A stretch of DNA of 64,000 nucleotides from Arenicellales bacterium (GTDB lineage: Bacteria > Pseudomonadota > Gammaproteobacteria > Arenicellales > JAJDZL01), in NCBI GenBank assembly GCA_965200545.1, contig CBDAUJ010000003.1:398504-462503 (forward strand), given 5' to 3'. The position numbers and the translations under genes are program-made. Shown piece after piece: positions 1-64,000 of the stretch; within the stretch, counting starts at the first letter, position 1; each line of letters starts with the position of its first letter. A model generated the notes under the pieces. That model did not search any database. It worked only from the letters and a program-made list of their open reading frames with translations, and had not been told where the DNA came from.

Positions 1-2
1 TT

Positions 3-167
3 GTCTTGATTCCTCTAACGACGATGGGGGCGACCGTCGGCGGCATCCTGGGTCCGCTTGGCATCGCGCTCTACAGTTTGATTCCAGCAATTCCTGCCTG
101 GCTGGCGGTTGCCATCATCGTAACTTGGTACCAGCGGCGCAAGGCGCGCCGGCAGTCCGCTGCTTGA
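3..167 (+). CDS. 3' end of a membrane-protein gene whose start lies upstream of the window (function unknown)
   Basis: Frame open from the window edge to TGA at 165-167. Hydrophobic stretch GATVGGILGPLGIALYSLIPAIPAWLAVAIIV followed by basic tail QRRKARRQSAA. Too short for the ORF track; convergent with ffh. Confidence 0.3.
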   Translation, partial: VLIPLTTMGATVGGILGPLGIALYSLIPAIPAWLAVAIIVTWYQRRKARRQSAA

Positions 168-182
168 GCGCGCAGTTCTTGA

Positions 183-1541
183 TTACGGCCCTTGCATCTG
201 GCCGCCAGCGAGCTGCTGCAGTTTTTTCGCCAGCCCCTTGCCTTGATCCTTCGCCATGCGTCGGGTTGACTTTTGAATTTTCTCAAACTTCCGCAACAGC
301 TGATTGACGTGGCGAGGCTCGAGCCCCGCACCTTTAGCGATGCGGCTGCGTCGCGAGCCGCGGATAATCGCCGGATGACGACGCTCATGAGGTGTCATGG
401 AGTCGATTAAGGCCATTTCTCGCTGCGTCGCCTTGGCGAATTCAGTCATGTCCGGGAGTTTTGCATTTGAGATGCCAGGCATCATATTGACGAACTTTTC
501 AATGCCACCCATATTTTCCGCCATTGAAATCTGCTCGCGATAGTCGGCCAGATCCATTCGTCCGCCGGTTTGCATTTTCCTGGCATATTTTTCAGCCTTA
601 TCTTGATCCGCTTTCTGCTTGACTGTCTCAATCAAGGTAGCTATATCGCCCATATCAAGAATGCGTGAGGCCATTCGGTCGGGGTGAAACTGCTCAAGCG
701 CGTCCATATGCTCGCCGACACCGATGAACTTCACCGGCTTGCCCGTTACGTGACGCACTGACAGCAAAGCGCCGCCACGCGTGTCGCTGTCCAGCTTGGT
801 CACAACAACACCAGTCAGCGCCAATGCCTGATCAAAAGCCTGCGCGCTTCGAACGGCATCCTGACCAATCATCGCATCGATCACAAACAACGTTTCAGCC
901 GGACGCACCTGCGATTGAACTGCCTGTATCTCCGCCATCATCTCATCGTCAAGATGCATGCGGCCAGCTGTATCGATGATGATCACGTCGACCGCTTTCT
1001 GCTTGGCGAACGCAATGGCACTCTGAGCAATCTTTAGCGGCGCCTGGGTCAGATCTGTTTCAAAAAACAGCGCATCCACTGATTCGGACAATCGCCGCAG
1101 CTGATCCACCGCGGCCGGACGATAAATATCGATGCTAGCCAGCGCCACTTTCTTGTTTTCGCGCTGCTTCAGATGCGCAGCAAGCTTTGCTGCGGTCGTG
1201 GTTTTGCCTGAACCCTGCAATCCCGCCATTAGAATCACGGTCGGCGGAGCACCTGACAGGTCAAGGGCGGCATGCGAATCCCCCATGGTGCGCTTGAGCT
1301 CTTCATAGACGATCGTGATTACTGCTTGCGCTGGAGTTTGACCGCGCAACACCGATGAATCAGCGGTACGAGTCTTGACGGATTCGATGAATTCATTAAT
1401 GACCGGCAACGCAACATCGGCTTCAATCAAAGCCCGGCGAACCTCACGCAGTGATTCATCGACCGCCTTTTCGCTCAGTCGCTTGACACCGCGAATTGAA
1501 CCCAGCGCGCTGCCAAGCCTGTTTTTGAGTGAATCAAGCAT
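183..1541 (-). CDS. ffh: Signal recognition particle protein Ffh (SRP54)
   Basis: ORF 183-1601 trimmed to the MLDSLKNRL start (ATG at 1539-1541). Motifs GLQGSGKTTTAAKLA, IIIDTAGR, TKLDSDTRGG and a Met-rich M domain (NMMPGISNAKLPDM). Confidence 0.95.
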   Translation of the reverse strand: MLDSLKNRLGSALGSIRGVKRLSEKAVDESLREVRRALIEADVALPVINEFIESVKTRTADSSVLRGQTPAQAVITIVYEELKRTMGDSHAALDLSGAPPTVILMAGLQGSGKTTTAAKLAAHLKQRENKKVALASIDIYRPAAVDQLRRLSESVDALFFETDLTQAPLKIAQSAIAFAKQKAVDVIIIDTAGRMHLDDEMMAEIQAVQSQVRPAETLFVIDAMIGQDAVRSAQAFDQALALTGVVVTKLDSDTRGGALLSVRHVTGKPVKFIGVGEHMDALEQFHPDRMASRILDMGDIATLIETVKQKADQDKAEKYARKMQTGGRMDLADYREQISMAENMGGIEKFVNMMPGISNAKLPDMTEFAKATQREMALIDSMTPHERRHPAIIRGSRRSRIAKGAGLEPRHVNQLLRKFEKIQKSTRRMAKDQGKGLAKKLQQLAGGQMQGP

Positions 1542-1635
1542 CAAATCTTTCTGCAAATAAAATAAAAATAACTTGGAATTCGAGTTTCGAATCCAATACA
1601 CTTAGACATTATTTTAATTTGGTTCGATAACTCGA

Positions 1636-2973
1636 TTGGAAGATATTCCTGAGGGCATATTATTCGCCCTGCTCGCTCTGCTGATTTGCATGTCAGCATT
1701 TTTTTCAGCTTCCGAAACGGCTTCGATGGCAATCAATCGCTATCGCCTCGCCGATAAAGCCGACAAAAACAACAAACGGGCGCAAACCCTGCAAAGGCTG
1801 CTGGCCGAACCTGATCGCTTGCTGGGCACCATTTTGCTCGGCAACAACCTGGTCAACAATGCAGCTGTGGCGATCACGACAATGCTTGCTTGGAAGTATT
1901 ACGGTGAAGCCGGCGTCGGCATTGCGACGATCCTGATCACTATATTGATTCTGGTCGTGGCGGAAGTCCCGCCCAAAACTGTAGCCGCCACCTATCCCGA
2001 ACGAATCGCATTCTTCGCAGCCTATGTGCTTGAATTTCTCAAAAAGGTTTTTCATCCGATCGTTGTGCTGCTCAGTCTGGTCACCCGGTTAATCCGCTAT
2101 CTACCCGGCTTCAAGTCCGATTCATCATCGCAGGCACTCAATGTGGATGAGCTGCGGATCGCCCTGCAGGCCTCCAAGCACCACTATGCGCCGCAGCAAA
2201 TGGATCTGCTGCTAGGCATACTGGAACTCGGCATGAAGTCAATTGCCTCAATCATGGTCCCGCGAAGTGAAATTCATGCAATTGATCTCAATGATGATAT
2301 TTCAGATATTGTCGACGAAATCCGCCGCGAAAATTTCGCTCGCATGCTGGTTTACGATAAATCCTTTGACAACATCCTCGGCGAACTGGACATTCGCGAA
2401 CTGCTGCAGGCCGGCTACGCGCAGGAAGTCACCAAGCAGATGATTCTGGACAATCTAAAAGAGCCGATCTATTTGTTTGAGGATTCCCTGGTGCTTGAGC
2501 AGATTCAGCACCTGCAGCTGGAAAACCGCAATCTTGGCATCATCGTGGACGAGTATGGTACGGTTGTCGGGTTGATTACGCTCAACGAAATGATGGAGGA
2601 AATGGCTGGCATTGTCGGCGGGCAAATTCCGGGTGTGCATCCGGGCATCATTGCAGAAAAAGGCCAAGACGGCTATCTGGTGAATGCCAAACTCAACATT
2701 CGTGACCTGAACCGGATGATGCAATGGAAACTCCCGGAAGATGGGCCCAACACAGTCAATGGGCAAATTCTGGAAAAAAACGAAGACATCCCCGCCATTG
2801 GCACTGCTTTCAAGTTTGGGGACTATACGGTTGAGACGGTCAGAGTCAAAGCCAGCGGTGTGGAAATCGTACGCATTATTCCCTTGACGAGTGCTATTGA
2901 GGCAAAGAAGCGCGACGGCAAGAATGAGGAAAGTTTTGATCTGTCTGCGGCCGGCGGCAAAGCGCAACCGTAA
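1636..2973 (+). CDS. CNNM / HlyC-CorC family transporter (DUF21 membrane domain + CBS pair + CorC_HlyC-like C-terminus)
   Basis: N-terminal TM region with SAFFSASETA, central CBS-like region and C-terminal transporter-associated region. TTG start; divergent from ffh. Confidence 0.85.
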   Translation: MEDIPEGILFALLALLICMSAFFSASETASMAINRYRLADKADKNNKRAQTLQRLLAEPDRLLGTILLGNNLVNNAAVAITTMLAWKYYGEAGVGIATILITILILVVAEVPPKTVAATYPERIAFFAAYVLEFLKKVFHPIVVLLSLVTRLIRYLPGFKSDSSSQALNVDELRIALQASKHHYAPQQMDLLLGILELGMKSIASIMVPRSEIHAIDLNDDISDIVDEIRRENFARMLVYDKSFDNILGELDIRELLQAGYAQEVTKQMILDNLKEPIYLFEDSLVLEQIQHLQLENRNLGIIVDEYGTVVGLITLNEMMEEMAGIVGGQIPGVHPGIIAEKGQDGYLVNAKLNIRDLNRMMQWKLPEDGPNTVNGQILEKNEDIPAIGTAFKFGDYTVETVRVKASGVEIVRIIPLTSAIEAKKRDGKNEESFDLSAAGGKAQP

Positions 2974-3099
2974 ATCAGTGAATATGCTTCACTAACCGCA
3001 CTGTTTACGAGAACTCACGCTGCTGGGCTGCCATTTGCTTTTCCATGTCCTTGCGCAAACTCAAAGCCGTGGCTCCCAGCGCCTGGCATGCAAGGCCGG

Positions 3100-4183
3100 T
3101 CAGTGCAACTGGCTGCCCTCGATCGAATCGCGGACACGCTCGAGCTGCTGCAGATAAAATGGCGGATGCTCTCTGGGCGCCGCTCTGCGAGGCCCCTTCG
3201 AAGCTGCTGTCCCTTTGGGAATCCCAATCTCATAATCAAACTCAAAAGTTGACGGCGGCGCCGGCAAGTCAAACAGCTGATCGCCATACGTCACCAGATG
3301 AATCCCGGCGTTCCAGACTCTCTGTTTCTGCTTTTCCCAGATTGAGCTCGCCAGCAGATGCGCATAGATTGGACACTCGCGAAACTGTGGCATCACCTTG
3401 CGCAGCGCAGTGATATTGTTCTTGATCTGCTCGATATCCGTCTCGCTGAACTTTCTTTTGGTCTCAAACACAAAAGCCTCCAGCGGCGCACCCGAGCCCG
3501 GCTGCGGCTCGGTCACTGCGAACGCGTCCAATTCCCGGCGCCCCGTTTTCGCATCGATAAAAAAACGGCGAGATGAAATCCACATCATACCTGGATTTGA
3601 TGATTCTTTGCAAAGATGGAATTGCGATGTCCTCGACAAAAGCGCCAATGCTGTTGCCCAAGTGTCCCATTTCTTTTTTCAGCTCTGCAAATCCCGCATC
3701 CATCTCTTTTCTCACCTCAGCAAATTCCGATCGCATTTCCTGCACTGAAACGCCGAGTGCCTCATGATCACCTCGCAGCGCCCTGACCTCGTCTTTCAAT
3801 ACTTTGACCTCGCTCGACTAAAACCTGAACTCCTCTCGATGCCTCTTCAGTTCCTGTCTGAAATCGTCTATCAACGACTCCAGATGCGTGAAGCGACACT
3901 CCGCGGCCGATCTCAGCTGATCCATCTCAGTTCGCAGTGCCTGCTCCAGCCGGTCCAGCCGCAACTGGAGCTCTCGGACTTCACAGCGGGTGTCCTGCAG
4001 GTCGCCGGCAAGCTGCCGCTGCCCTTCGGCCAGCTCGGCAACCGCACGCTCAAGCCTCGCCAGTCGACGGTCCGACTCCTGCTCGCGCTGTCCGCTTTTA
4101 CACACACAGTCTCCAAGCGCAAGGCTGACCTCGTCGAACAGCGCCTCAACATCGTCAAATGATCGGATAATTCTGTCCTGCAT
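3100..4183 (-). pseudogene. Disrupted DUF3782-like gene (coiled-coil N-terminus + PD-(D/E)XK-type C-terminus): one in-frame TAG plus one frameshift
   Basis: ORFs 3818-4183 and 3464-3799 are in the same frame, separated only by TAG (3818-3820) inside a continuous coiled coil. ORF 3100-3648 continues the protein in another frame; removing one base of the A7 run (3559-3565) gives ...RYDVDFISPFFIDAKTGRRELDAFAVTE... Confidence 0.6.
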
Positions 4184-4411
4184 GCCTGGTCCGTACTGTC
4201 AGATTGTCTCAATGCGATGCAAGCGCATCTGCCTCAATGTGATTACCTTAGCAGAAAAAATTAATTCTCCAAATTTCAGCCAAAATCCGCTGCAGGCATC
4301 CCGCACAGCGCAAAACTATCAAGCTCGTTTCAGCATTCTGACTTGATTTGTGCTGTTTTTAGCATCTGTCGCGGTAGATTAGATTTTGCGAGTCCCCGAA
4401 GAGGTCTCAAG

Positions 4412-5068
4412 TCAAGTGGTCAAATAGGGAAAGCGATATTTTGGAATCGCCTCAAATGCGGATTTGAACTGTCCTTGCAAATAATTTCTCTCGCCCAATT
4501 GTGCGATTTCTGCCGCCATCGGTACTTGGTCTTTTCGCCAGCAGTCAATCTGACCCGCGCAAACTGCCTTCAGTGCATTGGCATGCAAATCAAAACCACT
4601 GCCAGCACCGATCCAGCCTTCACCCGTCAAGCCGAATGCATCAAGCACAGTCAAGCGCTCGTCACCAGCCGGCACTTTGCAGTCGCTGTCAGCGGCGACA
4701 AAACAGCCCCAATGAATCTGATTCCTTATCGCATCAATCGCAACGACAACTTTTTTCTCCGGCTGCTTTTGCGCGACCGCAGCCATACAAGAGATTGGAA
4801 CCACTGGAACGTCAATTCCCAAAGCAATGCCCTGCACAACACCCGCAGAGATCCGCAATCCGGTAAACGAGCCCGGACCATCGCCATATGCAAGCGCATC
4901 AACCTGGTGCAACGTGATGCCCGCTTCCGCCATTATCTGCTCAATCATCTCGAGTACATACAGGTTATGTTCTCGATCAGCTCGCTTTTGTCTGGCGCAC
5001 ACCTGCCCGTCCGTCCTGAGTGCGACTGAAAGCATAGGGCCGGATGAATTAACCGCCAGTATTTTCAC
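4412..5068 (-). CDS. tsaB: tRNA threonylcarbamoyladenosine (t6A) biosynthesis protein TsaB
   Basis: YeaZ/TsaB-like sequence with GPGSFTGLRISAGVVQGIALG, about 218 aa. 4-nt overlap with the upstream helicase gene. Confidence 0.85.
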   Translation of the reverse strand: MKILAVNSSGPMLSVALRTDGQVCARQKRADREHNLYVLEMIEQIMAEAGITLHQVDALAYGDGPGSFTGLRISAGVVQGIALGIDVPVVPISCMAAVAQKQPEKKVVVAIDAIRNQIHWGCFVAADSDCKVPAGDERLTVLDAFGLTGEGWIGAGSGFDLHANALKAVCAGQIDCWRKDQVPMAAEIAQLGERNYLQGQFKSAFEAIPKYRFPYLTT

Positions 5069-6981
5069 TGTCCAAAAAACTGTCTGACATCATCCAGCGC
5101 ATCGGTTCTGCTCAGCGGCGGCAGACTGTCCAAGAAGATCTGACCATAATGCCGCGTCTTGACGCGCGAATCGCACAGCACCAGCAAACCGCGGTCATGT
5201 ATATCACGAATCAGACGCCCCGCTCCCTGCTTGAGCGACAACACCGCATTCGGCACCTGCCATTGCATAAAAATGTTCTGACCGTTCTGTTTCATCTGCT
5301 CTTCTCTCGCTTGCAGCAGCGGATCATTCGGCGGAATGAAAGGCAATTTTGCGATCACAACGCATGACAGTTCTGGGCCCTTGATATCAATCCCTTCCCA
5401 GAACGTTGAGGTACCCAATAAAACTGCATTGCCATCCTCACGGAAACTTGCCAGCAGATTCGGCGCACTGGCTTGTCCCTGTTTCAGCAATGTAAAATCC
5501 AATCGATCCTCCAAATATCGGTAGACCGTTTCCAAAGACTGGTAACTGGTAAACAGTGAAAGCAGTCTGCCCTCCGTGACCGGGGCAAGCTCCTCAATTA
5601 CTTTGGCAACCGCAATATCATAATCATCACGCGTCGCACCTTGCGGTGCTGGCATGTTCTGGGGCAGATACAGCAATGCCTGTCGACGGTAGTCAAACGG
5701 ACTCTCTACATTGAGCGTAACTGCATCACTGAGACCTAGGCGTTCCTGAAACAGCGAAAAATCATCATCAACCGACAAAGTGGCCGACGTGAATACGAAA
5801 CTGCCATCAAAATCTTGAATTCGCGGCGCACAGAATTTGTTCGGATTCAAAGGGATATCAGACAGTCGAAATCCGGTTCGGTAAGTTTCGATCCAGCAGG
5901 CGCTATCCTGATTGTGACGCTCAAACATGCTGGCCCCGCTGTCTGCCAGAGTCAGTGCGATATCACCCTGCTTTGCAACGCCGCTGCCAAATTCAGCCTG
6001 ATTAGAAAGACGTTCTCCAATTTCATTGATTCGATTGATAATATTCTTGAATGTTTTGATAAATTCTGGAAACTGTTCCAGCTGTGTGATGTTGCAGTCG
6101 AACCGGTCGGAGGGTAAGTGTGTGCGCGCCATCGCAGTCAGTTTCTTGATATCGGCACAGGCCTCATGGATCCATTTTCCATCGAAATTCTCGACACCGG
6201 AAGTCTGTAACAGGTCATCACAGTACTGAGTGAGGGTTTCATGCGAAATACGCACACCCTGAGTCTCAGCGACAGTGTCTGGGAAACGGTGCGCCTCATC
6301 GACTACGATGACATCGGCACTGTCGAACAATCCACTGCCTCCGTCTTGCGATTGATCGGGGAAGTTCAGGCACAGCAAGTGGTGATTGACAATCACGACA
6401 TCTGCGGCGGCAGCTTTTCGGCGTGCCGCATTCGCATAGCACTGGTGTACAAACTCGCACTGGCTGCCGAGACAATTCTGTGCGGTTGCCGTCAGTTTTG
6501 TCCGCTCATCTGCTCGTAAACCTGAGTAATTGGAAAGGTCGCCGCTGCCCCCCTGATCTTGCACCCAGTCATACAGGCGCTCAAGCTTGTTTTGATCACC
6601 AAAAAGATCTGCCTGTCCGACTGAATTTTCGTAGCGATAAAGACAAAGATAATTGGAACGCCCTTTGTAAAGCTGGATATCAAGTTTTAAACTCAGCGCT
6701 TGCTGCACCCACTTGACATCTTTCTCATACAGCTGGTCCTGCAGACTTTTCGTGCGCGTTGCAACCACGACTTTTTTGCCAGAGCTGAGCGGCGGCACGA
6801 GATAGGCAAACGTCTTGCCGGTACCGGTGCCAGACTCCGCCACCAGATTCGTTCGCTGCCCGATTGCATACTCGACCGCCTCGGCCATCTCGAGCTGGCA
6901 ATTACGCACCGCGAACCAGTCGAACCGGCGGGCAAATGACCCATCCGGACCGAGACTGGCAACGCTGCGCGACCGGGTCAT
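5065..6981 (-). CDS. ATP-dependent DNA helicase, DinG/YoaA family
   Basis: Walker A ESGTGTGKTFAYLVP, DEAH box VVDEAHRFPD, TSATLS motif; 638 aa. Confidence 0.85.
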   Translation of the reverse strand: MTRSRSVASLGPDGSFARRFDWFAVRNCQLEMAEAVEYAIGQRTNLVAESGTGTGKTFAYLVPPLSSGKKVVVATRTKSLQDQLYEKDVKWVQQALSLKLDIQLYKGRSNYLCLYRYENSVGQADLFGDQNKLERLYDWVQDQGGSGDLSNYSGLRADERTKLTATAQNCLGSQCEFVHQCYANAARRKAAAADVVIVNHHLLCLNFPDQSQDGGSGLFDSADVIVVDEAHRFPDTVAETQGVRISHETLTQYCDDLLQTSGVENFDGKWIHEACADIKKLTAMARTHLPSDRFDCNITQLEQFPEFIKTFKNIINRINEIGERLSNQAEFGSGVAKQGDIALTLADSGASMFERHNQDSACWIETYRTGFRLSDIPLNPNKFCAPRIQDFDGSFVFTSATLSVDDDFSLFQERLGLSDAVTLNVESPFDYRRQALLYLPQNMPAPQGATRDDYDIAVAKVIEELAPVTEGRLLSLFTSYQSLETVYRYLEDRLDFTLLKQGQASAPNLLASFREDGNAVLLGTSTFWEGIDIKGPELSCVVIAKLPFIPPNDPLLQAREEQMKQNGQNIFMQWQVPNAVLSLKQGAGRLIRDIHDRGLLVLCDSRVKTRHYGQIFLDSLPPLSRTDALDDVRQFFGQ

Positions 6982-7035
6982 GAAGCATTCGACCTCAGCG
7001 TCGCGAATCGACAGAGCCTGCCAAACTCAGCAGCG

Positions 7036-8157
7036 CTACGCAGCAAGTTTTTCCCAGAATGATTTGATGCGACGGGTCCAGCTGGATACACCGGGCGTAT
7101 GCGTTTCGCCGCCGCACTTGACCAGCGTGTCGAATTCCGCCAAGAGTTCTTTTTGCCTGGAATCGAGATTGACGGGGGTTTCGACAATTAGCCGGCAGAA
7201 CAAGTCGCCGGGTTCGCCAGAACGGACGTTCTTGACACCTTTGCCGCGCAGTCGCATCATTTTGCCAGTTTGTGTCTCTGGGCGGATTTTCAAGTTCGCA
7301 CGGCCGTCAAGCGTCGGAATTTCTTCTGTACCGCCAAGTGCCGCAACTGCAAAACTGACTGGCACTTCGCAGTACAGATCGTCCCCGTCACGCGTGAATA
7401 TGGAATGCTTGCGGATTCGAATCTCAACGAAGAGATCGCCTGGCTCTACGCCTTGCGGACCTTCTTCCCCTTTGCCGGACAATCGAATCTGATTGCCATC
7501 GTCAATGCCGGCAGGAATCTGGACCGACAGCTTAGTGGTTTCCTGCACACGTCCCTGACCATTGCAGGCCATGCACGGATCGCGCACGACGCTGCCGGTG
7601 CCGCGACAGCTTGGACAGGTTTGCGACAACGTAAATCCGAGTTGCTGCATGCGCACCTGGCCACTGCCGCCGCACGAACTGCATCGGGTCGGGCGAGTAC
7701 CGGGTTTTGCACCACTCCCATCGCAGGTCTTGCAAACGACCATACGGGGGACATTGACCTGCCGCTCGACACCGTTGACAGCTTCCTCCAGATCCAGAGT
7801 CAGCGATATGCGCAGATTTGCGGCTTGAGCCTGACGGGCGCGGCGGCGCGAACCGAAGATATCACTGAAAATGCCATCAAAAATATCTTCAAATCCTGCT
7901 CCAGAATTGAATCCGCCGCCCGGCATGCCTTCAATGCCGTCATGACCAAATTGGTCATAGCGAGCGCGCATATTGGAATCAGACAGCACATCATACGCTT
8001 CTTTGGCTTCCTTGAAGCGCACCTCAGCCTGTGATGGATCGTCTTGATTGCGGTCCGGGTGGTGCTTCATAGCCAAACGACGATAAGCTTTTTTCAAATC
8101 AGCTTCAGTTGCGTTTTTGGACACTCCCAAAACTTCATAGTAATCGCGTTTGGCCAT
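7036..8157 (-). CDS. dnaJ: Molecular chaperone DnaJ
   Basis: J domain DYYEVLGVSKNATEADLKKAYRRLAMKHHPDRN. Four CxxCxGxG zinc-finger repeats (CKTCDGSG, CSSCGGSG, CPSCRGTG, CMACNGQG). Confidence 0.97.
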   Translation of the reverse strand: MAKRDYYEVLGVSKNATEADLKKAYRRLAMKHHPDRNQDDPSQAEVRFKEAKEAYDVLSDSNMRARYDQFGHDGIEGMPGGGFNSGAGFEDIFDGIFSDIFGSRRRARQAQAANLRISLTLDLEEAVNGVERQVNVPRMVVCKTCDGSGAKPGTRPTRCSSCGGSGQVRMQQLGFTLSQTCPSCRGTGSVVRDPCMACNGQGRVQETTKLSVQIPAGIDDGNQIRLSGKGEEGPQGVEPGDLFVEIRIRKHSIFTRDGDDLYCEVPVSFAVAALGGTEEIPTLDGRANLKIRPETQTGKMMRLRGKGVKNVRSGEPGDLFCRLIVETPVNLDSRQKELLAEFDTLVKCGGETHTPGVSSWTRRIKSFWEKLAA

Positions 8158-8224
8158 GTCTATCGAATCTCACATTGCTTGGTTTGCCGTTCGGCCTGCC
8201 CGGTTATTCGTTTCAAGCGAATCG

Positions 8225-10168
8225 CTACCGGCTCTTGTCATCTTTGACTTCTTCGAAATCGGCATCCACCACATCGTCGGCTTGTTGAGCGGTATCATCG
8301 GATGCACCCGACACATCGGTGTCCTGAGCCTGACTCTGATCTGCACTGGTGCTGTACGCTTTTTGAGAAAGCGCGTAGCCGGCAGTAGTCAGAGCTTCGG
8401 TCTTGGATTTTATCTCATCGACATCCGCATCGCGGCTGACTGCTTCTTCCAATTCAGAAATAGCAGACTCAACAGCGGACTTATCAGAATCATCGACCTT
8501 GTCGCCGAAGTCAGACAGCGTTTTGCGCGTGCTGTGAATCAAGCTTTCTGCCATGTTGACAGCATCGACCTTCTCACGCTGCTGGCGGTCCTCGTCGGCA
8601 TGCTCCTCCGCCTCGCGAATCATGCGTTCGATCTCGGCATCATCCAAACCTGAACTGGACTTGATTTCGATGCGATTTTCTTTTCCAGTCGCCTTGTCTT
8701 TGGCCGATACATGCATAATGCCGTTGGCATCAATATCGAAAGTCACCTCGATCTGGGGCATGCCGCGCGGCGCTGGCGGAATATCCGTCAGATCAAATCG
8801 GCCAAGCGATTTGTTGTGCACCGCCATCTCGCGCTCACCTTGCAGCACATGCACGGTCACAGCACTTTGATTGTCATCCGCAGTCGAGAAGACTTGCGTT
8901 TCTTTCGTCGGAATCGTCGTATTCTTGTCGATCAGCTTCGTCATTACACCGCCCAAGGTCTCAATGCCAAGCGACAGCGGTGTGACATCCAGCAGCAAAA
9001 CGTCCTTGACATCACCGCCAAGCACACCGCCTTGGATGGCAGCGCCGGCAGCGACAGCCTCGTCAGGATTGATGTCCTTGCGCGCCTCCTTGCCAAATAT
9101 CTTGGCGACCGTCTCTTGCACTTTCGGCATGCGTGTTTGTCCGCCGACCAAAATCACATGATCAATGTCGCCCGCCGAGAGTCCGGCATCCTTGAGTGCA
9201 ATTTTACACGGCTCCACCGTGCGTCCAATCAAATCGTCGACCAGCAATTCCATCTTAGCGCGCGACATTTTATACAGCAAGTGCTTCGGCCCCGACGCAT
9301 CTGCGGTCACATAAGGCAAATTGATCTCGGTCTGTGTTTTGCTTGACAGCTCAATTTTGGCTTTTTCAGCCGCTTCCTTGAGTCTCTGCATTGCCAGTGC
9401 ATCACCCCGAAGATCCATGCCTTGGTCCTTTTTGAACTCATCGGCGAGGTAGTCAATCACTCTGCGGTCAAAATCCTCGCCGCCGAGGAAGGTGTCCCCG
9501 TTTGTTGACAAGACCTCGAACTGGTGCTCCCCATCGATTTCAGCAATCTCAATAATCGAAATGTCGAACGTGCCGCCGCCCAGGTCGTAGACAGCGATTT
9601 TCTTGTCACCTTCCTGCTTGTCGAGACCGTAGGCCAGCGCCGCCGCGGTCGGCTCATTGATGATTCGTTTCACATCAAGCCCCGCGATCTTTCCGGCATC
9701 TTTGGTCGCCTGACGCTGCGAGTCATTAAAATAGGCCGGCACCGTGATGACTGCACCCGAAACAGGCGCCCCCAGATAATCCTCGGCAGTCTGCTTCATT
9801 TTCTGCAGAACCTTTGCAGAGATTTCGGGCGGCGACAAATCCTTGCCGCCTGCCTGCACCCAGGCATCGCCGTTTTTCGCCTTGATAATCTTGTAGGGCA
9901 TGATATCCATATCCCTTTGCACAACATCCTCATTGTGCTTGCGGCCGATCAGCCGCTTGAATGCAAACAGGGTATTATGCGGATTGGTGACGGCCTGGCG
10001 CTTGGCAGACTGTCCGACGAGCACCTCGCCATCATCGGTATACGCGACGATCGAGGGCGTGGTCCGATCACCTTCCTGATTTTCGATGATTTTGGCGCTG
10101 TCGCTGGATTCAAATACCGCGACACAGGAATTGGTTGTCCCCAAATCAATGCCGATAATTTTTGACAT
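8225..10168 (-). CDS. dnaK: Molecular chaperone DnaK (Hsp70)
   Basis: [14 protein letters not shown]-terminus and full-length Hsp70 architecture, 647 aa. Confidence 0.98.
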
Positions 10169-10211
10169 AATTCGCTCTCCGGATCAACTGATCAATAAGA
10201 ATCTATCTGAA

Positions 10212-10240
10212 TAAATAAGATATTTTTCGTGTTTTTCAAG
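10212..10240 (-). promoter_or_regulatory. Sigma-32-like heat-shock promoter upstream of dnaK
   Basis: Minus strand reads CTTGAAA (10240-10234), 14-nt spacer, CTTATTTA (10219-10212). The -35 overlaps the grpE stop codon. Same pattern as upstream of grpE. Confidence 0.4.
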
Positions 10241-10934
10241 ACTGCTTCGGCACTTCGCTGCCGGCGCCGCCAGCCTCTGAATCAGCCACGGCAGCCGAGA
10301 CCACAACCATTGCCGGACGCAACAATCGCTCATGTATGCGGTAGCCTTTGCGAAACAGCTTGCAAATGTGGTTCGCAGGCATCTGCGCACTGGGCTGAGT
10401 GGTCATCGCCTGATGCCACTGCACATCAAACGCATCACCGACTTGCGGCGCAATTTCCTCGATCGAAAAATGCTCCAGTGCGTCCAGAAACTGCTTGCGG
10501 GTCAGATCTACGCCGTCGTGCATGCTCACCAGCGACGGCACGGGCGCATCACCGATGTCGATTTCACAAGCGCGATCAAGGCTTTCAAGCACCTCTAGCA
10601 TCGCTCTCGCAAACTTGTCAATCGCATGCTTCTCAACTCGATCAAGCTGCTCAGTCATTCTTTTTCGATAGTTTTCGTGCTCGGCAAAGAGCCGCAAATA
10701 TTTTTCTTTCAGCTCAGCATTTTCTTCCTGCAGCTGCAGTGCATCTTCAGATTCAAGAACCTCACTCTCGCTCTCATTGGCATCCTGCGAAGCTTCACTG
10801 TCTTGAACTTCCGACTCGTCTCGCGACTCGTCGGCGGCATTATTTGCCGCCTCTGTCAGCGGCCGCGTCTCTGCATCAGGTGAATCCTGCTTGGCGTCAA
10901 AATCGTTTTTTTCTGGTGACTTGCTTTGGGTCAT
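10236..10934 (-). CDS. grpE: Nucleotide exchange factor GrpE
   Basis: Acidic N-terminus, coiled coil and conserved C-terminal GrpE domain (...GYRIHERLLRPAMVVV). Located immediately upstream of dnaK. Confidence 0.95.
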   Translation of the reverse strand: MTQSKSPEKNDFDAKQDSPDAETRPLTEAANNAADESRDESEVQDSEASQDANESESEVLESEDALQLQEENAELKEKYLRLFAEHENYRKRMTEQLDRVEKHAIDKFARAMLEVLESLDRACEIDIGDAPVPSLVSMHDGVDLTRKQFLDALEHFSIEEIAPQVGDAFDVQWHQAMTTQPSAQMPANHICKLFRKGYRIHERLLRPAMVVVSAAVADSEAGGAGSEVPKQS

Positions 10935-10981
10935 GTTCCGTCCTTCAACAATTGAAAGTCAGTCAAATTGAATTGGTTAGA

Positions 10982-11009
10982 AAATAAGGTTTGTTTCTGT
11001 CAATTCAAG
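10982..11009 (-). promoter_or_regulatory. Sigma-32-like heat-shock promoter upstream of grpE
   Basis: Minus strand reads CTTGAAT (11009-11003), 13-nt spacer, CCTTATTT (10989-10982), about 50 nt upstream of the grpE ATG. Confidence 0.4.
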
Positions 11010-11109
11010 CAGAAAATCTGACTTTTTGGAACCCGCAAACAGCCGTGAGAAATAACCGAATTCGGATTCGGATGCCAGTTTTGAGACACAATGAGCCCCT
11101 TGCATGGCG

Positions 11110-12342
11110 TTAAGGCGCGCCGAGCAGCTCTGACAGCGCTGCAATCAGCCGCTCGACTTCCTGCGCGCTGTTGTAGTGCGCCATACTGACACGCACGATG
11201 CCATCCGATGCGTCGACTCCAACTGCATCCAAACAGCGCCGTGCGTAGAAATGACCCGCGCCGACACCAATGCCACGGATGCCCAGTTCCTGCGCGATCT
11301 GCTGTGAAGACCGACCATCCACTGCAAACGAAAAGGTCGGCACCCGCTGCGCGCAGTGCACAGCGGGTGGACCGATCAGGCGAACTTGCGGCTGCGAGTT
11401 GAGCCAATCCATCCAAGATCGAGACAACTCATCCTCATGCCCTTTAATCAACTCGAACACTTCCGCATAGCGCTCGCCAGAGGGCTTATCCGTGCAGCCG
11501 AAATGATGCTGATGAACACAGTCGAAATAATCTGCGATACACTCAATTGAAGCCGCGGTTTCATGCAGATAGCCGCCGGGCTGCAACTTTGACTCCGGCA
11601 CCGACTCGGCAAGAAAAAAATGATTCTGGTTCGGCAGTTTGCGCAATTGCTCGTTTTTCGCACACAGCACCCCAAGATGCGGGCCATAGAGCTTGTACAG
11701 ACTGAACAGCATGAAGTCAGCATCAGAATTTGCAAAATCGAGCGCCCGATGGGGCGCGTAGGCGACAGCGTCCACGCACAGCAACGCGTCGGCCGCATGT
11801 ACCGATGCCGCGATTTCTTTGATGGGATTGATCTCGCCAGTAATGTTTGAGCACCAGGTGCACGCAACCAACCGCGTGCGATTTGTCAGCAGCGACTCAA
11901 GTTGCCTGATGCCGCCAAGACTCGCAGTCTGCGGATTAATTTTCCACTCACGGATGACCGCGCCGCATTCTTCCAGTCGGCGCCAAGCGCCGTTATTGGC
12001 TTCATGATCAAGATTCGTGACGATAATTTCGTCGCCTTTTTGCAAACACGGGCGCAGCGCATGCGCGAGAATATAGACATTCAGCGTCGTTGAATGGCCA
12101 ATGATAACTTCATGCCGGTCCGCATTGATCATTGCGGCGAGTTTCTTGTGACTGCGGTCTATGCGTTCGGCCGCCAGCACGGATGCCGGATAGTGCGCGC
12201 CCGGCTGAACCTGGCAGCGGCGCATGTAATCGTAGATTCGATCACTGACGGCCGCCGGCACAAAGGTGCCGCCGGCATTTTCAAAGAAAGCCCAATCTGC
12301 GATATTGGGAAACTGCCGCCGGATAAAAGTGAGGTCGTACAT
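11110..12342 (-). CDS. Class-V (cysteine desulfurase-like) PLP-dependent aminotransferase
   Basis: Class-V fold with probable PLP-lysine motif FSLYKLYGPHLG. Start ambiguous: ATG 12342 (MYDLTFIRRQF) or GTG 12366. Confidence 0.8.
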   Translation of the reverse strand: MYDLTFIRRQFPNIADWAFFENAGGTFVPAAVSDRIYDYMRRCQVQPGAHYPASVLAAERIDRSHKKLAAMINADRHEVIIGHSTTLNVYILAHALRPCLQKGDEIIVTNLDHEANNGAWRRLEECGAVIREWKINPQTASLGGIRQLESLLTNRTRLVACTWCSNITGEINPIKEIAASVHAADALLCVDAVAYAPHRALDFANSDADFMLFSLYKLYGPHLGVLCAKNEQLRKLPNQNHFFLAESVPESKLQPGGYLHETAASIECIADYFDCVHQHHFGCTDKPSGERYAEVFELIKGHEDELSRSWMDWLNSQPQVRLIGPPAVHCAQRVPTFSFAVDGRSSQQIAQELGIRGIGVGAGHFYARRCLDAVGVDASDGIVRVSMAHYNSAQEVERLIAALSELLGAP

Positions 12343-12436
12343 CGTTGAGTCAGACCTGTCTTTCACAACCGTGACGAAGAAGGTACGGAACCGCCGCGCC
12401 TGCGAAATTCACTGGGATGAAGAAAACTGCGAAGGG

Positions 12437-13495
12437 TCAGTCGTGATTGAGAAATTCCAGAGCATTGCCGAGCATCTGCGCGGTGATATCGACCACTGGA
12501 ATTACACGATCGTAGTGCATCCGAGTCGGTCCGATGACACCGATTGCACCGAGGTTCTTCCCCTCGACCTCATACGGTGCAGCAACGACACTGCAATCAT
12601 CCAAATCGCTGTAGCCAGATTCGGAACCGATGAAAATCGAGACGCCTTGAGCACGGACGCTCTGGTCCAAGAGATTCAGCAAAGAATGTCGCGTGCGAAA
12701 ACTTTCAAATATTTTCCGCACTTTTTCAATCGCCGCGAAATCAGGCACATTCAGCAGGTTTTCCTCACCGCTGACGACCAGGTCATCCTCGCTGTTCGCA
12801 TCGTCGTCAAATACCAGGCTGGCAATCGTGATTGCATTGCCAATCAGACTGTCAATTTCCTCTCGGTCGCGCTTCATCGCCTTATACAAGTCTTCCTTGA
12901 CGTTGCCCAGCGGCTGACCGCGATACTGATCGTTGAAATAATTCGATGCTTCAACGAGTTCGGCCGGCGTCAAATCCCGATCGTTTGCAATGACACGATT
13001 TTGCACTTGGCCATCTTCAGTAATGAGGATGACCAGAATTCGTCGCTTGTTCAGGCTGACAAACTCTATTTGGCGAAACAGCGAAGCAGTGCTGGTGTGC
13101 GGCATCAGCACTACGCCTGCAAACTGGGTGACATCTGAGATCAGTTTTGATGCCGTGTTGACAAGTTCTTTCGAGTCATTCTCCTCGTAGAGACGGCTTT
13201 CGATCTCATGGCGCTTGGTCCGCTTCAGCGGCCGCAGCGTAACAAGCGAGTCGATAAACATCCGATACCCCATCTCCGTAGGCACCCGACCAGCCGAAGT
13301 ATGCGGTGCCGCTATGAGTCCCATGTCCTCGAGATCAGCCATCACATTGCGGATTGTCGCCGCGCTCAGCTTCAGTCCCGGTTCGTGCGAAAGCGTGCGC
13401 GAACCGACTGGAAAACCCTCATCGATGAAACGCGCAATGAGCATTCTCAACAGTGTTTCAGATCGTTCGTCTAACTTCAGCATCGTCACTTGCAT
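12437..13495 (-). CDS. hrcA: Heat-inducible transcription repressor HrcA
   Basis: N-terminal winged helix MLKLDERSETLLRMLIARFIDEGFPVGSRTLS and full-length HrcA-like body. Track ORF trimmed to ATG at 13495 (or 13483). Confidence 0.9.
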   Translation of the reverse strand: MQVTMLKLDERSETLLRMLIARFIDEGFPVGSRTLSHEPGLKLSAATIRNVMADLEDMGLIAAPHTSAGRVPTEMGYRMFIDSLVTLRPLKRTKRHEIESRLYEENDSKELVNTASKLISDVTQFAGVVLMPHTSTASLFRQIEFVSLNKRRILVILITEDGQVQNRVIANDRDLTPAELVEASNYFNDQYRGQPLGNVKEDLYKAMKRDREEIDSLIGNAITIASLVFDDDANSEDDLVVSGEENLLNVPDFAAIEKVRKIFESFRTRHSLLNLLDQSVRAQGVSIFIGSESGYSDLDDCSVVAAPYEVEGKNLGAIGVIGPTRMHYDRVIPVVDITAQMLGNALEFLNHD

Positions 13496-13854
13496 GGAGC
13501 GAAGGATGTATTTTTCATGCGCATCTGTTCTGTGCCATATGTGGACCCGCGCCACAATGGCGCAGTTGTGAATTTTACCAAAGGACAGCGGAAGAATTGT
13601 TTCGGCATTGAACTTGCGCAAGGTTACCCCAACATCGATCAATCTAACCTAAAATAAGCATCTGTTTCACCTTGCGCTGAATCCAGGCCAATGCGGGTGC
13701 AGCATCTCGCTCGGTTTATGCAAGCGCGACTCGTACCGCAATGGCGATGCGAAACACCGATGTGATGCGCGGCATCTGGAATCTGCTCTTTGCGAGCAGC
13801 GGTCGTGCGCAAACAGAACTAACTTTTCCAGAACAAGACGATCAGCAGGATTGA

Positions 13855-14706
13855 ATGATGGGAATTGAATCCGTCGGAATATTTGGCGATTTTTCGAATC
13901 AGGCTGTTGTGGATGTCGCCGAAACTGTCAGCGCCATACTCAAGGCGAATGCAATTCGACAGCAGCGCTGCCATAGCACGATTGCCGATCCAATCAAGCG
14001 GCCAGACATGGATGATGACAATATTGACTTGTCCATTGTCATCGGCGGCGACGGCACTTTTCTCAATGTCGCGCGACTGCGAGCCGGACGGCGAGCGCCG
14101 ATACTGGGTGTAAATCTCGGCAGACGCGGTTTTTTGACTGATGTCTCGGTCGACGAAATTGAAGCGTCCCTGCAACTTGTCATTGAAGGGCGCTACACCA
14201 TTGAGATGCGCTCGCTTCTGGTGTGCGACATTGTGATCAACAAGAACACAATTTCGACTGCTACGGCCCTGAACGACATCGTGGTCCATAAATCGAATTC
14301 TGGGCGTTTGATCGACTTGGATATCCATGCCGATGGCGATTTTGTCACCCAGTTGCGCGCTGACGGGGTCATCGTTGCGACACCAACTGGCGCGACTGCG
14401 TATGCCCTTTCTGCCGGCGGACCTATCCTGCACCCGAAACTCAATGCACTGGAAATTGTCCCGATCAGTCCGCATACATTGACCCAGCGTCCGATCGTGT
14501 TCAGTGATTCCAGCCAAGTCAGCATCAAGGCGACGCGACTGACCACCGGCAATGCAGAAGTCGTATTGGACGGACATATTCATGCTGAACTCCACGGTGC
14601 TGAGACCGTCGTGGTGCGCCGCTCAGAAAACCAAGTCAGCATGGTACGCACCCCAGGACACTCTTATTTCAATACCTTGCGACAGAAATTGACCTGGGGT
14701 GTCTGA
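13855..14706 (+). CDS. nadK: NAD kinase
   Basis: GGDGTFL and NLGRRGFLTD motifs, 283 aa. Confidence 0.92.
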   Translation: MMGIESVGIFGDFSNQAVVDVAETVSAILKANAIRQQRCHSTIADPIKRPDMDDDNIDLSIVIGGDGTFLNVARLRAGRRAPILGVNLGRRGFLTDVSVDEIEASLQLVIEGRYTIEMRSLLVCDIVINKNTISTATALNDIVVHKSNSGRLIDLDIHADGDFVTQLRADGVIVATPTGATAYALSAGGPILHPKLNALEIVPISPHTLTQRPIVFSDSSQVSIKATRLTTGNAEVVLDGHIHAELHGAETVVVRRSENQVSMVRTPGHSYFNTLRQKLTWGV

Positions 14707-14715
14707 ACCATCGCA

Positions 14716-16377
14716 ATGATCAGAACGCTGCAGATTAAAAACTTCCTGCTCATTCCCGACACTGAGATTGATTTTTCGAACGGATTGACGGTGGTCACAG
14801 GCGAGACTGGCGCTGGCAAATCACTGATCGTCGATTCGATTGAGCTGGCACTGGGAGCGCGCTCCGATTCCGCGGTGGTTCGCTCGGGCTGTGACAAGGC
14901 AGAGATATTTGTATTTTTCGATATTGAAGACGAATATCTCCGTCAGTGGCTGCAAGATCATGAGCTTGATGACGGTGAGGAATGCATTATCCGGCGAGTC
15001 ATTTTTCGAGACCGGCCTTCACGCGCCTATATCAATGGTCGACCGGCAAGCGTCCAGAGCATCAGAGAGCTCACTTCAAATCTAGTTGAGATTCATGGCC
15101 AGCATGAGCATCAGCGGCTGCTCAGGACTGCGAGTCATCGGGACATTCTCGATAGTTTTGCCGGCATCACCCATGAGCGACACGAATTGGCAAAAGTCGC
15201 ATCCAAAATCAAGCAGCACGAAAAACTTCGCGCAACGGTCAAAGAGCGCAGCGCTCAGATAGAGTCGGAACTGGACATTCTGAACCATCAGTTTGCAGGA
15301 CTCGAATCGCTGAATCCAGCGAGCGGGGAATTTTCAAATCTCAAAAATGAACTGGCTCGCCTATCCAATGCAGAAGAAATGGCACAGTCATTGCATGAGA
15401 TTTCCAGCCTGCTGCTTTATCAGGACAATTTCACTGTCAGCAACTCGCTCGGCGAGTCGATTCGTACAATTGAAAAACTCGCACAGTATGACGGACAATT
15501 GCAGCTCTATGCAGAGATGCTCGCAGAAGCACGGGTGCGCGTCGATGATGTTGCCAGAGAGATTTATGCCGTGTCAAGCCGAACCGAATCGGACCCGGTC
15601 GCAATCGCTGCCGCCGATGAGCGGATGGCTTCACTGCAAAAACAAGCCCGGTTGCATCAGGTCGACCCCGATGCACTCCCGCAAGTGATCGACACGCTTT
15701 CAGAAAGCATTGCAAATCTTAAAGCCGAATATCAAGACATTCTCTCAATCGATTCAAATATCGATGATTTAAAGAGCGTATACAATAAAATAGCAAAAAA
15801 ACTAAGCCATGTCAGACAGCGTTCTGCGAAAGATTTTTCCCAAGCTGTCAGCGAACAGATCCAACGCCTTGGAATGGAAGGCGGGGTATTTGAGGTGCGC
15901 CTTGAGGAAATCGTGACCGATGCCTTTGCAAGCTATGGCAATGAATCCGTCAGTTTTGCTGTGAGCACCAATCCAGGCCAGTCCATAGGCACATTATCGA
16001 AAGTGGCCTCTGGGGGCGAGTTATCCAGACTCAGTCTGGCGATTCAGGTTGCCGGTACCCATGCAACTGAAGGCTCAACGCTGATTTTTGATGAAATTGA
16101 CATTGGCATTGGCGGGAAAGTGGCCGACCGTGTTGGAGCGATGCTGCGCAAGCTCGGCGAGTCACGCCAGATTTTCTGCGTGACGCACCTGCCGCAGGTC
16201 GCGGCCCGCGGCAATCACCAGTTCAAAGTCGAAAAGAAAACCGATCATGCAGCAAACGTCGAGATTACAGCATTGGACACCGAAGAGCGCATTTCCGAAA
16301 TCGCAAGAATGCTCGGCGGTGCGAAAATTACCGACCGAACGACAGCGCATGCAAAAGAACTGCTTTCGCAGAGCTAG
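14716..16377 (+). CDS. recN: DNA repair protein RecN
   Basis: Walker A GETGAGKS, long coiled coil, signature SGGELSRLSLAIQV, Walker B LIFDEIDIGIGG. Confidence 0.95.
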   Translation: MIRTLQIKNFLLIPDTEIDFSNGLTVVTGETGAGKSLIVDSIELALGARSDSAVVRSGCDKAEIFVFFDIEDEYLRQWLQDHELDDGEECIIRRVIFRDRPSRAYINGRPASVQSIRELTSNLVEIHGQHEHQRLLRTASHRDILDSFAGITHERHELAKVASKIKQHEKLRATVKERSAQIESELDILNHQFAGLESLNPASGEFSNLKNELARLSNAEEMAQSLHEISSLLLYQDNFTVSNSLGESIRTIEKLAQYDGQLQLYAEMLAEARVRVDDVAREIYAVSSRTESDPVAIAAADERMASLQKQARLHQVDPDALPQVIDTLSESIANLKAEYQDILSIDSNIDDLKSVYNKIAKKLSHVRQRSAKDFSQAVSEQIQRLGMEGGVFEVRLEEIVTDAFASYGNESVSFAVSTNPGQSIGTLSKVASGGELSRLSLAIQVAGTHATEGSTLIFDEIDIGIGGKVADRVGAMLRKLGESRQIFCVTHLPQVAARGNHQFKVEKKTDHAANVEITALDTEERISEIARMLGGAKITDRTTAHAKELLSQS

Positions 16378-16846
16378 CCGTAACCGTGACTGCCGCCGCA
16401 TGATGAAGATAAGGCACAGGCAAATTCTTCTCTTGAGCGCGTAAAGTCATTCAAATCCACTATGTGATAGCGCAAACTCACAGCGCGTAGTAGAAAGCAT
16501 GAAGTTTTGCTTCAATCCGCGGCAAACAGACGAATGGGGGGCGTGTTGTGCAGTGGCAGAAGAAATGCGTTCGAAACCATGCCGCTTTTTTCTCAACCCC
16601 AAGACCCCAAGATTGGTATGATACATTTTCATCGGTTCTGTATTACTGTAGCAACTCGCACCTGGCACCCAGCGGGCGCGTTGCATGCCGTGATCAAAAC
16701 TGTAGGGACTCTTCTCAAAAATACAAGTCTGAACTTGTCGATCAAACAGCTATGAATGCATCAAGTCATTAGCTCGGCCGTGTTCAGATCACAAAACTTG
16801 AGATTGTCCTGTTCAATAAACATTCACACCTGAGGGGGAATCAATC

Positions 16847-17815
16847 ATGGTACGAAAAAGTTTTTTTTCTGTTTTTATGTCAGTTGCTGCGTCGACATTG
16901 ATCGCACTGTCGATGACAGGCGCAACGCTGGCCGATGACTTTAAGGTGGCTATTGTTCTACCTGGAGTGATTACTGACAAGTCATTCAATCAAGCTGGAT
17001 ATGAGGGTGTTCAGCGCGCTGCAGAGAAACTAGGCATCGAATTTGCGTATTCCGAAAAAACTGCACAACCTGACCAGCCTGAAGCCTTGTCCGATTACGC
17101 GCGCCGCGGCTACGATCTGGTGATCGGTCATGGCGGAGAGTTCCAAGAATCAGTGAGTCGCGTTGCCCGCAGGTTCGGTGATACTCAATTTCTGATAGTC
17201 AACGGAACCGAGCCCGGTGACAACTACGCCACGATGAGTTTTGATTTTCCGGGTCTTGGCTATGTCATGGGTTACGTGGCCGGCAAGACTTCGGAAACAG
17301 GAAAAGGCGGCTATATCGGCGCTCAGAAACTGTTGTTCTATGTTCAGCTCGGAGAAGGGTTTGAAAAAGGATTTCTGGCGGCTCGTCCAGATGGCAAAGT
17401 GTTCACAGCTTGGACAAACGACTGGGATGATGTTGCCAAAGGCAAGGAAGCCGCTCTGAATCAAATCAGCCAAGGCGCAGATGTAATCTTTCCGTCAATG
17501 GACAATGCTGTTGTTGGTAGCCTTCAAGGCGTAAAAGAGAAAGGCGCAATGGGAATCGGCATCTATTACGATGCGATTGCTGATTGGCCGGATACGGTTA
17601 TTCAGTCTGCAATTTTTGATATGCGAAGTGCACTGGGAGAGGTGATCACCGCTGCCAAAGCGGGAGAGCTTGAAGGCAAAGCATACATTTTCGGCCTGGA
17701 GACATCCGCTGCGGCACGAATTGGCAGTTATGGAGCCAGCGTTTCGACTGAGACGAGAAGTGAAGTCGAAGCGCTCATCCCGAAAATCATCGCGAACGAC
17801 ATTGAGACCCGCTAG
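16847..17815 (+). CDS. BMP-family (PnrA/Med-like) ABC transporter substrate-binding protein
   Basis: Signal peptide, then VAIVLPGVITDKSFNQAGYEG typical of the basic-membrane-protein SBP family. Confidence 0.85.
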   Translation: MVRKSFFSVFMSVAASTLIALSMTGATLADDFKVAIVLPGVITDKSFNQAGYEGVQRAAEKLGIEFAYSEKTAQPDQPEALSDYARRGYDLVIGHGGEFQESVSRVARRFGDTQFLIVNGTEPGDNYATMSFDFPGLGYVMGYVAGKTSETGKGGYIGAQKLLFYVQLGEGFEKGFLAARPDGKVFTAWTNDWDDVAKGKEAALNQISQGADVIFPSMDNAVVGSLQGVKEKGAMGIGIYYDAIADWPDTVIQSAIFDMRSALGEVITAAKAGELEGKAYIFGLETSAAARIGSYGASVSTETRSEVEALIPKIIANDIETR

Positions 17816-17870
17816 ACAATCCTGATCTCGGCAGTTTTTTGCGCAGCCATAACAGCCAGCGAACTGATTG

Positions 17871-19397
17871 ATGAGCGGCGCTGCGCTCACTTTGCGCCAA
17901 ATATCCAAGAGCTTCGGCTCATTGTGTGCGCTTGATCAGGTTAATTTGGAGGTTGCTCAGGGAACTATCCATGCGGTATTGGGGGAAAATGGTGCGGGCA
18001 AGACCACACTGATGAATATCCTCTTCGGGCTTTATCAGCCCGATGAGGGAGAGATTCGTATCAATGGCACTGCCTGTCCGATTTATTCGCCTAAGCATGC
18101 GATGAATCTCGGCATCGGCATGATTCATCAGCATTTCATGCTGGTGGAGTCTTTGACCGTTGCAGAAAATGTCACGCTGGGCTTGCGGCAGCGCAAGCTG
18201 ACGCTTGACTTGAAAGCAATTGCGGATCAATTGAGTTCACTGTCTCAGGAATACGGGTTCGATATCGATCCGCATGCCGAGGTTTGGAAGCTGCCTATCG
18301 GCATGCGGCAACGGGTCGAGATTCTCAAAGTACTGTTTCGGGCCGCCAGCGTCATCATCCTTGACGAGCCTACAAGTGTGCTCGCTCCAAGTGAAATCAA
18401 AACATTCCTCAATGGATTGGAGCGATTGCGCAATGCTGGCAAAACTGTCATATTCATTACTCACAAACTCGAAGAGGTTGAAGCAGTTGCGGACCATGTG
18501 ACGATCATGCAGCACGGACGTGTCAAGGCATCCAAGAAGGTTGCTGACACCTGTGCCAAAGATCTGGCGCGACTGATGGTGGGGCGTGAGATTGAGCAAG
18601 CTCGCTTAAAACGCGGCAACACTGTCCCCGGTGCTGCTATTTTACGCCTTGTGGATGTAAGCGCCCGAGATCAGCGCGGAATTCTTGCTTTGCGAGATGT
18701 CTCTCTCAGTGTTCGCGCTGGCGAGGTTCTGGGGGTTGCCGGCGTCGATGGCAACGGCCAGGCAGAACTGGCTAAAGTTATTACTGGACTGCTTGTGCCT
18801 GAAAAAGGCGAAGTGCTTATTGACGAAAAGAATGTGACGGCAAAATCGGTTCGGGCTCGGCGCCACCAATACGGACTCTCATATGTGCCTGACGACCGAC
18901 AGCATATTGGGTTGGTATTGGATTTCACCGTCGCCGAAAATGCCATGCTGCGGGACTTTAATGTCGCGCCTTTTTCAAAAAAAGGCATCATTGATGCGCG
19001 CTATGTCCGTAGCAGAGCTGCTGAGTGGGTTGATCGCTATGATGTGCGCACCCAGTCTGTCGATCAGAAAGTGCGTTATTTGTCTGGCGGAAATCAGCAA
19101 AAGCTTATCTTTGCCCGCGAAGTCGAATGCGCCTCGCGGGTTCTGGTGGTTATGCAGCCGACCAAGGGATTGGATGTAGGCGCCACCGAAGCGGTGCAAA
19201 AAACAGTCATGCGTGAGCGCGATGCGGGCAAAGCGATTCTGTACATCAGTACCGAGCTTGAGCATATTATCGCTGTCGCAGATCGGATTGCAGTAATGTG
19301 CAGCGGTGAAATCACCGGCATTCTGACACCAGATGAAGTAACCGACCAGAAGATTGGCGCACTTATGGGCGGACTTCAAGCCGCGGAATTGGCGTAA
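17871..19397 (+). CDS. ABC transporter ATP-binding protein (duplicated ATPase, sugar/nucleoside type)
   Basis: Two ABC cassettes: GENGAGKTTLMN in the first, LSGGNQQKLIFARE in the second. Confidence 0.9.
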   Translation: MSGAALTLRQISKSFGSLCALDQVNLEVAQGTIHAVLGENGAGKTTLMNILFGLYQPDEGEIRINGTACPIYSPKHAMNLGIGMIHQHFMLVESLTVAENVTLGLRQRKLTLDLKAIADQLSSLSQEYGFDIDPHAEVWKLPIGMRQRVEILKVLFRAASVIILDEPTSVLAPSEIKTFLNGLERLRNAGKTVIFITHKLEEVEAVADHVTIMQHGRVKASKKVADTCAKDLARLMVGREIEQARLKRGNTVPGAAILRLVDVSARDQRGILALRDVSLSVRAGEVLGVAGVDGNGQAELAKVITGLLVPEKGEVLIDEKNVTAKSVRARRHQYGLSYVPDDRQHIGLVLDFTVAENAMLRDFNVAPFSKKGIIDARYVRSRAAEWVDRYDVRTQSVDQKVRYLSGGNQQKLIFAREVECASRVLVVMQPTKGLDVGATEAVQKTVMRERDAGKAILYISTELEHIIAVADRIAVMCSGEITGILTPDEVTDQKIGALMGGLQAAELA

Positions 19398-20516
19398 ATG
19401 TCAGCCTTTGTCCATTGCATGTATGTCTTGCGGCCGATTTGGGCGGTACTGCTGGCTTTGCTGCTGGGCTCAGGGCTGATCGTACTGGCCGATGTCTCGC
19501 CGCTGGCCGCCTATGCAGAGCTCTTCAAAGGCGCTTTTCTTGACTACTGGGGTTTTGCGGGCACACTGGTCAAAATGTCACCGATTCTGCTTGCGGGACT
19601 GGCAGTCATTCTGCCCATGCGGGCCGGGCTGCTCAATATTGGTGCAGAGGGGCAAATCTACATGGGTGGATTATTGGCCGCGATGACCGCATTGCTGTTG
19701 CCGGAAATGCCGCCTTTCATTCATATTTGCGTTTGTGTTCTCGCCGGTGCGATTGGCGGCGGATTGTGGGGCTTGATACCTGGCTATCTCAAAGCTTTTC
19801 ATGGAATGAACGAAGTCATTCTGACACTGCTGATGAATTTCATTGCCATTAACATTGTGAGTTATGTGGCCGGTGGACCTCTGATGCAGGAAGGTGCACC
19901 TTATCCGTACTCTGAGGAGATTCGGGAGGATCTTTGGCTGCCATGGATTCTGCCTTCAACCGATGCTCATTTAGGTGTCGTGGTTGGCATCGTGCTGGCT
20001 GTCGCGATGTTCTTCATTTTGCGCTATTCGACCGTGGGGTTTGCAATTGATGCTGTTGGAAAAAACGCAACTGCCGCGCACTATGCCGGAATACCCGTTA
20101 AAGCTTATGTTGTCGGAATTATGTTTTTCGCTGGCGCTCTGGGCGGTTTGGCCGGTGCGTTTGAGGTGCTTGGACTGAAATATCGCCTCTATCATCATTT
20201 TTCGCCAGGTTATGGGTTTGATGGAATTGTTGTTGCGTTTCTGGCAGCTGTGAATCCGATCGCGGCACCGCTAGCCGCGTTCTTTCTGGCGGGTCTCAAA
20301 GCCGGTGCATTGGTGATGCAGCGAGGGGTTGGTTTGGAAAGCACGGTCATTGAGGCAATTCAGGGACTCGTGATCATTCTGGTTGCTGCCAGCCTCGGTT
20401 TGCGATACGATGCTCGCAAATGGCTTGCCAGCTTGTTGGACAGACGCCATATCCTGGATGCAGAGCTTGGCGATACGCTGATGGCGAAAAACAAAGAAAG
20501 GACAGATCGAACATGA
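19398..20516 (+). CDS. ABC transporter permease
   Basis: Polytopic membrane protein directly following the ATPase (stop/start abutting). Confidence 0.85.
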   Translation: MSAFVHCMYVLRPIWAVLLALLLGSGLIVLADVSPLAAYAELFKGAFLDYWGFAGTLVKMSPILLAGLAVILPMRAGLLNIGAEGQIYMGGLLAAMTALLLPEMPPFIHICVCVLAGAIGGGLWGLIPGYLKAFHGMNEVILTLLMNFIAINIVSYVAGGPLMQEGAPYPYSEEIREDLWLPWILPSTDAHLGVVVGIVLAVAMFFILRYSTVGFAIDAVGKNATAAHYAGIPVKAYVVGIMFFAGALGGLAGAFEVLGLKYRLYHHFSPGYGFDGIVVAFLAAVNPIAAPLAAFFLAGLKAGALVMQRGVGLESTVIEAIQGLVIILVAASLGLRYDARKWLASLLDRRHILDAELGDTLMAKNKERTDRT

Positions 20517-21454
20517 TTGAATTCCTAAGCAATCCTGCGGCGCTGTCTGATTTTCTTTCCACGAGTCTGCGGCTTTCGATTCCAATCGTGTTTGCGGCGG
20601 TCGGCGGGATCATTGCAGAGCGCTCCGGGGTTTTCAATATCGCGCTTGAAGGCTGCATTCTCGGCGGCGCTTTTGGCGCAGCGGTCGGCGCTTATCTGCT
20701 AGGAACGCCGATTGCAGGTTTGGCGTTTGGCGTTTTTGTGGCACTCTGCGCTGGGTTGCTATTGGCAGCGCTGGCGGTCGGACTTGCCATCAACCAGCTG
20801 GTGGCTGGCATCGCGATCAATATTTTGATGCTGGGTCTGACTTCGTACTTGGCGCGACTGATTCTTGGGGCCGATGCAACATCCACATTGCCTGGTTTCC
20901 ACGCCATGAAGATTCCGGGATTGTCACAAATTCCGGTTGTCGGTCCGGTTCTTTTCAGTCAGGATATTCTCACTTATCTGATGTTTCTGATTGTTCCGCT
21001 GGCTTGGTGGTTTGTCTTCAAGACACCGTGGGGCTTGAGCCTGCGAGCCATAGGTGATTTTCCAATTGCCGCTGACAGCGCCGGTATCAGTGTTCCCAAA
21101 GTGCGGTTTTTCGCAGTATTGGCCAGCTGTGCAATGGCTGGACTGGGAGGCTGCTACCTGGTACTGTCACAGGTTTTTGTGTTTACCGAGCACATGAGTG
21201 CCGGCAAGGGTTTTATTGCCTTGGCGGCACTGATACTCGGCAGATGGAATCCAGTTGGCGCCTTGCTTGCCTGCTTGTTTTTTGGTTTCTCAGATGCACT
21301 GCAGCTGAGACTGCAATTCAATCGTCCAGATATACCATATCAATTATTTTCGATGGTGCCGTTTGTGGCATCATTTCTGGCACTAGTGCTGCTCGCCGGC
21401 AAAGTTCGTCCGCCGGCAGCAATCGGAACTCGTTATAAAAGAGGTGGCAAGTGA
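20513..21454 (+). CDS. ABC transporter permease
   Basis: Track ORF trimmed to MIEFLSNPAAL (ATG 20513), overlapping the previous stop as ATGA. Polytopic membrane protein. Confidence 0.85.
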   Translation: MIEFLSNPAALSDFLSTSLRLSIPIVFAAVGGIIAERSGVFNIALEGCILGGAFGAAVGAYLLGTPIAGLAFGVFVALCAGLLLAALAVGLAINQLVAGIAINILMLGLTSYLARLILGADATSTLPGFHAMKIPGLSQIPVVGPVLFSQDILTYLMFLIVPLAWWFVFKTPWGLSLRAIGDFPIAADSAGISVPKVRFFAVLASCAMAGLGGCYLVLSQVFVFTEHMSAGKGFIALAALILGRWNPVGALLACLFFGFSDALQLRLQFNRPDIPYQLFSMVPFVASFLALVLLAGKVRPPAAIGTRYKRGGK

Positions 21455-22359
21455 TGACGTTTGCACAGTCAATGATCCAAAACCCGGTGCCATGGCCTAA
21501 TGGCGCGAAATGTGCGGGCTGCATAACATTCGACATGGATGCGGACAGCCTGATTCATCTTGATCATCCGCAAGATGGCTATCGCCGGGCATCAGCCATT
21601 TCCTCGCAACAGTATGGTCCTCATATTGCGGTGCCGCGCATTGTTGAGACCTACAGAATTCTCGATATTCGGCAAACGTTTTTTGTCCCCGGCTGGTGCA
21701 TGGAAACCTATCCGCAGTCTGTAGAACTGATGCTTGAGGGCGGAAATGAAATCGGACATCATGGATACATGCATGAGAATCCAGTTTCGCAAAACAAAGA
21801 CGAGCAGGCCATGTGGCTGGATCGTGCGATTTCTGTGATTGAGAAAATGACTGGGCAGAAACCTCGGGGATGGCGAGCCCCGCTCTACAACTTCTCCAAC
21901 CATTCGGCCGATCTGCTGGTTGAGCGCGGCTTCCGTTACGATGCCTCTCTGATGGGTGATGATGTGCCGTACATCATTGAAGCAGAAAATGGAAATCTGA
22001 TTGAGCTGCCTTCACACTGGGGACTTGATGACTGGCCGCAGTGGGTGCAGTCGATGGATCTGGACTATCTTATGCCAATTCGCTCGCCTGATTCTGGCTG
22101 GGAAATTTTTGCTCAGGAATTTGAGACCGCATATAAATATGGCGGTTTATGGATTCCGGTCGTGCATCCGTTCGTAACCGGACGCCTGTCCCGCTGGGAG
22201 GTTGTCGCACATTTTCTGCAAAGCATTGTCGAACGCGGCGATGTCTGGCTTGCACCCATGGAAGAGATCGCGGCACATATTGAAAAAGTAGTGGAAAACG
22301 GTGATTTTGAAGTACGCCGCGTAAAGATGCCGCAATACAATTGTGCAGTTAAATGGTGA
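21454..22359 (+). CDS. Polysaccharide deacetylase (NodB-fold) family protein
   Basis: TFDMDADS and HGYMHE metal-binding-type motifs. ATG overlaps the permease stop (GTGATG). Confidence 0.8.
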   Translation: MTFAQSMIQNPVPWPNGAKCAGCITFDMDADSLIHLDHPQDGYRRASAISSQQYGPHIAVPRIVETYRILDIRQTFFVPGWCMETYPQSVELMLEGGNEIGHHGYMHENPVSQNKDEQAMWLDRAISVIEKMTGQKPRGWRAPLYNFSNHSADLLVERGFRYDASLMGDDVPYIIEAENGNLIELPSHWGLDDWPQWVQSMDLDYLMPIRSPDSGWEIFAQEFETAYKYGGLWIPVVHPFVTGRLSRWEVVAHFLQSIVERGDVWLAPMEEIAAHIEKVVENGDFEVRRVKMPQYNCAVKW

Positions 22360-22417
22360 ATGGGGCTGATGCTTTAAACAGTCATATTTTTTCTCAATCC
22401 AGATGGCAAAAAACAAA

Positions 22418-22566
22418 GGGGCTTATATACTCAACTTGACAAAACTCAAATAGCAGCCGATTAATTTTCAAATAAAGAAAAATATCGAGTGATTTGGAAA
22501 ATTAATTCTAATATTCAGCGATATATGGATCTATTTTGCATACGTCAAGTTAAGTATATAAGTCCC
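22418..22566. mobile_element. MITE-like non-coding element: 23-bp terminal inverted repeats (21/23 match) flanked by an 8-bp direct repeat
   Basis: IRL GGGGCTTATATACTCAACTTGAC (22418-22440) and IRR GTCAAGTTAAGTATATAAGTCCC (22544-22566). Direct repeat AAAACAAA at 22410-22417 and 22567-22574. AT-rich interior with no ORF. Confidence 0.55.
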
Positions 22567-22988
22567 AAAACAAAGGCATTCTTAAATCAGAACGCGCTAA
22601 ACCGATTTTCCAGCCGCAGTTAAATCCCTTTGCAAACAACCCCGACGAACATGCTTTCCACTGGCTGTCCACCTTCGAGTCGACAGCATCAAATGACGAG
22701 TCGTTTTGCGTTTGAGTTTCATTCCCCGAACTCATGCAGGGCTAATGTCCCCAACCCGTTTAGAGGCGTGACTTCACTATTCACGATGCTCAGCTTGTGC
22801 GATATATTGTTCGCTCGCTTTGTGCTTCTCAGCTGGCGGTTCGCTCTCACCGGACAGGTGATTATCTTCAAAAATCACCACAGCTGCTGGGCAGGATTCG
22901 CATCTGCCAGTGTAGAATGCTTTTCAGGGTGCGCCTAAAGATCTATTCTAAGATTGTAAAGGCTCTGTCAGCCTCAGTTCTAATTACG

Positions 22989-23387
22989 TCAACTACGCGA
23001 TTGCTCATCAGGATCCGCCGGACATTTAAACGTATGCCAGTATTGAAGAGTGTACTTCACCTTCTCGCCGCCGATAAAGCACCTCGCAGTGCAAGCGTGA
23101 GTATGCGATTGCTGGGCTTCTCCCCATTTATTCACAGCATGCGATCCATCACTTTGCTTCTGCGGGTAAACGCTTCGCCAAGTGCCTTTCTGTGGATTTC
23201 CTGGATTGTCGGATGTGCATTTTATTACTCTGCCTGTGCCGACATAATGATCGTCGCACTCAGTCGGTGCACCATCCTTATCTGTACAGTTTTGACCCTC
23301 AACACTGTTGTACTTGTGCGCCACAGCGGGCATTGAGAGCAAAGCGCCCATCATGACCAACCCCAAAAAAGTTGTTTTGAATTTCAT
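22989..23387 (-). CDS. Small secreted cysteine-rich protein, unknown function
   Basis: Signal peptide MKFKTTFLGLVMMGALLSMPAVA, six Cys in the mature part, AGAGGA Shine-Dalgarno. Isolated in an AT-rich spacer. Confidence 0.55.
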   Translation of the reverse strand: MKFKTTFLGLVMMGALLSMPAVAHKYNSVEGQNCTDKDGAPTECDDHYVGTGRVIKCTSDNPGNPQKGTWRSVYPQKQSDGSHAVNKWGEAQQSHTHACTARCFIGGEKVKYTLQYWHTFKCPADPDEQSRS

Positions 23388-24353
23388 GAGTCTATTCCTC
23401 TATTGAGTTGAAAATATACTTTTTTAAATATACTTTTTTTTTTCACTCCGTTTCAAATGCGAATATCGGCAATTCACCGGTTTCGTGGTTACAAAGCTTT
23501 TTCATTGAAGCCTTCCTTGCAGAGCAAGCTGTCGACAGGCACCGCCTGCCTGAGCATTATAGCCGATTTTGCGCCAGCCCAGCACCCGAAGCTGCGATCG
23601 GAGCACTTTAGCAAAAATTTCCGAATTCAACGCACAACTCCCCTTCATCACTCCTCAGTCTTTGATTGCGCGGTTTTTTGTATTCCTTGATTTGATTTAC
23701 GCACCCACATCTTGACAATCGAGCACATTTTCTCTGGACATTTTTTACCAACCACCTAATTTCCAGCGCAAGTCGACTAGCTAGCGCCTATCAGAAAACT
23801 CTTTTTTCCTTATCAAAATAATTGTTTTTGTTAATAATATTTCAATATCAATTTACCGAAGATTCAGCTTTGGACACCGTTTAGAATTGATTTCTACACC
23901 ATATACAGAATGCACACCCTCGACGATTTGCGAGCCGCCATTTTTAGGAGTTGTTGCCTTAGGAGTTATTGCCGCAAATTCCCGAGGTTAAGTCGGCAGC
24001 CGGCCAATCCGCAGCAATCGATATTTGCCAACCGCGGGTAAGGTGACTTTGAGATTGCGGAGTGCGGCAAGCTATTGCTCAAGCGTTGCAGCAAATTGCC
24101 CGACATGCTTGCCGACAGCAGTCCCCTATGGAGCCAATATAACAAGCCGAATCAGCTTTCCAGATCAGCTTGTGGCATAACTTCATTTTCTGTGACTCTG
24201 AACTTGTGTGGTATATTCTCTGCCAGCCGTCTGCTTCTATGGCGGCTTTCAATTTCACTCAATGAGCGCCAGCCATCAGAAACTGAGAAAAAACCAAGTT
24301 GCACAAGACTTTAAGAAATAACATCTCGATTTTTGTCAATTAATGGTACAAAC

Positions 24354-24773
24354 ATGCAGCTGAATACAAAGAGCAAGATCCTGCTATCTGTCGCCACGTT
24401 CGCGATGTCGATAGCGGTGACATCCTGCAATGTCTACCGTCCTGAGTTCTCCCAAGGCCAGAGAATTGAGGCAGCTGATGTGGAACAGCTGCGACAAGGC
24501 ATGACTAAAAAGCAGGTCGCGGATTTGCTTGGAACTCCGCTGATTGCTGACTCTTTCCACCAGAATCGCTGGGATTATGCCTACTATCTGATAGACACAT
24601 CCCGAGAAATCGCCCAGCAGCAGAATTTGAGAATTGAATTTGAAAATAATGCTGTCGTTCGGATTTCTCACAATATTCCGGCTGACGAGCCGATGGAATC
24701 CCCCGACTCGACAGAGGCAACTCCGGCAGATGGCGCGGTTCAGCAGGCAGAGCCTGTGGATACATCGCAGTAG
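24354..24773 (+). CDS. bamE: Outer membrane protein assembly factor BamE (SmpA/OmlA lipoprotein)
   Basis: Lipobox AVTSC followed by RIEAADVEQLRQGMTKKQVADLLGTPLIADSFHQNRWDYAYY. Trimmed to ATG 24354. Confidence 0.85.
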   Translation: MQLNTKSKILLSVATFAMSIAVTSCNVYRPEFSQGQRIEAADVEQLRQGMTKKQVADLLGTPLIADSFHQNRWDYAYYLIDTSREIAQQQNLRIEFENNAVVRISHNIPADEPMESPDSTEATPADGAVQQAEPVDTSQ

Positions 24774-24925
24774 AACCATCATTGAAGCGCCAGGCATGGA
24801 TGAGATTCCTGCGACGGTCTCTGATTTGAGGACGATCCCCGCCCGCATCAATAGATTGCGCTGAAACGCTCGGCTTCACAGCGCCCGGCACATGACCGCT
24901 GCCAGAGACGATCCAGTAAATTCTC

Positions 24926-25882
24926 ATGCATTTTGTAACTGCGGACCAAGTTCATGAGGCGTGCGCCAGCTTTACCGATCTGACCCAAGCGCTGGAAAAG
25001 TCTCACTGTGCCCCGCCGGCCGCCCTCAAGGACATGCTCCTTGCCAGTGAGCAGGCAGACAATCAAGGCCAAGATTATTTGCTGATTCGAGCCGCATGGA
25101 GTCGAGGCGCAGCACTCGGACTCAAGGCCGCGTCGGTTTTCCCCTTGAATCGCAAGACTTCTGCGCTGCCGGCGATACAAGCTGTCTATGTGCTGTATTC
25201 TGGAGTCAGCGGCGCCCCCGCTGCTGTGATCGACGGTACCGCAATGACATACTACAAAACTGCCGCGGATTCCGCACTGGGCGGGAAATTTCTTGCTCAT
25301 CGCGATACTCAAGCAATGACGATGATTGGTGCCGGCGCAATGGCTCCGTATCTGATTCGCGCGCATTGTGAGCTGCAGCCTTCAATTCGTCGCGTAACGA
25401 TCTGGAACCGAACTGCATCACGAGCGCAGGATTTGGCTGACTCGCTCGCCATTGACGGCGTTCAGATCACCGCCAGTGATGACCTTGCGACTGCCGTTCG
25501 CGAGGCGCAGCTGATCAGCTCGGCGACCATGACCACGGAGCCGATCATCCAGGGCGACTGGATTTCATCCGGCGCGCATCTGGATCTAGTAGGCGCATTC
25601 AAGCCGGATATGCGTGAAGCTGATGATGCCGCAGTACTGAAATCAAGAATTTTTGTCGACTCCCGCGACACAACGATCGGCGAGATCGGGGAAGTGATGA
25701 TTCCGATTGAGCAAGGGGTCATCAAGGAATCCGATGTTCTGGCAGACCTTTACGAGCTTTGCTCCAAAAAAGTTCCAGGACGGCAAAGCAACGAGGAAAT
25801 TACTTTATTCAAGAACGGCGGCGGCGGGCATCTGGATTTGATGGTCGCCCAATACGTTCACTCGCAAGTTGCGAATTCCTGA
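24926..25882 (+). CDS. Ornithine cyclodeaminase / mu-crystallin family protein
   Basis: OCD_Mu_crystallin-like length and Rossmann motif MIGAGAMAP. Confidence 0.85.
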   Translation: MHFVTADQVHEACASFTDLTQALEKSHCAPPAALKDMLLASEQADNQGQDYLLIRAAWSRGAALGLKAASVFPLNRKTSALPAIQAVYVLYSGVSGAPAAVIDGTAMTYYKTAADSALGGKFLAHRDTQAMTMIGAGAMAPYLIRAHCELQPSIRRVTIWNRTASRAQDLADSLAIDGVQITASDDLATAVREAQLISSATMTTEPIIQGDWISSGAHLDLVGAFKPDMREADDAAVLKSRIFVDSRDTTIGEIGEVMIPIEQGVIKESDVLADLYELCSKKVPGRQSNEEITLFKNGGGGHLDLMVAQYVHSQVANS

Positions 25883-26052
25883 CTATTGGAGTTTTGCTTG
25901 CAAAGCGATTCAGTTTGCACCCTTTTACGCTTGCTCATTTTGCGACTCAAATGGCTGCCGATTCAGCGGCCTGTATTCAAATCCACAAAGCTGGCAAGTT
26001 CATTCTGTCTCACCGGGTGAATCGCGATATTTGAGATTGTGACAGCGACTTT

Positions 26053-26757
26053 TCATAAGAAAACCGCCAAATGGTCCAAGACGATAACCGCCCCAAATAT
26101 CATTGTCACTCCGCCTACAGCGGTATTCATGAGGCGCTGCCAAGATTTGCGTTTGCCTAAAGCGCCAGCCGGCACCGCTGCCGCCGCCGAGAGTATCGCC
26201 ATTCCCGCGATCGACCCGAATCCGAACAGCGCAATGTAAATGATGCCGAGCAGAGTCGATTGAACCGTTTGCAGAGCGAGCAGAATCAGAGCTGCAGAAC
26301 CGGAGAGCCCGTGAACAATCCCGACCAGCAAGCTCCGCAGCGGAATTTCATTCAAATGGACGTGATCATGCCGCTCATGCTTTGAATCGTGCTGTCGCTC
26401 ATGTGCATGCCAATGAATGTGATTGATGCCGGTGGCATGTTTGTGAACGTGGATGTGAAAATGATTCTTCCTGGCGCGGCGAAAAACATCAATGCCAAGA
26501 ATGAGCAGCATCACACCGACACTCAGTTCTAGAAAGTCGGCCGCGCCATGGGGAATCAGCGTATCGGCACTCAAGACAATCACGCCAACCAGCAGAAGTG
26601 TAATTGAATGTCCGACTCCCCAGACAACACCGTGCATAATGGCTTGCGAGCGGTTTGAATTGGCGCTGACTGCCAGTACAGCCAGCACATGATCCGCTTC
26701 AAGCGCATGTCTGAAGCCCATCAGAATGCCCATGAGCAAAATACTGAGATACATCAC
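26053..26757 (-). CDS. UreH / NiCoT-related nickel (cobalt) permease
   Basis: NiCoT-type signature RHALEADHV in the first TM region, GVGHSITLLL, and a long His-rich loop HFHIHVHKHATGINHIHWHAHERQHDSKHERHDHVH. About 6 TM. Sits at the end of the urease cluster. Confidence 0.65.
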   Translation of the reverse strand: MMYLSILLMGILMGFRHALEADHVLAVLAVSANSNRSQAIMHGVVWGVGHSITLLLVGVIVLSADTLIPHGAADFLELSVGVMLLILGIDVFRRARKNHFHIHVHKHATGINHIHWHAHERQHDSKHERHDHVHLNEIPLRSLLVGIVHGLSGSAALILLALQTVQSTLLGIIYIALFGFGSIAGMAILSAAAAVPAGALGKRKSWQRLMNTAVGGVTMIFGAVIVLDHLAVFL

Positions 26758-26897
26758 TTCAAACTTGTCATGAACGCAATCGATATCCGCATATCATTTT
26801 GATCACTGCGGAATTGAAATGATTCGATGGCTGAATCAATCTCCGCATGGGGCTTCAGTGTCCGAAAGAACAGCTGCTTGGGATTGTGCTGCAAAGC

Positions 26898-27458
26898 TCA
26901 TAGCTTGATCAGCGGCAGAATCTTCCGAAATTCGGGCGTATCGCCGCGGGTCATCCATTCAAAAAGAACCATTTCGGTGGACACAACACCGATGCCCTCT
27001 TCCCGCATGCGCGAGAGAGCCGTCTCTTTGTCGACATCGTTGCGAGATCCTGTGGCATCCACTGCAACATAGGGTAGAAAACCGCAATCAAGCAGTTCCA
27101 GCGAAGTTTGCATCACGCATACATGAGTTTCGGTGCCAGTAACGATCACTCGGTCGCGATCAATTGCATTCATCAGATCATAGAACGGCTGCTCTTGCAT
27201 CGCAGAAAAATTAATTTTGCCAAAAACCGCCGCTGACTCAGCAAGACTGCTCAGTTCTTTGACTGTGGGTCCAAGACCCTTGACATAGTGCTCAGTAAAA
27301 ACAATGGGAACATCAAGAATTGCGGCTGCCCGCATCAGTCTCGACACATTCGCAACGATGTCCTCGATTCCGGCGATTGCAGGAGCCAGCTTTTCCTGCA
27401 TGTCAACAATCAGCAGAACCGTATTTTCGGCTGTATTCAATGGAGTTGATTCAGTCAT
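26898..27458 (-). CDS. Isochorismatase-family (cysteine hydrolase) protein
   Basis: LLIVDMQEK (catalytic Asp), FGKINFSA (Lys), THVCVMQT (Cys); 186 aa. Confidence 0.85.
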   Translation of the reverse strand: MTESTPLNTAENTVLLIVDMQEKLAPAIAGIEDIVANVSRLMRAAAILDVPIVFTEHYVKGLGPTVKELSSLAESAAVFGKINFSAMQEQPFYDLMNAIDRDRVIVTGTETHVCVMQTSLELLDCGFLPYVAVDATGSRNDVDKETALSRMREEGIGVVSTEMVLFEWMTRGDTPEFRKILPLIKL

Positions 27459-27541
27459 TGTCAGGTTCCATAGAATGATGCTCAGACCTAAACTTGCGCC
27501 CTGACTGAGTCATCCAGGCCAGGGAAAGCTGCAGCTTAAAG

Positions 27542-28387
27542 TTATTTCCTTCGAAGCTGAGGCTCAGTGCCCAATTGAAGTTGTCTTACTTGTTTCCAGA
27601 GTGCGACTGCAGTGCGCTGAGCCGTCGCGCAATCATGCGCCAGAACACGCACCGAAATACCACAATGATTCGGCAATTTTGACACCCCTGCAAAGATTTG
27701 CCTGTCATTATTGACAATATTTCTAATTCCGCAGAACAGTCTATCGTCATGGCAGGCAGTTGTGAGAACCAAAAAGTTGCAGTGGACCGCATGCGGTCCC
27801 TGCATGCCAATGGCCTGGCGCTTGAAGTCTGCGCCATACAGCTCAAAGTGATCGACAAATAATGTCACTCCGTCATGCGATTTCGCTTGAATCGTACTTT
27901 GCAGTTTGCGAAACGGCTCGCCGGCCGATCCGGGGTCATGCATCAGAAATGAATCATAGACCAAGACACAGGCTTTCCTCCCAAGTATCACCTCGACACA
28001 CGATTCGATCTCGGCTTCTGGAAACAAAATCAGCGGATCGGGCAGATACTCAAAACGCGATTCAGTCTCAGCGATAATTTTGATTCGCTGCCGGCTTCGT
28101 CCTTCGCGCATGCGGTGGACAACGGTTGAGGCCTGCGTCGTAACCTGGGCGCGGGCCGCAGACTCAATCACAAAGCGGTTTTCCAATCGATCATCAGCAA
28201 AAATACCCCCGGCACAGGATTGCAGGTATACAGTTGCGATGTCCGGCTGGTCTGGATCCAGGTACTGCGCGCGGCACAAATGGAACGGATATCGGCAAAA
28301 TTGCTGTCTCAAAAAAGTGCAATCCTGACTCTCCCGCGAAAATACCAGTGACAGCTGCGCTTGACTTGATGTCTTGGGAACTGACAT
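27542..28387 (-). CDS. ureD: Urease accessory protein UreD
   Basis: UreD-like length and sequence (YLQSCAGGIFADDRL). Immediately downstream of ureG. Confidence 0.85.
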   Translation of the reverse strand: MSVPKTSSQAQLSLVFSRESQDCTFLRQQFCRYPFHLCRAQYLDPDQPDIATVYLQSCAGGIFADDRLENRFVIESAARAQVTTQASTVVHRMREGRSRQRIKIIAETESRFEYLPDPLILFPEAEIESCVEVILGRKACVLVYDSFLMHDPGSAGEPFRKLQSTIQAKSHDGVTLFVDHFELYGADFKRQAIGMQGPHAVHCNFLVLTTACHDDRLFCGIRNIVNNDRQIFAGVSKLPNHCGISVRVLAHDCATAQRTAVALWKQVRQLQLGTEPQLRRK

Positions 28388-28416
28388 GCCTTCGATTGGA
28401 GTATCAATGGCCTCAC

Positions 28417-29043
28417 TCAGGCAAACAGGACATCGCGCAGCAGCTGCTCTACAACGAGATCGATGCCTTCGCCATTTGCACAGTTGGTCAGCAAAACCGG
28501 CTTGCTGCTGCGAACCTCCAGCCCTTCTTTGACCATTCGATCGACATCAGATCCAACGTAACCGGCAAGATCGGTTTTGTTGATGATCAGCAGATCGGAT
28601 CGAATCACGCCCAGTCCTTTCTTGCGCGGTATATCGTCGCCGCCAGCCGTGTCGATGACAAACATCCAGTAGTCCACCAAATCCAGGGAAAACGAGGATG
28701 CGAGGTTATCGCCACCGCTTTCGATCAAGATTGCCGACAGATTCGGATGCGCCAGCGCCAGGCGATCAGCTGCTTGGATATTGAGTGTGGGATCCTCACG
28801 AATAGCGGTATGCGGGCAAGCGCCGGTCTCCACCGCCGATACTTTATTCTCAGCAATAATGCCGCTGCGCTTCAAACGCTCTGCATCCTCTCTCGTCACC
28901 AGGTCATTGGTCACCACGGCGACCTCCCGGTCTTGCGCCTGCAAAGCTGGAATCAGCCGCTCAATCAGCGCAGTTTTCCCCGACCCGACCGGCCCGCCAA
29001 TGCCAATTCGCGCGGGGGCCGGCAATGAGAACTCGTCACTCAT
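28417..29043 (-). CDS. ureG: Urease accessory GTPase UreG
   Basis: P-loop [15 protein letters not shown] and ESGGDNL motif. Confidence 0.95.
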
Positions 29044-29045
29044 GC

Positions 29046-30758
29046 TCAGCGAAGCATATAGCGTTGTGCCAGTGGAAGTCTCTGGACCGGCTCGCAGGTC
29101 GCCAGACTGCCATTTACAAACACCTCAAACGTCTGCGGATCGACTGTGATTGCAGGACAATTCGAATTGCGCAGCATATCGGCCTTGGTCAAGGTGCGCG
29201 TGCTGCCGGTCGGCAGCAGTGTTTTGTTTAGATCAAGTGAAGATTGGATGCCAGCCTGAATCGCCCGCTGATTGACAAAGCAGGCGCTCAGCGCTTGCTT
29301 CGCTTTTCCGAATGCACCCCACTGCGGGCGCATTCGCAGCGGCTCGCACGTCATCAGTGATGCAGCGCTGTCGCCCATTGCGCCCCAGACAATAAACCCG
29401 CCCTTGATAACAATCTCCGGCTTGATGCCAAAGAATCCAGGTTTCCACAGCACGACATCGGCCAGTTTGCCCGGTTCCAAGGAGCCGATATGCGCGTCAA
29501 TGCCAAAAGTGCGTGCCGCATTGATTGTATATTTCGCGATAAATCGCTTGATTCTCTCATTGTCTCCAATGCGAGTCGTTTCTTCATCCAGCCGGCCGCG
29601 CTGATCTTTCATCTTGGATGCGAGTTGCCACGTGCGGCATATGACCTCATTGATGCGCCCCATTCCCTGGCTGTCGGAGCCGAGCATCGAAATCGCCCCC
29701 ATGTCGTGCAGTACATCTTCGGCGGCAATACTCTGGGCACGAATGCGACTTTCCGCGAAAGCCACATCTTCCGGTATCGATGGGCTGAGATGGTGGCACA
29801 CCATTGTCATATCCAGATGCTCATCGAATGTGTTGATCGTATACGGATTGGTGGGATTGGTCGATGACGGCAGACAGTTCGACTCGCCAGCAACCTTGAT
29901 GATATCGGGCGCATGCCCGCCGCCGGCGCCTTCGGTATGGTACATGTGGATGGTGCGCCCGCCAATGGCAGCCAGCGTGTCTTCCACAAAACCGCTTTCG
30001 TTGAGCGTGTCTGTATGAATCTGCACCTGGAAACCCAGATCATCTGCCACCCCGAGACAGGTATCGATGACTGCTGGCATCGAACCCCAGTCTTCGTGTA
30101 TTTTCAAGCCAACGCAACCGCCGTCAATCTGATCGTAAATAGAATGCGGCTTAGATGTGTTGCCGCGCCCGAGAAAACCGAAGTTGATCGGCCAGTGCTC
30201 GGCCGCCTGCAGCATTTTTCCGACATTCCAGGCGCCGCCGCAGTCGATCCCGACAGTAATAGGACCCAGCGAGCCGCCGATCATCGTCGTAATGCCAGAG
30301 CTGATTGCATGCTCGCAAAGCTGCGCACTGTCGAAATGAACATGCACGTCGATGCCGCCCGGCGTGGCGATCAAGCCTTCGGCATCACGCACTGTTGTGG
30401 CAACGCCGACGACTAGATTCGGGTTGACCCTGTCCATTGTGGCGGGGTTGCCCGCCTTGCCGATGGCAACAATTTTCCCCGCCTTGATCCCGATATCGCC
30501 TTTCACTATCCCGACGACCGGATCAATGACAGTTGCATTGCAAAGCAGCATATCAAGCGATCCCATGGCGCTGTCATACCCTGGCATCATGCCGAGGCCA
30601 TCGCGCAGCGTCTTGCCGCCGCCATGCAGGCATTCATCCCCATGGTACGCAAAATCATGCTCCACCTCCGCGAGCAGCGAGGTATCGCCGAGACGCAAGG
30701 CATCGCCCGCGGTCGGGCCGTACATATGCGCATAGTCGCTTCGAGTCATCGTCGCCAT
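29046..30758 (-). CDS. ureC: Urease subunit alpha
   Basis: [16 protein letters not shown] and MVCHHL motifs. Start set to ATG 30758 (GGAG 8 nt upstream, 2 nt after the ureAB stop) rather than track start 30770. Confidence 0.97.
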
Positions 30759-30760
30759 AA

Positions 30761-31456
30761 TCAACTCCATCCAAATTGCTGTTTTTTGGCACGCTCTAAG
30801 GCGCGCGCTTTCACCGATGCGTCATCTACGCAGCCATCGGTCAGTCCGTTCAGGCCATGCAGCTCGCGCGTGCCGCCGAATTCGGTCAAGGCCACAGCTT
30901 TGCTGGCGCCGGGCTCAAAACGAACCGATGTGCCGGCCGGAATGTCAAGATGCATGCCGAACGCGGCCTCGCGGTCAAACTCAAGCGCCTTGTTGACTTC
31001 GAAAAAATGATAGTGACTGCCAATTTGAACCGGGCGATCGCCGGTATTGAGAACGGTTACAGAAGATTTGCGCCGGCCGACATTGGTTTCAATGTCCCCA
31101 TCGTCTGCAAGCAGTTCGCCTGGCGACACCTCGCTTGCAATTTTTTGCCTGCCTGGTCGGATCGGGTCGTGCACCGTCACCAGCTTGGTGCCGTCTGGAA
31201 ACGAGCATTCAACTTGAATCATGGGAAGCAAATCGGCCACGCCAGACATCACATCATCAGAAGTCAGAATCGTCGAGCCGTAGGAGATCAGTTCTGCGAC
31301 AGAGCGTCCGTCGCGGGCGCCCTCAAGAATCTCATCGCAAATATAGGCCACGGTCTCTGGGTGATTCAATTTCAGACCTCGACTTTTGCGCTTGCGAGCC
31401 AATTCGGCCGCCGTAAAGATCGTCAGTCTCTCGATTTCTGTCGGTGTCAGCAACAT
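30761..31456 (-). CDS. ureAB: Fused urease gamma-beta subunit (UreA-UreB fusion)
   Basis: N-terminal ~100 aa is UreA ([34 protein letters not shown]...). C-terminal ~120 aa is UreB (...[26 protein letters not shown]...). Single 231-aa ORF. Confidence 0.9.
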
Positions 31457-31505
31457 TGCAGATTCCTCGGTTTATCTAGATCCATTCGATGTGCGATCAC
31501 TCGCT

Positions 31506-32192
31506 TCAATTTGCAAACAGCCGTGATTCCTGCGCCTCGTGGCGCATCATGGCAATTTCGATCTGCGGAGTGAATGTGCCGATCCGATCGACACAGACCG
31601 CTTCTTCGCTCAGCAGTTTCTCAATAATGCGACGCTGCTCACCGATGATTCTCTGTGCATCAATATGGCCAATGATACCCAGACGCAGCGCCGCACTGGT
31701 CAGCTGCGTGCGCAGCTGATGGGCCGCCATCAATTCTGCCTGGCTTCGCTGCATTCCAAGAGCCCGCCAGACTGTGCCTTGGGCAACAGCGTTGTGGCCA
31801 TGCGCCTCGCCCGCCAGCACCCGCTTGCGGAACTGCTTTGCCGCAATACTGCCTAGTCGGGCATGCAAAGTCAGCAATGCCGCGCCGGCCCGCTTGGAGC
31901 ATTCACGGGACTCGAGGCTGAGCGAGCGGGCTTCGACTATCGCGTCCAAAGCACACACCTTGCCGCCGCCAAACTCCGTACGCCAGCAGGCAGCAATGAC
32001 TGGCCGATCTGTATAGTTCCAGCGCCATTGCAGCTGACTGGCAACAAAATCACAAACCTGATCAGCGGTTGTGACTGCACCGTCCGCTGCCAGTGTCTCA
32101 AGCCCCCAAGAAAATGACTGGGTACCGCCCGGGAAAAAACTGTCGCCATGCTGCAGAGCGAGCAGGAGATCAGAATTCAGCGAGCCCGTCAT
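31506..32192 (-). CDS. ureF: Urease accessory protein UreF
   Basis: UreF-like helical protein, 228 aa, between ureE and ureAB. 4-nt overlap with ureE. Confidence 0.85.
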   Translation of the reverse strand: MTGSLNSDLLLALQHGDSFFPGGTQSFSWGLETLAADGAVTTADQVCDFVASQLQWRWNYTDRPVIAACWRTEFGGGKVCALDAIVEARSLSLESRECSKRAGAALLTLHARLGSIAAKQFRKRVLAGEAHGHNAVAQGTVWRALGMQRSQAELMAAHQLRTQLTSAALRLGIIGHIDAQRIIGEQRRIIEKLLSEEAVCVDRIGTFTPQIEIAMMRHEAQESRLFAN

Positions 32193-32638
32193 GCAACTTC
32201 GAACACTCGCTCGTCATCAAGAAACGGCTGCAAGCGCTCAATATAGCCCTGCCGAGGTCCCTCTTGCGCAATCAGCAGACAGTCATCTTCGAAACGCACG
32301 CGCCAGTGCAGATTGCCGGCAAAGTATCCAAGCTCAAGCGCAGCGGCGGCGTTTTCCGCCCGACAGCGTATCCAGATTTCTTCTTGCATCCGCACCACGA
32401 TGGCACGCTGCGGCTCAAGATCAAGGATCGCTCCGTTGACCAAATGCTGACTGCGAGGCAATGCGATCTGGCAGACCGTTCCGCAGTCAGTTGTGGCGCG
32501 CAAGCGATGGCGCTTCAAGTCCTCACGCTCCAGCACCAAGTATTCCACTTTGCCATCGTGCATATAATGGTGAATCTGATTGCGCAAATCCGGATCATCA
32601 ACAAACCCGAGTATGCCGGTAACGGTCAGACTGCTCAT
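32189..32638 (-). CDS. ureE: Urease accessory metallochaperone UreE (no His-rich tail)
   Basis: UreE-like size and the LGYFAGNLHW segment (counterpart of the GNRH motif). First gene of the ure cluster. Confidence 0.75.
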   Translation of the reverse strand: MSSLTVTGILGFVDDPDLRNQIHHYMHDGKVEYLVLEREDLKRHRLRATTDCGTVCQIALPRSQHLVNGAILDLEPQRAIVVRMQEEIWIRCRAENAAAALELGYFAGNLHWRVRFEDDCLLIAQEGPRQGYIERLQPFLDDERVFEVA

Positions 32639-32870
32639 TGCGCTTCAGAGACTTTGGAAGCGGCTTGCCCTGCACTGCCGGCCGCGGCGGTCGCAAGCCG
32701 AATCGATTCAGCGAAACTGTTTGCTCGACTCATCTGATGATCTGCGATCACTGGCCAGCTAGCTCCTGCTAGTCATAGCCGGCATTGAATGGACTCTCAA
32801 GGCATACCGCATCAAGCAAAACATTTTCCCTGCGGCATCGATTCTCTCCGCCGGCACTCTGGATTGGCGC

Positions 32871-33965
32871 TCAGCCGCCCAACGCTTCTTTGACCAGCTG
32901 GCAATCAGTCCCTCTATCGAATTCCGTCCGAGCGCTGATGTAGCCGAATTTTATCCACCAGTCGTTCGTCATTTCCCAATGATCTCTGAGCTGGCCATTG
33001 GTTTGCTCAAACGGAGGCGCGCCTTCCAGCACCCCGCAAAACCGGGCAGTGTCCTCGAGACTGTAGATGTACAACTCGCCTTTCGCGGGATCGTTTTTCG
33101 ATACATCCGTTGTATGCGATCCATCGCCCAGAATCGCCGCAACATCTTCCACTGAGAACCCGACCGCCTCTGCAATCACCTTGTTGGACTCTTCCGCATT
33201 GGCACGCCAATGCTCAACGCCTGCGTAGATGGCTTGCAAGGCTCTGACAGCCAAATCGCGGCGATTCTCAAGAAAGTCATTCGACATATACATCGCATCA
33301 GACAGCAGCGCGGACTGAAGCCAGAAACTATTGAGGGAATGAGCGGCCAGCGTAGATCCCTCCAAGCCGTCCAGAACCTGTGTATTGAACGGAGACCACA
33401 GTGAAGCCGCGGCGACCTGGCCGCTGATCATCGCAGCCGCTGCATCCGCTGCTATGAGATTCACCATCTGCACGTCACCCACATCAATTCCATTTTGCTC
33501 CAGCAAGATACCCACCATAATGTGGGACAAGCCGCCTTCCAGCACCGCGATCTGCTTGCCTTTGAGCTCACTGATATCCTTAATGTCCGGGTGCAGAATA
33601 ATCATATCCGCTCCATGTGACAGATTAGACAGGTTGATCAGCTTGAAACCCATATCCTCAGCCGTAGCAATCGGACCAAACTCAATGGTGCTGAAGACAA
33701 TGTCAAGCTGATTGGTCGACAGCAGGCTGAACAGCTGAATCGGATCTTCAATGACGGTATTCTCGAATTTCAAATCCGTCAGCTCAAAGGCTTCCGCCAC
33801 ATACTGAAAGCCGTAGCCGGGCCAGCTGAAATGCCCGATCCGGACCGTATCCTGAGCAATGGCGCTGCCGGCGCCGAACCAAGACAGCGCGGCCAGCGAC
33901 AGTGCCGCCAGCGACATTTTCCCCCACCGGACGCATCGTTTCAGTTCTTGAATCTGCTTGTTCAT
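32871..33965 (-). CDS. NitT/TauT-family (NMT1/THI5-like) ABC transporter substrate-binding protein
   Basis: Signal peptide (AALSLAALSWFGAGSAIA). Periplasmic SBP following a cognate ATPase and permease. Confidence 0.8.
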   Translation of the reverse strand: MNKQIQELKRCVRWGKMSLAALSLAALSWFGAGSAIAQDTVRIGHFSWPGYGFQYVAEAFELTDLKFENTVIEDPIQLFSLLSTNQLDIVFSTIEFGPIATAEDMGFKLINLSNLSHGADMIILHPDIKDISELKGKQIAVLEGGLSHIMVGILLEQNGIDVGDVQMVNLIAADAAAAMISGQVAAASLWSPFNTQVLDGLEGSTLAAHSLNSFWLQSALLSDAMYMSNDFLENRRDLAVRALQAIYAGVEHWRANAEESNKVIAEAVGFSVEDVAAILGDGSHTTDVSKNDPAKGELYIYSLEDTARFCGVLEGAPPFEQTNGQLRDHWEMTNDWWIKFGYISARTEFDRGTDCQLVKEALGG

Positions 33966-34013
33966 AATCTAAGCCTCCTTAAAAATTTTAGGTCTTTTGA
34001 CAATCCGTGACAT

Positions 34014-34862
34014 CTAGCTGATCTTGCCCTTGATCTCCTCGCGCATCATCCGATACAGCAGTTTTTCCATTTCCAGATAACCTGGATCCGCCAGCAGTTC
34101 TTCCTTTTTCAAATAGCGCTTGCCGCCTTTGAAATCCATCGCCAAATCGGCCTTGATCTTGCCGGGCTGACGAGTAAAAAACAGGATGCGGTCAGCCAAG
34201 TATATTGCTTCTTGGATATCATGTGTGACCATGATAATGGTCTTGCTTTCCCGCTCGATAATCTCGATAATCATCTCTTCCATTTCCCAAGTAACCTGCG
34301 CATCCAGCGCGCCAAAAGGCTCATCAAGCAAGAGCAGCTGGGGGTCTTGGGCAAGCGCCCGGGCAATAGCAACGCGCTGTTTCATGCCGCCGGACAGCTG
34401 CACTGGATAGGCGTCAGCAAAATCTTCAAGATGAACCAGTCGCAGGAACTGATCAACCCGCGCAATCCGCTCTGCCTTGGGCAGTTTCTCAATCTCCATG
34501 CCAAACTCGACATTTTTTCGAACCTTCAGCCAAGGAAAGGATGTGTATGCCTGAAATACCATGCCGCGCTCCGGACCGGGTCCTAAAATCGGCTGGCCAT
34601 ACACTTGAATGCTTCCGCGCGTGGGAAATTCAAGGCCGGCAATCAGCCGCAGCAGTGTTGTCTTTCCGCATCCAGAGGGTCCAATGAATGCAGTAACCTG
34701 ATTTTCTTGAATATTGACAGAAACATCATCCAAGGCTACGATCTTTCCGCCGACATATTCTTTCGAAGTTCGGACGGCGCTGACAGCTGGCTCGCCGGCT
34801 TCTCGACCGGCCTCCAGCGCCTTGTTTCGCTCCGTCCACTTTGAGTCTGAAGTCTTTGGCAT
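34014..34862 (-). CDS. NitT/TauT-family ABC transporter ATP-binding protein
   Basis: GPSGCGKTTLLRLIAGLE, LSGGMKQRVAIARAL, LLLDEPFGALD. Confidence 0.9.
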   Translation of the reverse strand: MPKTSDSKWTERNKALEAGREAGEPAVSAVRTSKEYVGGKIVALDDVSVNIQENQVTAFIGPSGCGKTTLLRLIAGLEFPTRGSIQVYGQPILGPGPERGMVFQAYTSFPWLKVRKNVEFGMEIEKLPKAERIARVDQFLRLVHLEDFADAYPVQLSGGMKQRVAIARALAQDPQLLLLDEPFGALDAQVTWEMEEMIIEIIERESKTIIMVTHDIQEAIYLADRILFFTRQPGKIKADLAMDFKGGKRYLKKEELLADPGYLEMEKLLYRMMREEIKGKIS

Positions 34863-34867
34863 TCGGG

Positions 34868-35752
34868 TTACCGCCTGGCGTGCTCATGGGGAAAGAGAAT
34901 TCGCGAGGCAAAGCGAAACGAAATGTCAGTGAGCACGCCCAGCACACCGATCGTCAAAATGCCGCCCATGATCAAATCGACATGCAAAAAGCGAGAAGCT
35001 CGCATCATCACTGCCCCGATGCCGTCGGTCGCTGCCACAATCTCTGCAATGACCAGGTAGGTCCAGGAAACCGCAATCATATTGCGCATTGAGTCGACAA
35101 TCTGGGGGGCGGCGGCTGGCAGCGCGACACGCAGGACAATTTGCCGCCGATTGGCGCCCATGGTTTGAGCCGACTCAATCAGCTCTTTCGGCACTGACAA
35201 GACATTATCCAGAATCAGTGCGATCAGGAAAAATACACACCCTAAAAACAGCAGTGCCAGTTTCGCGAAATCGGTGGGGCCAAAATAAACCAGCAGGAGC
35301 GGTACGAAAGATGCCGCTGGCAGATAGCGCAGGCCTCCCACCGTCGGATTGATCAGCGCGCGCAGCCTAATAAAACAACCCATCAGGAGGCCGAGCGGCA
35401 CCGCCAGTGCGCAGGCGGCAAAAAAACTTGCATAAATACGGTAGACACTTTTGCCAACATCCCCGATATAGCCTTTATCGCGAATCACCTCAACAATGCT
35501 GCCGACCACCTCACCAACGCCAGGCAGAAATTTCTGCTGCGACTCTGGGGTCAAGTAGTGGGCAATTTGCCAGATGGCAAAAAAGCAAATCACCCCCGCA
35601 ACACCCAGCACAAGCGAAGTGTTGCGGTTCAAAGTTCCCCCTATCTCCAGAAAGCGAGACTTTGGCGGCTGATAAAGCGGTGCCTCGCCAGTTGCGCTTT
35701 CGGAGTCGTTCAGAGGTCTATCTTTTTCGATTTTTTTGGGCATCATCCGCAC
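34868..35752 (-). CDS. NitT/TauT-family ABC transporter permease
   Basis: Polytopic protein with EAA-type loop ESAQTMGANRRQIVLRVALPAAAPQI. Confidence 0.85.
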   Translation of the reverse strand: MRMMPKKIEKDRPLNDSESATGEAPLYQPPKSRFLEIGGTLNRNTSLVLGVAGVICFFAIWQIAHYLTPESQQKFLPGVGEVVGSIVEVIRDKGYIGDVGKSVYRIYASFFAACALAVPLGLLMGCFIRLRALINPTVGGLRYLPAASFVPLLLVYFGPTDFAKLALLFLGCVFFLIALILDNVLSVPKELIESAQTMGANRRQIVLRVALPAAAPQIVDSMRNMIAVSWTYLVIAEIVAATDGIGAVMMRASRFLHVDLIMGGILTIGVLGVLTDISFRFASRILFPHEHARR

Positions 35753-35905
35753 TGGCCTGAAACGTCATTTTTGGTTTGGAAATATACCGCAAATCCAATG
35801 ATCGAAAAGAGGATTTTGCAAGCCGAATCAAAAGAGAATCTCGAATTCGAACCGATTGAATCGATTCACGCCCTGCAATGACACCCCTTGATCGGCAGGT
35901 TGCCA

Positions 35906-37380
35906 CTGTACTTTGATAGGAAAGCCTTGTACAATATGGCTTTTTCAAACCTCTGTCTTTCACCCGACGGGTGAAAGACAGAACTTGCCATAGGAGTACA
36001 AGGCCGATGAGGATTTTATCATACAAGCTGGGCGTCACGCGCAATGCGACCACCTCGCGCGCCGGGCTGCTGGCGCTCGCCGAGCTGCTGCGCAAGGTCG
36101 GGCTGGCGGAACTGGCGCGCACACACCTGCTGGCCGAGATCAGCCGCCGCCTGCTGGCGCTGGCGCTGCGCGGGCGCACCGAGGTCACCTTGGACATTGA
36201 CGCGACGGCGATCGAGGCTGACAAGAAGGAGGCCAAGTGGACGTACAAGAAGCACAAGGGATACATGCCGATGGTCGGGCATGTCGCCGAGACCGGGCAG
36301 GTGGCGGCGATTGACTTCCGCGACGGCAATGCGCCGCCGAGCAAGGACAATCTGGGGTTCATCCGCCAGTGCGAGGCGGCGCTGCCGGCCGGGGTGTCGG
36401 TGCGCCGGGTGCGCATCGACGCGGCGGGGTACAGCGCCGACGTGGTCAATTATCTGATGCAGAGCGGACAGGGCTTTGCGATCCGCGCGAAGATGGACGC
36501 CAGCGTCAAGGAGTCAATGAGCGCGATCCGGGACGGGCAGTGGGAGGCGCTGGTGCATGCGGACGGGACGCGGTCGAAGACGCAGGAGGCGGCGCGCACG
36601 CTGCATGCGATGGCTGACACTGGGGCGTTCACGCTGGCGGAGCGGCGAAAGCGCATTGCTGCGGGCGAGAACGCGCACATTGACGCGTTTGTGGATGCGG
36701 GCGGCAATGCGGCGTCGCGCGGGGCGTATCTGTACCGGGCGATTGCGACGAATCTTGATGGCAAGACGGATCATGAGATTGTGCAGTGGCACAGCCTGTG
36801 CGGGGAAACTTCGGAAAATAAAATAAAGCAGCTGCGCAGCGACTTTGCCGGTGCCAGGCTGCCGTGCGGGAAGTTCGGGGCCAATGCGGTGTGGCTGATG
36901 GTCAATGCGCTGGCGTACAATGTGCTGTGCCTGCTGCGGATGATGCTGCCGGCGAGGTGGCTGACCGCGCGGGCGCCGGCGCTGCGGTTTCATCTGTATG
37001 GCGCCGGCGGGCATGTGGTGCGCCACGGCCGGCAGCTGACGGTCAAGGTGCAGGCGCATCGGCACCGGGTGATCGGCGCGGCGCTGCGCTCGATAAGGGA
37101 GTTTGCGCTGCCCGCCTGACGGCGGCCGCCCGGCGGGCGGCAAAGGGCTTGGGATCGACCGATTGCCGCCGGGCAAGGCGGGCGTGCGCCTGCCGGGGGC
37201 GAGAGGCGGCGCAGTCGCGCCGCGCCGGTCGGTTTTGTGGAAAATGCGGCGCTGAAAGCGCGGCCGGACCGGAATCCGGTGCGGCCGGGCAGGTCGAATC
37301 GACGAATTCGGCGGCCCGTCTTCGCCCTCAGCATTGAACGTGCCGATTTGGGACACCAAACATCAAAGTTTCGAGTACAG
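35906..37380 (+). mobile_element. IS1380-family insertion sequence (boundaries tentative)
   Basis: Abrupt switch to very GC-rich DNA at about 36.0-37.3 kb. Contains an IS1380-type transposase. Possible imperfect ends: CTGTACTTTGAT (35906-35917) versus the reverse complement of 37362-37380 (CTGTACTCGAAACTTTGAT). No clear target duplication. Confidence 0.5.
36007..37119 (+). CDS. IS1380-family DDE transposase (N-terminal region shorter than usual)
   Basis: VTLDIDATAIEADKKEAKWTYKKHKGYMP, RIDAAGYS and GETSENKIKQLRSDF match the D-D-E blocks of IS1380/ISEcp1-type transposases. AGGAG precedes ATG 36007. Confidence 0.8.
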   Translation: MRILSYKLGVTRNATTSRAGLLALAELLRKVGLAELARTHLLAEISRRLLALALRGRTEVTLDIDATAIEADKKEAKWTYKKHKGYMPMVGHVAETGQVAAIDFRDGNAPPSKDNLGFIRQCEAALPAGVSVRRVRIDAAGYSADVVNYLMQSGQGFAIRAKMDASVKESMSAIRDGQWEALVHADGTRSKTQEAARTLHAMADTGAFTLAERRKRIAAGENAHIDAFVDAGGNAASRGAYLYRAIATNLDGKTDHEIVQWHSLCGETSENKIKQLRSDFAGARLPCGKFGANAVWLMVNALAYNVLCLLRMMLPARWLTARAPALRFHLYGAGGHVVRHGRQLTVKVQAHRHRVIGAALRSIREFALPA

Positions 37381-37592
37381 GAAAAACCTATAATCGCCAG
37401 ACAGCTCCGATTCTCGGGACTCTGCGAGAAGCGGCAGTCAAATGGCGGATCTTAAGATGCTTGAGCGGGCGATACTTTCTTGATGCGCCATTTGCAGTCT
37501 GAAACGCACTGTCGCCGCCTGGCAGCAGTGGATTGAAGAGGGAGCAATGCGCATCCTATCATGAAACAGTCACATCCTTATGAGGTAAACGC

Positions 37593-38660
37593 ATGAATGC
37601 CAGCCTACCCTCTGCTTGGGAGTTCGTTCCGCATCATCACCAAGGTCCGGCAGCGCAAAGCGGCAAGAATGATCATATCTACTCTCCGCGCAATCACAAC
37701 GGCGTGTTCAAGTCGCGCGGCCTGTCCACATTCATGGGGGCGCCCTATTGTCCGCCGCACCGGAGCGCAATTCGTGAGATGGGCGCCAAAGTTTGTTTTC
37801 TCGGGGTTCCGTGGGACCAGGGGCAAATGGTTCGAGCCGGAACCTCGCAGGGGCCCTCTGGAATTCGTGAGGCGTCCACTCAATACTCGCCCTACATGTT
37901 TGAGTTCGATGTCGACCTGATGACTTTCTTCCGGCCGGTTGACTGCGGTGACGTGCCCATTGTCCCCGGCAACAACGAGCGCAGTCACGAATACATTTAT
38001 CAGTACATTACTGAGTGTCTTGAAGGCGACGCAAAAGTCATTCTTTGCGGCGGCGATCACTCGGTGCCTATTCCCGGCTCGCGGGCGCTGTCGGATTTTC
38101 ATAAAAACGGCAAGATCGGCTATCTGCATGTCGACTGCCATCTGGACTCTGCGCCTGATTGGGAAGGCTCGCCCTACACGAATTGCTCGGGTCCGGCAAG
38201 AGCTTTTGATCTGCCAAACTGCGCTGGCGAAAATATGGCGCACATGTGCTCGCGCAATGGACTCAACCCGAAGGACTGGGTCGACTTCTGGAGCGATAAC
38301 GGGGTCCGCATGATCCCCATGCAGGAGGTTGTCGACCGCGGCATCGAGGCCTGCACCAAAGAAATCTTTGAAATTGCCTGGAATGGAACCGATGGCGTCT
38401 ACTGGTCTTGGGATACCGATTCGCTGGATGCGAGCTGCATGCCAGGCACAACAGCGCCCGAGACGTTTGGTTTGAAACCGCGCGAGGCGATCCGGCATGC
38501 ACGAATCGCGGGAACGTACGGCGCTGATGTATTTGAGGTATCTGAGCTGACTCCGCATTTTGATGTCAGTGACATGAGTATCAAGCTCGCCTGCTGCCTG
38601 ATCTATCAGTACCTTGGCAGTCGTGCAAAAACACTTCGCGACCGAGGACAAGCCGCTTGA
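37593..38660 (+). CDS. Arginase-fold ureohydrolase, subunit type A (copy 1), full metal-ligand set
   Basis: GGDHSVPIPG, GYLHVDCHLD (DxHxD), SWDTDSLD (DxD). GAGG Shine-Dalgarno. Confidence 0.85.
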   Translation: MNASLPSAWEFVPHHHQGPAAQSGKNDHIYSPRNHNGVFKSRGLSTFMGAPYCPPHRSAIREMGAKVCFLGVPWDQGQMVRAGTSQGPSGIREASTQYSPYMFEFDVDLMTFFRPVDCGDVPIVPGNNERSHEYIYQYITECLEGDAKVILCGGDHSVPIPGSRALSDFHKNGKIGYLHVDCHLDSAPDWEGSPYTNCSGPARAFDLPNCAGENMAHMCSRNGLNPKDWVDFWSDNGVRMIPMQEVVDRGIEACTKEIFEIAWNGTDGVYWSWDTDSLDASCMPGTTAPETFGLKPREAIRHARIAGTYGADVFEVSELTPHFDVSDMSIKLACCLIYQYLGSRAKTLRDRGQAA

Positions 38661-38711
38661 TCAGAAGTCGCTTGACAGCGCAAAAACAATCAGATTTTGT
38701 GAGAGAGAAAA

Positions 38712-39746
38712 ATGAATCCTGTGAAGAACTTTGAGCATTTGTTCTCGCCGCTGGGCGATCCCGAGAATTTCAAGTCACTGGGTGTCGTGACTTTCATGCG
38801 CTCTGCGCAAGTTGATATGGAAAGCGATGCGCTGCGCCAAAGCGGCGCGCGGTTTGCTTTTGTCGGCATTCCCTATGATGAGGGCAACGTTGGCAAACCG
38901 GGGTCTGAAGATGGCCCGCAGGCATTTCGGGTTGCGAGTCATGAATACTTCCCCTACTGGTTTGAGTATCGCGTTGACCTGGCAGGCACATGCGTGGACT
39001 GCGGCAATGTGCGCGTGCCCAAGGTGATGCCGGAATTGGCGCATGATCGCATCTATCGGGCAATTCGTGAAGTGCTTGCTGCGGGCGTTACACCGGTGAT
39101 CTGCGGCGGCGACCGCTCCATTTCAATCTCGGCCTCGAAAGCTTTGTCTGACCACATCGGTCACCAGAAAAAGATTGGCTACATGCACTTCGGCGCCCAT
39201 CTGCAGATGGCAGACACCTGGGCCGGCGAGAAAATGGCCAGCACTTGCACATTGGCTCGTGTGAGCGAGCTCAAGAACATTCATGCGGACAATATCGCCC
39301 ATATCGGCGCCCGCAATTCAATGAATCCGCGCGACCACATTGAGCTGGCAGAGGTACGCGGGATTCGTTTTCACGCCATGGATGAAGTCGTGGAGCGAGG
39401 CGTATCGACGGTCGTCAACGAGGCGGCAGATCGTGTATGGAACGACACTGACGCGCAATACTTGAGTTTCGACATGAACATCATGGACGCCTCAGCCGCA
39501 CCAGGTGTAACTGCGCCCGAGCCCGGCGGTTTCGAATCCCGTGAGATGATGCAGACCGCCACATTGCTCGGCGAGCGCGGTTCAGTGAGCTTGATCGAAG
39601 TGTCTGAGCTGGCGCCGGTTTTTGACGTGAGCGGCACGACCTCAAAATTAGCTGCCTGCGTTGTCCTGCGTCTCATGGCGGCCATGGCGCGGCAGCGCGG
39701 TGAGTCTGTAGATCCCAATCTTCGGCGGGAAAGCCTGAGAAAATAG
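38712..39746 (+). CDS. Arginase-fold ureohydrolase-like protein, subunit type B (copy 1), degenerate metal ligands
   Basis: Family fold retained (DEGNVGKPGSEDGP, AAPGVTAPEPGG), but GGDRS (His to Arg), FGAHLQ (Asp to Gly, Asp to Gln) and SFDMN (second Asp to Asn). Confidence 0.8.
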   Translation: MNPVKNFEHLFSPLGDPENFKSLGVVTFMRSAQVDMESDALRQSGARFAFVGIPYDEGNVGKPGSEDGPQAFRVASHEYFPYWFEYRVDLAGTCVDCGNVRVPKVMPELAHDRIYRAIREVLAAGVTPVICGGDRSISISASKALSDHIGHQKKIGYMHFGAHLQMADTWAGEKMASTCTLARVSELKNIHADNIAHIGARNSMNPRDHIELAEVRGIRFHAMDEVVERGVSTVVNEAADRVWNDTDAQYLSFDMNIMDASAAPGVTAPEPGGFESREMMQTATLLGERGSVSLIEVSELAPVFDVSGTTSKLAACVVLRLMAAMARQRGESVDPNLRRESLRK

Positions 39747-40693
39747 ATTGCTCGCTCTTCTGTGCGGGAGCGGAGCGCCCGCAAGGCATTTTCATTTGAA
39801 CAGCGCACTGGCATCCCTGTGACCTGTATCGAACGCAAATCTCCCAGTGAGCTTAACCTAGGTCACCAGCTGCGGAGCATCCGCAATCGTTCCACACCTG
39901 CCGAATGCGCTCATTGCATTGACGAATCGCTGCGAATCTCACTTTCGCCTTGTCGCCAGCTGTTGCCCAAACCACGGCACTTTTGCAGCGAATGGGCAGC
40001 CGGCCGCACTGGCCGCCATATCGACAACCGCTGAAAATGTGAACTCCAAGCTGCCGACTGCAAGCTGCTCAAAGCTGGCCAAATATCCAAGCTTCAAACA
40101 CACGACAGGACACCGAGAATGGAAGCGGCGTAATGATTGCGAGTCGGCGGACTCAAACTAAGAGCAAGCGCACCAGGCACACTCAGTACATGGCCCGCAA
40201 TTGTTCGTAATATTTCGGACATCATTCAAACCTTGATTGCCTGTCGATCTGTCTGGCATGACTCGCCAGACTGCCACTCATGGCATCAACCTGCAACTGA
40301 ATCGCCGGCAACCTGCGCAACGTTCGACCGCACTGGCAGCGGCAGATTAATACAGCGACTTGCACTCCACTCCACACATTGATCTGCTCCAAGCCGCCTG
40401 CGCGACCTGTATACCTTCTATGCCGAGACGCACAAGAACGATACCGCCTTGCATTGATCCGTTGAGCGGATACGACGAGCGCTGCGTCTTAAAACGCGGC
40501 GACTGACTCTCAGGCCGAGTCAATCATCTTTTTTGCTGCGGCCCGCGGAGGCTCCGAGAAATTCACCGGCAGGTTGCGATGATTTTTTACAGCCTCATTG
40601 CGGAATCAGATCATCACTTAAATCATATCCAGACCCGCATAAATGTTAGAATTGACGCAGAATCAAAACAATCATCACGAAAGGAGCAAGACG

Positions 40694-41542
40694 ATGTGTA
40701 ACGTATGCGGCTGTGGATCCGAACAAACGCATAACCACGAGCATAGCGAACATAAGAAGCATGACGATAATGCCAAACAGCGTCTTCATTTCGGAGGTAA
40801 CGAGGCGAGAGTGTCTGTTGCCGGATTCAACAGTTCCGAGCTGGTCACCATTGAGAGAAATATTCTTGATAAAAATCAATCTTATGCAAACCAAAATCGA
40901 TCTTTTTTCTTGGACAACAAACTGTTCGCAGTCAATCTGCTGTCCAGTCCGGGCGCCGGCAAGACCAGTCTGCTGATCAAAACCATTGAGAATCTGCAGC
41001 AGGCGATCCCAATTTATGTGATTGAAGGCGATCAGGAGACCGACAACGACGCTGAACGCATTCGCCGCACCGGTGTTGAGGCTGCGCAAATCAATACTGG
41101 AAAAGGCTGTCATCTTGATGCCCATATGGTCGGTCACGCCCTTGAGGAGTTCACGTTTGACCCAGCCGGAGGCTTGGTGCTCATCGAAAACGTCGGAAAT
41201 CTGGTGTGTCCCGCTGCATTCGACTTGGGCGAGTCCTGCAAAGTCGTGATCTTGTCGGTCACAGAAGGCGAGGATAAGCCGCTGAAATATCCCGATATGT
41301 TCGCTGCCTCGGACCTGATGATCATCAGCAAATCCGATTTGCTGCCATATTTGCGGTTTGATGTCGAACAGGCAATCGAATACGCCAAGCGCGTCAACCC
41401 GGCTTTGGAAGTCATACAACTGTCTGTCGAGTCCGGCGACGGACTTCAGCAATGGGAAAAGTGGCTGCTGAGCGATGCCAATGCTCAAGCGCCACGCTCA
41501 CCGCAAAGGCAGTCTGTAGGAAGCTGCTGTGCCCATGCATGA
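40694..41542 (+). CDS. hypB: HypB-like nickel-binding GTPase metallochaperone
   Basis: N-terminal MCNVCGCG plus His-rich stretch, P-loop SPGAGKTSLL, ENVGNLVCPA, SKSDL. AAGGAG precedes ATG 40694. Confidence 0.9.
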   Translation: MCNVCGCGSEQTHNHEHSEHKKHDDNAKQRLHFGGNEARVSVAGFNSSELVTIERNILDKNQSYANQNRSFFLDNKLFAVNLLSSPGAGKTSLLIKTIENLQQAIPIYVIEGDQETDNDAERIRRTGVEAAQINTGKGCHLDAHMVGHALEEFTFDPAGGLVLIENVGNLVCPAAFDLGESCKVVILSVTEGEDKPLKYPDMFAASDLMIISKSDLLPYLRFDVEQAIEYAKRVNPALEVIQLSVESGDGLQQWEKWLLSDANAQAPRSPQRQSVGSCCAHA

Positions 41543-41930
41543 GCTGGCGCTGTCCCGAAGTCTAGTCGAAATGGTGGACGACTACGCACTGCGTCACCGT
41601 GCAAGCCGAGTCAAGCAGATCAATCTTCGCCTGGGCGAGTTGTCCGCGATGACGAGAGCCCTGTATTTCTGCTTTGAATCCGTCTCCAAAGGCACCGTAT
41701 GCGAAGGCGCGACTCTTTCTATAGAGACTGTGCCCTTGACTGTCTACTGCAGTCACTGCGACGAGACCAAGAAGCCTTCGGGTCGCTACAGTTTTCGCTG
41801 CAGCGACTGCGGCATGCCCACACCCAAAGTCATCACTGGGCGCGAACTGCAGCTGGTCTCGATCGAACTGGCATCATCAGATCAGACATCAGTTGCGCTC
41901 GACACCCGCGAAACCGCCGCAACCGCATAA
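41535..41930 (+). CDS. hypA: HypA-like nickel metallochaperone
   Basis: Starts MHELAL (the MHE Ni-binding N-terminus). Zn motifs CSHC...CSDC. The ATG overlaps the hypB stop (ATGCATGA). Confidence 0.88.
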   Translation: MHELALSRSLVEMVDDYALRHRASRVKQINLRLGELSAMTRALYFCFESVSKGTVCEGATLSIETVPLTVYCSHCDETKKPSGRYSFRCSDCGMPTPKVITGRELQLVSIELASSDQTSVALDTRETAATA

Positions 41931-41958
41931 ATCGAATGGACAATCAAGTAAAAAGAAT

Positions 41959-43038
41959 ATGACAATCAGCCCAAACAATGCGTGGAGTTTCGTCGCGCAT
42001 CAGCATCAGGGGCCGCATCAGGAAACCGATACCGATGCCCATACGCGGTCTCCAAGCAAACACAACAGCAGCTTCAAGGCGGAAGGCATTCTCACTTTCA
42101 TGGGTGCGCCTTACTGTCCACCTGAACGCGACAAAGTGCGAGCCGCGGGCGCTAAAATCTGTTTTCTTGGGGCTCCTTGGGACCAAGGTACCATCGTACG
42201 CACGGGCACCTCCAGCGGACCGCACGGCATTCGCGAGGCATCATCGCAGTATTTTTCTTATATGTTTGAATATGATGTCGATTTGATGACCTTTTTTCGA
42301 GTGGTCGACTGCGGCGACATCCCGATTGTTCCGGGGAACAACACACTCTCACAGCAATACATGTGCGATTATGTCACCGAATGTCTCGAAGGCGGCGCGA
42401 AAGTGATTCTCGTCGGCGGCGACCATTCGGTCCCCATCCCCGGTGCGCGAGCCCTGTCGCAGTATCTCAGCCGCCACAACCCTGAGGGAAAAATGGGCTA
42501 TCTGCATGTGGACTGCCATTTGGATGCTGCGGTCGATTGGGCAGGCATTGAGATTACCAATGCCTCGGGGCCCACTGAAACCTTCAAGCTGCCAAACGTC
42601 AACGCCGAAAACATGGCCCACATGGGCTCACGAAACGGCTTGAACCCGAAAGACTGGATGGATTTTTGGGTCGACAACGATATGCCCATTTACTCAATGG
42701 CACAGGTTGTCGAGCGCGGCGTTGAAGTGTGCGGACGTGAAATTCTTGAGCGTGCCTGGAATGGCACCGATGCAGTTTATCTTTCTTGGGACACCGACTC
42801 GATCGACTGTAGCTGCATGCCTGGAACCAGCTGTCCTGAAAGCTATGGCCTCAATGCGCGCGAGGCGCTCGCCTTTGCGCGACTGGCCGGGCAGTTCGGT
42901 GTCGATGTGCTTGAGCTGGCAGAGCTCTCGCCCGTTTTCGATGTCAGTCAGATGAGCGCAAAACTCGCTTGCAACCTGATTTATCACTATCTCGGCAGCC
43001 GCGCCAAGACTTTGCGTGACAGCAGCCAAAGTCCTTGA
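41959..43038 (+). CDS. Arginase-fold ureohydrolase, subunit type A (copy 2), full metal-ligand set
   Basis: Co-linear with A1. GGDHSVPIPG, GYLHVDCHLD, SWDTDSID. Trimmed to MTISPNNAWSF by analogy with A1 (MNASLPSAWEF). Confidence 0.85.
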   Translation: MTISPNNAWSFVAHQHQGPHQETDTDAHTRSPSKHNSSFKAEGILTFMGAPYCPPERDKVRAAGAKICFLGAPWDQGTIVRTGTSSGPHGIREASSQYFSYMFEYDVDLMTFFRVVDCGDIPIVPGNNTLSQQYMCDYVTECLEGGAKVILVGGDHSVPIPGARALSQYLSRHNPEGKMGYLHVDCHLDAAVDWAGIEITNASGPTETFKLPNVNAENMAHMGSRNGLNPKDWMDFWVDNDMPIYSMAQVVERGVEVCGREILERAWNGTDAVYLSWDTDSIDCSCMPGTSCPESYGLNAREALAFARLAGQFGVDVLELAELSPVFDVSQMSAKLACNLIYHYLGSRAKTLRDSSQSP

Positions 43039-43093
43039 TGCCACAGGCCACAAACAGAAATCTGCTGAAGCACAAACCCATCATGGTATCCCT

Positions 43094-44137
43094 ATGAATC
43101 CTGCAAAAGCCTACTTGCATCTGTTTTCTCCGCTTGGCGGCGAAAACGCCGATAACTACCGTACGCCAGGCCAAATTTCATTTTTGCGCTCGAAGTTCAT
43201 GTCTTTGGATGACGCAGCCTTGGCGGAAACCGATGCGCCTTATGTGTTCATCGGCGTGCCGTTCGATGAAGGCAATGTGGGCAAACCCGGCAGCGAGGAC
43301 GGACCGCGCGAGTTTCGGGTTGCATCGCTGGATTATTTTCCGTTCTGGTTCGAGTTCAATGTCGATCTGCACGGCAGTGCCATCGACTGCGGCGATGTCT
43401 CGATGCCGAGAGTCAGTCCTGACGTTGCCCGCGAGCGCATCTACCGAGCGGTCAGCAAAGCGCTGGCCGCCGGCAAGACACCGATCATTTGCGGCGGCGA
43501 CCGATCGGTCTCGATACCCGCAGCCAAAGCTCTCTCAGATCATCTCGGTGCAGACCAGAAAATGGGCTATCTGCATCTGGGCGCCCATCTGGACATGGCA
43601 GACAGCTGGGCCGGCGAGCGCGAAGTCAGCACCTGTACCCTGGCGCGCATCACCGAGCTGAACAATCTCAGTATGGAGCACGTCGCGCATATCGGCGCCC
43701 GCAATTCATTCAATCCCAAAGACCATGTCGATCTCGCAAAATCCCGCAACATGCGTTTCTACCCCATGCATGAAGCCCTTGAGCGTGGCATCGATACCGT
43801 CATTGACGAAGCGGTCAGCCGCGTTTGGAACGGTACCGATGGCCAGTATCTGAGTTTCAACTTCAATGTTCTGGACTCTTCAGCCGCACCCGGCGTCACC
43901 GCCACTGAGCCTGGCGGATTGGAATCGCGCGAAATTATGCGTGTTGCCTCAAGTATCGCCAAACAGCAAGGTGTCAGCGTGATCGACGTGACCGAACTGT
44001 GCCCGATGTTTGATGTCAGCGGCTCCACTTCACGCACCGCCGTTTGTGTCGTGCTTCGAATCATGGCAGAGATTGCTCACCTGCGCGGGCAGACGCTGGA
44101 TGAATCGATTCGCCGCCCCGGCTGGCAATACAACTAA
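43094..44137 (+). CDS. Arginase-fold ureohydrolase-like protein, subunit type B (copy 2), degenerate metal ligands
   Basis: Co-linear with B1. GGDRS, LGAHLD (first Asp to Gly), SFNFN (both Asp to Asn). Trimmed to MNPAKAYLHLF by analogy with B1 (MNPVKNFEHLF). Confidence 0.8.
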   Translation: MNPAKAYLHLFSPLGGENADNYRTPGQISFLRSKFMSLDDAALAETDAPYVFIGVPFDEGNVGKPGSEDGPREFRVASLDYFPFWFEFNVDLHGSAIDCGDVSMPRVSPDVARERIYRAVSKALAAGKTPIICGGDRSVSIPAAKALSDHLGADQKMGYLHLGAHLDMADSWAGEREVSTCTLARITELNNLSMEHVAHIGARNSFNPKDHVDLAKSRNMRFYPMHEALERGIDTVIDEAVSRVWNGTDGQYLSFNFNVLDSSAAPGVTATEPGGLESREIMRVASSIAKQQGVSVIDVTELCPMFDVSGSTSRTAVCVVLRIMAEIAHLRGQTLDESIRRPGWQYN

Positions 44138-44175
44138 ATCTCATCATGCAAATTGACCTGTAGGAGGTAAGCAGA

Positions 44176-45255
44176 ATGAAATCAAGAAAGTCACATTCAT
44201 TGCGGACGCTGATGCAATGCGCTGCGACAGCGGTTGCTGTCGCACTTGGGGCCATGGTGACACAGGTATCGGCAGCTGATGCGCTCAATGTCCTGGTCTG
44301 GTGCGATCATGCCGATGAGAAACTGATCAAGCCGTTTGAAGACAAGCATAACGTAAAAGTCAATGTCAAAACCTATGAGGGCACTGGCACTGCACTGTCC
44401 ATCATTGAGCAGTCCGCTCCCGGCGACTGGGACGTGCTCGTGGTCGACGCGCCGGATGCACCGGTGGTCGCTGGCCTCGGACTACTTGCGCCGCTGAATG
44501 ATGCCGACCTGCCGCTTGATAATCTGTTCGATCCGCTGACCGCAGCCGGTTTCAATTATGTCGACGGGAATCGATACACAGTGCCGGAGAAATTCGGCTA
44601 CTACGGGGTGGTCTATAACAAAGACAAGGTTGATCCGGAAGACATGAAGTCCGCGCAAGTCATGTGGAATGACAAGTATGCGGGACGCATCGCAGTCTAC
44701 GATTACTACTTTCCGGCCATGCAGCTGATTGCCATCTCCATGGGCATCGCACCGGATGATATTACCATGGAGCACTTGCCTCAGATTCGTGAGAAACTGC
44801 TCGAAATGCGCTCGAATGTCAAAATGATCGGTGATATTGTGAGTGTGCAGAACGCGCTGGTCAATGGCGATGTGGACATTATCGTGAATGCTGCTGAATT
44901 TGCGGTCTCCAACCTCATGCCCTCGCTTCCGCATCTGGATTGGACTATTTTTGAGGAAGGCGGCCTGATCTGGATTCAAGGCCTGAGTATCATGAAAGAC
45001 TCAAAGCAAAAGGATTTAGCTCTGGAGTTCGTCAAGCATGTAATCAGCCCCGAGGGACAAAGCGCACTGGCAACTTCGGAATGCTACTGGGCGATGCCTG
45101 CCAATGCGACAACCGAACTGTCGGCAGACGAGAGAGCGATCCTGCGCTGGGATGAGCAATCCGGGTTCTTGGCGCGTTCAGTGCCATCGGCGATCAGTCA
45201 GCCGGATATCGATGCAGAAATGCTGGATATGTGGACTGAATTTTTGCAAAAATGA
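44176..45255 (+). CDS. PotD/PotF-like (family 1) ABC transporter substrate-binding protein
   Basis: AGGAGG Shine-Dalgarno, signal peptide ending VSAADA, polyamine-type SBP length and composition. Confidence 0.8.
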   Translation: MKSRKSHSLRTLMQCAATAVAVALGAMVTQVSAADALNVLVWCDHADEKLIKPFEDKHNVKVNVKTYEGTGTALSIIEQSAPGDWDVLVVDAPDAPVVAGLGLLAPLNDADLPLDNLFDPLTAAGFNYVDGNRYTVPEKFGYYGVVYNKDKVDPEDMKSAQVMWNDKYAGRIAVYDYYFPAMQLIAISMGIAPDDITMEHLPQIREKLLEMRSNVKMIGDIVSVQNALVNGDVDIIVNAAEFAVSNLMPSLPHLDWTIFEEGGLIWIQGLSIMKDSKQKDLALEFVKHVISPEGQSALATSECYWAMPANATTELSADERAILRWDEQSGFLARSVPSAISQPDIDAEMLDMWTEFLQK

Positions 45256-45386
45256 TTGAAATCAAGCGAATACTCAGGCATTCGCTACAGTGATGCCGGA
45301 CTTGATGGGGAGCTGACTTCACGTCCGGCATTACGTTATTCTGACCATAGCGTTGAGGTAATTGCATGCGATAATTCGGCACAGAC

Positions 45387-46247
45387 ATGGCGACGGCACA
45401 ACAAAAATCCCTTTTTGATTTAACGAAGTGGGCAATTCACCCGGCCTTTTGGTTCACGGTGATTTTTTTCGCTATACCGCTTGCAATCATGCTTGCCGTC
45501 AGTTTCTGGCAGCGCGTATACGGAAAACTAGCAGCGACTTGGGACTTGGCCAATTACGCAAAGTTTTTTGGCCGAGATTACCTCCTTGAATCACTGTTCA
45601 ATTCGATTGAAGTGACGGTTTTGTCGACTCTCATCAGTATTGTTCTTGCCTACCCTCTGGCCTACGCACTGGCCTATAAAGTTCCGCCACGCCTGCAGCG
45701 CCTGATACTGCTGCTGGCAGTGATGCCTTTTTGGACTGCATACGTGGTGCGCTCCTACAGCTGGCTGCTGGTGATTGCTGAAAATGGTGTCATCAACGTG
45801 ATTCTGACTGGTTTGGGGCTCGTTGAGCAACCGCTTGAAATGGCGTATAGCCGCGGTGCAACGGTGCTCGGGTTTGTTCACTTTTTCACCATGCTACTGA
45901 CCTTGACCATCTATGCGAATCTGGTTCAAATCAAGCCTTCCTACCGGAAAGCCGCCACCGACCTCGGCGCGAATTCGCTGCAGGCGTTTTTGCGCATCAC
46001 CTTGCCGCTCAGCATGCCCGGTGTAGCGGTGGGCGGCTTTATTTCGTTTGTAATTGCGATCGGCGATTACATTACTCCGCAGATTTTGGGCGGCGGCACG
46101 GAAGTTCTGGTGCCGCAGGCGATCATATTGCAAGTATCGCGCGCTGCCAACTTTCCGATGGCTTCAGTGATGAGCGTAACGCTGATGATTGTCGTGATTG
46201 TCGTCTACCTCATTTCAGCCAAGCACATGAAAATGGAGCGGGTGTAA
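45387..46247 (+). CDS. PotB-like ABC transporter permease
   Basis: Six-TM binding-protein-dependent permease with EAA-like loop (YRKAATDLGANSLQAFLRITLP). Confidence 0.85.
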   Translation: MATAQQKSLFDLTKWAIHPAFWFTVIFFAIPLAIMLAVSFWQRVYGKLAATWDLANYAKFFGRDYLLESLFNSIEVTVLSTLISIVLAYPLAYALAYKVPPRLQRLILLLAVMPFWTAYVVRSYSWLLVIAENGVINVILTGLGLVEQPLEMAYSRGATVLGFVHFFTMLLTLTIYANLVQIKPSYRKAATDLGANSLQAFLRITLPLSMPGVAVGGFISFVIAIGDYITPQILGGGTEVLVPQAIILQVSRAANFPMASVMSVTLMIVVIVVYLISAKHMKMERV

Positions 46248-47038
46248 TGCGACAGTGGCTGCGCAACATGCCGTTTTTCGGCTACATCGCGCTGGCTCTG
46301 GGGTTTATCTATCTCCCGGTTGTGGTACTGGTGATTTTTTCGTTTCAAGACGGACTGCTGCCCGTGCCGCCGTTCCATGGGCCCAGTCTGCAATGGTATG
46401 ACAAGATGCTCGAAAATGATCGTCTGGTCGACGCTTTGCTCAACTCCGTAGCTGTGGCTGTGCTATCGTCGGCAGCCACCACAGTGCTGGGATTTTTGGC
46501 CGCTTACGGAATGGTCAAGCGGCCGCCGCGCTGGATCGGCAGCATTCGGTTCGTATTGATGGCGCCGCTGACGGTGTCCTACCTGATTATTGGCATTGGC
46601 CTGCTGATCACATTGAACATCTTGGGAATACCAAAATCGCTGTTCGCTGTTGGCATCGGACACGCTGTGATCAATCTGCCGCTTTGCTTCGCAATCATTT
46701 ATTCTCAGTTCGGCGATCATATGAAGAACATTGATGCGGCGGCACGGGATCTCGGCGCAAGCGATTTTCAAACCATGATTCGAGTCATCGCGCCGATCAT
46801 GAAACCGTCTTTATTCGCTGCGTTTTGCCTTTCCGCAACACTGTCGTGGGATGAGTTTATCATTGCGTTTCTGCTGAGCCGTTTTGAAGTCACGCTGCCC
46901 GTAATAATTTTCGAGATGCTGCGGGCCGGATTGACGCCGGAGGTGAATGCGGCCGGCACTGTTGTATTCGCAATATCGTTCACGTTTGTGGCAATCGCAG
47001 CAAGCGTTATGTTTCTTAGCAACCGGAAAACACCATGA
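46247..47038 (+). CDS. PotC-like ABC transporter permease
   Basis: Start overlaps the previous stop. EAA-like loop (IDAAARDLGASDFQTMIRVIAP). Confidence 0.85.
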   Translation: MRQWLRNMPFFGYIALALGFIYLPVVVLVIFSFQDGLLPVPPFHGPSLQWYDKMLENDRLVDALLNSVAVAVLSSAATTVLGFLAAYGMVKRPPRWIGSIRFVLMAPLTVSYLIIGIGLLITLNILGIPKSLFAVGIGHAVINLPLCFAIIYSQFGDHMKNIDAAARDLGASDFQTMIRVIAPIMKPSLFAAFCLSATLSWDEFIIAFLLSRFEVTLPVIIFEMLRAGLTPEVNAAGTVVFAISFTFVAIAASVMFLSNRKTP

Positions 47039-48117
47039 GCCATGAACCGCTGGTGGTTTTAGATGGCGTGACCAAAACATTTGGTGAAGTCATCGCTGTT
47101 GATCGCGTGAGTCTGAATATTGAGCCGGGTGAATTTCTGGTTCTGCTCGGGCCATCAGGGAGCGGCAAGACAACCTTGCTTTCGATGCTCGGCGGATTCA
47201 TCACACCAACGGCCGGCAAGGTGCTGATCCGCGGCGAGGACGTTACGCACCTGCCCCCCGCGACGCGACCGACCGTCACAGTGTTTCAAGACTATGCGCT
47301 TTTCCCTCATATGAGCGTAAGTGACAACATCGGATTTGGCCTGGTGATGAGAAAAGTGCCGAAACGCGAGCGCCTGCGGCGCATATCGGCGGCACTCGAA
47401 AAAGTCGGCCTGACCGGCTTTGGCGCGCGCGGCGTTCACCAGCTCTCCGGCGGCCAGCGCCAGCGGGTTGCATTGGCGCGCGCAATCGCCGTGGAGCCGA
47501 CAGTCCTGCTGCTGGATGAGCCCCTCGGAGCACTGGATTTGAAAATTCGCCAGAAAATGCAAGCAGAGCTGGTGCATCTGCAAAAGAACCTCCATTCAAC
47601 ATTTGTCCATGTAACGCATGACCAGGATGAGGCCATGAGTATTGCAGATCATATTGCGCTGGTCAACCGTGGAAAAATTGAAGACTACGGTTCCCCAGAG
47701 CGAATCTACCTGCGTCCGGCCACTTTGTTCACGGCAAGATTCATGGGTGAAACGAATATCATTGAGGTGCAGCCGACGGCGGCCAGTGACGGCGAGAAGC
47801 TGATCGTTGACAGTCCGCTCGGCGAATTGACGCTGCCGCTTGCGAACTTGGACAGCAGCATACCCCACAATATTGCACTGCGGCCGGAGCAAATCAAATT
47901 AAGCGACGGAAACATCGCAGCCGGTCATCTGGCGCTGGGAGATGCCAAAGTGACTGAGGTCGTATTTCAAGGCACCCATCGGCTCTGTCGCGCGATAGGC
48001 GGCACGGCAATGGATACCGAACTGCTGATCAAGGTTGCGCCGGATCATCAGGTTGTGGCGGGCGATATGCTTGCTTTACAAGCGCGCAGAACCGATGTGA
48101 CGCTATTGTCGAAGTAA
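47035..48117 (+). CDS. PotA-like ABC transporter ATP-binding protein
   Basis: GPSGSGKTTLLSMLGG, LSGGQRQRVALARA, LLLDEPLGALD, plus a C-terminal TOBE-like region. Confidence 0.9.
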   Translation: MSHEPLVVLDGVTKTFGEVIAVDRVSLNIEPGEFLVLLGPSGSGKTTLLSMLGGFITPTAGKVLIRGEDVTHLPPATRPTVTVFQDYALFPHMSVSDNIGFGLVMRKVPKRERLRRISAALEKVGLTGFGARGVHQLSGGQRQRVALARAIAVEPTVLLLDEPLGALDLKIRQKMQAELVHLQKNLHSTFVHVTHDQDEAMSIADHIALVNRGKIEDYGSPERIYLRPATLFTARFMGETNIIEVQPTAASDGEKLIVDSPLGELTLPLANLDSSIPHNIALRPEQIKLSDGNIAAGHLALGDAKVTEVVFQGTHRLCRAIGGTAMDTELLIKVAPDHQVVAGDMLALQARRTDVTLLSK

Positions 48118-48296
48118 CGACCTGGATTCAAGTGTGCATCGGCGAGTGTCGATTTCATCTGCAAACGCGCGCTGGCCGCGATGCGAGCCTCGCTATTTTC
48201 CCCGCAATGCAAGCGATACGCCGAAGCGCAACTGAACTGGAGCTGTCGAAATGCCGATGACGAGAAACCGCTCAAATCTGCATAGACGATCGACTC

Positions 48297-49190
48297 ATGC
48301 ATGACAGGCCAGTGCTCATGCCCAGCATTGTTGTCTCTGCCGGTGCGGCAATATGGGGTCTTTTCTGGATACCCGTCCGTCAGCTGGACAGCAACGGAAT
48401 TTCGGCCGCATGGACATCACTGATTGCGCTGGGATTGATTGGCATTGTGTTCGTGGTGCTGTTTGCGACTCGATATCTCAAAACGCGTCGAATTCCTTGG
48501 AATGTACTGCTGACCGGGTTAATTGGCGGCGGGTACTTCGTGCTGTATACCTGCGCGCTGATACTCACAGAAGTCGTCAAGGCGATCTTGCTGATTTACC
48601 TGGCTCCAATCTGGAGCATTATGCTCGGCAGATTTATGCTCAACGAGAAAATAACGACGTATCGCGTGATCGCAGTCTGCTGCGGCATTTCTGGCCTGGT
48701 CGTCGTGCTGGGCATTTCAGACGGCAATTTGCGATGGACCGAAGTCGGCGACTTGATGGCGCTTGTCGCCGGGTTTCTCTGGTCCTTCGCGGCAGTTCGA
48801 ATCAGGCAGCGTCCAGAAATTCCAGTGTGGGAGCAGGTCGGCGCCTTTCACATCGGCGGCGCGCTGATCGCAGCACTGTTCATTATCATGCCATTTCAAG
48901 GGCTGCAAAAAACACCCGCTTTGAACGCATTGGTCGATTCCGTCTTGTGGCTAGCAGTTTTTATGTTCTTTTTTGTCATAGCAGTTTATCTCGTTTGGTG
49001 GGGTACGCGAATTCTAAGTCCCACACGAGTCGGTTTGCTCTCGATGACAGAAGTGGCATTCGGAGTCGGTTCGGCTGCGATTTTAGCTGGAGAGCCGTTC
49101 GGCTGGGTGCAAGTTACTGGCGTAATTCTGATTCTGTCGGCGGCATTTATTGATGTGCTTGATCGATTTCCAAATTCAAGCTCCGCCTGA
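48297..49190 (+). CDS. EamA/DMT-superfamily transporter
   Basis: About 10 predicted TM helices in two similar halves, 297 aa. Confidence 0.75.
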   Translation: MHDRPVLMPSIVVSAGAAIWGLFWIPVRQLDSNGISAAWTSLIALGLIGIVFVVLFATRYLKTRRIPWNVLLTGLIGGGYFVLYTCALILTEVVKAILLIYLAPIWSIMLGRFMLNEKITTYRVIAVCCGISGLVVVLGISDGNLRWTEVGDLMALVAGFLWSFAAVRIRQRPEIPVWEQVGAFHIGGALIAALFIIMPFQGLQKTPALNALVDSVLWLAVFMFFFVIAVYLVWWGTRILSPTRVGLLSMTEVAFGVGSAAILAGEPFGWVQVTGVILILSAAFIDVLDRFPNSSSA

Positions 49191-49489
49191 TCGATGCGCA
49201 TCCCCAATTCGAAATTTGATCTCGCATGGCGGCCAATTCAGCCATTTTCATCCGTTCGTACTCAACTTGATGCCGCAGTCACTGCATACACTGGCAGCAA
49301 ACTCTTTTCCGCCCAGTTTAACGAAACAACAATAACGCACAAACATGAGGATACAAATCACACTGCATCCATTTTGGTTGAAGACGAGACAACCAGAAAA
49401 CTTTATTTTCGTCATGCATGTGATCAGTGGTGCAGTCCGGAATCACATCGCAAAATGCCGCGCGCAACTGCCAGCCTGATCGAATCCTT

Positions 49490-51904
49490 ATGAGATCGCA
49501 TGCGCGTGTGGTCATTGTCGGTGGTGGAATCGGCGGCGTCTCCACTTTGTACCATCTCACTCAAGAGGGCTGGTCAGATGCCGTACTGGTTGAGCGCGAT
49601 GAACTGACTTCTGGCTCCACTTGGCATGCCGCGGCTCAAGTCACGCAGTTTGGATCCAATCAGACCATGTGTGCGCTCAAGCGCCATTCAATCAATCTGT
49701 ATCGCGAGCTAGCAGCTGACTTGGAGTACCCGATCAACTATCACATCACAGGCGGAATGCGTCTAGCCTACACGCAAAATGACATAGACACCTATCGTCA
49801 CTTTATCGGCATGGCTGGCGGCATCGGGGTTGAGATGGAATTTATTGATCCGCAAGAAATATCAAGACGCCATCCGCTGATGAGGACGCATGATCTGCTC
49901 GGTGCGTGGTGGGATCCGCTTGACGGTGATATTGATCCGGCGCAACTGGTGTTTTCTTTGGCGCGACATGCCCGCAAGGCCGGTGCTGAGATCTGCCGAT
50001 TCAACGCCGCGCAGGCAATCACGAAAAAGTCCAATGGAGAATTCATTGTTCACACCCAAAAGGGCGATATCACCTGTGAGATCGTCGTCAATGCGGCTGG
50101 CTATCGTGTGCATGAGGTGGGGCACATGCTAGGGGTTGTCCATCCAGTGGTGTCGATGGAGCATCAGTATTTCCTGACGGAACCGATCACTGCCATTGAA
50201 GCACTGGACTTTCGCGTACCGATCATTCGCGACCGCAGCGACAGTTTCTACAGCCGGCAGGAAAAAACGGGTCTATTGGTCGGTGTCTATGAACACAATT
50301 GCAAACCGTTTGGAATGGATGGAATTGATCCCAAGTTCACCAAGTCACTGTGTCCATCCGACTTGGATCGGTGTTTGGACAATATGGCGGGCATATTCAA
50401 GCGTCTGCCGGCCCTGACTGATACTGGAATCCATACTGTCATAAATGGTCCCATAACTTACAGCGCTGACGGTGCGCCGCTCGTCGGTCCGATTCCGGGC
50501 ATCCGCAATGCCTACGCCTGCCTGGGTCTGCGGGCCGGCATCGGCGAAGGCGGTGGACTGGGCAAAGTGCTTGCTGAACTCATTGTCCATGGAGAATCCG
50601 AATGGGATGCGTGGCATCTTGATCCGCGGCGATTTTCTGCCTGGGTGACGGTCGAAGCAACCCGAGCGAAAGCGATTGAAGAGTATCAGCAGGAATTCGA
50701 TTACCATCTCCCCCATGAATACCGTGCAGCGGCACGCAATCTGTCGACAACGCCGCTTTATGCCGAACTGAGTCGACAACACTGTGCATGGGGCGTGGTC
50801 AACGGCTGGGAACGCGCATTGTTCTTCAAGCCTGATGCCAATTTCATTGACGAGCATTCATATCGGTTCACACCGACTTTCGACGTGGTTGCCGCAGAAG
50901 TCAATGGCATCAGCAATGGCGTTGGATTGATGGAGGTATCCGGATTCGGCCGATTCGAGATTCGAGGACCGGGGGCTGGGAATTTTCTGGATCGGCTGAC
51001 ATGCAGTGAATTACCGAAAAACACAGGCGCAGTCAAACTGTGCTACTTTCTCAATGAAAATGGTCATGTCCTGTCGGAGGCAACCGTGGCGAAATGCGGT
51101 GATGACTATTACTGGTATGGATGTGCTGCCGCGGCCGAATGGCATGACCGCGACTGGTTGCACTGGCATAAACCGACAGGGGTATCGGTTATCGAAAGAA
51201 TCACCAGCCATACAACACTAGTGATTGCTGGCCCCGATTCCCGAGCACTGCTTGCGTCGGCATGCACCGGAAACGACTGCTCCAACCAGACATTCAGGCC
51301 GATGCAGAATCAATCCATGACAATTGCGAATGCGCAAGTGATCGTGATGCGCGTCAGTTATTCGGGTGAACTAGCCTATGAGTTGCATGTGCCCAATACA
51401 CATTTGATTGAGGTGTATGAACAGTTGCGTGATGCGGGCCGTGCATTCAGACTTGTGCAGTTCGGCCTTTATGCCGCCGAGTCAATGCGTCTTGAAAAAG
51501 GCTATTTGCATTGGAAAGCCGACTTGGTATACGAGCACAACCCATTTGAGGCAGGACTGGAGCGTTTTGTCGTGATGGACAAGGAGAATTTCATCGGCCG
51601 CGAATCACTGGCAAAACAGAGGCGGCAAGGCAGTGCTCAACAACTGACAGCACTCACTGTTGATTGCGATCATGCCCCCGCCCACAGCGGTGATCCGATA
51701 TTCTTAAATGGCATTCAAGTCGGATCAGTTACGTCCGGCGGGTACGGGCACCGTGTGCAAAAGAACATTGCGTTTGCGTACATCGAAGCGGAGGCGGCAA
51801 AATACGGTGCACGAATTGAGGTCGGCATTCTCGGGCAGCGATATGCGGGGGCGGTGTCGCCGCGGTGTCTTTTCGACCGGAATAATCAGAGAGTCAGAAG
51901 CTAA
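49490..51904 (+). CDS. FAD-dependent oxidoreductase fused to GcvT-like folate-binding domain (sarcosine/dimethylglycine dehydrogenase-like)
   Basis: N-terminal VVIVGGGIGGVSTLYHL (DAO domain). C-terminal aminomethyltransferase-like region (EVSGFGRFEIRGPGAGNFLDRL, YSGELAYELHV). Trimmed to ATG 49490. Confidence 0.88.
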   Translation: MRSHARVVIVGGGIGGVSTLYHLTQEGWSDAVLVERDELTSGSTWHAAAQVTQFGSNQTMCALKRHSINLYRELAADLEYPINYHITGGMRLAYTQNDIDTYRHFIGMAGGIGVEMEFIDPQEISRRHPLMRTHDLLGAWWDPLDGDIDPAQLVFSLARHARKAGAEICRFNAAQAITKKSNGEFIVHTQKGDITCEIVVNAAGYRVHEVGHMLGVVHPVVSMEHQYFLTEPITAIEALDFRVPIIRDRSDSFYSRQEKTGLLVGVYEHNCKPFGMDGIDPKFTKSLCPSDLDRCLDNMAGIFKRLPALTDTGIHTVINGPITYSADGAPLVGPIPGIRNAYACLGLRAGIGEGGGLGKVLAELIVHGESEWDAWHLDPRRFSAWVTVEATRAKAIEEYQQEFDYHLPHEYRAAARNLSTTPLYAELSRQHCAWGVVNGWERALFFKPDANFIDEHSYRFTPTFDVVAAEVNGISNGVGLMEVSGFGRFEIRGPGAGNFLDRLTCSELPKNTGAVKLCYFLNENGHVLSEATVAKCGDDYYWYGCAAAAEWHDRDWLHWHKPTGVSVIERITSHTTLVIAGPDSRALLASACTGNDCSNQTFRPMQNQSMTIANAQVIVMRVSYSGELAYELHVPNTHLIEVYEQLRDAGRAFRLVQFGLYAAESMRLEKGYLHWKADLVYEHNPFEAGLERFVVMDKENFIGRESLAKQRRQGSAQQLTALTVDCDHAPAHSGDPIFLNGIQVGSVTSGGYGHRVQKNIAFAYIEAEAAKYGARIEVGILGQRYAGAVSPRCLFDRNNQRVRS

Positions 51905-52273
51905 GAGTGACAGTATTCTCATATCCATGCACATGGATATTCTGGCTGGCGATAACTGAAAAACCAGTTATCTGCAACTTTGCTGATCATGGTGCCCAAG
52001 AAGCGAACCCAGCAGCACCTAGTTGCGAGACAGGCGCAATAAGTTCTCGATTTCTTCGGCGAGAAATTGCCTATATGGCGACTTGTCGATCGTTTGTATC
52101 GCCGTATCTGGCAACAAGAACCGTCTCATCTCGTTTGCAAATGCCGCTGCAATGAACCTAATAAACCCTGCCGGATTCAGCTTCAAAACGAATTACAATC
52201 GGCTTTGAGATCGGGGCAGCGACTATATGAGGAGTCTATTTTTGCGAAAAACGCGACTTTGGCTGATGCGCTT

Positions 52274-52717
52274 TCAGCCAACCGGGAATACGCGAGTCAA
52301 TGTCTCATAGCCGGCCAGTATCGCAATCATCAAGATGCCCATACGTATAGAAATCCGATCAATTTTTCTTTCCAATCGCTGTTCCACCAACTCAAGATCC
52401 TTGCGGAATCTTGCCTCCATCTGCTCCATGTCCTTGCGGAGTCCCGCCTCCATCTGCGCCATGTCCTTGCGGACAGCATCAAGCTCTACCTTGAAGTCTT
52501 TGTGAAACGCTTCAAGATCCGACTTGACATCATTGCGAAGCGTTTCAAGATCCAACCTGGTGTCTTCACGAAGGATGGCAATATCCGACTTGCCTGCCAA
52601 TCCCTCGAGAATGGGACCTGCAAAAGCTTTGATGAGCACTTCGGACTGATGCTCATCAAAACCGCCAGCGCGCAAGCGCTTGGAAGCTTCCAGCGTATCA
52701 ATTACTGCAGCCTGCAT
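52274..52717 (-). CDS. DUF1640-like coiled-coil protein with C-terminal TM helix
   Basis: N-terminal TLEASKRLRAGGFDEHQSEVL, repetitive coiled coil (KDMAQMEAGLRKDMEQMEARFRKD), hydrophobic tail. Confidence 0.7.
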   Translation of the reverse strand: MQAAVIDTLEASKRLRAGGFDEHQSEVLIKAFAGPILEGLAGKSDIAILREDTRLDLETLRNDVKSDLEAFHKDFKVELDAVRKDMAQMEAGLRKDMEQMEARFRKDLELVEQRLERKIDRISIRMGILMIAILAGYETLTRVFPVG

Positions 52718-53208
52718 GGAAACAAACTCTAATTGTCCTGTGTCATTGTGTCATACCTGTCGTTCACCTGATTGTCGATTTTACATGATTTCATAATCAA
52801 AAGAGAAGATGAACATTTTTGCAAACCCAGCATACCGTCAGCTTTCAAGACGAGTTATCGCTGACGGCATAGGTCAGTTGCTGCCGGCCAATATGCATAA
52901 CCGACATTGACGCGATCCGATTTTCAAATTCTAAGTCAGAATTTGAGCAAATCTCCCACTCTACTCAGCCATCAGGCGCGAATCTCTATGGCATCGAATT
53001 CGCCGAGTTCTGTCAGTTCGACTGTTTTGCAGCGACCTGACTAAATAACCGTTCTCATTGCAGAATCGAATCAACATTGAAACTCAGGGAACTCGATTTG
53101 AACTCCATATTCAAAAGCAATTCGATGGAGTGAAAAAATCTATCTAGCAATAATATGTAAAATTCGAAATCGTGATGTTCAGTGTTAAAGCTAGAGACTG
53201 CTGTTCGC

Positions 53209-54551
53209 CTATTCCCTCGCAAATTGCATAACTTTCTCTTCAGACTTCGGATGGCATACTTTGTGAACTAAAGCTGCGTTTTTTAATGAAGTTTGTCCAC
53301 CCATACTATGCTCTACAATGTGATGAATTTCGGCATCCGACCAATTTAAACCGCCACCACAAACCGAACAGACTTTTCTCTGTTGGAAATACACCAGCTC
53401 TCGAATCTCATCGGGAAATTCTCTTTGCGTATCTTTTGGACATGTTGAAAGCATATTCGCAAGCATTTCGGCGACAAAAAAGTATGTCTTCGAGAAATAC
53501 TTTCGCTATTTGCGCTACTAACTCTAGTCCACGTTCCATATTCTAACCGATACTTATATATTGGACCAGAATCATCTACTTGAGATGCTGCCCTTAAGTT
53601 TAGATTGAACTTATCCAAAGCTAATGCAAATTCTTGTTGCCAAGTAGGGCTGAAGTCAACAAGCAAAGCTGCATGAATAACATGGTGCGCCTTCAATTTT
53701 GGGCGTTTATCGTCTCTTAACAGTTTGTGTAACAGATCAAATATGCCTCAAATTCTCTTCGCATCTTCTCCATTTGGATCAAAATCAAGGTTATCGTAAT
53801 ATAGATCGTCAATTGCACCCGCGTTAATGTCCGGGAAATCTCCGCCTGCTCTCTTTCGCTGAATCAGCAACAAAGAAGTCACTTGGGCTGCAAGTTGCCT
53901 AGTCTTACCTCGATCACTGCGCGGTTTTGCACCCATTACTTCTTTAAAAATTCATGGCCAGGATAGCCGATCATTTCAGGCTTTCCCCCAAGACGTAGTA
54001 TGAAATCGTTCATACCCCTGGCATAGCATCTCGACGCTCTTGTGCGTTTAATGCGCTACCTGCCTGCAGACGCACGAAAAGATCGAGAATTTTATTAACG
54101 TCATCTGATTGAATCATCACAACTAAGAGTGGTGTTCTCTTTAGCTGTTCTTGATAATCTGGCGGAAATTCGTGGAAGTATTTCCCTGCCCAAGGACATG
54201 ATTGTTTCACTAAAAATTGGGGAAATTTAGCTTCATTATTTTGTGTTTGTGGATCAAACAGCCGGAAGTCGCCTTCTACATACTTGTATATTGATGTCAA
54301 TCGCTGTTGTCCATCAATTATTTCGAGACCCTCTCGAGTTAAACCAGCGATCTCTTCTTTCTTCTCGTGAAGATATAACAAAGGAAGTGTGTAACCACGA
54401 AGTAACGAATCAATGAGCTTTTTTGTTGAGGCATTGTCCAAACAATGCCACGCTGATATTCCGGATTTGCAATCATCATTCCGGATTTGAACAAGTCTAT
54501 AAGTTCGGCAACTACTTTTGTTTTGCTTGTTTTGCGTTCAACTTTCATCAT
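53209..54551 (-). pseudogene. Frameshifted DUF262 (ParB-like nuclease) - HNH gene, GmrSD-like
   Basis: Five ORF fragments in alternating frames: NPEYQRGIVW (54339-54551), IIDGQQRLTSIY (54010-54441), middle pieces, and an HNH end CSVCGG...EIHHIVEHSMGG...HKVCH (53209-53466). Confidence 0.65.
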
Positions 54552-54568
54552 TTTCAGTTTTCAGACCC

Positions 54569-56097
54569 TATGTTTTAACCTGTTCTGCACAAATTATCGG
54601 GAGTGCGCGATATAGAATATGCGTATTTCCAACGTTTCACCACCACCAGAGGAGCAGGCATGAAAGATTATAGAGAGCGTGACAGCGGGGGTTTGGAATC
54701 GACGGGGCGGATGCTGGTCCATGCGGGGCTGGATGTTCACAAGGACACGGTGGCCGTGGCGGTGGCGTATCGGCCGCATCCGTCTCGGCCGCTGTCGGTT
54801 GAGGATCGCGGCACGGTGGCCAACCGGCCGGGGGCGCTGCTCAAGCTGATCGAGGGGCTGCGGCAGGAATTCGGCGAGTCGGTGCATGCGGCGTATGAGG
54901 CGGGCGCGTGCGGCTTTGTGATCTGGCGCCAGCTTCGGGACCTGGGCGTGAGCTGCGAGGTGGCGGCGCCTTCGCTGATTCCGAAAAAGCCCGGTGTCCG
55001 GGTCAAGACCGACCGGCGCGATGCGCGCGAGCTGGCGCGGCTGTCCGCGCTGGGCAGCCTGACGCCGGTGTGGGTGCCGGATGCCGAGCAGGAGGCCATG
55101 CGGGATCTGGTGCGCCTGCGCGCCGACCTCAAGGGCAGTATTCAAAAACAGCGCCAGCAGCTGAATCATTTTGTGCTGCGTCACGGTCATCAATGGTCCC
55201 GAACCAAGTGGACTCGGGCGCACCGCAGCTGGCTGCGAGACCGGAAGTTTTCCCATCCGGCGCAGCAGATTGCGCTGGCCAGCGCCCTGGACACTGTGGA
55301 GCAGCAGGAACAGCGCCTCAGCGAGCTGGAGCGCGACATTGGCGCCCAGTGCGAGCTGTGGACACTCCATCCGCTGGTCGAGTCGCTGCGCGCCCTGCGC
55401 GGGATCGACACGCTGACCGCTGTCACTGTGGCCGCTGAGATCGGCGACCTGCGCCGCTTCCGCAGCGCCGGACAGTTCATGGCGTATCTCGGCCTGACAC
55501 CCAGCGAGTTCAGCAGCGGCTCGCGCCGGCGCACCGGCGCCATCACCCGGACCGGCAATGGCGCAGTGCGCAGAATCCTCACCGAAAGCGCCTGGACTTA
55601 CCGCCATCCGCCACGCCGCACCAGACATCTCCAGCGCAAGGCGCAGCACGCTTCCGAATACGCTGTGAAACGCGCCTGGGTGGCCCAGAAAAGACTGTGC
55701 GGCCGATATCTGGCGCTGTGCCGCAAAGGCAAGAGCTCCAAAACCGTTGTCACCGCCATCGCCCGCGAGCTGGCCGGCTTCATCTGGGACATCGGCTGCC
55801 ACGAGCTGCGCCGGCTGCAGGTCGAGGCTGAGCGCTGACCGATCAATCGCAGCAGGTGCAGGTCTTATGGAAAAACCCTCGTTGTTTCTAGGTCGGCGCA
55901 TTGGCCATATGGCCAATGCGATCCACGAAATCAGACTGAGGCAGATCCGTGACGCAACAGAGTCATGTGGTAATCAACCCACGCATATCAGATTGTCAAC
56001 TCAGTGTCACCGCCAAGGCCGCACCTGCTGCTTTTCTTCATCAGAGTATTATTGTATATTGAACGAATCCGGGAAACGACAAACAGGTTAAAACATA
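54569..56097 (+). mobile_element. IS110-family (IS1111-like organisation) insertion sequence
   Basis: Perfect 16-bp inverted repeats TATGTTTTAACCTGTT (54569-54584) and AACAGGTTAAAACATA (56082-56097). Short 5' and long (~260 bp) 3' non-coding ends. GC-rich transposase gene in AT-rich surroundings. True ends may extend a few bp beyond the IRs. Confidence 0.8.
54660..55838 (+). CDS. IS110-family (DEDD) transposase
   Basis: GLDVHKDTVAVAV N-terminal motif. C-terminal GIDTLTAVTVAAEIGDLRRFRSAGQFMAYLGLTPSEFSSG. GGAG precedes ATG 54660. Confidence 0.9.
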   Translation: MKDYRERDSGGLESTGRMLVHAGLDVHKDTVAVAVAYRPHPSRPLSVEDRGTVANRPGALLKLIEGLRQEFGESVHAAYEAGACGFVIWRQLRDLGVSCEVAAPSLIPKKPGVRVKTDRRDARELARLSALGSLTPVWVPDAEQEAMRDLVRLRADLKGSIQKQRQQLNHFVLRHGHQWSRTKWTRAHRSWLRDRKFSHPAQQIALASALDTVEQQEQRLSELERDIGAQCELWTLHPLVESLRALRGIDTLTAVTVAAEIGDLRRFRSAGQFMAYLGLTPSEFSSGSRRRTGAITRTGNGAVRRILTESAWTYRHPPRRTRHLQRKAQHASEYAVKRAWVAQKRLCGRYLALCRKGKSSKTVVTAIARELAGFIWDIGCHELRRLQVEAER

Positions 56098-56104
56098 TCA
56101 GAAA
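55975..56104 (+). repeat. 130-bp IS 3'-tail, copy 1 (identical to 58075-58204)
   Basis: Base-for-base identity read directly from the sequence. Offset is exactly 2100 bp, direct orientation. Confidence 0.95.
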
Positions 56105-56384
56105 CTAATATTCCTAAAAATGATTACAAGATGAATGATTTAATAAAAAACTGGTAAATTTTTCTCCCACTGATTAATTAAATTGGGTGCCCATTGAATT
56201 CTATCACCATTATTTTTGACCACTTTCGATTCACCTGTAAGGGCAACGTTTTACCATCCAAATTTACACCTCGGATAGTTACCGCTACGAGCCTTCCAGA
56301 CGATACCATTACTAAAATCGATACCATTACTAAAATCACTTCACCCGAAACCGGTGATGCGAACAAAGGTTTGACTGCGTTGGT

Positions 56385-56609
56385 GGATCTGGACGGTAAG
56401 AATCCGCACCATTACCGACATTCAAATTCAGATTACGTTACTTGATTCGGCAGACGAGCCGATTTACCAAAGGATAGCGAGTAAATCTATGAAATTGCAA
56501 GAACTTGGAATGAGTTGTCGTAAAATTGCCGAATGCTTGGGAGCGGACGAAAAAACTGTTGCCAAAGCAATTCGATGGGCAAAGGGGTTCATCCTGTAGT
56601 TTCAAACAA
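56385..56609 (+). pseudogene. 5'-truncated copy of a small HTH gene (paralogue of 60547-60819)
   Basis: Gapless 60-residue alignment with the 60547 ORF (WW.W..IRT...LD.S..P.YQ.IA.KS..L..LG.S.R.IA..L..DEKTVAKAI). A stop lies 2 codons before the WW motif and there is no usable start until an internal ATG (56499). Confidence 0.5.
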
Positions 56610-56757
56610 TAGCAATTAACGTTCCCCTCGTTCTTCAAGATTACCGCAAATCCATTTGTTCCACTATAACCTGTCCCTCCACCCCACAACTTCTTACCTA
56701 AGAATTTAACGTGAACCAATAGTCACCGTTAGCGTTACATCAGACCGAAAATACTTG

Positions 56758-57672
56758 CTACAACAATTTCAAGTCAAAACTCGTCGCCGCACGCTGAGGA
56801 ACAAATATGCCGGATTGATACGCAATCGTGAGAATGATTGTCGTGCAAAGTTTAAACGCATCTTCACTGAGGGCGCACAACTCAGAATCCTCGAGATTAC
56901 CGGCTGGAGCATTTCCCTTGGAATCCCGATGGAATAGTCGACTTCGTTTCTTATAAATCTTATCCCATTCTGGCAACAATTCAGACAAATTGTGATGATT
57001 CCAGAGGTGTTTGACCCTTCGACCGACAGACACTCGTGATCGTATTTCTTTTATTGCACTGATCACCATCTCTGCTCCTTCAATATCTTCGTGACCATTC
57101 TCTATAGATTCGACTATCCAATCTATTCGGTTTGTCTGTTCAGTTGTCCATTTTGGCTCCTTTGCGAGGCCTTCTACCGTTGATACCGATAATACTAACT
57201 TAGCAATAGAGTCACTACTAGCGTCTGCGAGATTCAGAACACGTATTGCCATCTGAATTGACTCAGAACCTGAGACGTTCTCGCTATTTTTGGAAAAGAT
57301 TTCTTGGAGCACTTGAGTAAAAATGTCGGCGTTTCGTCCTCCTTTGAGATTGGCACAGCCTTGAATTGGAGGAATAAAATCATTGTCATCCCGAAAGACC
57401 GTGATTCCGTGCACATCCGGTAATACATTGCACGATTCGCCATAAATTGCTGAGATAATTTCTGGATTGACATCCGATAATTTCTGATTATCTCCGTAAT
57501 TTCTGGCATCCAATCCCACACGACAACAAACTCCCGCCATATGTAATGCTTGACGTAATTTCTCTCCGAATATTCGACCTTCTTCCTCAGTCTTGAAACC
57601 ACTACTCTCAAAAATCAGCCAATCCACTTCCGACAGAGGTAACTGAGACTCTCCTTCCGATTTAATAGTCAA
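56758..57672 (-). CDS. Hypothetical 304-aa protein; helical C-terminal half carries an Rx4H (HEPN-like) motif
   Basis: Long intact ORF in AT-rich DNA with no family recognised by eye. RSRLFH at residues 243-248 (56929-56946), flanked by predicted helices. Confidence 0.6.
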   Translation of the reverse strand: MTIKSEGESQLPLSEVDWLIFESSGFKTEEEGRIFGEKLRQALHMAGVCCRVGLDARNYGDNQKLSDVNPEIISAIYGESCNVLPDVHGITVFRDDNDFIPPIQGCANLKGGRNADIFTQVLQEIFSKNSENVSGSESIQMAIRVLNLADASSDSIAKLVLSVSTVEGLAKEPKWTTEQTNRIDWIVESIENGHEDIEGAEMVISAIKEIRSRVSVGRRVKHLWNHHNLSELLPEWDKIYKKRSRLFHRDSKGNAPAGNLEDSELCALSEDAFKLCTTIILTIAYQSGIFVPQRAATSFDLKLL

Positions 57673-57757
57673 AGTTTGGCTTTCTCCAATCTTTACAATC
57701 AGCGATTCTTTTTCTTAATTTAATCGTGTTCCTACACTTGCTTTTAGGTGCACGCGA

Positions 57758-57946
57758 TTGAACATTTCCGATTATGCGCGCAAACGCGCCTGGGACGCAC
57801 AAAAGCGGCTGTGCCCGCACTATCTTAAATTCGTGCGAAGTGCGAAAAGCAACAAAACCGCAGTCGCCGCCATCGCCAGGGAACTCGCCGGCTTTGTCTG
57901 GGACATCGGCTGCCATGAATTCAACCGGCAGTCGGAAATCGCTTAA
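57758..57946 (+). pseudogene. C-terminal remnant of a second, diverged IS110-family transposase
   Basis: SDYARKRAWDAQKRLC...AIARELAGFVWDIGCHE aligns with the last ~60 aa of the 54660-55838 transposase. No N-terminal part and no left IR. Confidence 0.75.
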
Positions 57947-58074
57947 CGGCTGATGGTGAGATCGAATGGTAACCCTCGACGTTATCTATGCTGGCTCGAC
58001 AGCGCTTGGCGTTGTCTATAACCCGCGAATTTAGAGTGAGGAAGACCCATGACGCAACAGGGAACTGTGGTATC

Positions 58075-58204
58075 CAACCCACGCATATCAGATTGTCAAC
58101 TCAGTGTCACCGCCAAGGCCGCACCTGCTGCTTTTCTTCATCAGAGTATTATTGTATATTGAACGAATCCGGGAAACGACAAACAGGTTAAAACATATCA
58201 GAAA
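58075..58204 (+). repeat. 130-bp IS 3'-tail, copy 2 (identical to 55975-56104), includes the right IR at 58182-58197
   Basis: Identity read directly from the sequence. Upstream similarity decays into the diverged remnant. Confidence 0.95.
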
Positions 58205-58291
58205 TATGTCTTCGATTTAGAGTACAGATTCAGCTTTGACAGCCCGAGATCAATGCTTCATCTGCCCAAGAAATCGCTCAGTGTAAATTGC

Positions 58292-60394
58292 TCACTCCGT
58301 CTCCCCGTTTCCCATCTGCTTTTCAAATGCCTGCCGTACCAAACCCATCATGTAGGGCAAGTCGTCTGGTTTACCGAGCTTTACCTCCACATCACCGTTT
58401 CCCCAGCGACCAACGCCAGAGACATCCTCGGCCAAACCCTTCGGATCGCGAAGTTCGTGAATCTGCATATTAAGTGACAGGCAAAGCCTGTTTTTCTGGG
58501 GCACAACATCCACAAAGTTAGTCTCTGCTTTGTAGGCGACATAAAGCTTCAGAAACTCCTCCGAAACGCATGGGCTGAGTGCCAGCGTTTCTTTTCGAAA
58601 TTTCTCGAACAATTCGTACATCGACGAACCAGATGTGAGGTTTGGGTGGTCGTTGACTGTATAACCCCCAGAAATTTCGCTGCTTGTGCGGTATTCCTCG
58701 AGCCGTTCCGTATCCAAATCAGGAGCTGCCCATACATCTGTGGCCTCTTTGGCGAGACGTTTAGCGCGGTTCTTGATAGCATCTTCATTCCACTTATCAA
58801 GGTGGCCCAGATCTTTGTTTAATTTAAGCGGACTCTCCCTAAACCCTCCTGTCATATCCCGCTTATCCAGAAAGGGTCGGTCACCGTATTCCGAGTTATA
58901 ACCAGTGAGCGTAAGATTACCGAGTGTGTGCAACCAAATCTTCTGAATGCGTTGCCACTCAGGACCGAGATCTTCACGCCACTCCTGTGACAGATTCTCG
59001 TTTTGAGGAAGAATGTGTTCTATGGTGTATTCACCAACGGGAACGCGTTCCTTGCGCTCATGGTTTTCGAGCCGACGCAACCAGTAATTGCTTCGAGAAA
59101 AATTGTATAGATCACGCTTGACAACCTCATGCTTGAACTCTTTGTCGCTCGGAAACCGACGGTAGGAGGGGAGTGTCAACAGATGGGCCTTGGCACTCTC
59201 GAGGTAAGTCTCTTTCCGAAGCGCACGTCCAAAAGTAGCGAATGTCTTGTTTAACGAATTTGTGGGAATCGCACACACAGCGCGGCGGAACACATACGCC
59301 TCAAGCAACCGTACCACAGCCTCGAATTTATCTTCATCCAGTATTTTGTTGGTAAAATCATCGTATAGTTCAAGCAATAGTGGATAAGCGACATCCACTT
59401 TCAGTTCTCTCAGGTCAGCAAATACCTCAGCAAGTTTCGCGTTAGTTTCTTTCCCCAGTGCCATAGCGCAGTAATAACCTGCAAATTTATGAATATCGGC
59501 AACCAGTGCATCCACTCCAGCATTGGCGACATCCGGTTTTCTCGCTTGGCTCTTGAAAGCTTCGTATACTGCCCGAATGTTCGGTATCTCCCCAGTCTTT
59601 AGGGTGAGGTAGTGCCGCATGAAACTGTCGAAATGTGAACCGTACGCTTCTTGACCAAACTCCACTTCCATCGGCCGCCAATGATCTCTGTATAACTGAA
59701 TCTGATGGGGCGGTTCCAACCCCATCAGAATGAAATTGCGAATCAAGTCGGCCTGACTCAGTTCTCGTCCAGTTGAATTCATGCTCTCAAAAATGAGCTG
59801 AGGGTTGTCTTGATCCCGGGTGAGAGCGATGTCGACAATAACAAGCTTCGCAAGGCCATTGCAAAGTGCAGAAAGGTTGGTTCCCAGGTCCTTCACACGC
59901 TGCTCAAAGAACGAGAAGTTTTCGGTGATGCGTAGTGATCGGTTTGCGGACGGCTCCAGCTGTCGAATCAGACTTAACAGACTTGCCCTGTCGGTCTGTG
60001 TGAGTAGCAATTTAAATCTTCTCTCCTCATCCTCCTCGGGGTTTAGCAAGTAGTAGTTGCGCAATTTCCGGGCCGTAAAGTCGGGAACGGGTTCGTTGTC
60101 CCCTAGTTCACGCGCCAAAGCTTCAAGAAGTAGTGTGACCGTAGTTAATCTCTGCTGACCATCAATGACAAGTAGTGGCGAGTGGCCGGTTACATGGAAC
60201 AAACTTTTCTCAATATAGACAATCGAACCGACAAAATGGACTGAGATGGTATCGTCAATACCGGTGCGAATGATGTCATCCCAAAGTTGGCGGCATTCAC
60301 GCTCAGTCCATGAGTACATGCGCTGATAGATTGGGATTTCGAACTGTGTCGACCGCCTTAGGAAACGCAAAAGGTTAGTTTCAGTTGCTCTCAT
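58292..60394 (-). CDS. DUF262-DUF1524 (GmrSD-like) nuclease family protein with extra C-terminal domain
   Basis: N-terminal FEIPIYQRMYSW and VIDGQQRLTT (DUF262/ParB-like). EYTIEHILPQN ... HTLGNLTLTGYNSEYGDRPF (DUF1524 His-Me finger). About 150-aa C-terminal extension. Confidence 0.85.
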   Translation of the reverse strand: MRATETNLLRFLRRSTQFEIPIYQRMYSWTERECRQLWDDIIRTGIDDTISVHFVGSIVYIEKSLFHVTGHSPLLVIDGQQRLTTVTLLLEALARELGDNEPVPDFTARKLRNYYLLNPEEDEERRFKLLLTQTDRASLLSLIRQLEPSANRSLRITENFSFFEQRVKDLGTNLSALCNGLAKLVIVDIALTRDQDNPQLIFESMNSTGRELSQADLIRNFILMGLEPPHQIQLYRDHWRPMEVEFGQEAYGSHFDSFMRHYLTLKTGEIPNIRAVYEAFKSQARKPDVANAGVDALVADIHKFAGYYCAMALGKETNAKLAEVFADLRELKVDVAYPLLLELYDDFTNKILDEDKFEAVVRLLEAYVFRRAVCAIPTNSLNKTFATFGRALRKETYLESAKAHLLTLPSYRRFPSDKEFKHEVVKRDLYNFSRSNYWLRRLENHERKERVPVGEYTIEHILPQNENLSQEWREDLGPEWQRIQKIWLHTLGNLTLTGYNSEYGDRPFLDKRDMTGGFRESPLKLNKDLGHLDKWNEDAIKNRAKRLAKEATDVWAAPDLDTERLEEYRTSSEISGGYTVNDHPNLTSGSSMYELFEKFRKETLALSPCVSEEFLKLYVAYKAETNFVDVVPQKNRLCLSLNMQIHELRDPKGLAEDVSGVGRWGNGDVEVKLGKPDDLPYMMGLVRQAFEKQMGNGETE

Positions 60395-60546
60395 GATGCA
60401 AATCCATATTACGGTACCAAGACTTTATTTTTGCTCTAGTTCAGAATTAAGAGGTCCTTGATGGTTGAAAAAATCAATGATTATAACTTATTCTCGAACA
60501 GAGTTAGGTTCAGATTCTACAAATAATGTAATCAGGGATAAATGCT

Positions 60547-60819
60547 TTGGCGATAACCGCACCACTAACCGACCTGGTAAGTGCGGACAATGGTGCGGAT
60601 TCTTACCTCTGGTGGACGTGGTCGCAATGTATTCGAACCATGTCCTCACTACATTTTACATGCGCTGTATTGGATACTTCGACTCGACCTCTCTATCAAC
60701 AAATCGCAGTCAAATCATTACAACTATTTCAACTTGGATTAAGTTATAGAACCATTGCCAAAAATCTGCACGTTGACGAAAAAACCGTTGCGAAAGCAAT
60801 AAATTGGATCAGCGATTGA
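60547..60819 (+). CDS. Small helix-turn-helix protein, divergent from the DUF262-DUF1524 gene
   Basis: C-terminal LGLSYRTIAKNLHVDEKTVAKAINW is resolvase/HTH_7-like. TTG start; protein-level paralogy with 56385-56609. Confidence 0.5.
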   Translation: MAITAPLTDLVSADNGADSYLWWTWSQCIRTMSSLHFTCAVLDTSTRPLYQQIAVKSLQLFQLGLSYRTIAKNLHVDEKTVAKAINWISD

Positions 60820-61172
60820 TTCGTGCCAAATCGTTTATATTTGTATGGATCAAATTGATCGACAATTTCAGTTCCTTTAGTCTCGTTCTACTTGTTGCAG
60901 AAAGTCTTTCCAGCCTTCGTATATCATTACCATCTCCATGGTATCTAATTCGCAATATCGAAGGAGAGCCGTTCGAATCTTATCACGGCTGCAATTGGAC
61001 ATTTCTTCATGCTGCATTAGGGACATAAGCAGTCAAGGCTGCACCACCATCTATCAGTTCAATTGAATCATCCAAATATTGCATATCTTTATCTGCGCTA
61101 TCTTGGGAATTTTTGGATAGTAATTTGTATGGGGCGACTATATTCCCGTTGTCGCGTTGAACCCATCGCCAG

Positions 61173-61449
61173 TCATTGAAGTTTTGGCTCTGAATACCAT
61201 CCTGAGACCCGTAGATAGGTTCTGACTACTTTTTCTGCAACAAGTCTGAGCCTCAATATGATAACCACCGGGGAAATAACATTTAGCCAACTAGCTAACC
61301 TGAAAGCCACCATCAGATAGTGCAATGAAGAAACTGTCATCAACTTTTTGGTTGGCATACTCGCTTTCTTTTCCAGTATAGAAAAGTTTCGTAGGACATT
61401 CGATTGCCAACTTGAATAATGATTTAGTCAAGCGTTTTTCTTGATGCAT
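61173..61449 (-). pseudogene. N-terminal fragment of a DUF2779-like PD-(D/E)XK protein with an in-frame stop
   Basis: MHQEKRLTKSLFKLAIECPTKLFY...FIALSDGGFQVS, then TAG (61291-61293), then LAKCYFPGGYHIEA, after which the frame is lost. Family assigned from my recollection of the DUF2779 N-terminal pattern. Confidence 0.35.
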
Positions 61450-61618
61450 ACTCTTTGAGGTGTCAATTTGGTTGAGTTTACCTGATCACGGATATCCTAC
61501 CATGTTGCCTTTTTAGTAACTAAAATCGTAAACATTTGATAAATATGACAACACTATTTTTTCTTTCATGACGGTGGCCCCGCCGCGCGGGGCTGGCTAC
61601 TATAAAGTCTTACCATTC

Positions 61619-64000
61619 TCAGGATGAGTCAATATTTCTTACCGCAGTCATTTCAATCCCTGTTGTCGTAATTATTCTAACTGCAATCTGTTTGGTTTCT
61701 GGGATATTAAACGGTGTAGACTCCAATGACATAACAGCTTCCCATTCCTCCGTGTTTAATCCACGCACAATTGCAGATTTCAATCTTTTTATCTGTTTAT
61801 CTCCGTTTTTGAATGGAAAGTGAATACGCCTGGCAAAAAATGCCTTCCCGTTATAACTTGTATCAATCATCCACGTATCAATGGACTTCTCTGGTCCACG
61901 CCTAACGGACCCTGTTGCCGGATCATAGGTATCCCAACCTTTTTGTCTGACTTTAACTTGACCTGCTCCAATATATTGAATTTCGATATCAGGCTGGCCA
62001 ATAGCAACAATTGCCCTATCGTCTTTTTCAAACTTAAGAGGACCGATCATTAAGTCTCGATTGGCTTGAGCCTTGAGAACTGTCAATCTCCCCATTGAAT
62101 ATTTCTTTTCGTCCCGCGCATCTGCCTCAAATGCGAACGCTACGATAACCAACATACTGATAGATTCAATCGATACTACATTTTGTGCAGCCTTTCGTAT
62201 CAGCGCATCTGAACAAATTTGATCGTCTGCGAGAATCATAATTGCAACGTATTCGATAGAACCATCGGAGTGATTCACTCGAGCGGTATGAGTGACAAAT
62301 AACTCTGGCGAAGCCACTTCGATTGAATCAAACAATATTTTTGAATCTCCGACCTCAATACCAGAAACTGACAACGCATTTATCACTGCATTAATTGCCG
62401 TCCGACTCTCAGTTAGTTCATCTCTCGGACTAACTTTATGTGGTGATACATATCGATTGGGGGAGATGCTTTCAACGGTAAAAGGTCCAGCACATCGCTT
62501 CCTCCTTGGATCTGTTACAGGTCTGTCTACTAACAAAATCGGGGGGGGGGAACTTCGATAAGCCAGAATGCCAGCTGAAACTTTCGGTACTCGTTCGTAT
62601 ACAAATCCTTCAGACGGGTCCGTTGGGTCATGCTCAATTTGCACGGTATCTATAGATTGAGATTTGGATAATTCAGCATCTTTCGTTCTACCCTCCAACG
62701 AGTTTTTCAACAAAAACCAATCAAATGTCGCACTCAGCAGTCTTTGGCGTGTAAGTTGAATCGGAATAGCCGAAGTATCTGTCGTAATCCATCTTCGACC
62801 CCATTTTTCTGCAACATAGGCTGTCGTTCCAGAACCACAAGTAATGTCCATTACCAAATCACCAGGTTCTGTAGACATCAGAATGCAGCGTTCAACTACT
62901 TTTTCAGCGGTTTCTACAACATAATGGAGATCATTAGCTGCACTTGTATCATCCCAATAGTCATAAATCGATTTTCCAGGAATTTCGTCCGAATATAACT
63001 TCCATCGCAATTCACCACCAGATTCCGCTACCGCTAATCGATTTTGGTCTGCCAGTGATTGTAGACCACCGGGATTTTCTACCCGCCAAACATGACCGGG
63101 GGAAACTCTGTACTCAACACCTTTCCACACAAAAGGACTTTTCCGAAGCACATCACCACTTCCAGAACTTTGTGACATAAGTGGTTGTCGAGAAAATAGC
63201 CGAGCATCTTCGGCAATCATTTGAGGATTGGTCTTTTCCTCATTAGTCAAATTCCGTGTGCTCGTATCTGATTCTTCAATCATTGCATATGATGTCATAT
63301 AGTCGATAATCTCCTTAGTGTTTTCAAAACGTTGATAGATTTGAAAATACTTCAATTGAGATATGTCTTTCGCATACCAAAGTAAATAATCTCCAGAGCG
63401 CGGCAAGCGATTGGATTGAACGATCGTTTTTCTGAAACGAATCATACCAACTCTATTTTCATAGCCAAAAACTTCATCCAAAATTAATGCACATCGATTT
63501 ACATTTGCATCTCCAATTTGCATGAAAAATGATCCCGAGTCTCTCATTATGGCTCTTGCATGAACTGCTGTTTGATGGATGGTATCCAAATAAGAATGAA
63601 TGCCGTTTCTGTACGTATCTCTAAACGCTTTTACCGATTGAGGCTCTGCTGGCAATGATTCTTTCCTTTCAGTAACGGTTCGACTAGTGGTTGACGGTTG
63701 AAAATTCGACTTAAATCCAATTCCATATGGAGGATCATAGAAAAACATCTGTACACCACGGTCAGGTGAGTCATAACCTTCTTTTTTTGCTAATGAAGCC
63801 ATTACAGAAATCGAATCTCCCTTGATTACTCTGTTTGTCCAGTTGCCCTCATACTCGTACCATTTGTAAGTTGAATCTTCAGGCAACCCATTAAAATCAG
63901 AGAACAAGTTCAACTCTGGTTTTGCTTGCAATGAATCGATCCATGCTTGGGGGTGGATTTTCTCATGAATGTACAAAGGAAATGCGTCTGTTCTAACGTC
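61619..64000 (-). CDS. Beta-class N6/N4 DNA methyltransferase, Type III Mod-like, with large C-terminal domain (5' end probably outside the window)
   Basis: Motif IV FFYDPPYGIGF near the N-terminus. Motif I VMDITCGSGTT about 290 aa later (TRD-sized insert). Frame stays open to the window edge upstream of the TTG at 63976. Confidence 0.85.
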   Translation of the reverse strand, partial: DVRTDAFPLYIHEKIHPQAWIDSLQAKPELNLFSDFNGLPEDSTYKWYEYEGNWTNRVIKGDSISVMASLAKKEGYDSPDRGVQMFFYDPPYGIGFKSNFQPSTTSRTVTERKESLPAEPQSVKAFRDTYRNGIHSYLDTIHQTAVHARAIMRDSGSFFMQIGDANVNRCALILDEVFGYENRVGMIRFRKTIVQSNRLPRSGDYLLWYAKDISQLKYFQIYQRFENTKEIIDYMTSYAMIEESDTSTRNLTNEEKTNPQMIAEDARLFSRQPLMSQSSGSGDVLRKSPFVWKGVEYRVSPGHVWRVENPGGLQSLADQNRLAVAESGGELRWKLYSDEIPGKSIYDYWDDTSAANDLHYVVETAEKVVERCILMSTEPGDLVMDITCGSGTTAYVAEKWGRRWITTDTSAIPIQLTRQRLLSATFDWFLLKNSLEGRTKDAELSKSQSIDTVQIEHDPTDPSEGFVYERVPKVSAGILAYRSSPPPILLVDRPVTDPRRKRCAGPFTVESISPNRYVSPHKVSPRDELTESRTAINAVINALSVSGIEVGDSKILFDSIEVASPELFVTHTARVNHSDGSIEYVAIMILADDQICSDALIRKAAQNVVSIESISMLVIVAFAFEADARDEKKYSMGRLTVLKAQANRDLMIGPLKFEKDDRAIVAIGQPDIEIQYIGAGQVKVRQKGWDTYDPATGSVRRGPEKSIDTWMIDTSYNGKAFFARRIHFPFKNGDKQIKRLKSAIVRGLNTEEWEAVMSLESTPFNIPETKQIAVRIITTTGIEMTAVRNIDSS
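62541..62550 (-). repeat. Homopolymeric C10 tract (G10 on the plus strand) inside the methyltransferase ORF
   Basis: Read directly. Encodes SSPPPI in the current in-frame state. Confidence 0.95.

Follow-up and report, generated by a model that had tools for sequence, protein, structure and literature searches.

A C10 tract late in a Type III-like mod gene as a probable slipped-strand switch

A run of ten cytosines inside a Type III-like mod gene is probably a slipped-strand contingency repeat, through which cells would alternate reversibly between a full-length and a truncated Mod. The original prediction had read the gene as a possible phase-variable methylase, and this reading is supported by a tract of at least nine bases, by C9 in the closest homologue, by G9 in a contig assembled from run X1 of the same sample, and by relatives carrying C12 to C23 tracts or a pentanucleotide array. 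On the plus strand of the window, by which we mean the whole stretch of 64,000 nucleotides analysed, the tract is a G10 run at 62541–62550, GGGGGGGGGG, with C and A as its neighbours. On the minus (coding) strand it is a C10 simple sequence repeat within the codons CGA AGT TCC CCC CCC CCG ATT, read as R S S P P P I, where TCC CCC CCC CCG specify S550, P551, P552 and P553 of an 859-aa protein (P0001). Direct reading of both strands confirmed the ten G and the SSPPPI segment that they had been predicted to encode.

The mod gene lies on the minus strand at 61619–64000 (codons 67–859 and the stop) and is cut by the end of the window, its first 66 codons falling past base 64000; the full protein is P0001. 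Pfam, PADLOC and PDB matches point to a Type III Mod-like beta-class N6/N4 DNA methyltransferase. P0001 matched Pfam N6_N4_Mtase (PF01555) with E = 2e-25 over residues 149–476 and PADLOC MTase_III (PDLC03632) with E = 3e-130. In a PDB search with a profile of 30 homologues, the best matches were the Mod subunits of EcoP15I (4zcf, E = 1.4e-20), Helicobacter pylori (6k0w, E = 2e-19) and Mbo45V. A Foldseek search with the full-length AlphaFold2 model, which is of moderate confidence only (pLDDT 63, with low confidence at residues 527–596), likewise returned 4zcf (EcoP15I Mod, E = 2.5e-14), 6k0w and 7dsu as top matches. The order of motifs is that of the beta class, with motif IV (DPPY) followed by a variable region and then motif I (FxGxG type). 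Motif IV occupies residues 155–158 (63725–63736, minus strand), with D155, P156 and P157 invariant in 120 homologues, and the AdoMet-binding motif I, VMDITCGSGTT, occupies residues 449–459 (62822–62854, minus strand), with D451, T453, G455 and G457 invariant in the same number. By motif order, profile, sequence and modelled fold, P0001 is thus Type III Mod-like, and the identity originally proposed for it is borne out by the PADLOC score and by EcoP15I Mod being the best match in both sequence and fold.

Between the two motifs lies a central variable region (residues 256–425; 62924–63433, minus strand), the presumed target-recognition domain. Identity to the closest relatives is 45–49% in this region vs 85–93% in the flanking catalytic blocks, and residues 256–425 are presumably a distinct recognition allele, in a mosaic pattern as in Type III mod families. 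The last methyltransferase block ends at around residue 490 and is followed by an inter-domain linker (residues 491–571; 62486–62728, minus strand), delimited in an alignment of 120 homologues, which is partly variable and holds the C10 tract. Beyond the linker is a conserved C-terminal domain of 288 residues (residues 572–859; 61622–62485, minus strand), which would be lost on a +1 or −1 slip. The tract therefore sits where it had been placed, between motif I and a large C-terminal domain, with VMDITCGSGTT upstream of it and the conserved domain downstream.

Apart from the C10/G10 tract, no G/C run in the 64,000 bases exceeds six, which agrees with the earlier remark that it is the longest G/C homopolymer in the window. 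The expected number of runs of at least 10 is 0.05–0.08 per base type for independent bases and approximately 0.01 under a first-order Markov model. One other 10-mer run was found in the window, an intergenic T10 at 23434–23443. With C10 the open reading frame stays open across the tract. When the C9 version was computed, the protein read ...SSPPRFC*, with a stop three codons on and a product of 555 aa; the C11 version read ...PPPDFVSRQTCNRSKEEAMCWTFYR*, with a stop 22 codons on and a product of 575 aa. Either change removes approximately 305 C-terminal residues and retains the whole methyltransferase fold and the recognition region. These computed products bear out the proposal that the gene is ON here and that a slip of +1 or −1 would truncate some 300 residues. 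We also considered a downstream restart, by which a shifted gene would still make the C-terminal domain as a separate protein, and rejected it, as the only candidate codon past the tract is a TTG that has no ribosome-binding site. [quoted passage not shown] By that criterion C10 is long enough for a phase-variable mod. A tract of 10 sits close to the lower limit of switching lengths.

At the same codons, the closest homologue (L001, 74% amino acid identity) reads CGC CCC CCC CCA, an in-frame C9. L002 has an interrupted tract at the C10 codons, TGC CCC TCC CCC (C4-T-C5), and L003 and L004 carry C5 only. The window mod and L001 are 46% identical at four-fold degenerate sites, where C is the rarest base (12%), and CCC is the rarest proline codon in these 41%-GC mod genes. 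Among aligned prolines, CCC is shared by the two genes at two positions only, both within the tract. Because the tract alone has CCC in both genes at near-saturated synonymous sites, the homopolymer is kept against codon bias. The original prediction had named mixed codons for the PPP segment in homologues as evidence against itself; L001 instead has a pure C9, despite the rarity of C at third positions. A further homologue, P0088 (518 aa, 72% identical), was considered as an OFF allele and is uninformative, as it ends at a contig end around 30 residues before the tract.

Tract length was also compared within the sample. The Logan contigs of run X1, from the same sample (S1), hold 99% of the words of the region, differ from the 64-kb window by a few substitutions and extend approximately 6 kb past base 64000. 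In these assembled contigs, at approximately 6x depth, the sole indel in 64 kb falls at the tract, where one G is omitted at 62541, giving G9 and a shifted frame. The T10 run and every run of 6–8 bases are identical between the X1 contigs and the window. Homopolymers are a classic place for sequencing and assembly errors. The discordance between G9 and G10 is suggestive of tract instability and, at a contig depth of about 6x, is inseparable from a homopolymer error. The contigs of run X2, at approximately 4x depth, are too shallow and leave the tract uncovered. A contig break near the tract in X2 was considered as a sign of heterogeneity and rejected, since the break begins 20 nt before the tract and coverage by X2 is patchy throughout. 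No RNA runs holding the mod region were found.

Repeats recur in the wider family. Linker runs of at least three prolines are present in 13 of the 120 best homologues, and in all six of these for which the linker DNA was read they are encoded by a pure poly-C tract of at least nine, the C10 of the window and the C9 of L001 included. The other linker tracts are C23 (L009), C14 (L010 and L011) and C12 (L012), with L012 and L011 being syntenic loci that differ as C12 vs C14. As L009–L013 were picked for poly-proline in the protein, this family survey is biased and gives no frequency estimate. In L013, a C18 tract lies in an N-terminal variable loop and the homology changes frame at the tract, i.e. 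the allele is out of frame. L006, from a Dehalococcoidia MAG, carries in the linker a perfect (GGGCG)x8.2 array inside which the frame switches, and the frame would be restored by one added unit or by two removed. The linker is the commonest repeat site among the relatives, as the repeats of L006, L009, L010, L011 and L012 all map there. Across the fetched loci (approximately 150 kb), the G/C runs of at least nine are all poly-C when read on the coding strand of mod and all lie inside that gene, except for a C13 in L009 that lies some 150 bp before res. Single-protein scans with P0001 gave one locus in metagenome contigs and two in genome contigs, L006 among them. Length variation and both in-frame and out-of-frame states are present among these loci, which represent relatives and not a single species. 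In-frame alleles make up most of what protein databases contain, and the out-of-frame alleles come from one MAG and one Logan contig and could be assembly errors. Against such an error in L006 stands the perfection of its array, which consists of whole units. In summary, the loci compared show independent repeat gains at three variable spots of mod. The names of the sample records suggest that several contigs of the family come from sponge or marine metagenomes.

The part of the protein that a slip would remove is widespread. The C-terminal domain was found in 2679 cluster representatives and, modelled alone with AlphaFold2, has a mean pLDDT of 80.6. It had no match in Pfam, NCBIfam or PDB sequence searches, and a Foldseek comparison of its model with solved folds gave no significant match (best E = 0.018). 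Resemblances to NucS/EndoMS, AspBHI, RPB5 and Ig-like folds are weak (Foldseek E of at least 0.018) and are not claimed. C-terminal-domain-only proteins were sought as the downstream halves of shifted genes; the short matches inspected were contig-edge fragments or distant relatives, with no clear OFF alleles among them.

In the mechanism that we propose, slipped-strand mispairing during replication would add or remove a C in the tract. C10, and by inference also C7 and C13, would give the 859-aa Mod, and C9 or C11 would give a protein of 555 or 575 aa that has the methyltransferase fold and the recognition domain but is without the C-terminal domain of about 300 aa. Gain and loss of C by slippage would therefore make the population a reversible mix of cells with full-length and truncated Mod. 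Such a mixture would alter the activity of the system, affecting methylation and restriction together or the coupling between them. Because the tract comes only after the complete catalytic fold, the shifted state may not be a simple methylation OFF. The proposal presumes that slippage in this organism is frequent enough to be useful, that it can be reversed and that it is selected for, and the role given to the truncated Mod is likewise presumed.

Type III systems cut in an ATP-dependent manner at pairs of sites in inverse orientation and hemimethylate an asymmetric site, and their res gene encodes an SF2 helicase that carries a PD-(D/E)xK nuclease at its C-terminus. As the window stops inside mod, the position of res is known from nine related loci and not from this genome. 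In these loci (L001, L003 and L007–L013), a ResIII helicase gene encoding 950–973 aa lies directly upstream of mod, and its product shows a weak, sub-threshold RE_endonuc match at the C-terminus (E = 0.002). Because the ResIII gene precedes mod in all nine, res and mod of this family appear to form a Type III-like operon in which their order is the opposite of that in EcoP1 and EcoP15I. GC content falls to 41–48% in the final 8 kb of the window, a low-GC island, vs 52% for the window as a whole. mod shares this island with a neighbouring defence gene at 58292–60394 on the minus strand, which encodes a GmrSD-type nuclease (DUF262/DUF1524) ending in a DUF5655 tail (Pfam GmrSD_N, GmrSD_C and DUF5655; PADLOC Orf5, E = 7e-194). 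The island also holds a GmrSD_N fragment (54010–54441), which we count as a degraded gene, and a multi-copy IS110 element, and the 1.2 kb downstream of mod contain no ORFs. Neither a tRNA nor an intrinsic terminator marking the island or the end of mod was found.

The tract could instead be a static coding run, stable in length, that specifies a Pro-Pro-Pro turn in the linker, with G9 being a sequencing or assembly error. Proline seems functionally acceptable at this position, since x-P-P-I and D-P-I are common there across the family; the within-sample evidence is one low-depth contig, and L003 and L004 have only C5. A stable run does not, however, readily account for the rarest proline codon being used solely in the tract and conserved in a relative whose synonymous sites are near saturation, for the absence of any other indel between the X1 contigs and the window over 64 kb with T10 concordant, or for tracts of C12 to C23 that far exceed the need of a proline linker and two alleles that are out of frame at the repeat. 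We therefore consider this explanation unlikely. The tract could also be a mutational hot spot that has no adaptive switching, in which frameshifts would mark the first stage of mod turning into a pseudogene as a defence island acquired horizontally decays. In favour are the loss of the tract by substitution in L002 and the degraded genes of the low-GC island, with its GmrSD_N fragment, its multi-copy IS110 element and its 1.2 kb free of ORFs. Yet both halves of the ORF are otherwise intact and conserved in every locus examined, and the independent recurrence of repeats in distant lineages, at three variable spots of the gene, is more easily explained by selection, which makes decay improbable.

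Long homopolymers are able to cause transcriptional slippage. A programmed slippage of RNA polymerase or the ribosome on C10/G10 would set a fixed ratio of full-length to truncated protein and would be compatible with slippage of DNA. For the repeats of Mycoplasma mod genes, a combination of slippage in DNA, in RNA and on the ribosome is reported in a 2026 preprint (10.64898/2026.04.01.715767). The G9/G10 difference in DNA and the variable tract lengths in the DNA of relatives point instead to the DNA level, and we regard slippage outside DNA as the source of the two forms as very improbable. A different reading accepts DNA slippage and concerns what it does. Slippage may detach the C-terminal domain only, leaving a Mod that still methylates and no longer supports or restrains Res, an arrangement that environmental and symbiont bacteria would have evolved several times over, at three hot spots. 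As the repeats are placed after a complete methyltransferase fold, slippage would on this reading not turn methylation off; cells would then change at random from a state that modifies and restricts to one that modifies only, or from one architecture of the complex to another, and back. We hold this to be doubtful. The reading that we favour remains the contingency repeat, with full-length and truncated Mod alternating reversibly through slippage in DNA.

A contingency repeat of this sort would place the gene in a known kind, the phase-variable Type III mod genes, and what is unusual in it is the late position of the switch. The modH, modJ and modL genes of H. pylori and modU of Campylobacter upsaliensis (PMC5909438) likewise belong to Type III systems and have a G/C homopolymer of at least nine inside the mod ORF; they share with the gene in the window an allelic central recognition region and the slipped-strand frameshifting that we propose. 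Unlike in those genes, the tract lies after the catalytic fold and before a C-terminal domain of approximately 300 aa that is absent from their proteins, the order (in the relatives) is res then mod, and the hosts are environmental or symbiont bacteria rather than pathogens with small genomes. In the modA phasevarions of Haemophilus influenzae and Neisseria (PMC1976455, PMC4525171), repeats likewise switch a Type III Mod, as predicted here, and a regulon controlled by methylation is part of the concept. In modA, however, tetranucleotide repeats lie near the 5′ end, OFF means no enzyme and res is often inactive, whereas the repeat here is mononucleotide and late in the gene. The archetypal Type III methyltransferase, EcoP15I Mod (4ZCF), gives the best match by sequence and fold among solved structures, with the same beta-class motif order and an SF2 helicase-type Res partner; it nevertheless has only about 14% identity to P0001, is 644 aa long without the C-terminal domain, is encoded in the order mod then res and carries no repeat. 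L006 resembles the pentanucleotide mod genes (GCACA[n], Streptococcus suis modS; PMC5909438, PMC8125046) in having an array inside mod whose unit number sets the frame, but differs in its GGGCG unit, its position in the inter-domain linker and its origin in a Dehalococcoidia MAG.

Switching of Type III mod genes by repeats is well established in host-adapted pathogens, and why environmental bacteria should have it is a question left open in the literature (PMC5909438). The window offers a clear example in a genome of metagenomic type and leads to a family of approximately 8000 Mod proteins of approximately 850 aa with an upstream Res, in which C9 to C23 or pentanucleotide repeats have been gained repeatedly at the same variable spots. 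Tracts of this type mimic frameshifts or split genes in assemblies, and correcting them automatically or calling the genes pseudogenes is inadvisable. If the switching is real, these bacteria would bet-hedge their DNA defence or their methylation state, and with the switch placed after the catalytic fold, the family could reveal the role of the C-terminal domain.

Simple sequence repeats are found inside homologues of mod, the Type III Mod-like methyltransferase gene with the C10 tract, at other loci (coordinates within each locus). In L006, from a Dehalococcoidia MAG (CBDESM010000003.1), the homologue contains a perfect (GGGCG)x8.2 pentanucleotide array at 7465-7505 and is split into two ORFs of 625 and 353 aa, the frame changing within the array. 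The homologue in L013, a Logan contig, likewise consists of two ORFs (106 and 767 aa), with the frame shift located at a C18 tract (4014-4031) in the N-terminal variable loop; this site is a second repeat hot spot of the mod family. The mod gene of L009 carries a C23 tract (5575-5597) that encodes seven prolines and is in frame. The same locus has a C13 tract at 924-936, about 150 bp upstream of the start of the ResIII helicase gene res, and this tract could act as a promoter-level switch.

Within the window, the only other 10-mer homopolymer is an intergenic T10 run at 23434-23443, which was used as a control because it has the same length in independent contigs of X1, one of two sequencing runs from one sample. 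Over a 63%-GC segment at 35900-37340, X1 contigs reach 20-38x, compared with about 3-5x in the flanks, and bear about 15 substitutions relative to the window. More abundant relatives in the sample share this sequence, through conservation of a gene or through recent transfer of one. Several-fold surplus depth and numerous loose contig ends in both X1 and the second run, X2, mark 22004-22670 and 47437-47471 as repeated sequences, the latter only about 35 bases long. At 31300-33500, X2 contigs show about 25 substitutions whereas X1 contigs match the window; two strains are present together in the sample.

Beyond the stop codon of mod lies an inverted repeat rich in G and C (GGCCCCGCCGCGCGGGGC, about 61578-61595), which has no T tail and was not called by the terminator scan. 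The approximately 1.2 kb downstream of the gene (60400-61618) has a GC content of 41% and no ORF longer than 95 aa, and may be the remnant of a decayed gene. A full-length GmrSD-type nuclease gene (58292-60394; 700 aa, DUF5655 C-terminal domain; PADLOC Orf5, E=7e-194) shares the low-GC island with mod, as does a truncated GmrSD_N fragment (54010-54441). Together these genes form a small defence island, parts of which have decayed. An IS110-family transposase element (DEDD_Tnp_IS110 and Transposase_20) lies at 54562-56104, where X1 depth is 62-68x versus about 7x in the flanks, so the genome or community must contain roughly 8-10 copies of it.

A large serine recombinase adjoins the res-mod pair in L001 (4027-5787) and L003 (4180-5841), both among the closest relatives. 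The L001 pair has smpB alongside and, next along, more defence genes, namely an OLD/AriA-like ATPase, AbiEii, McrBC and TIR/ThsB. The res-mod operon is carried on integrative defence islands.
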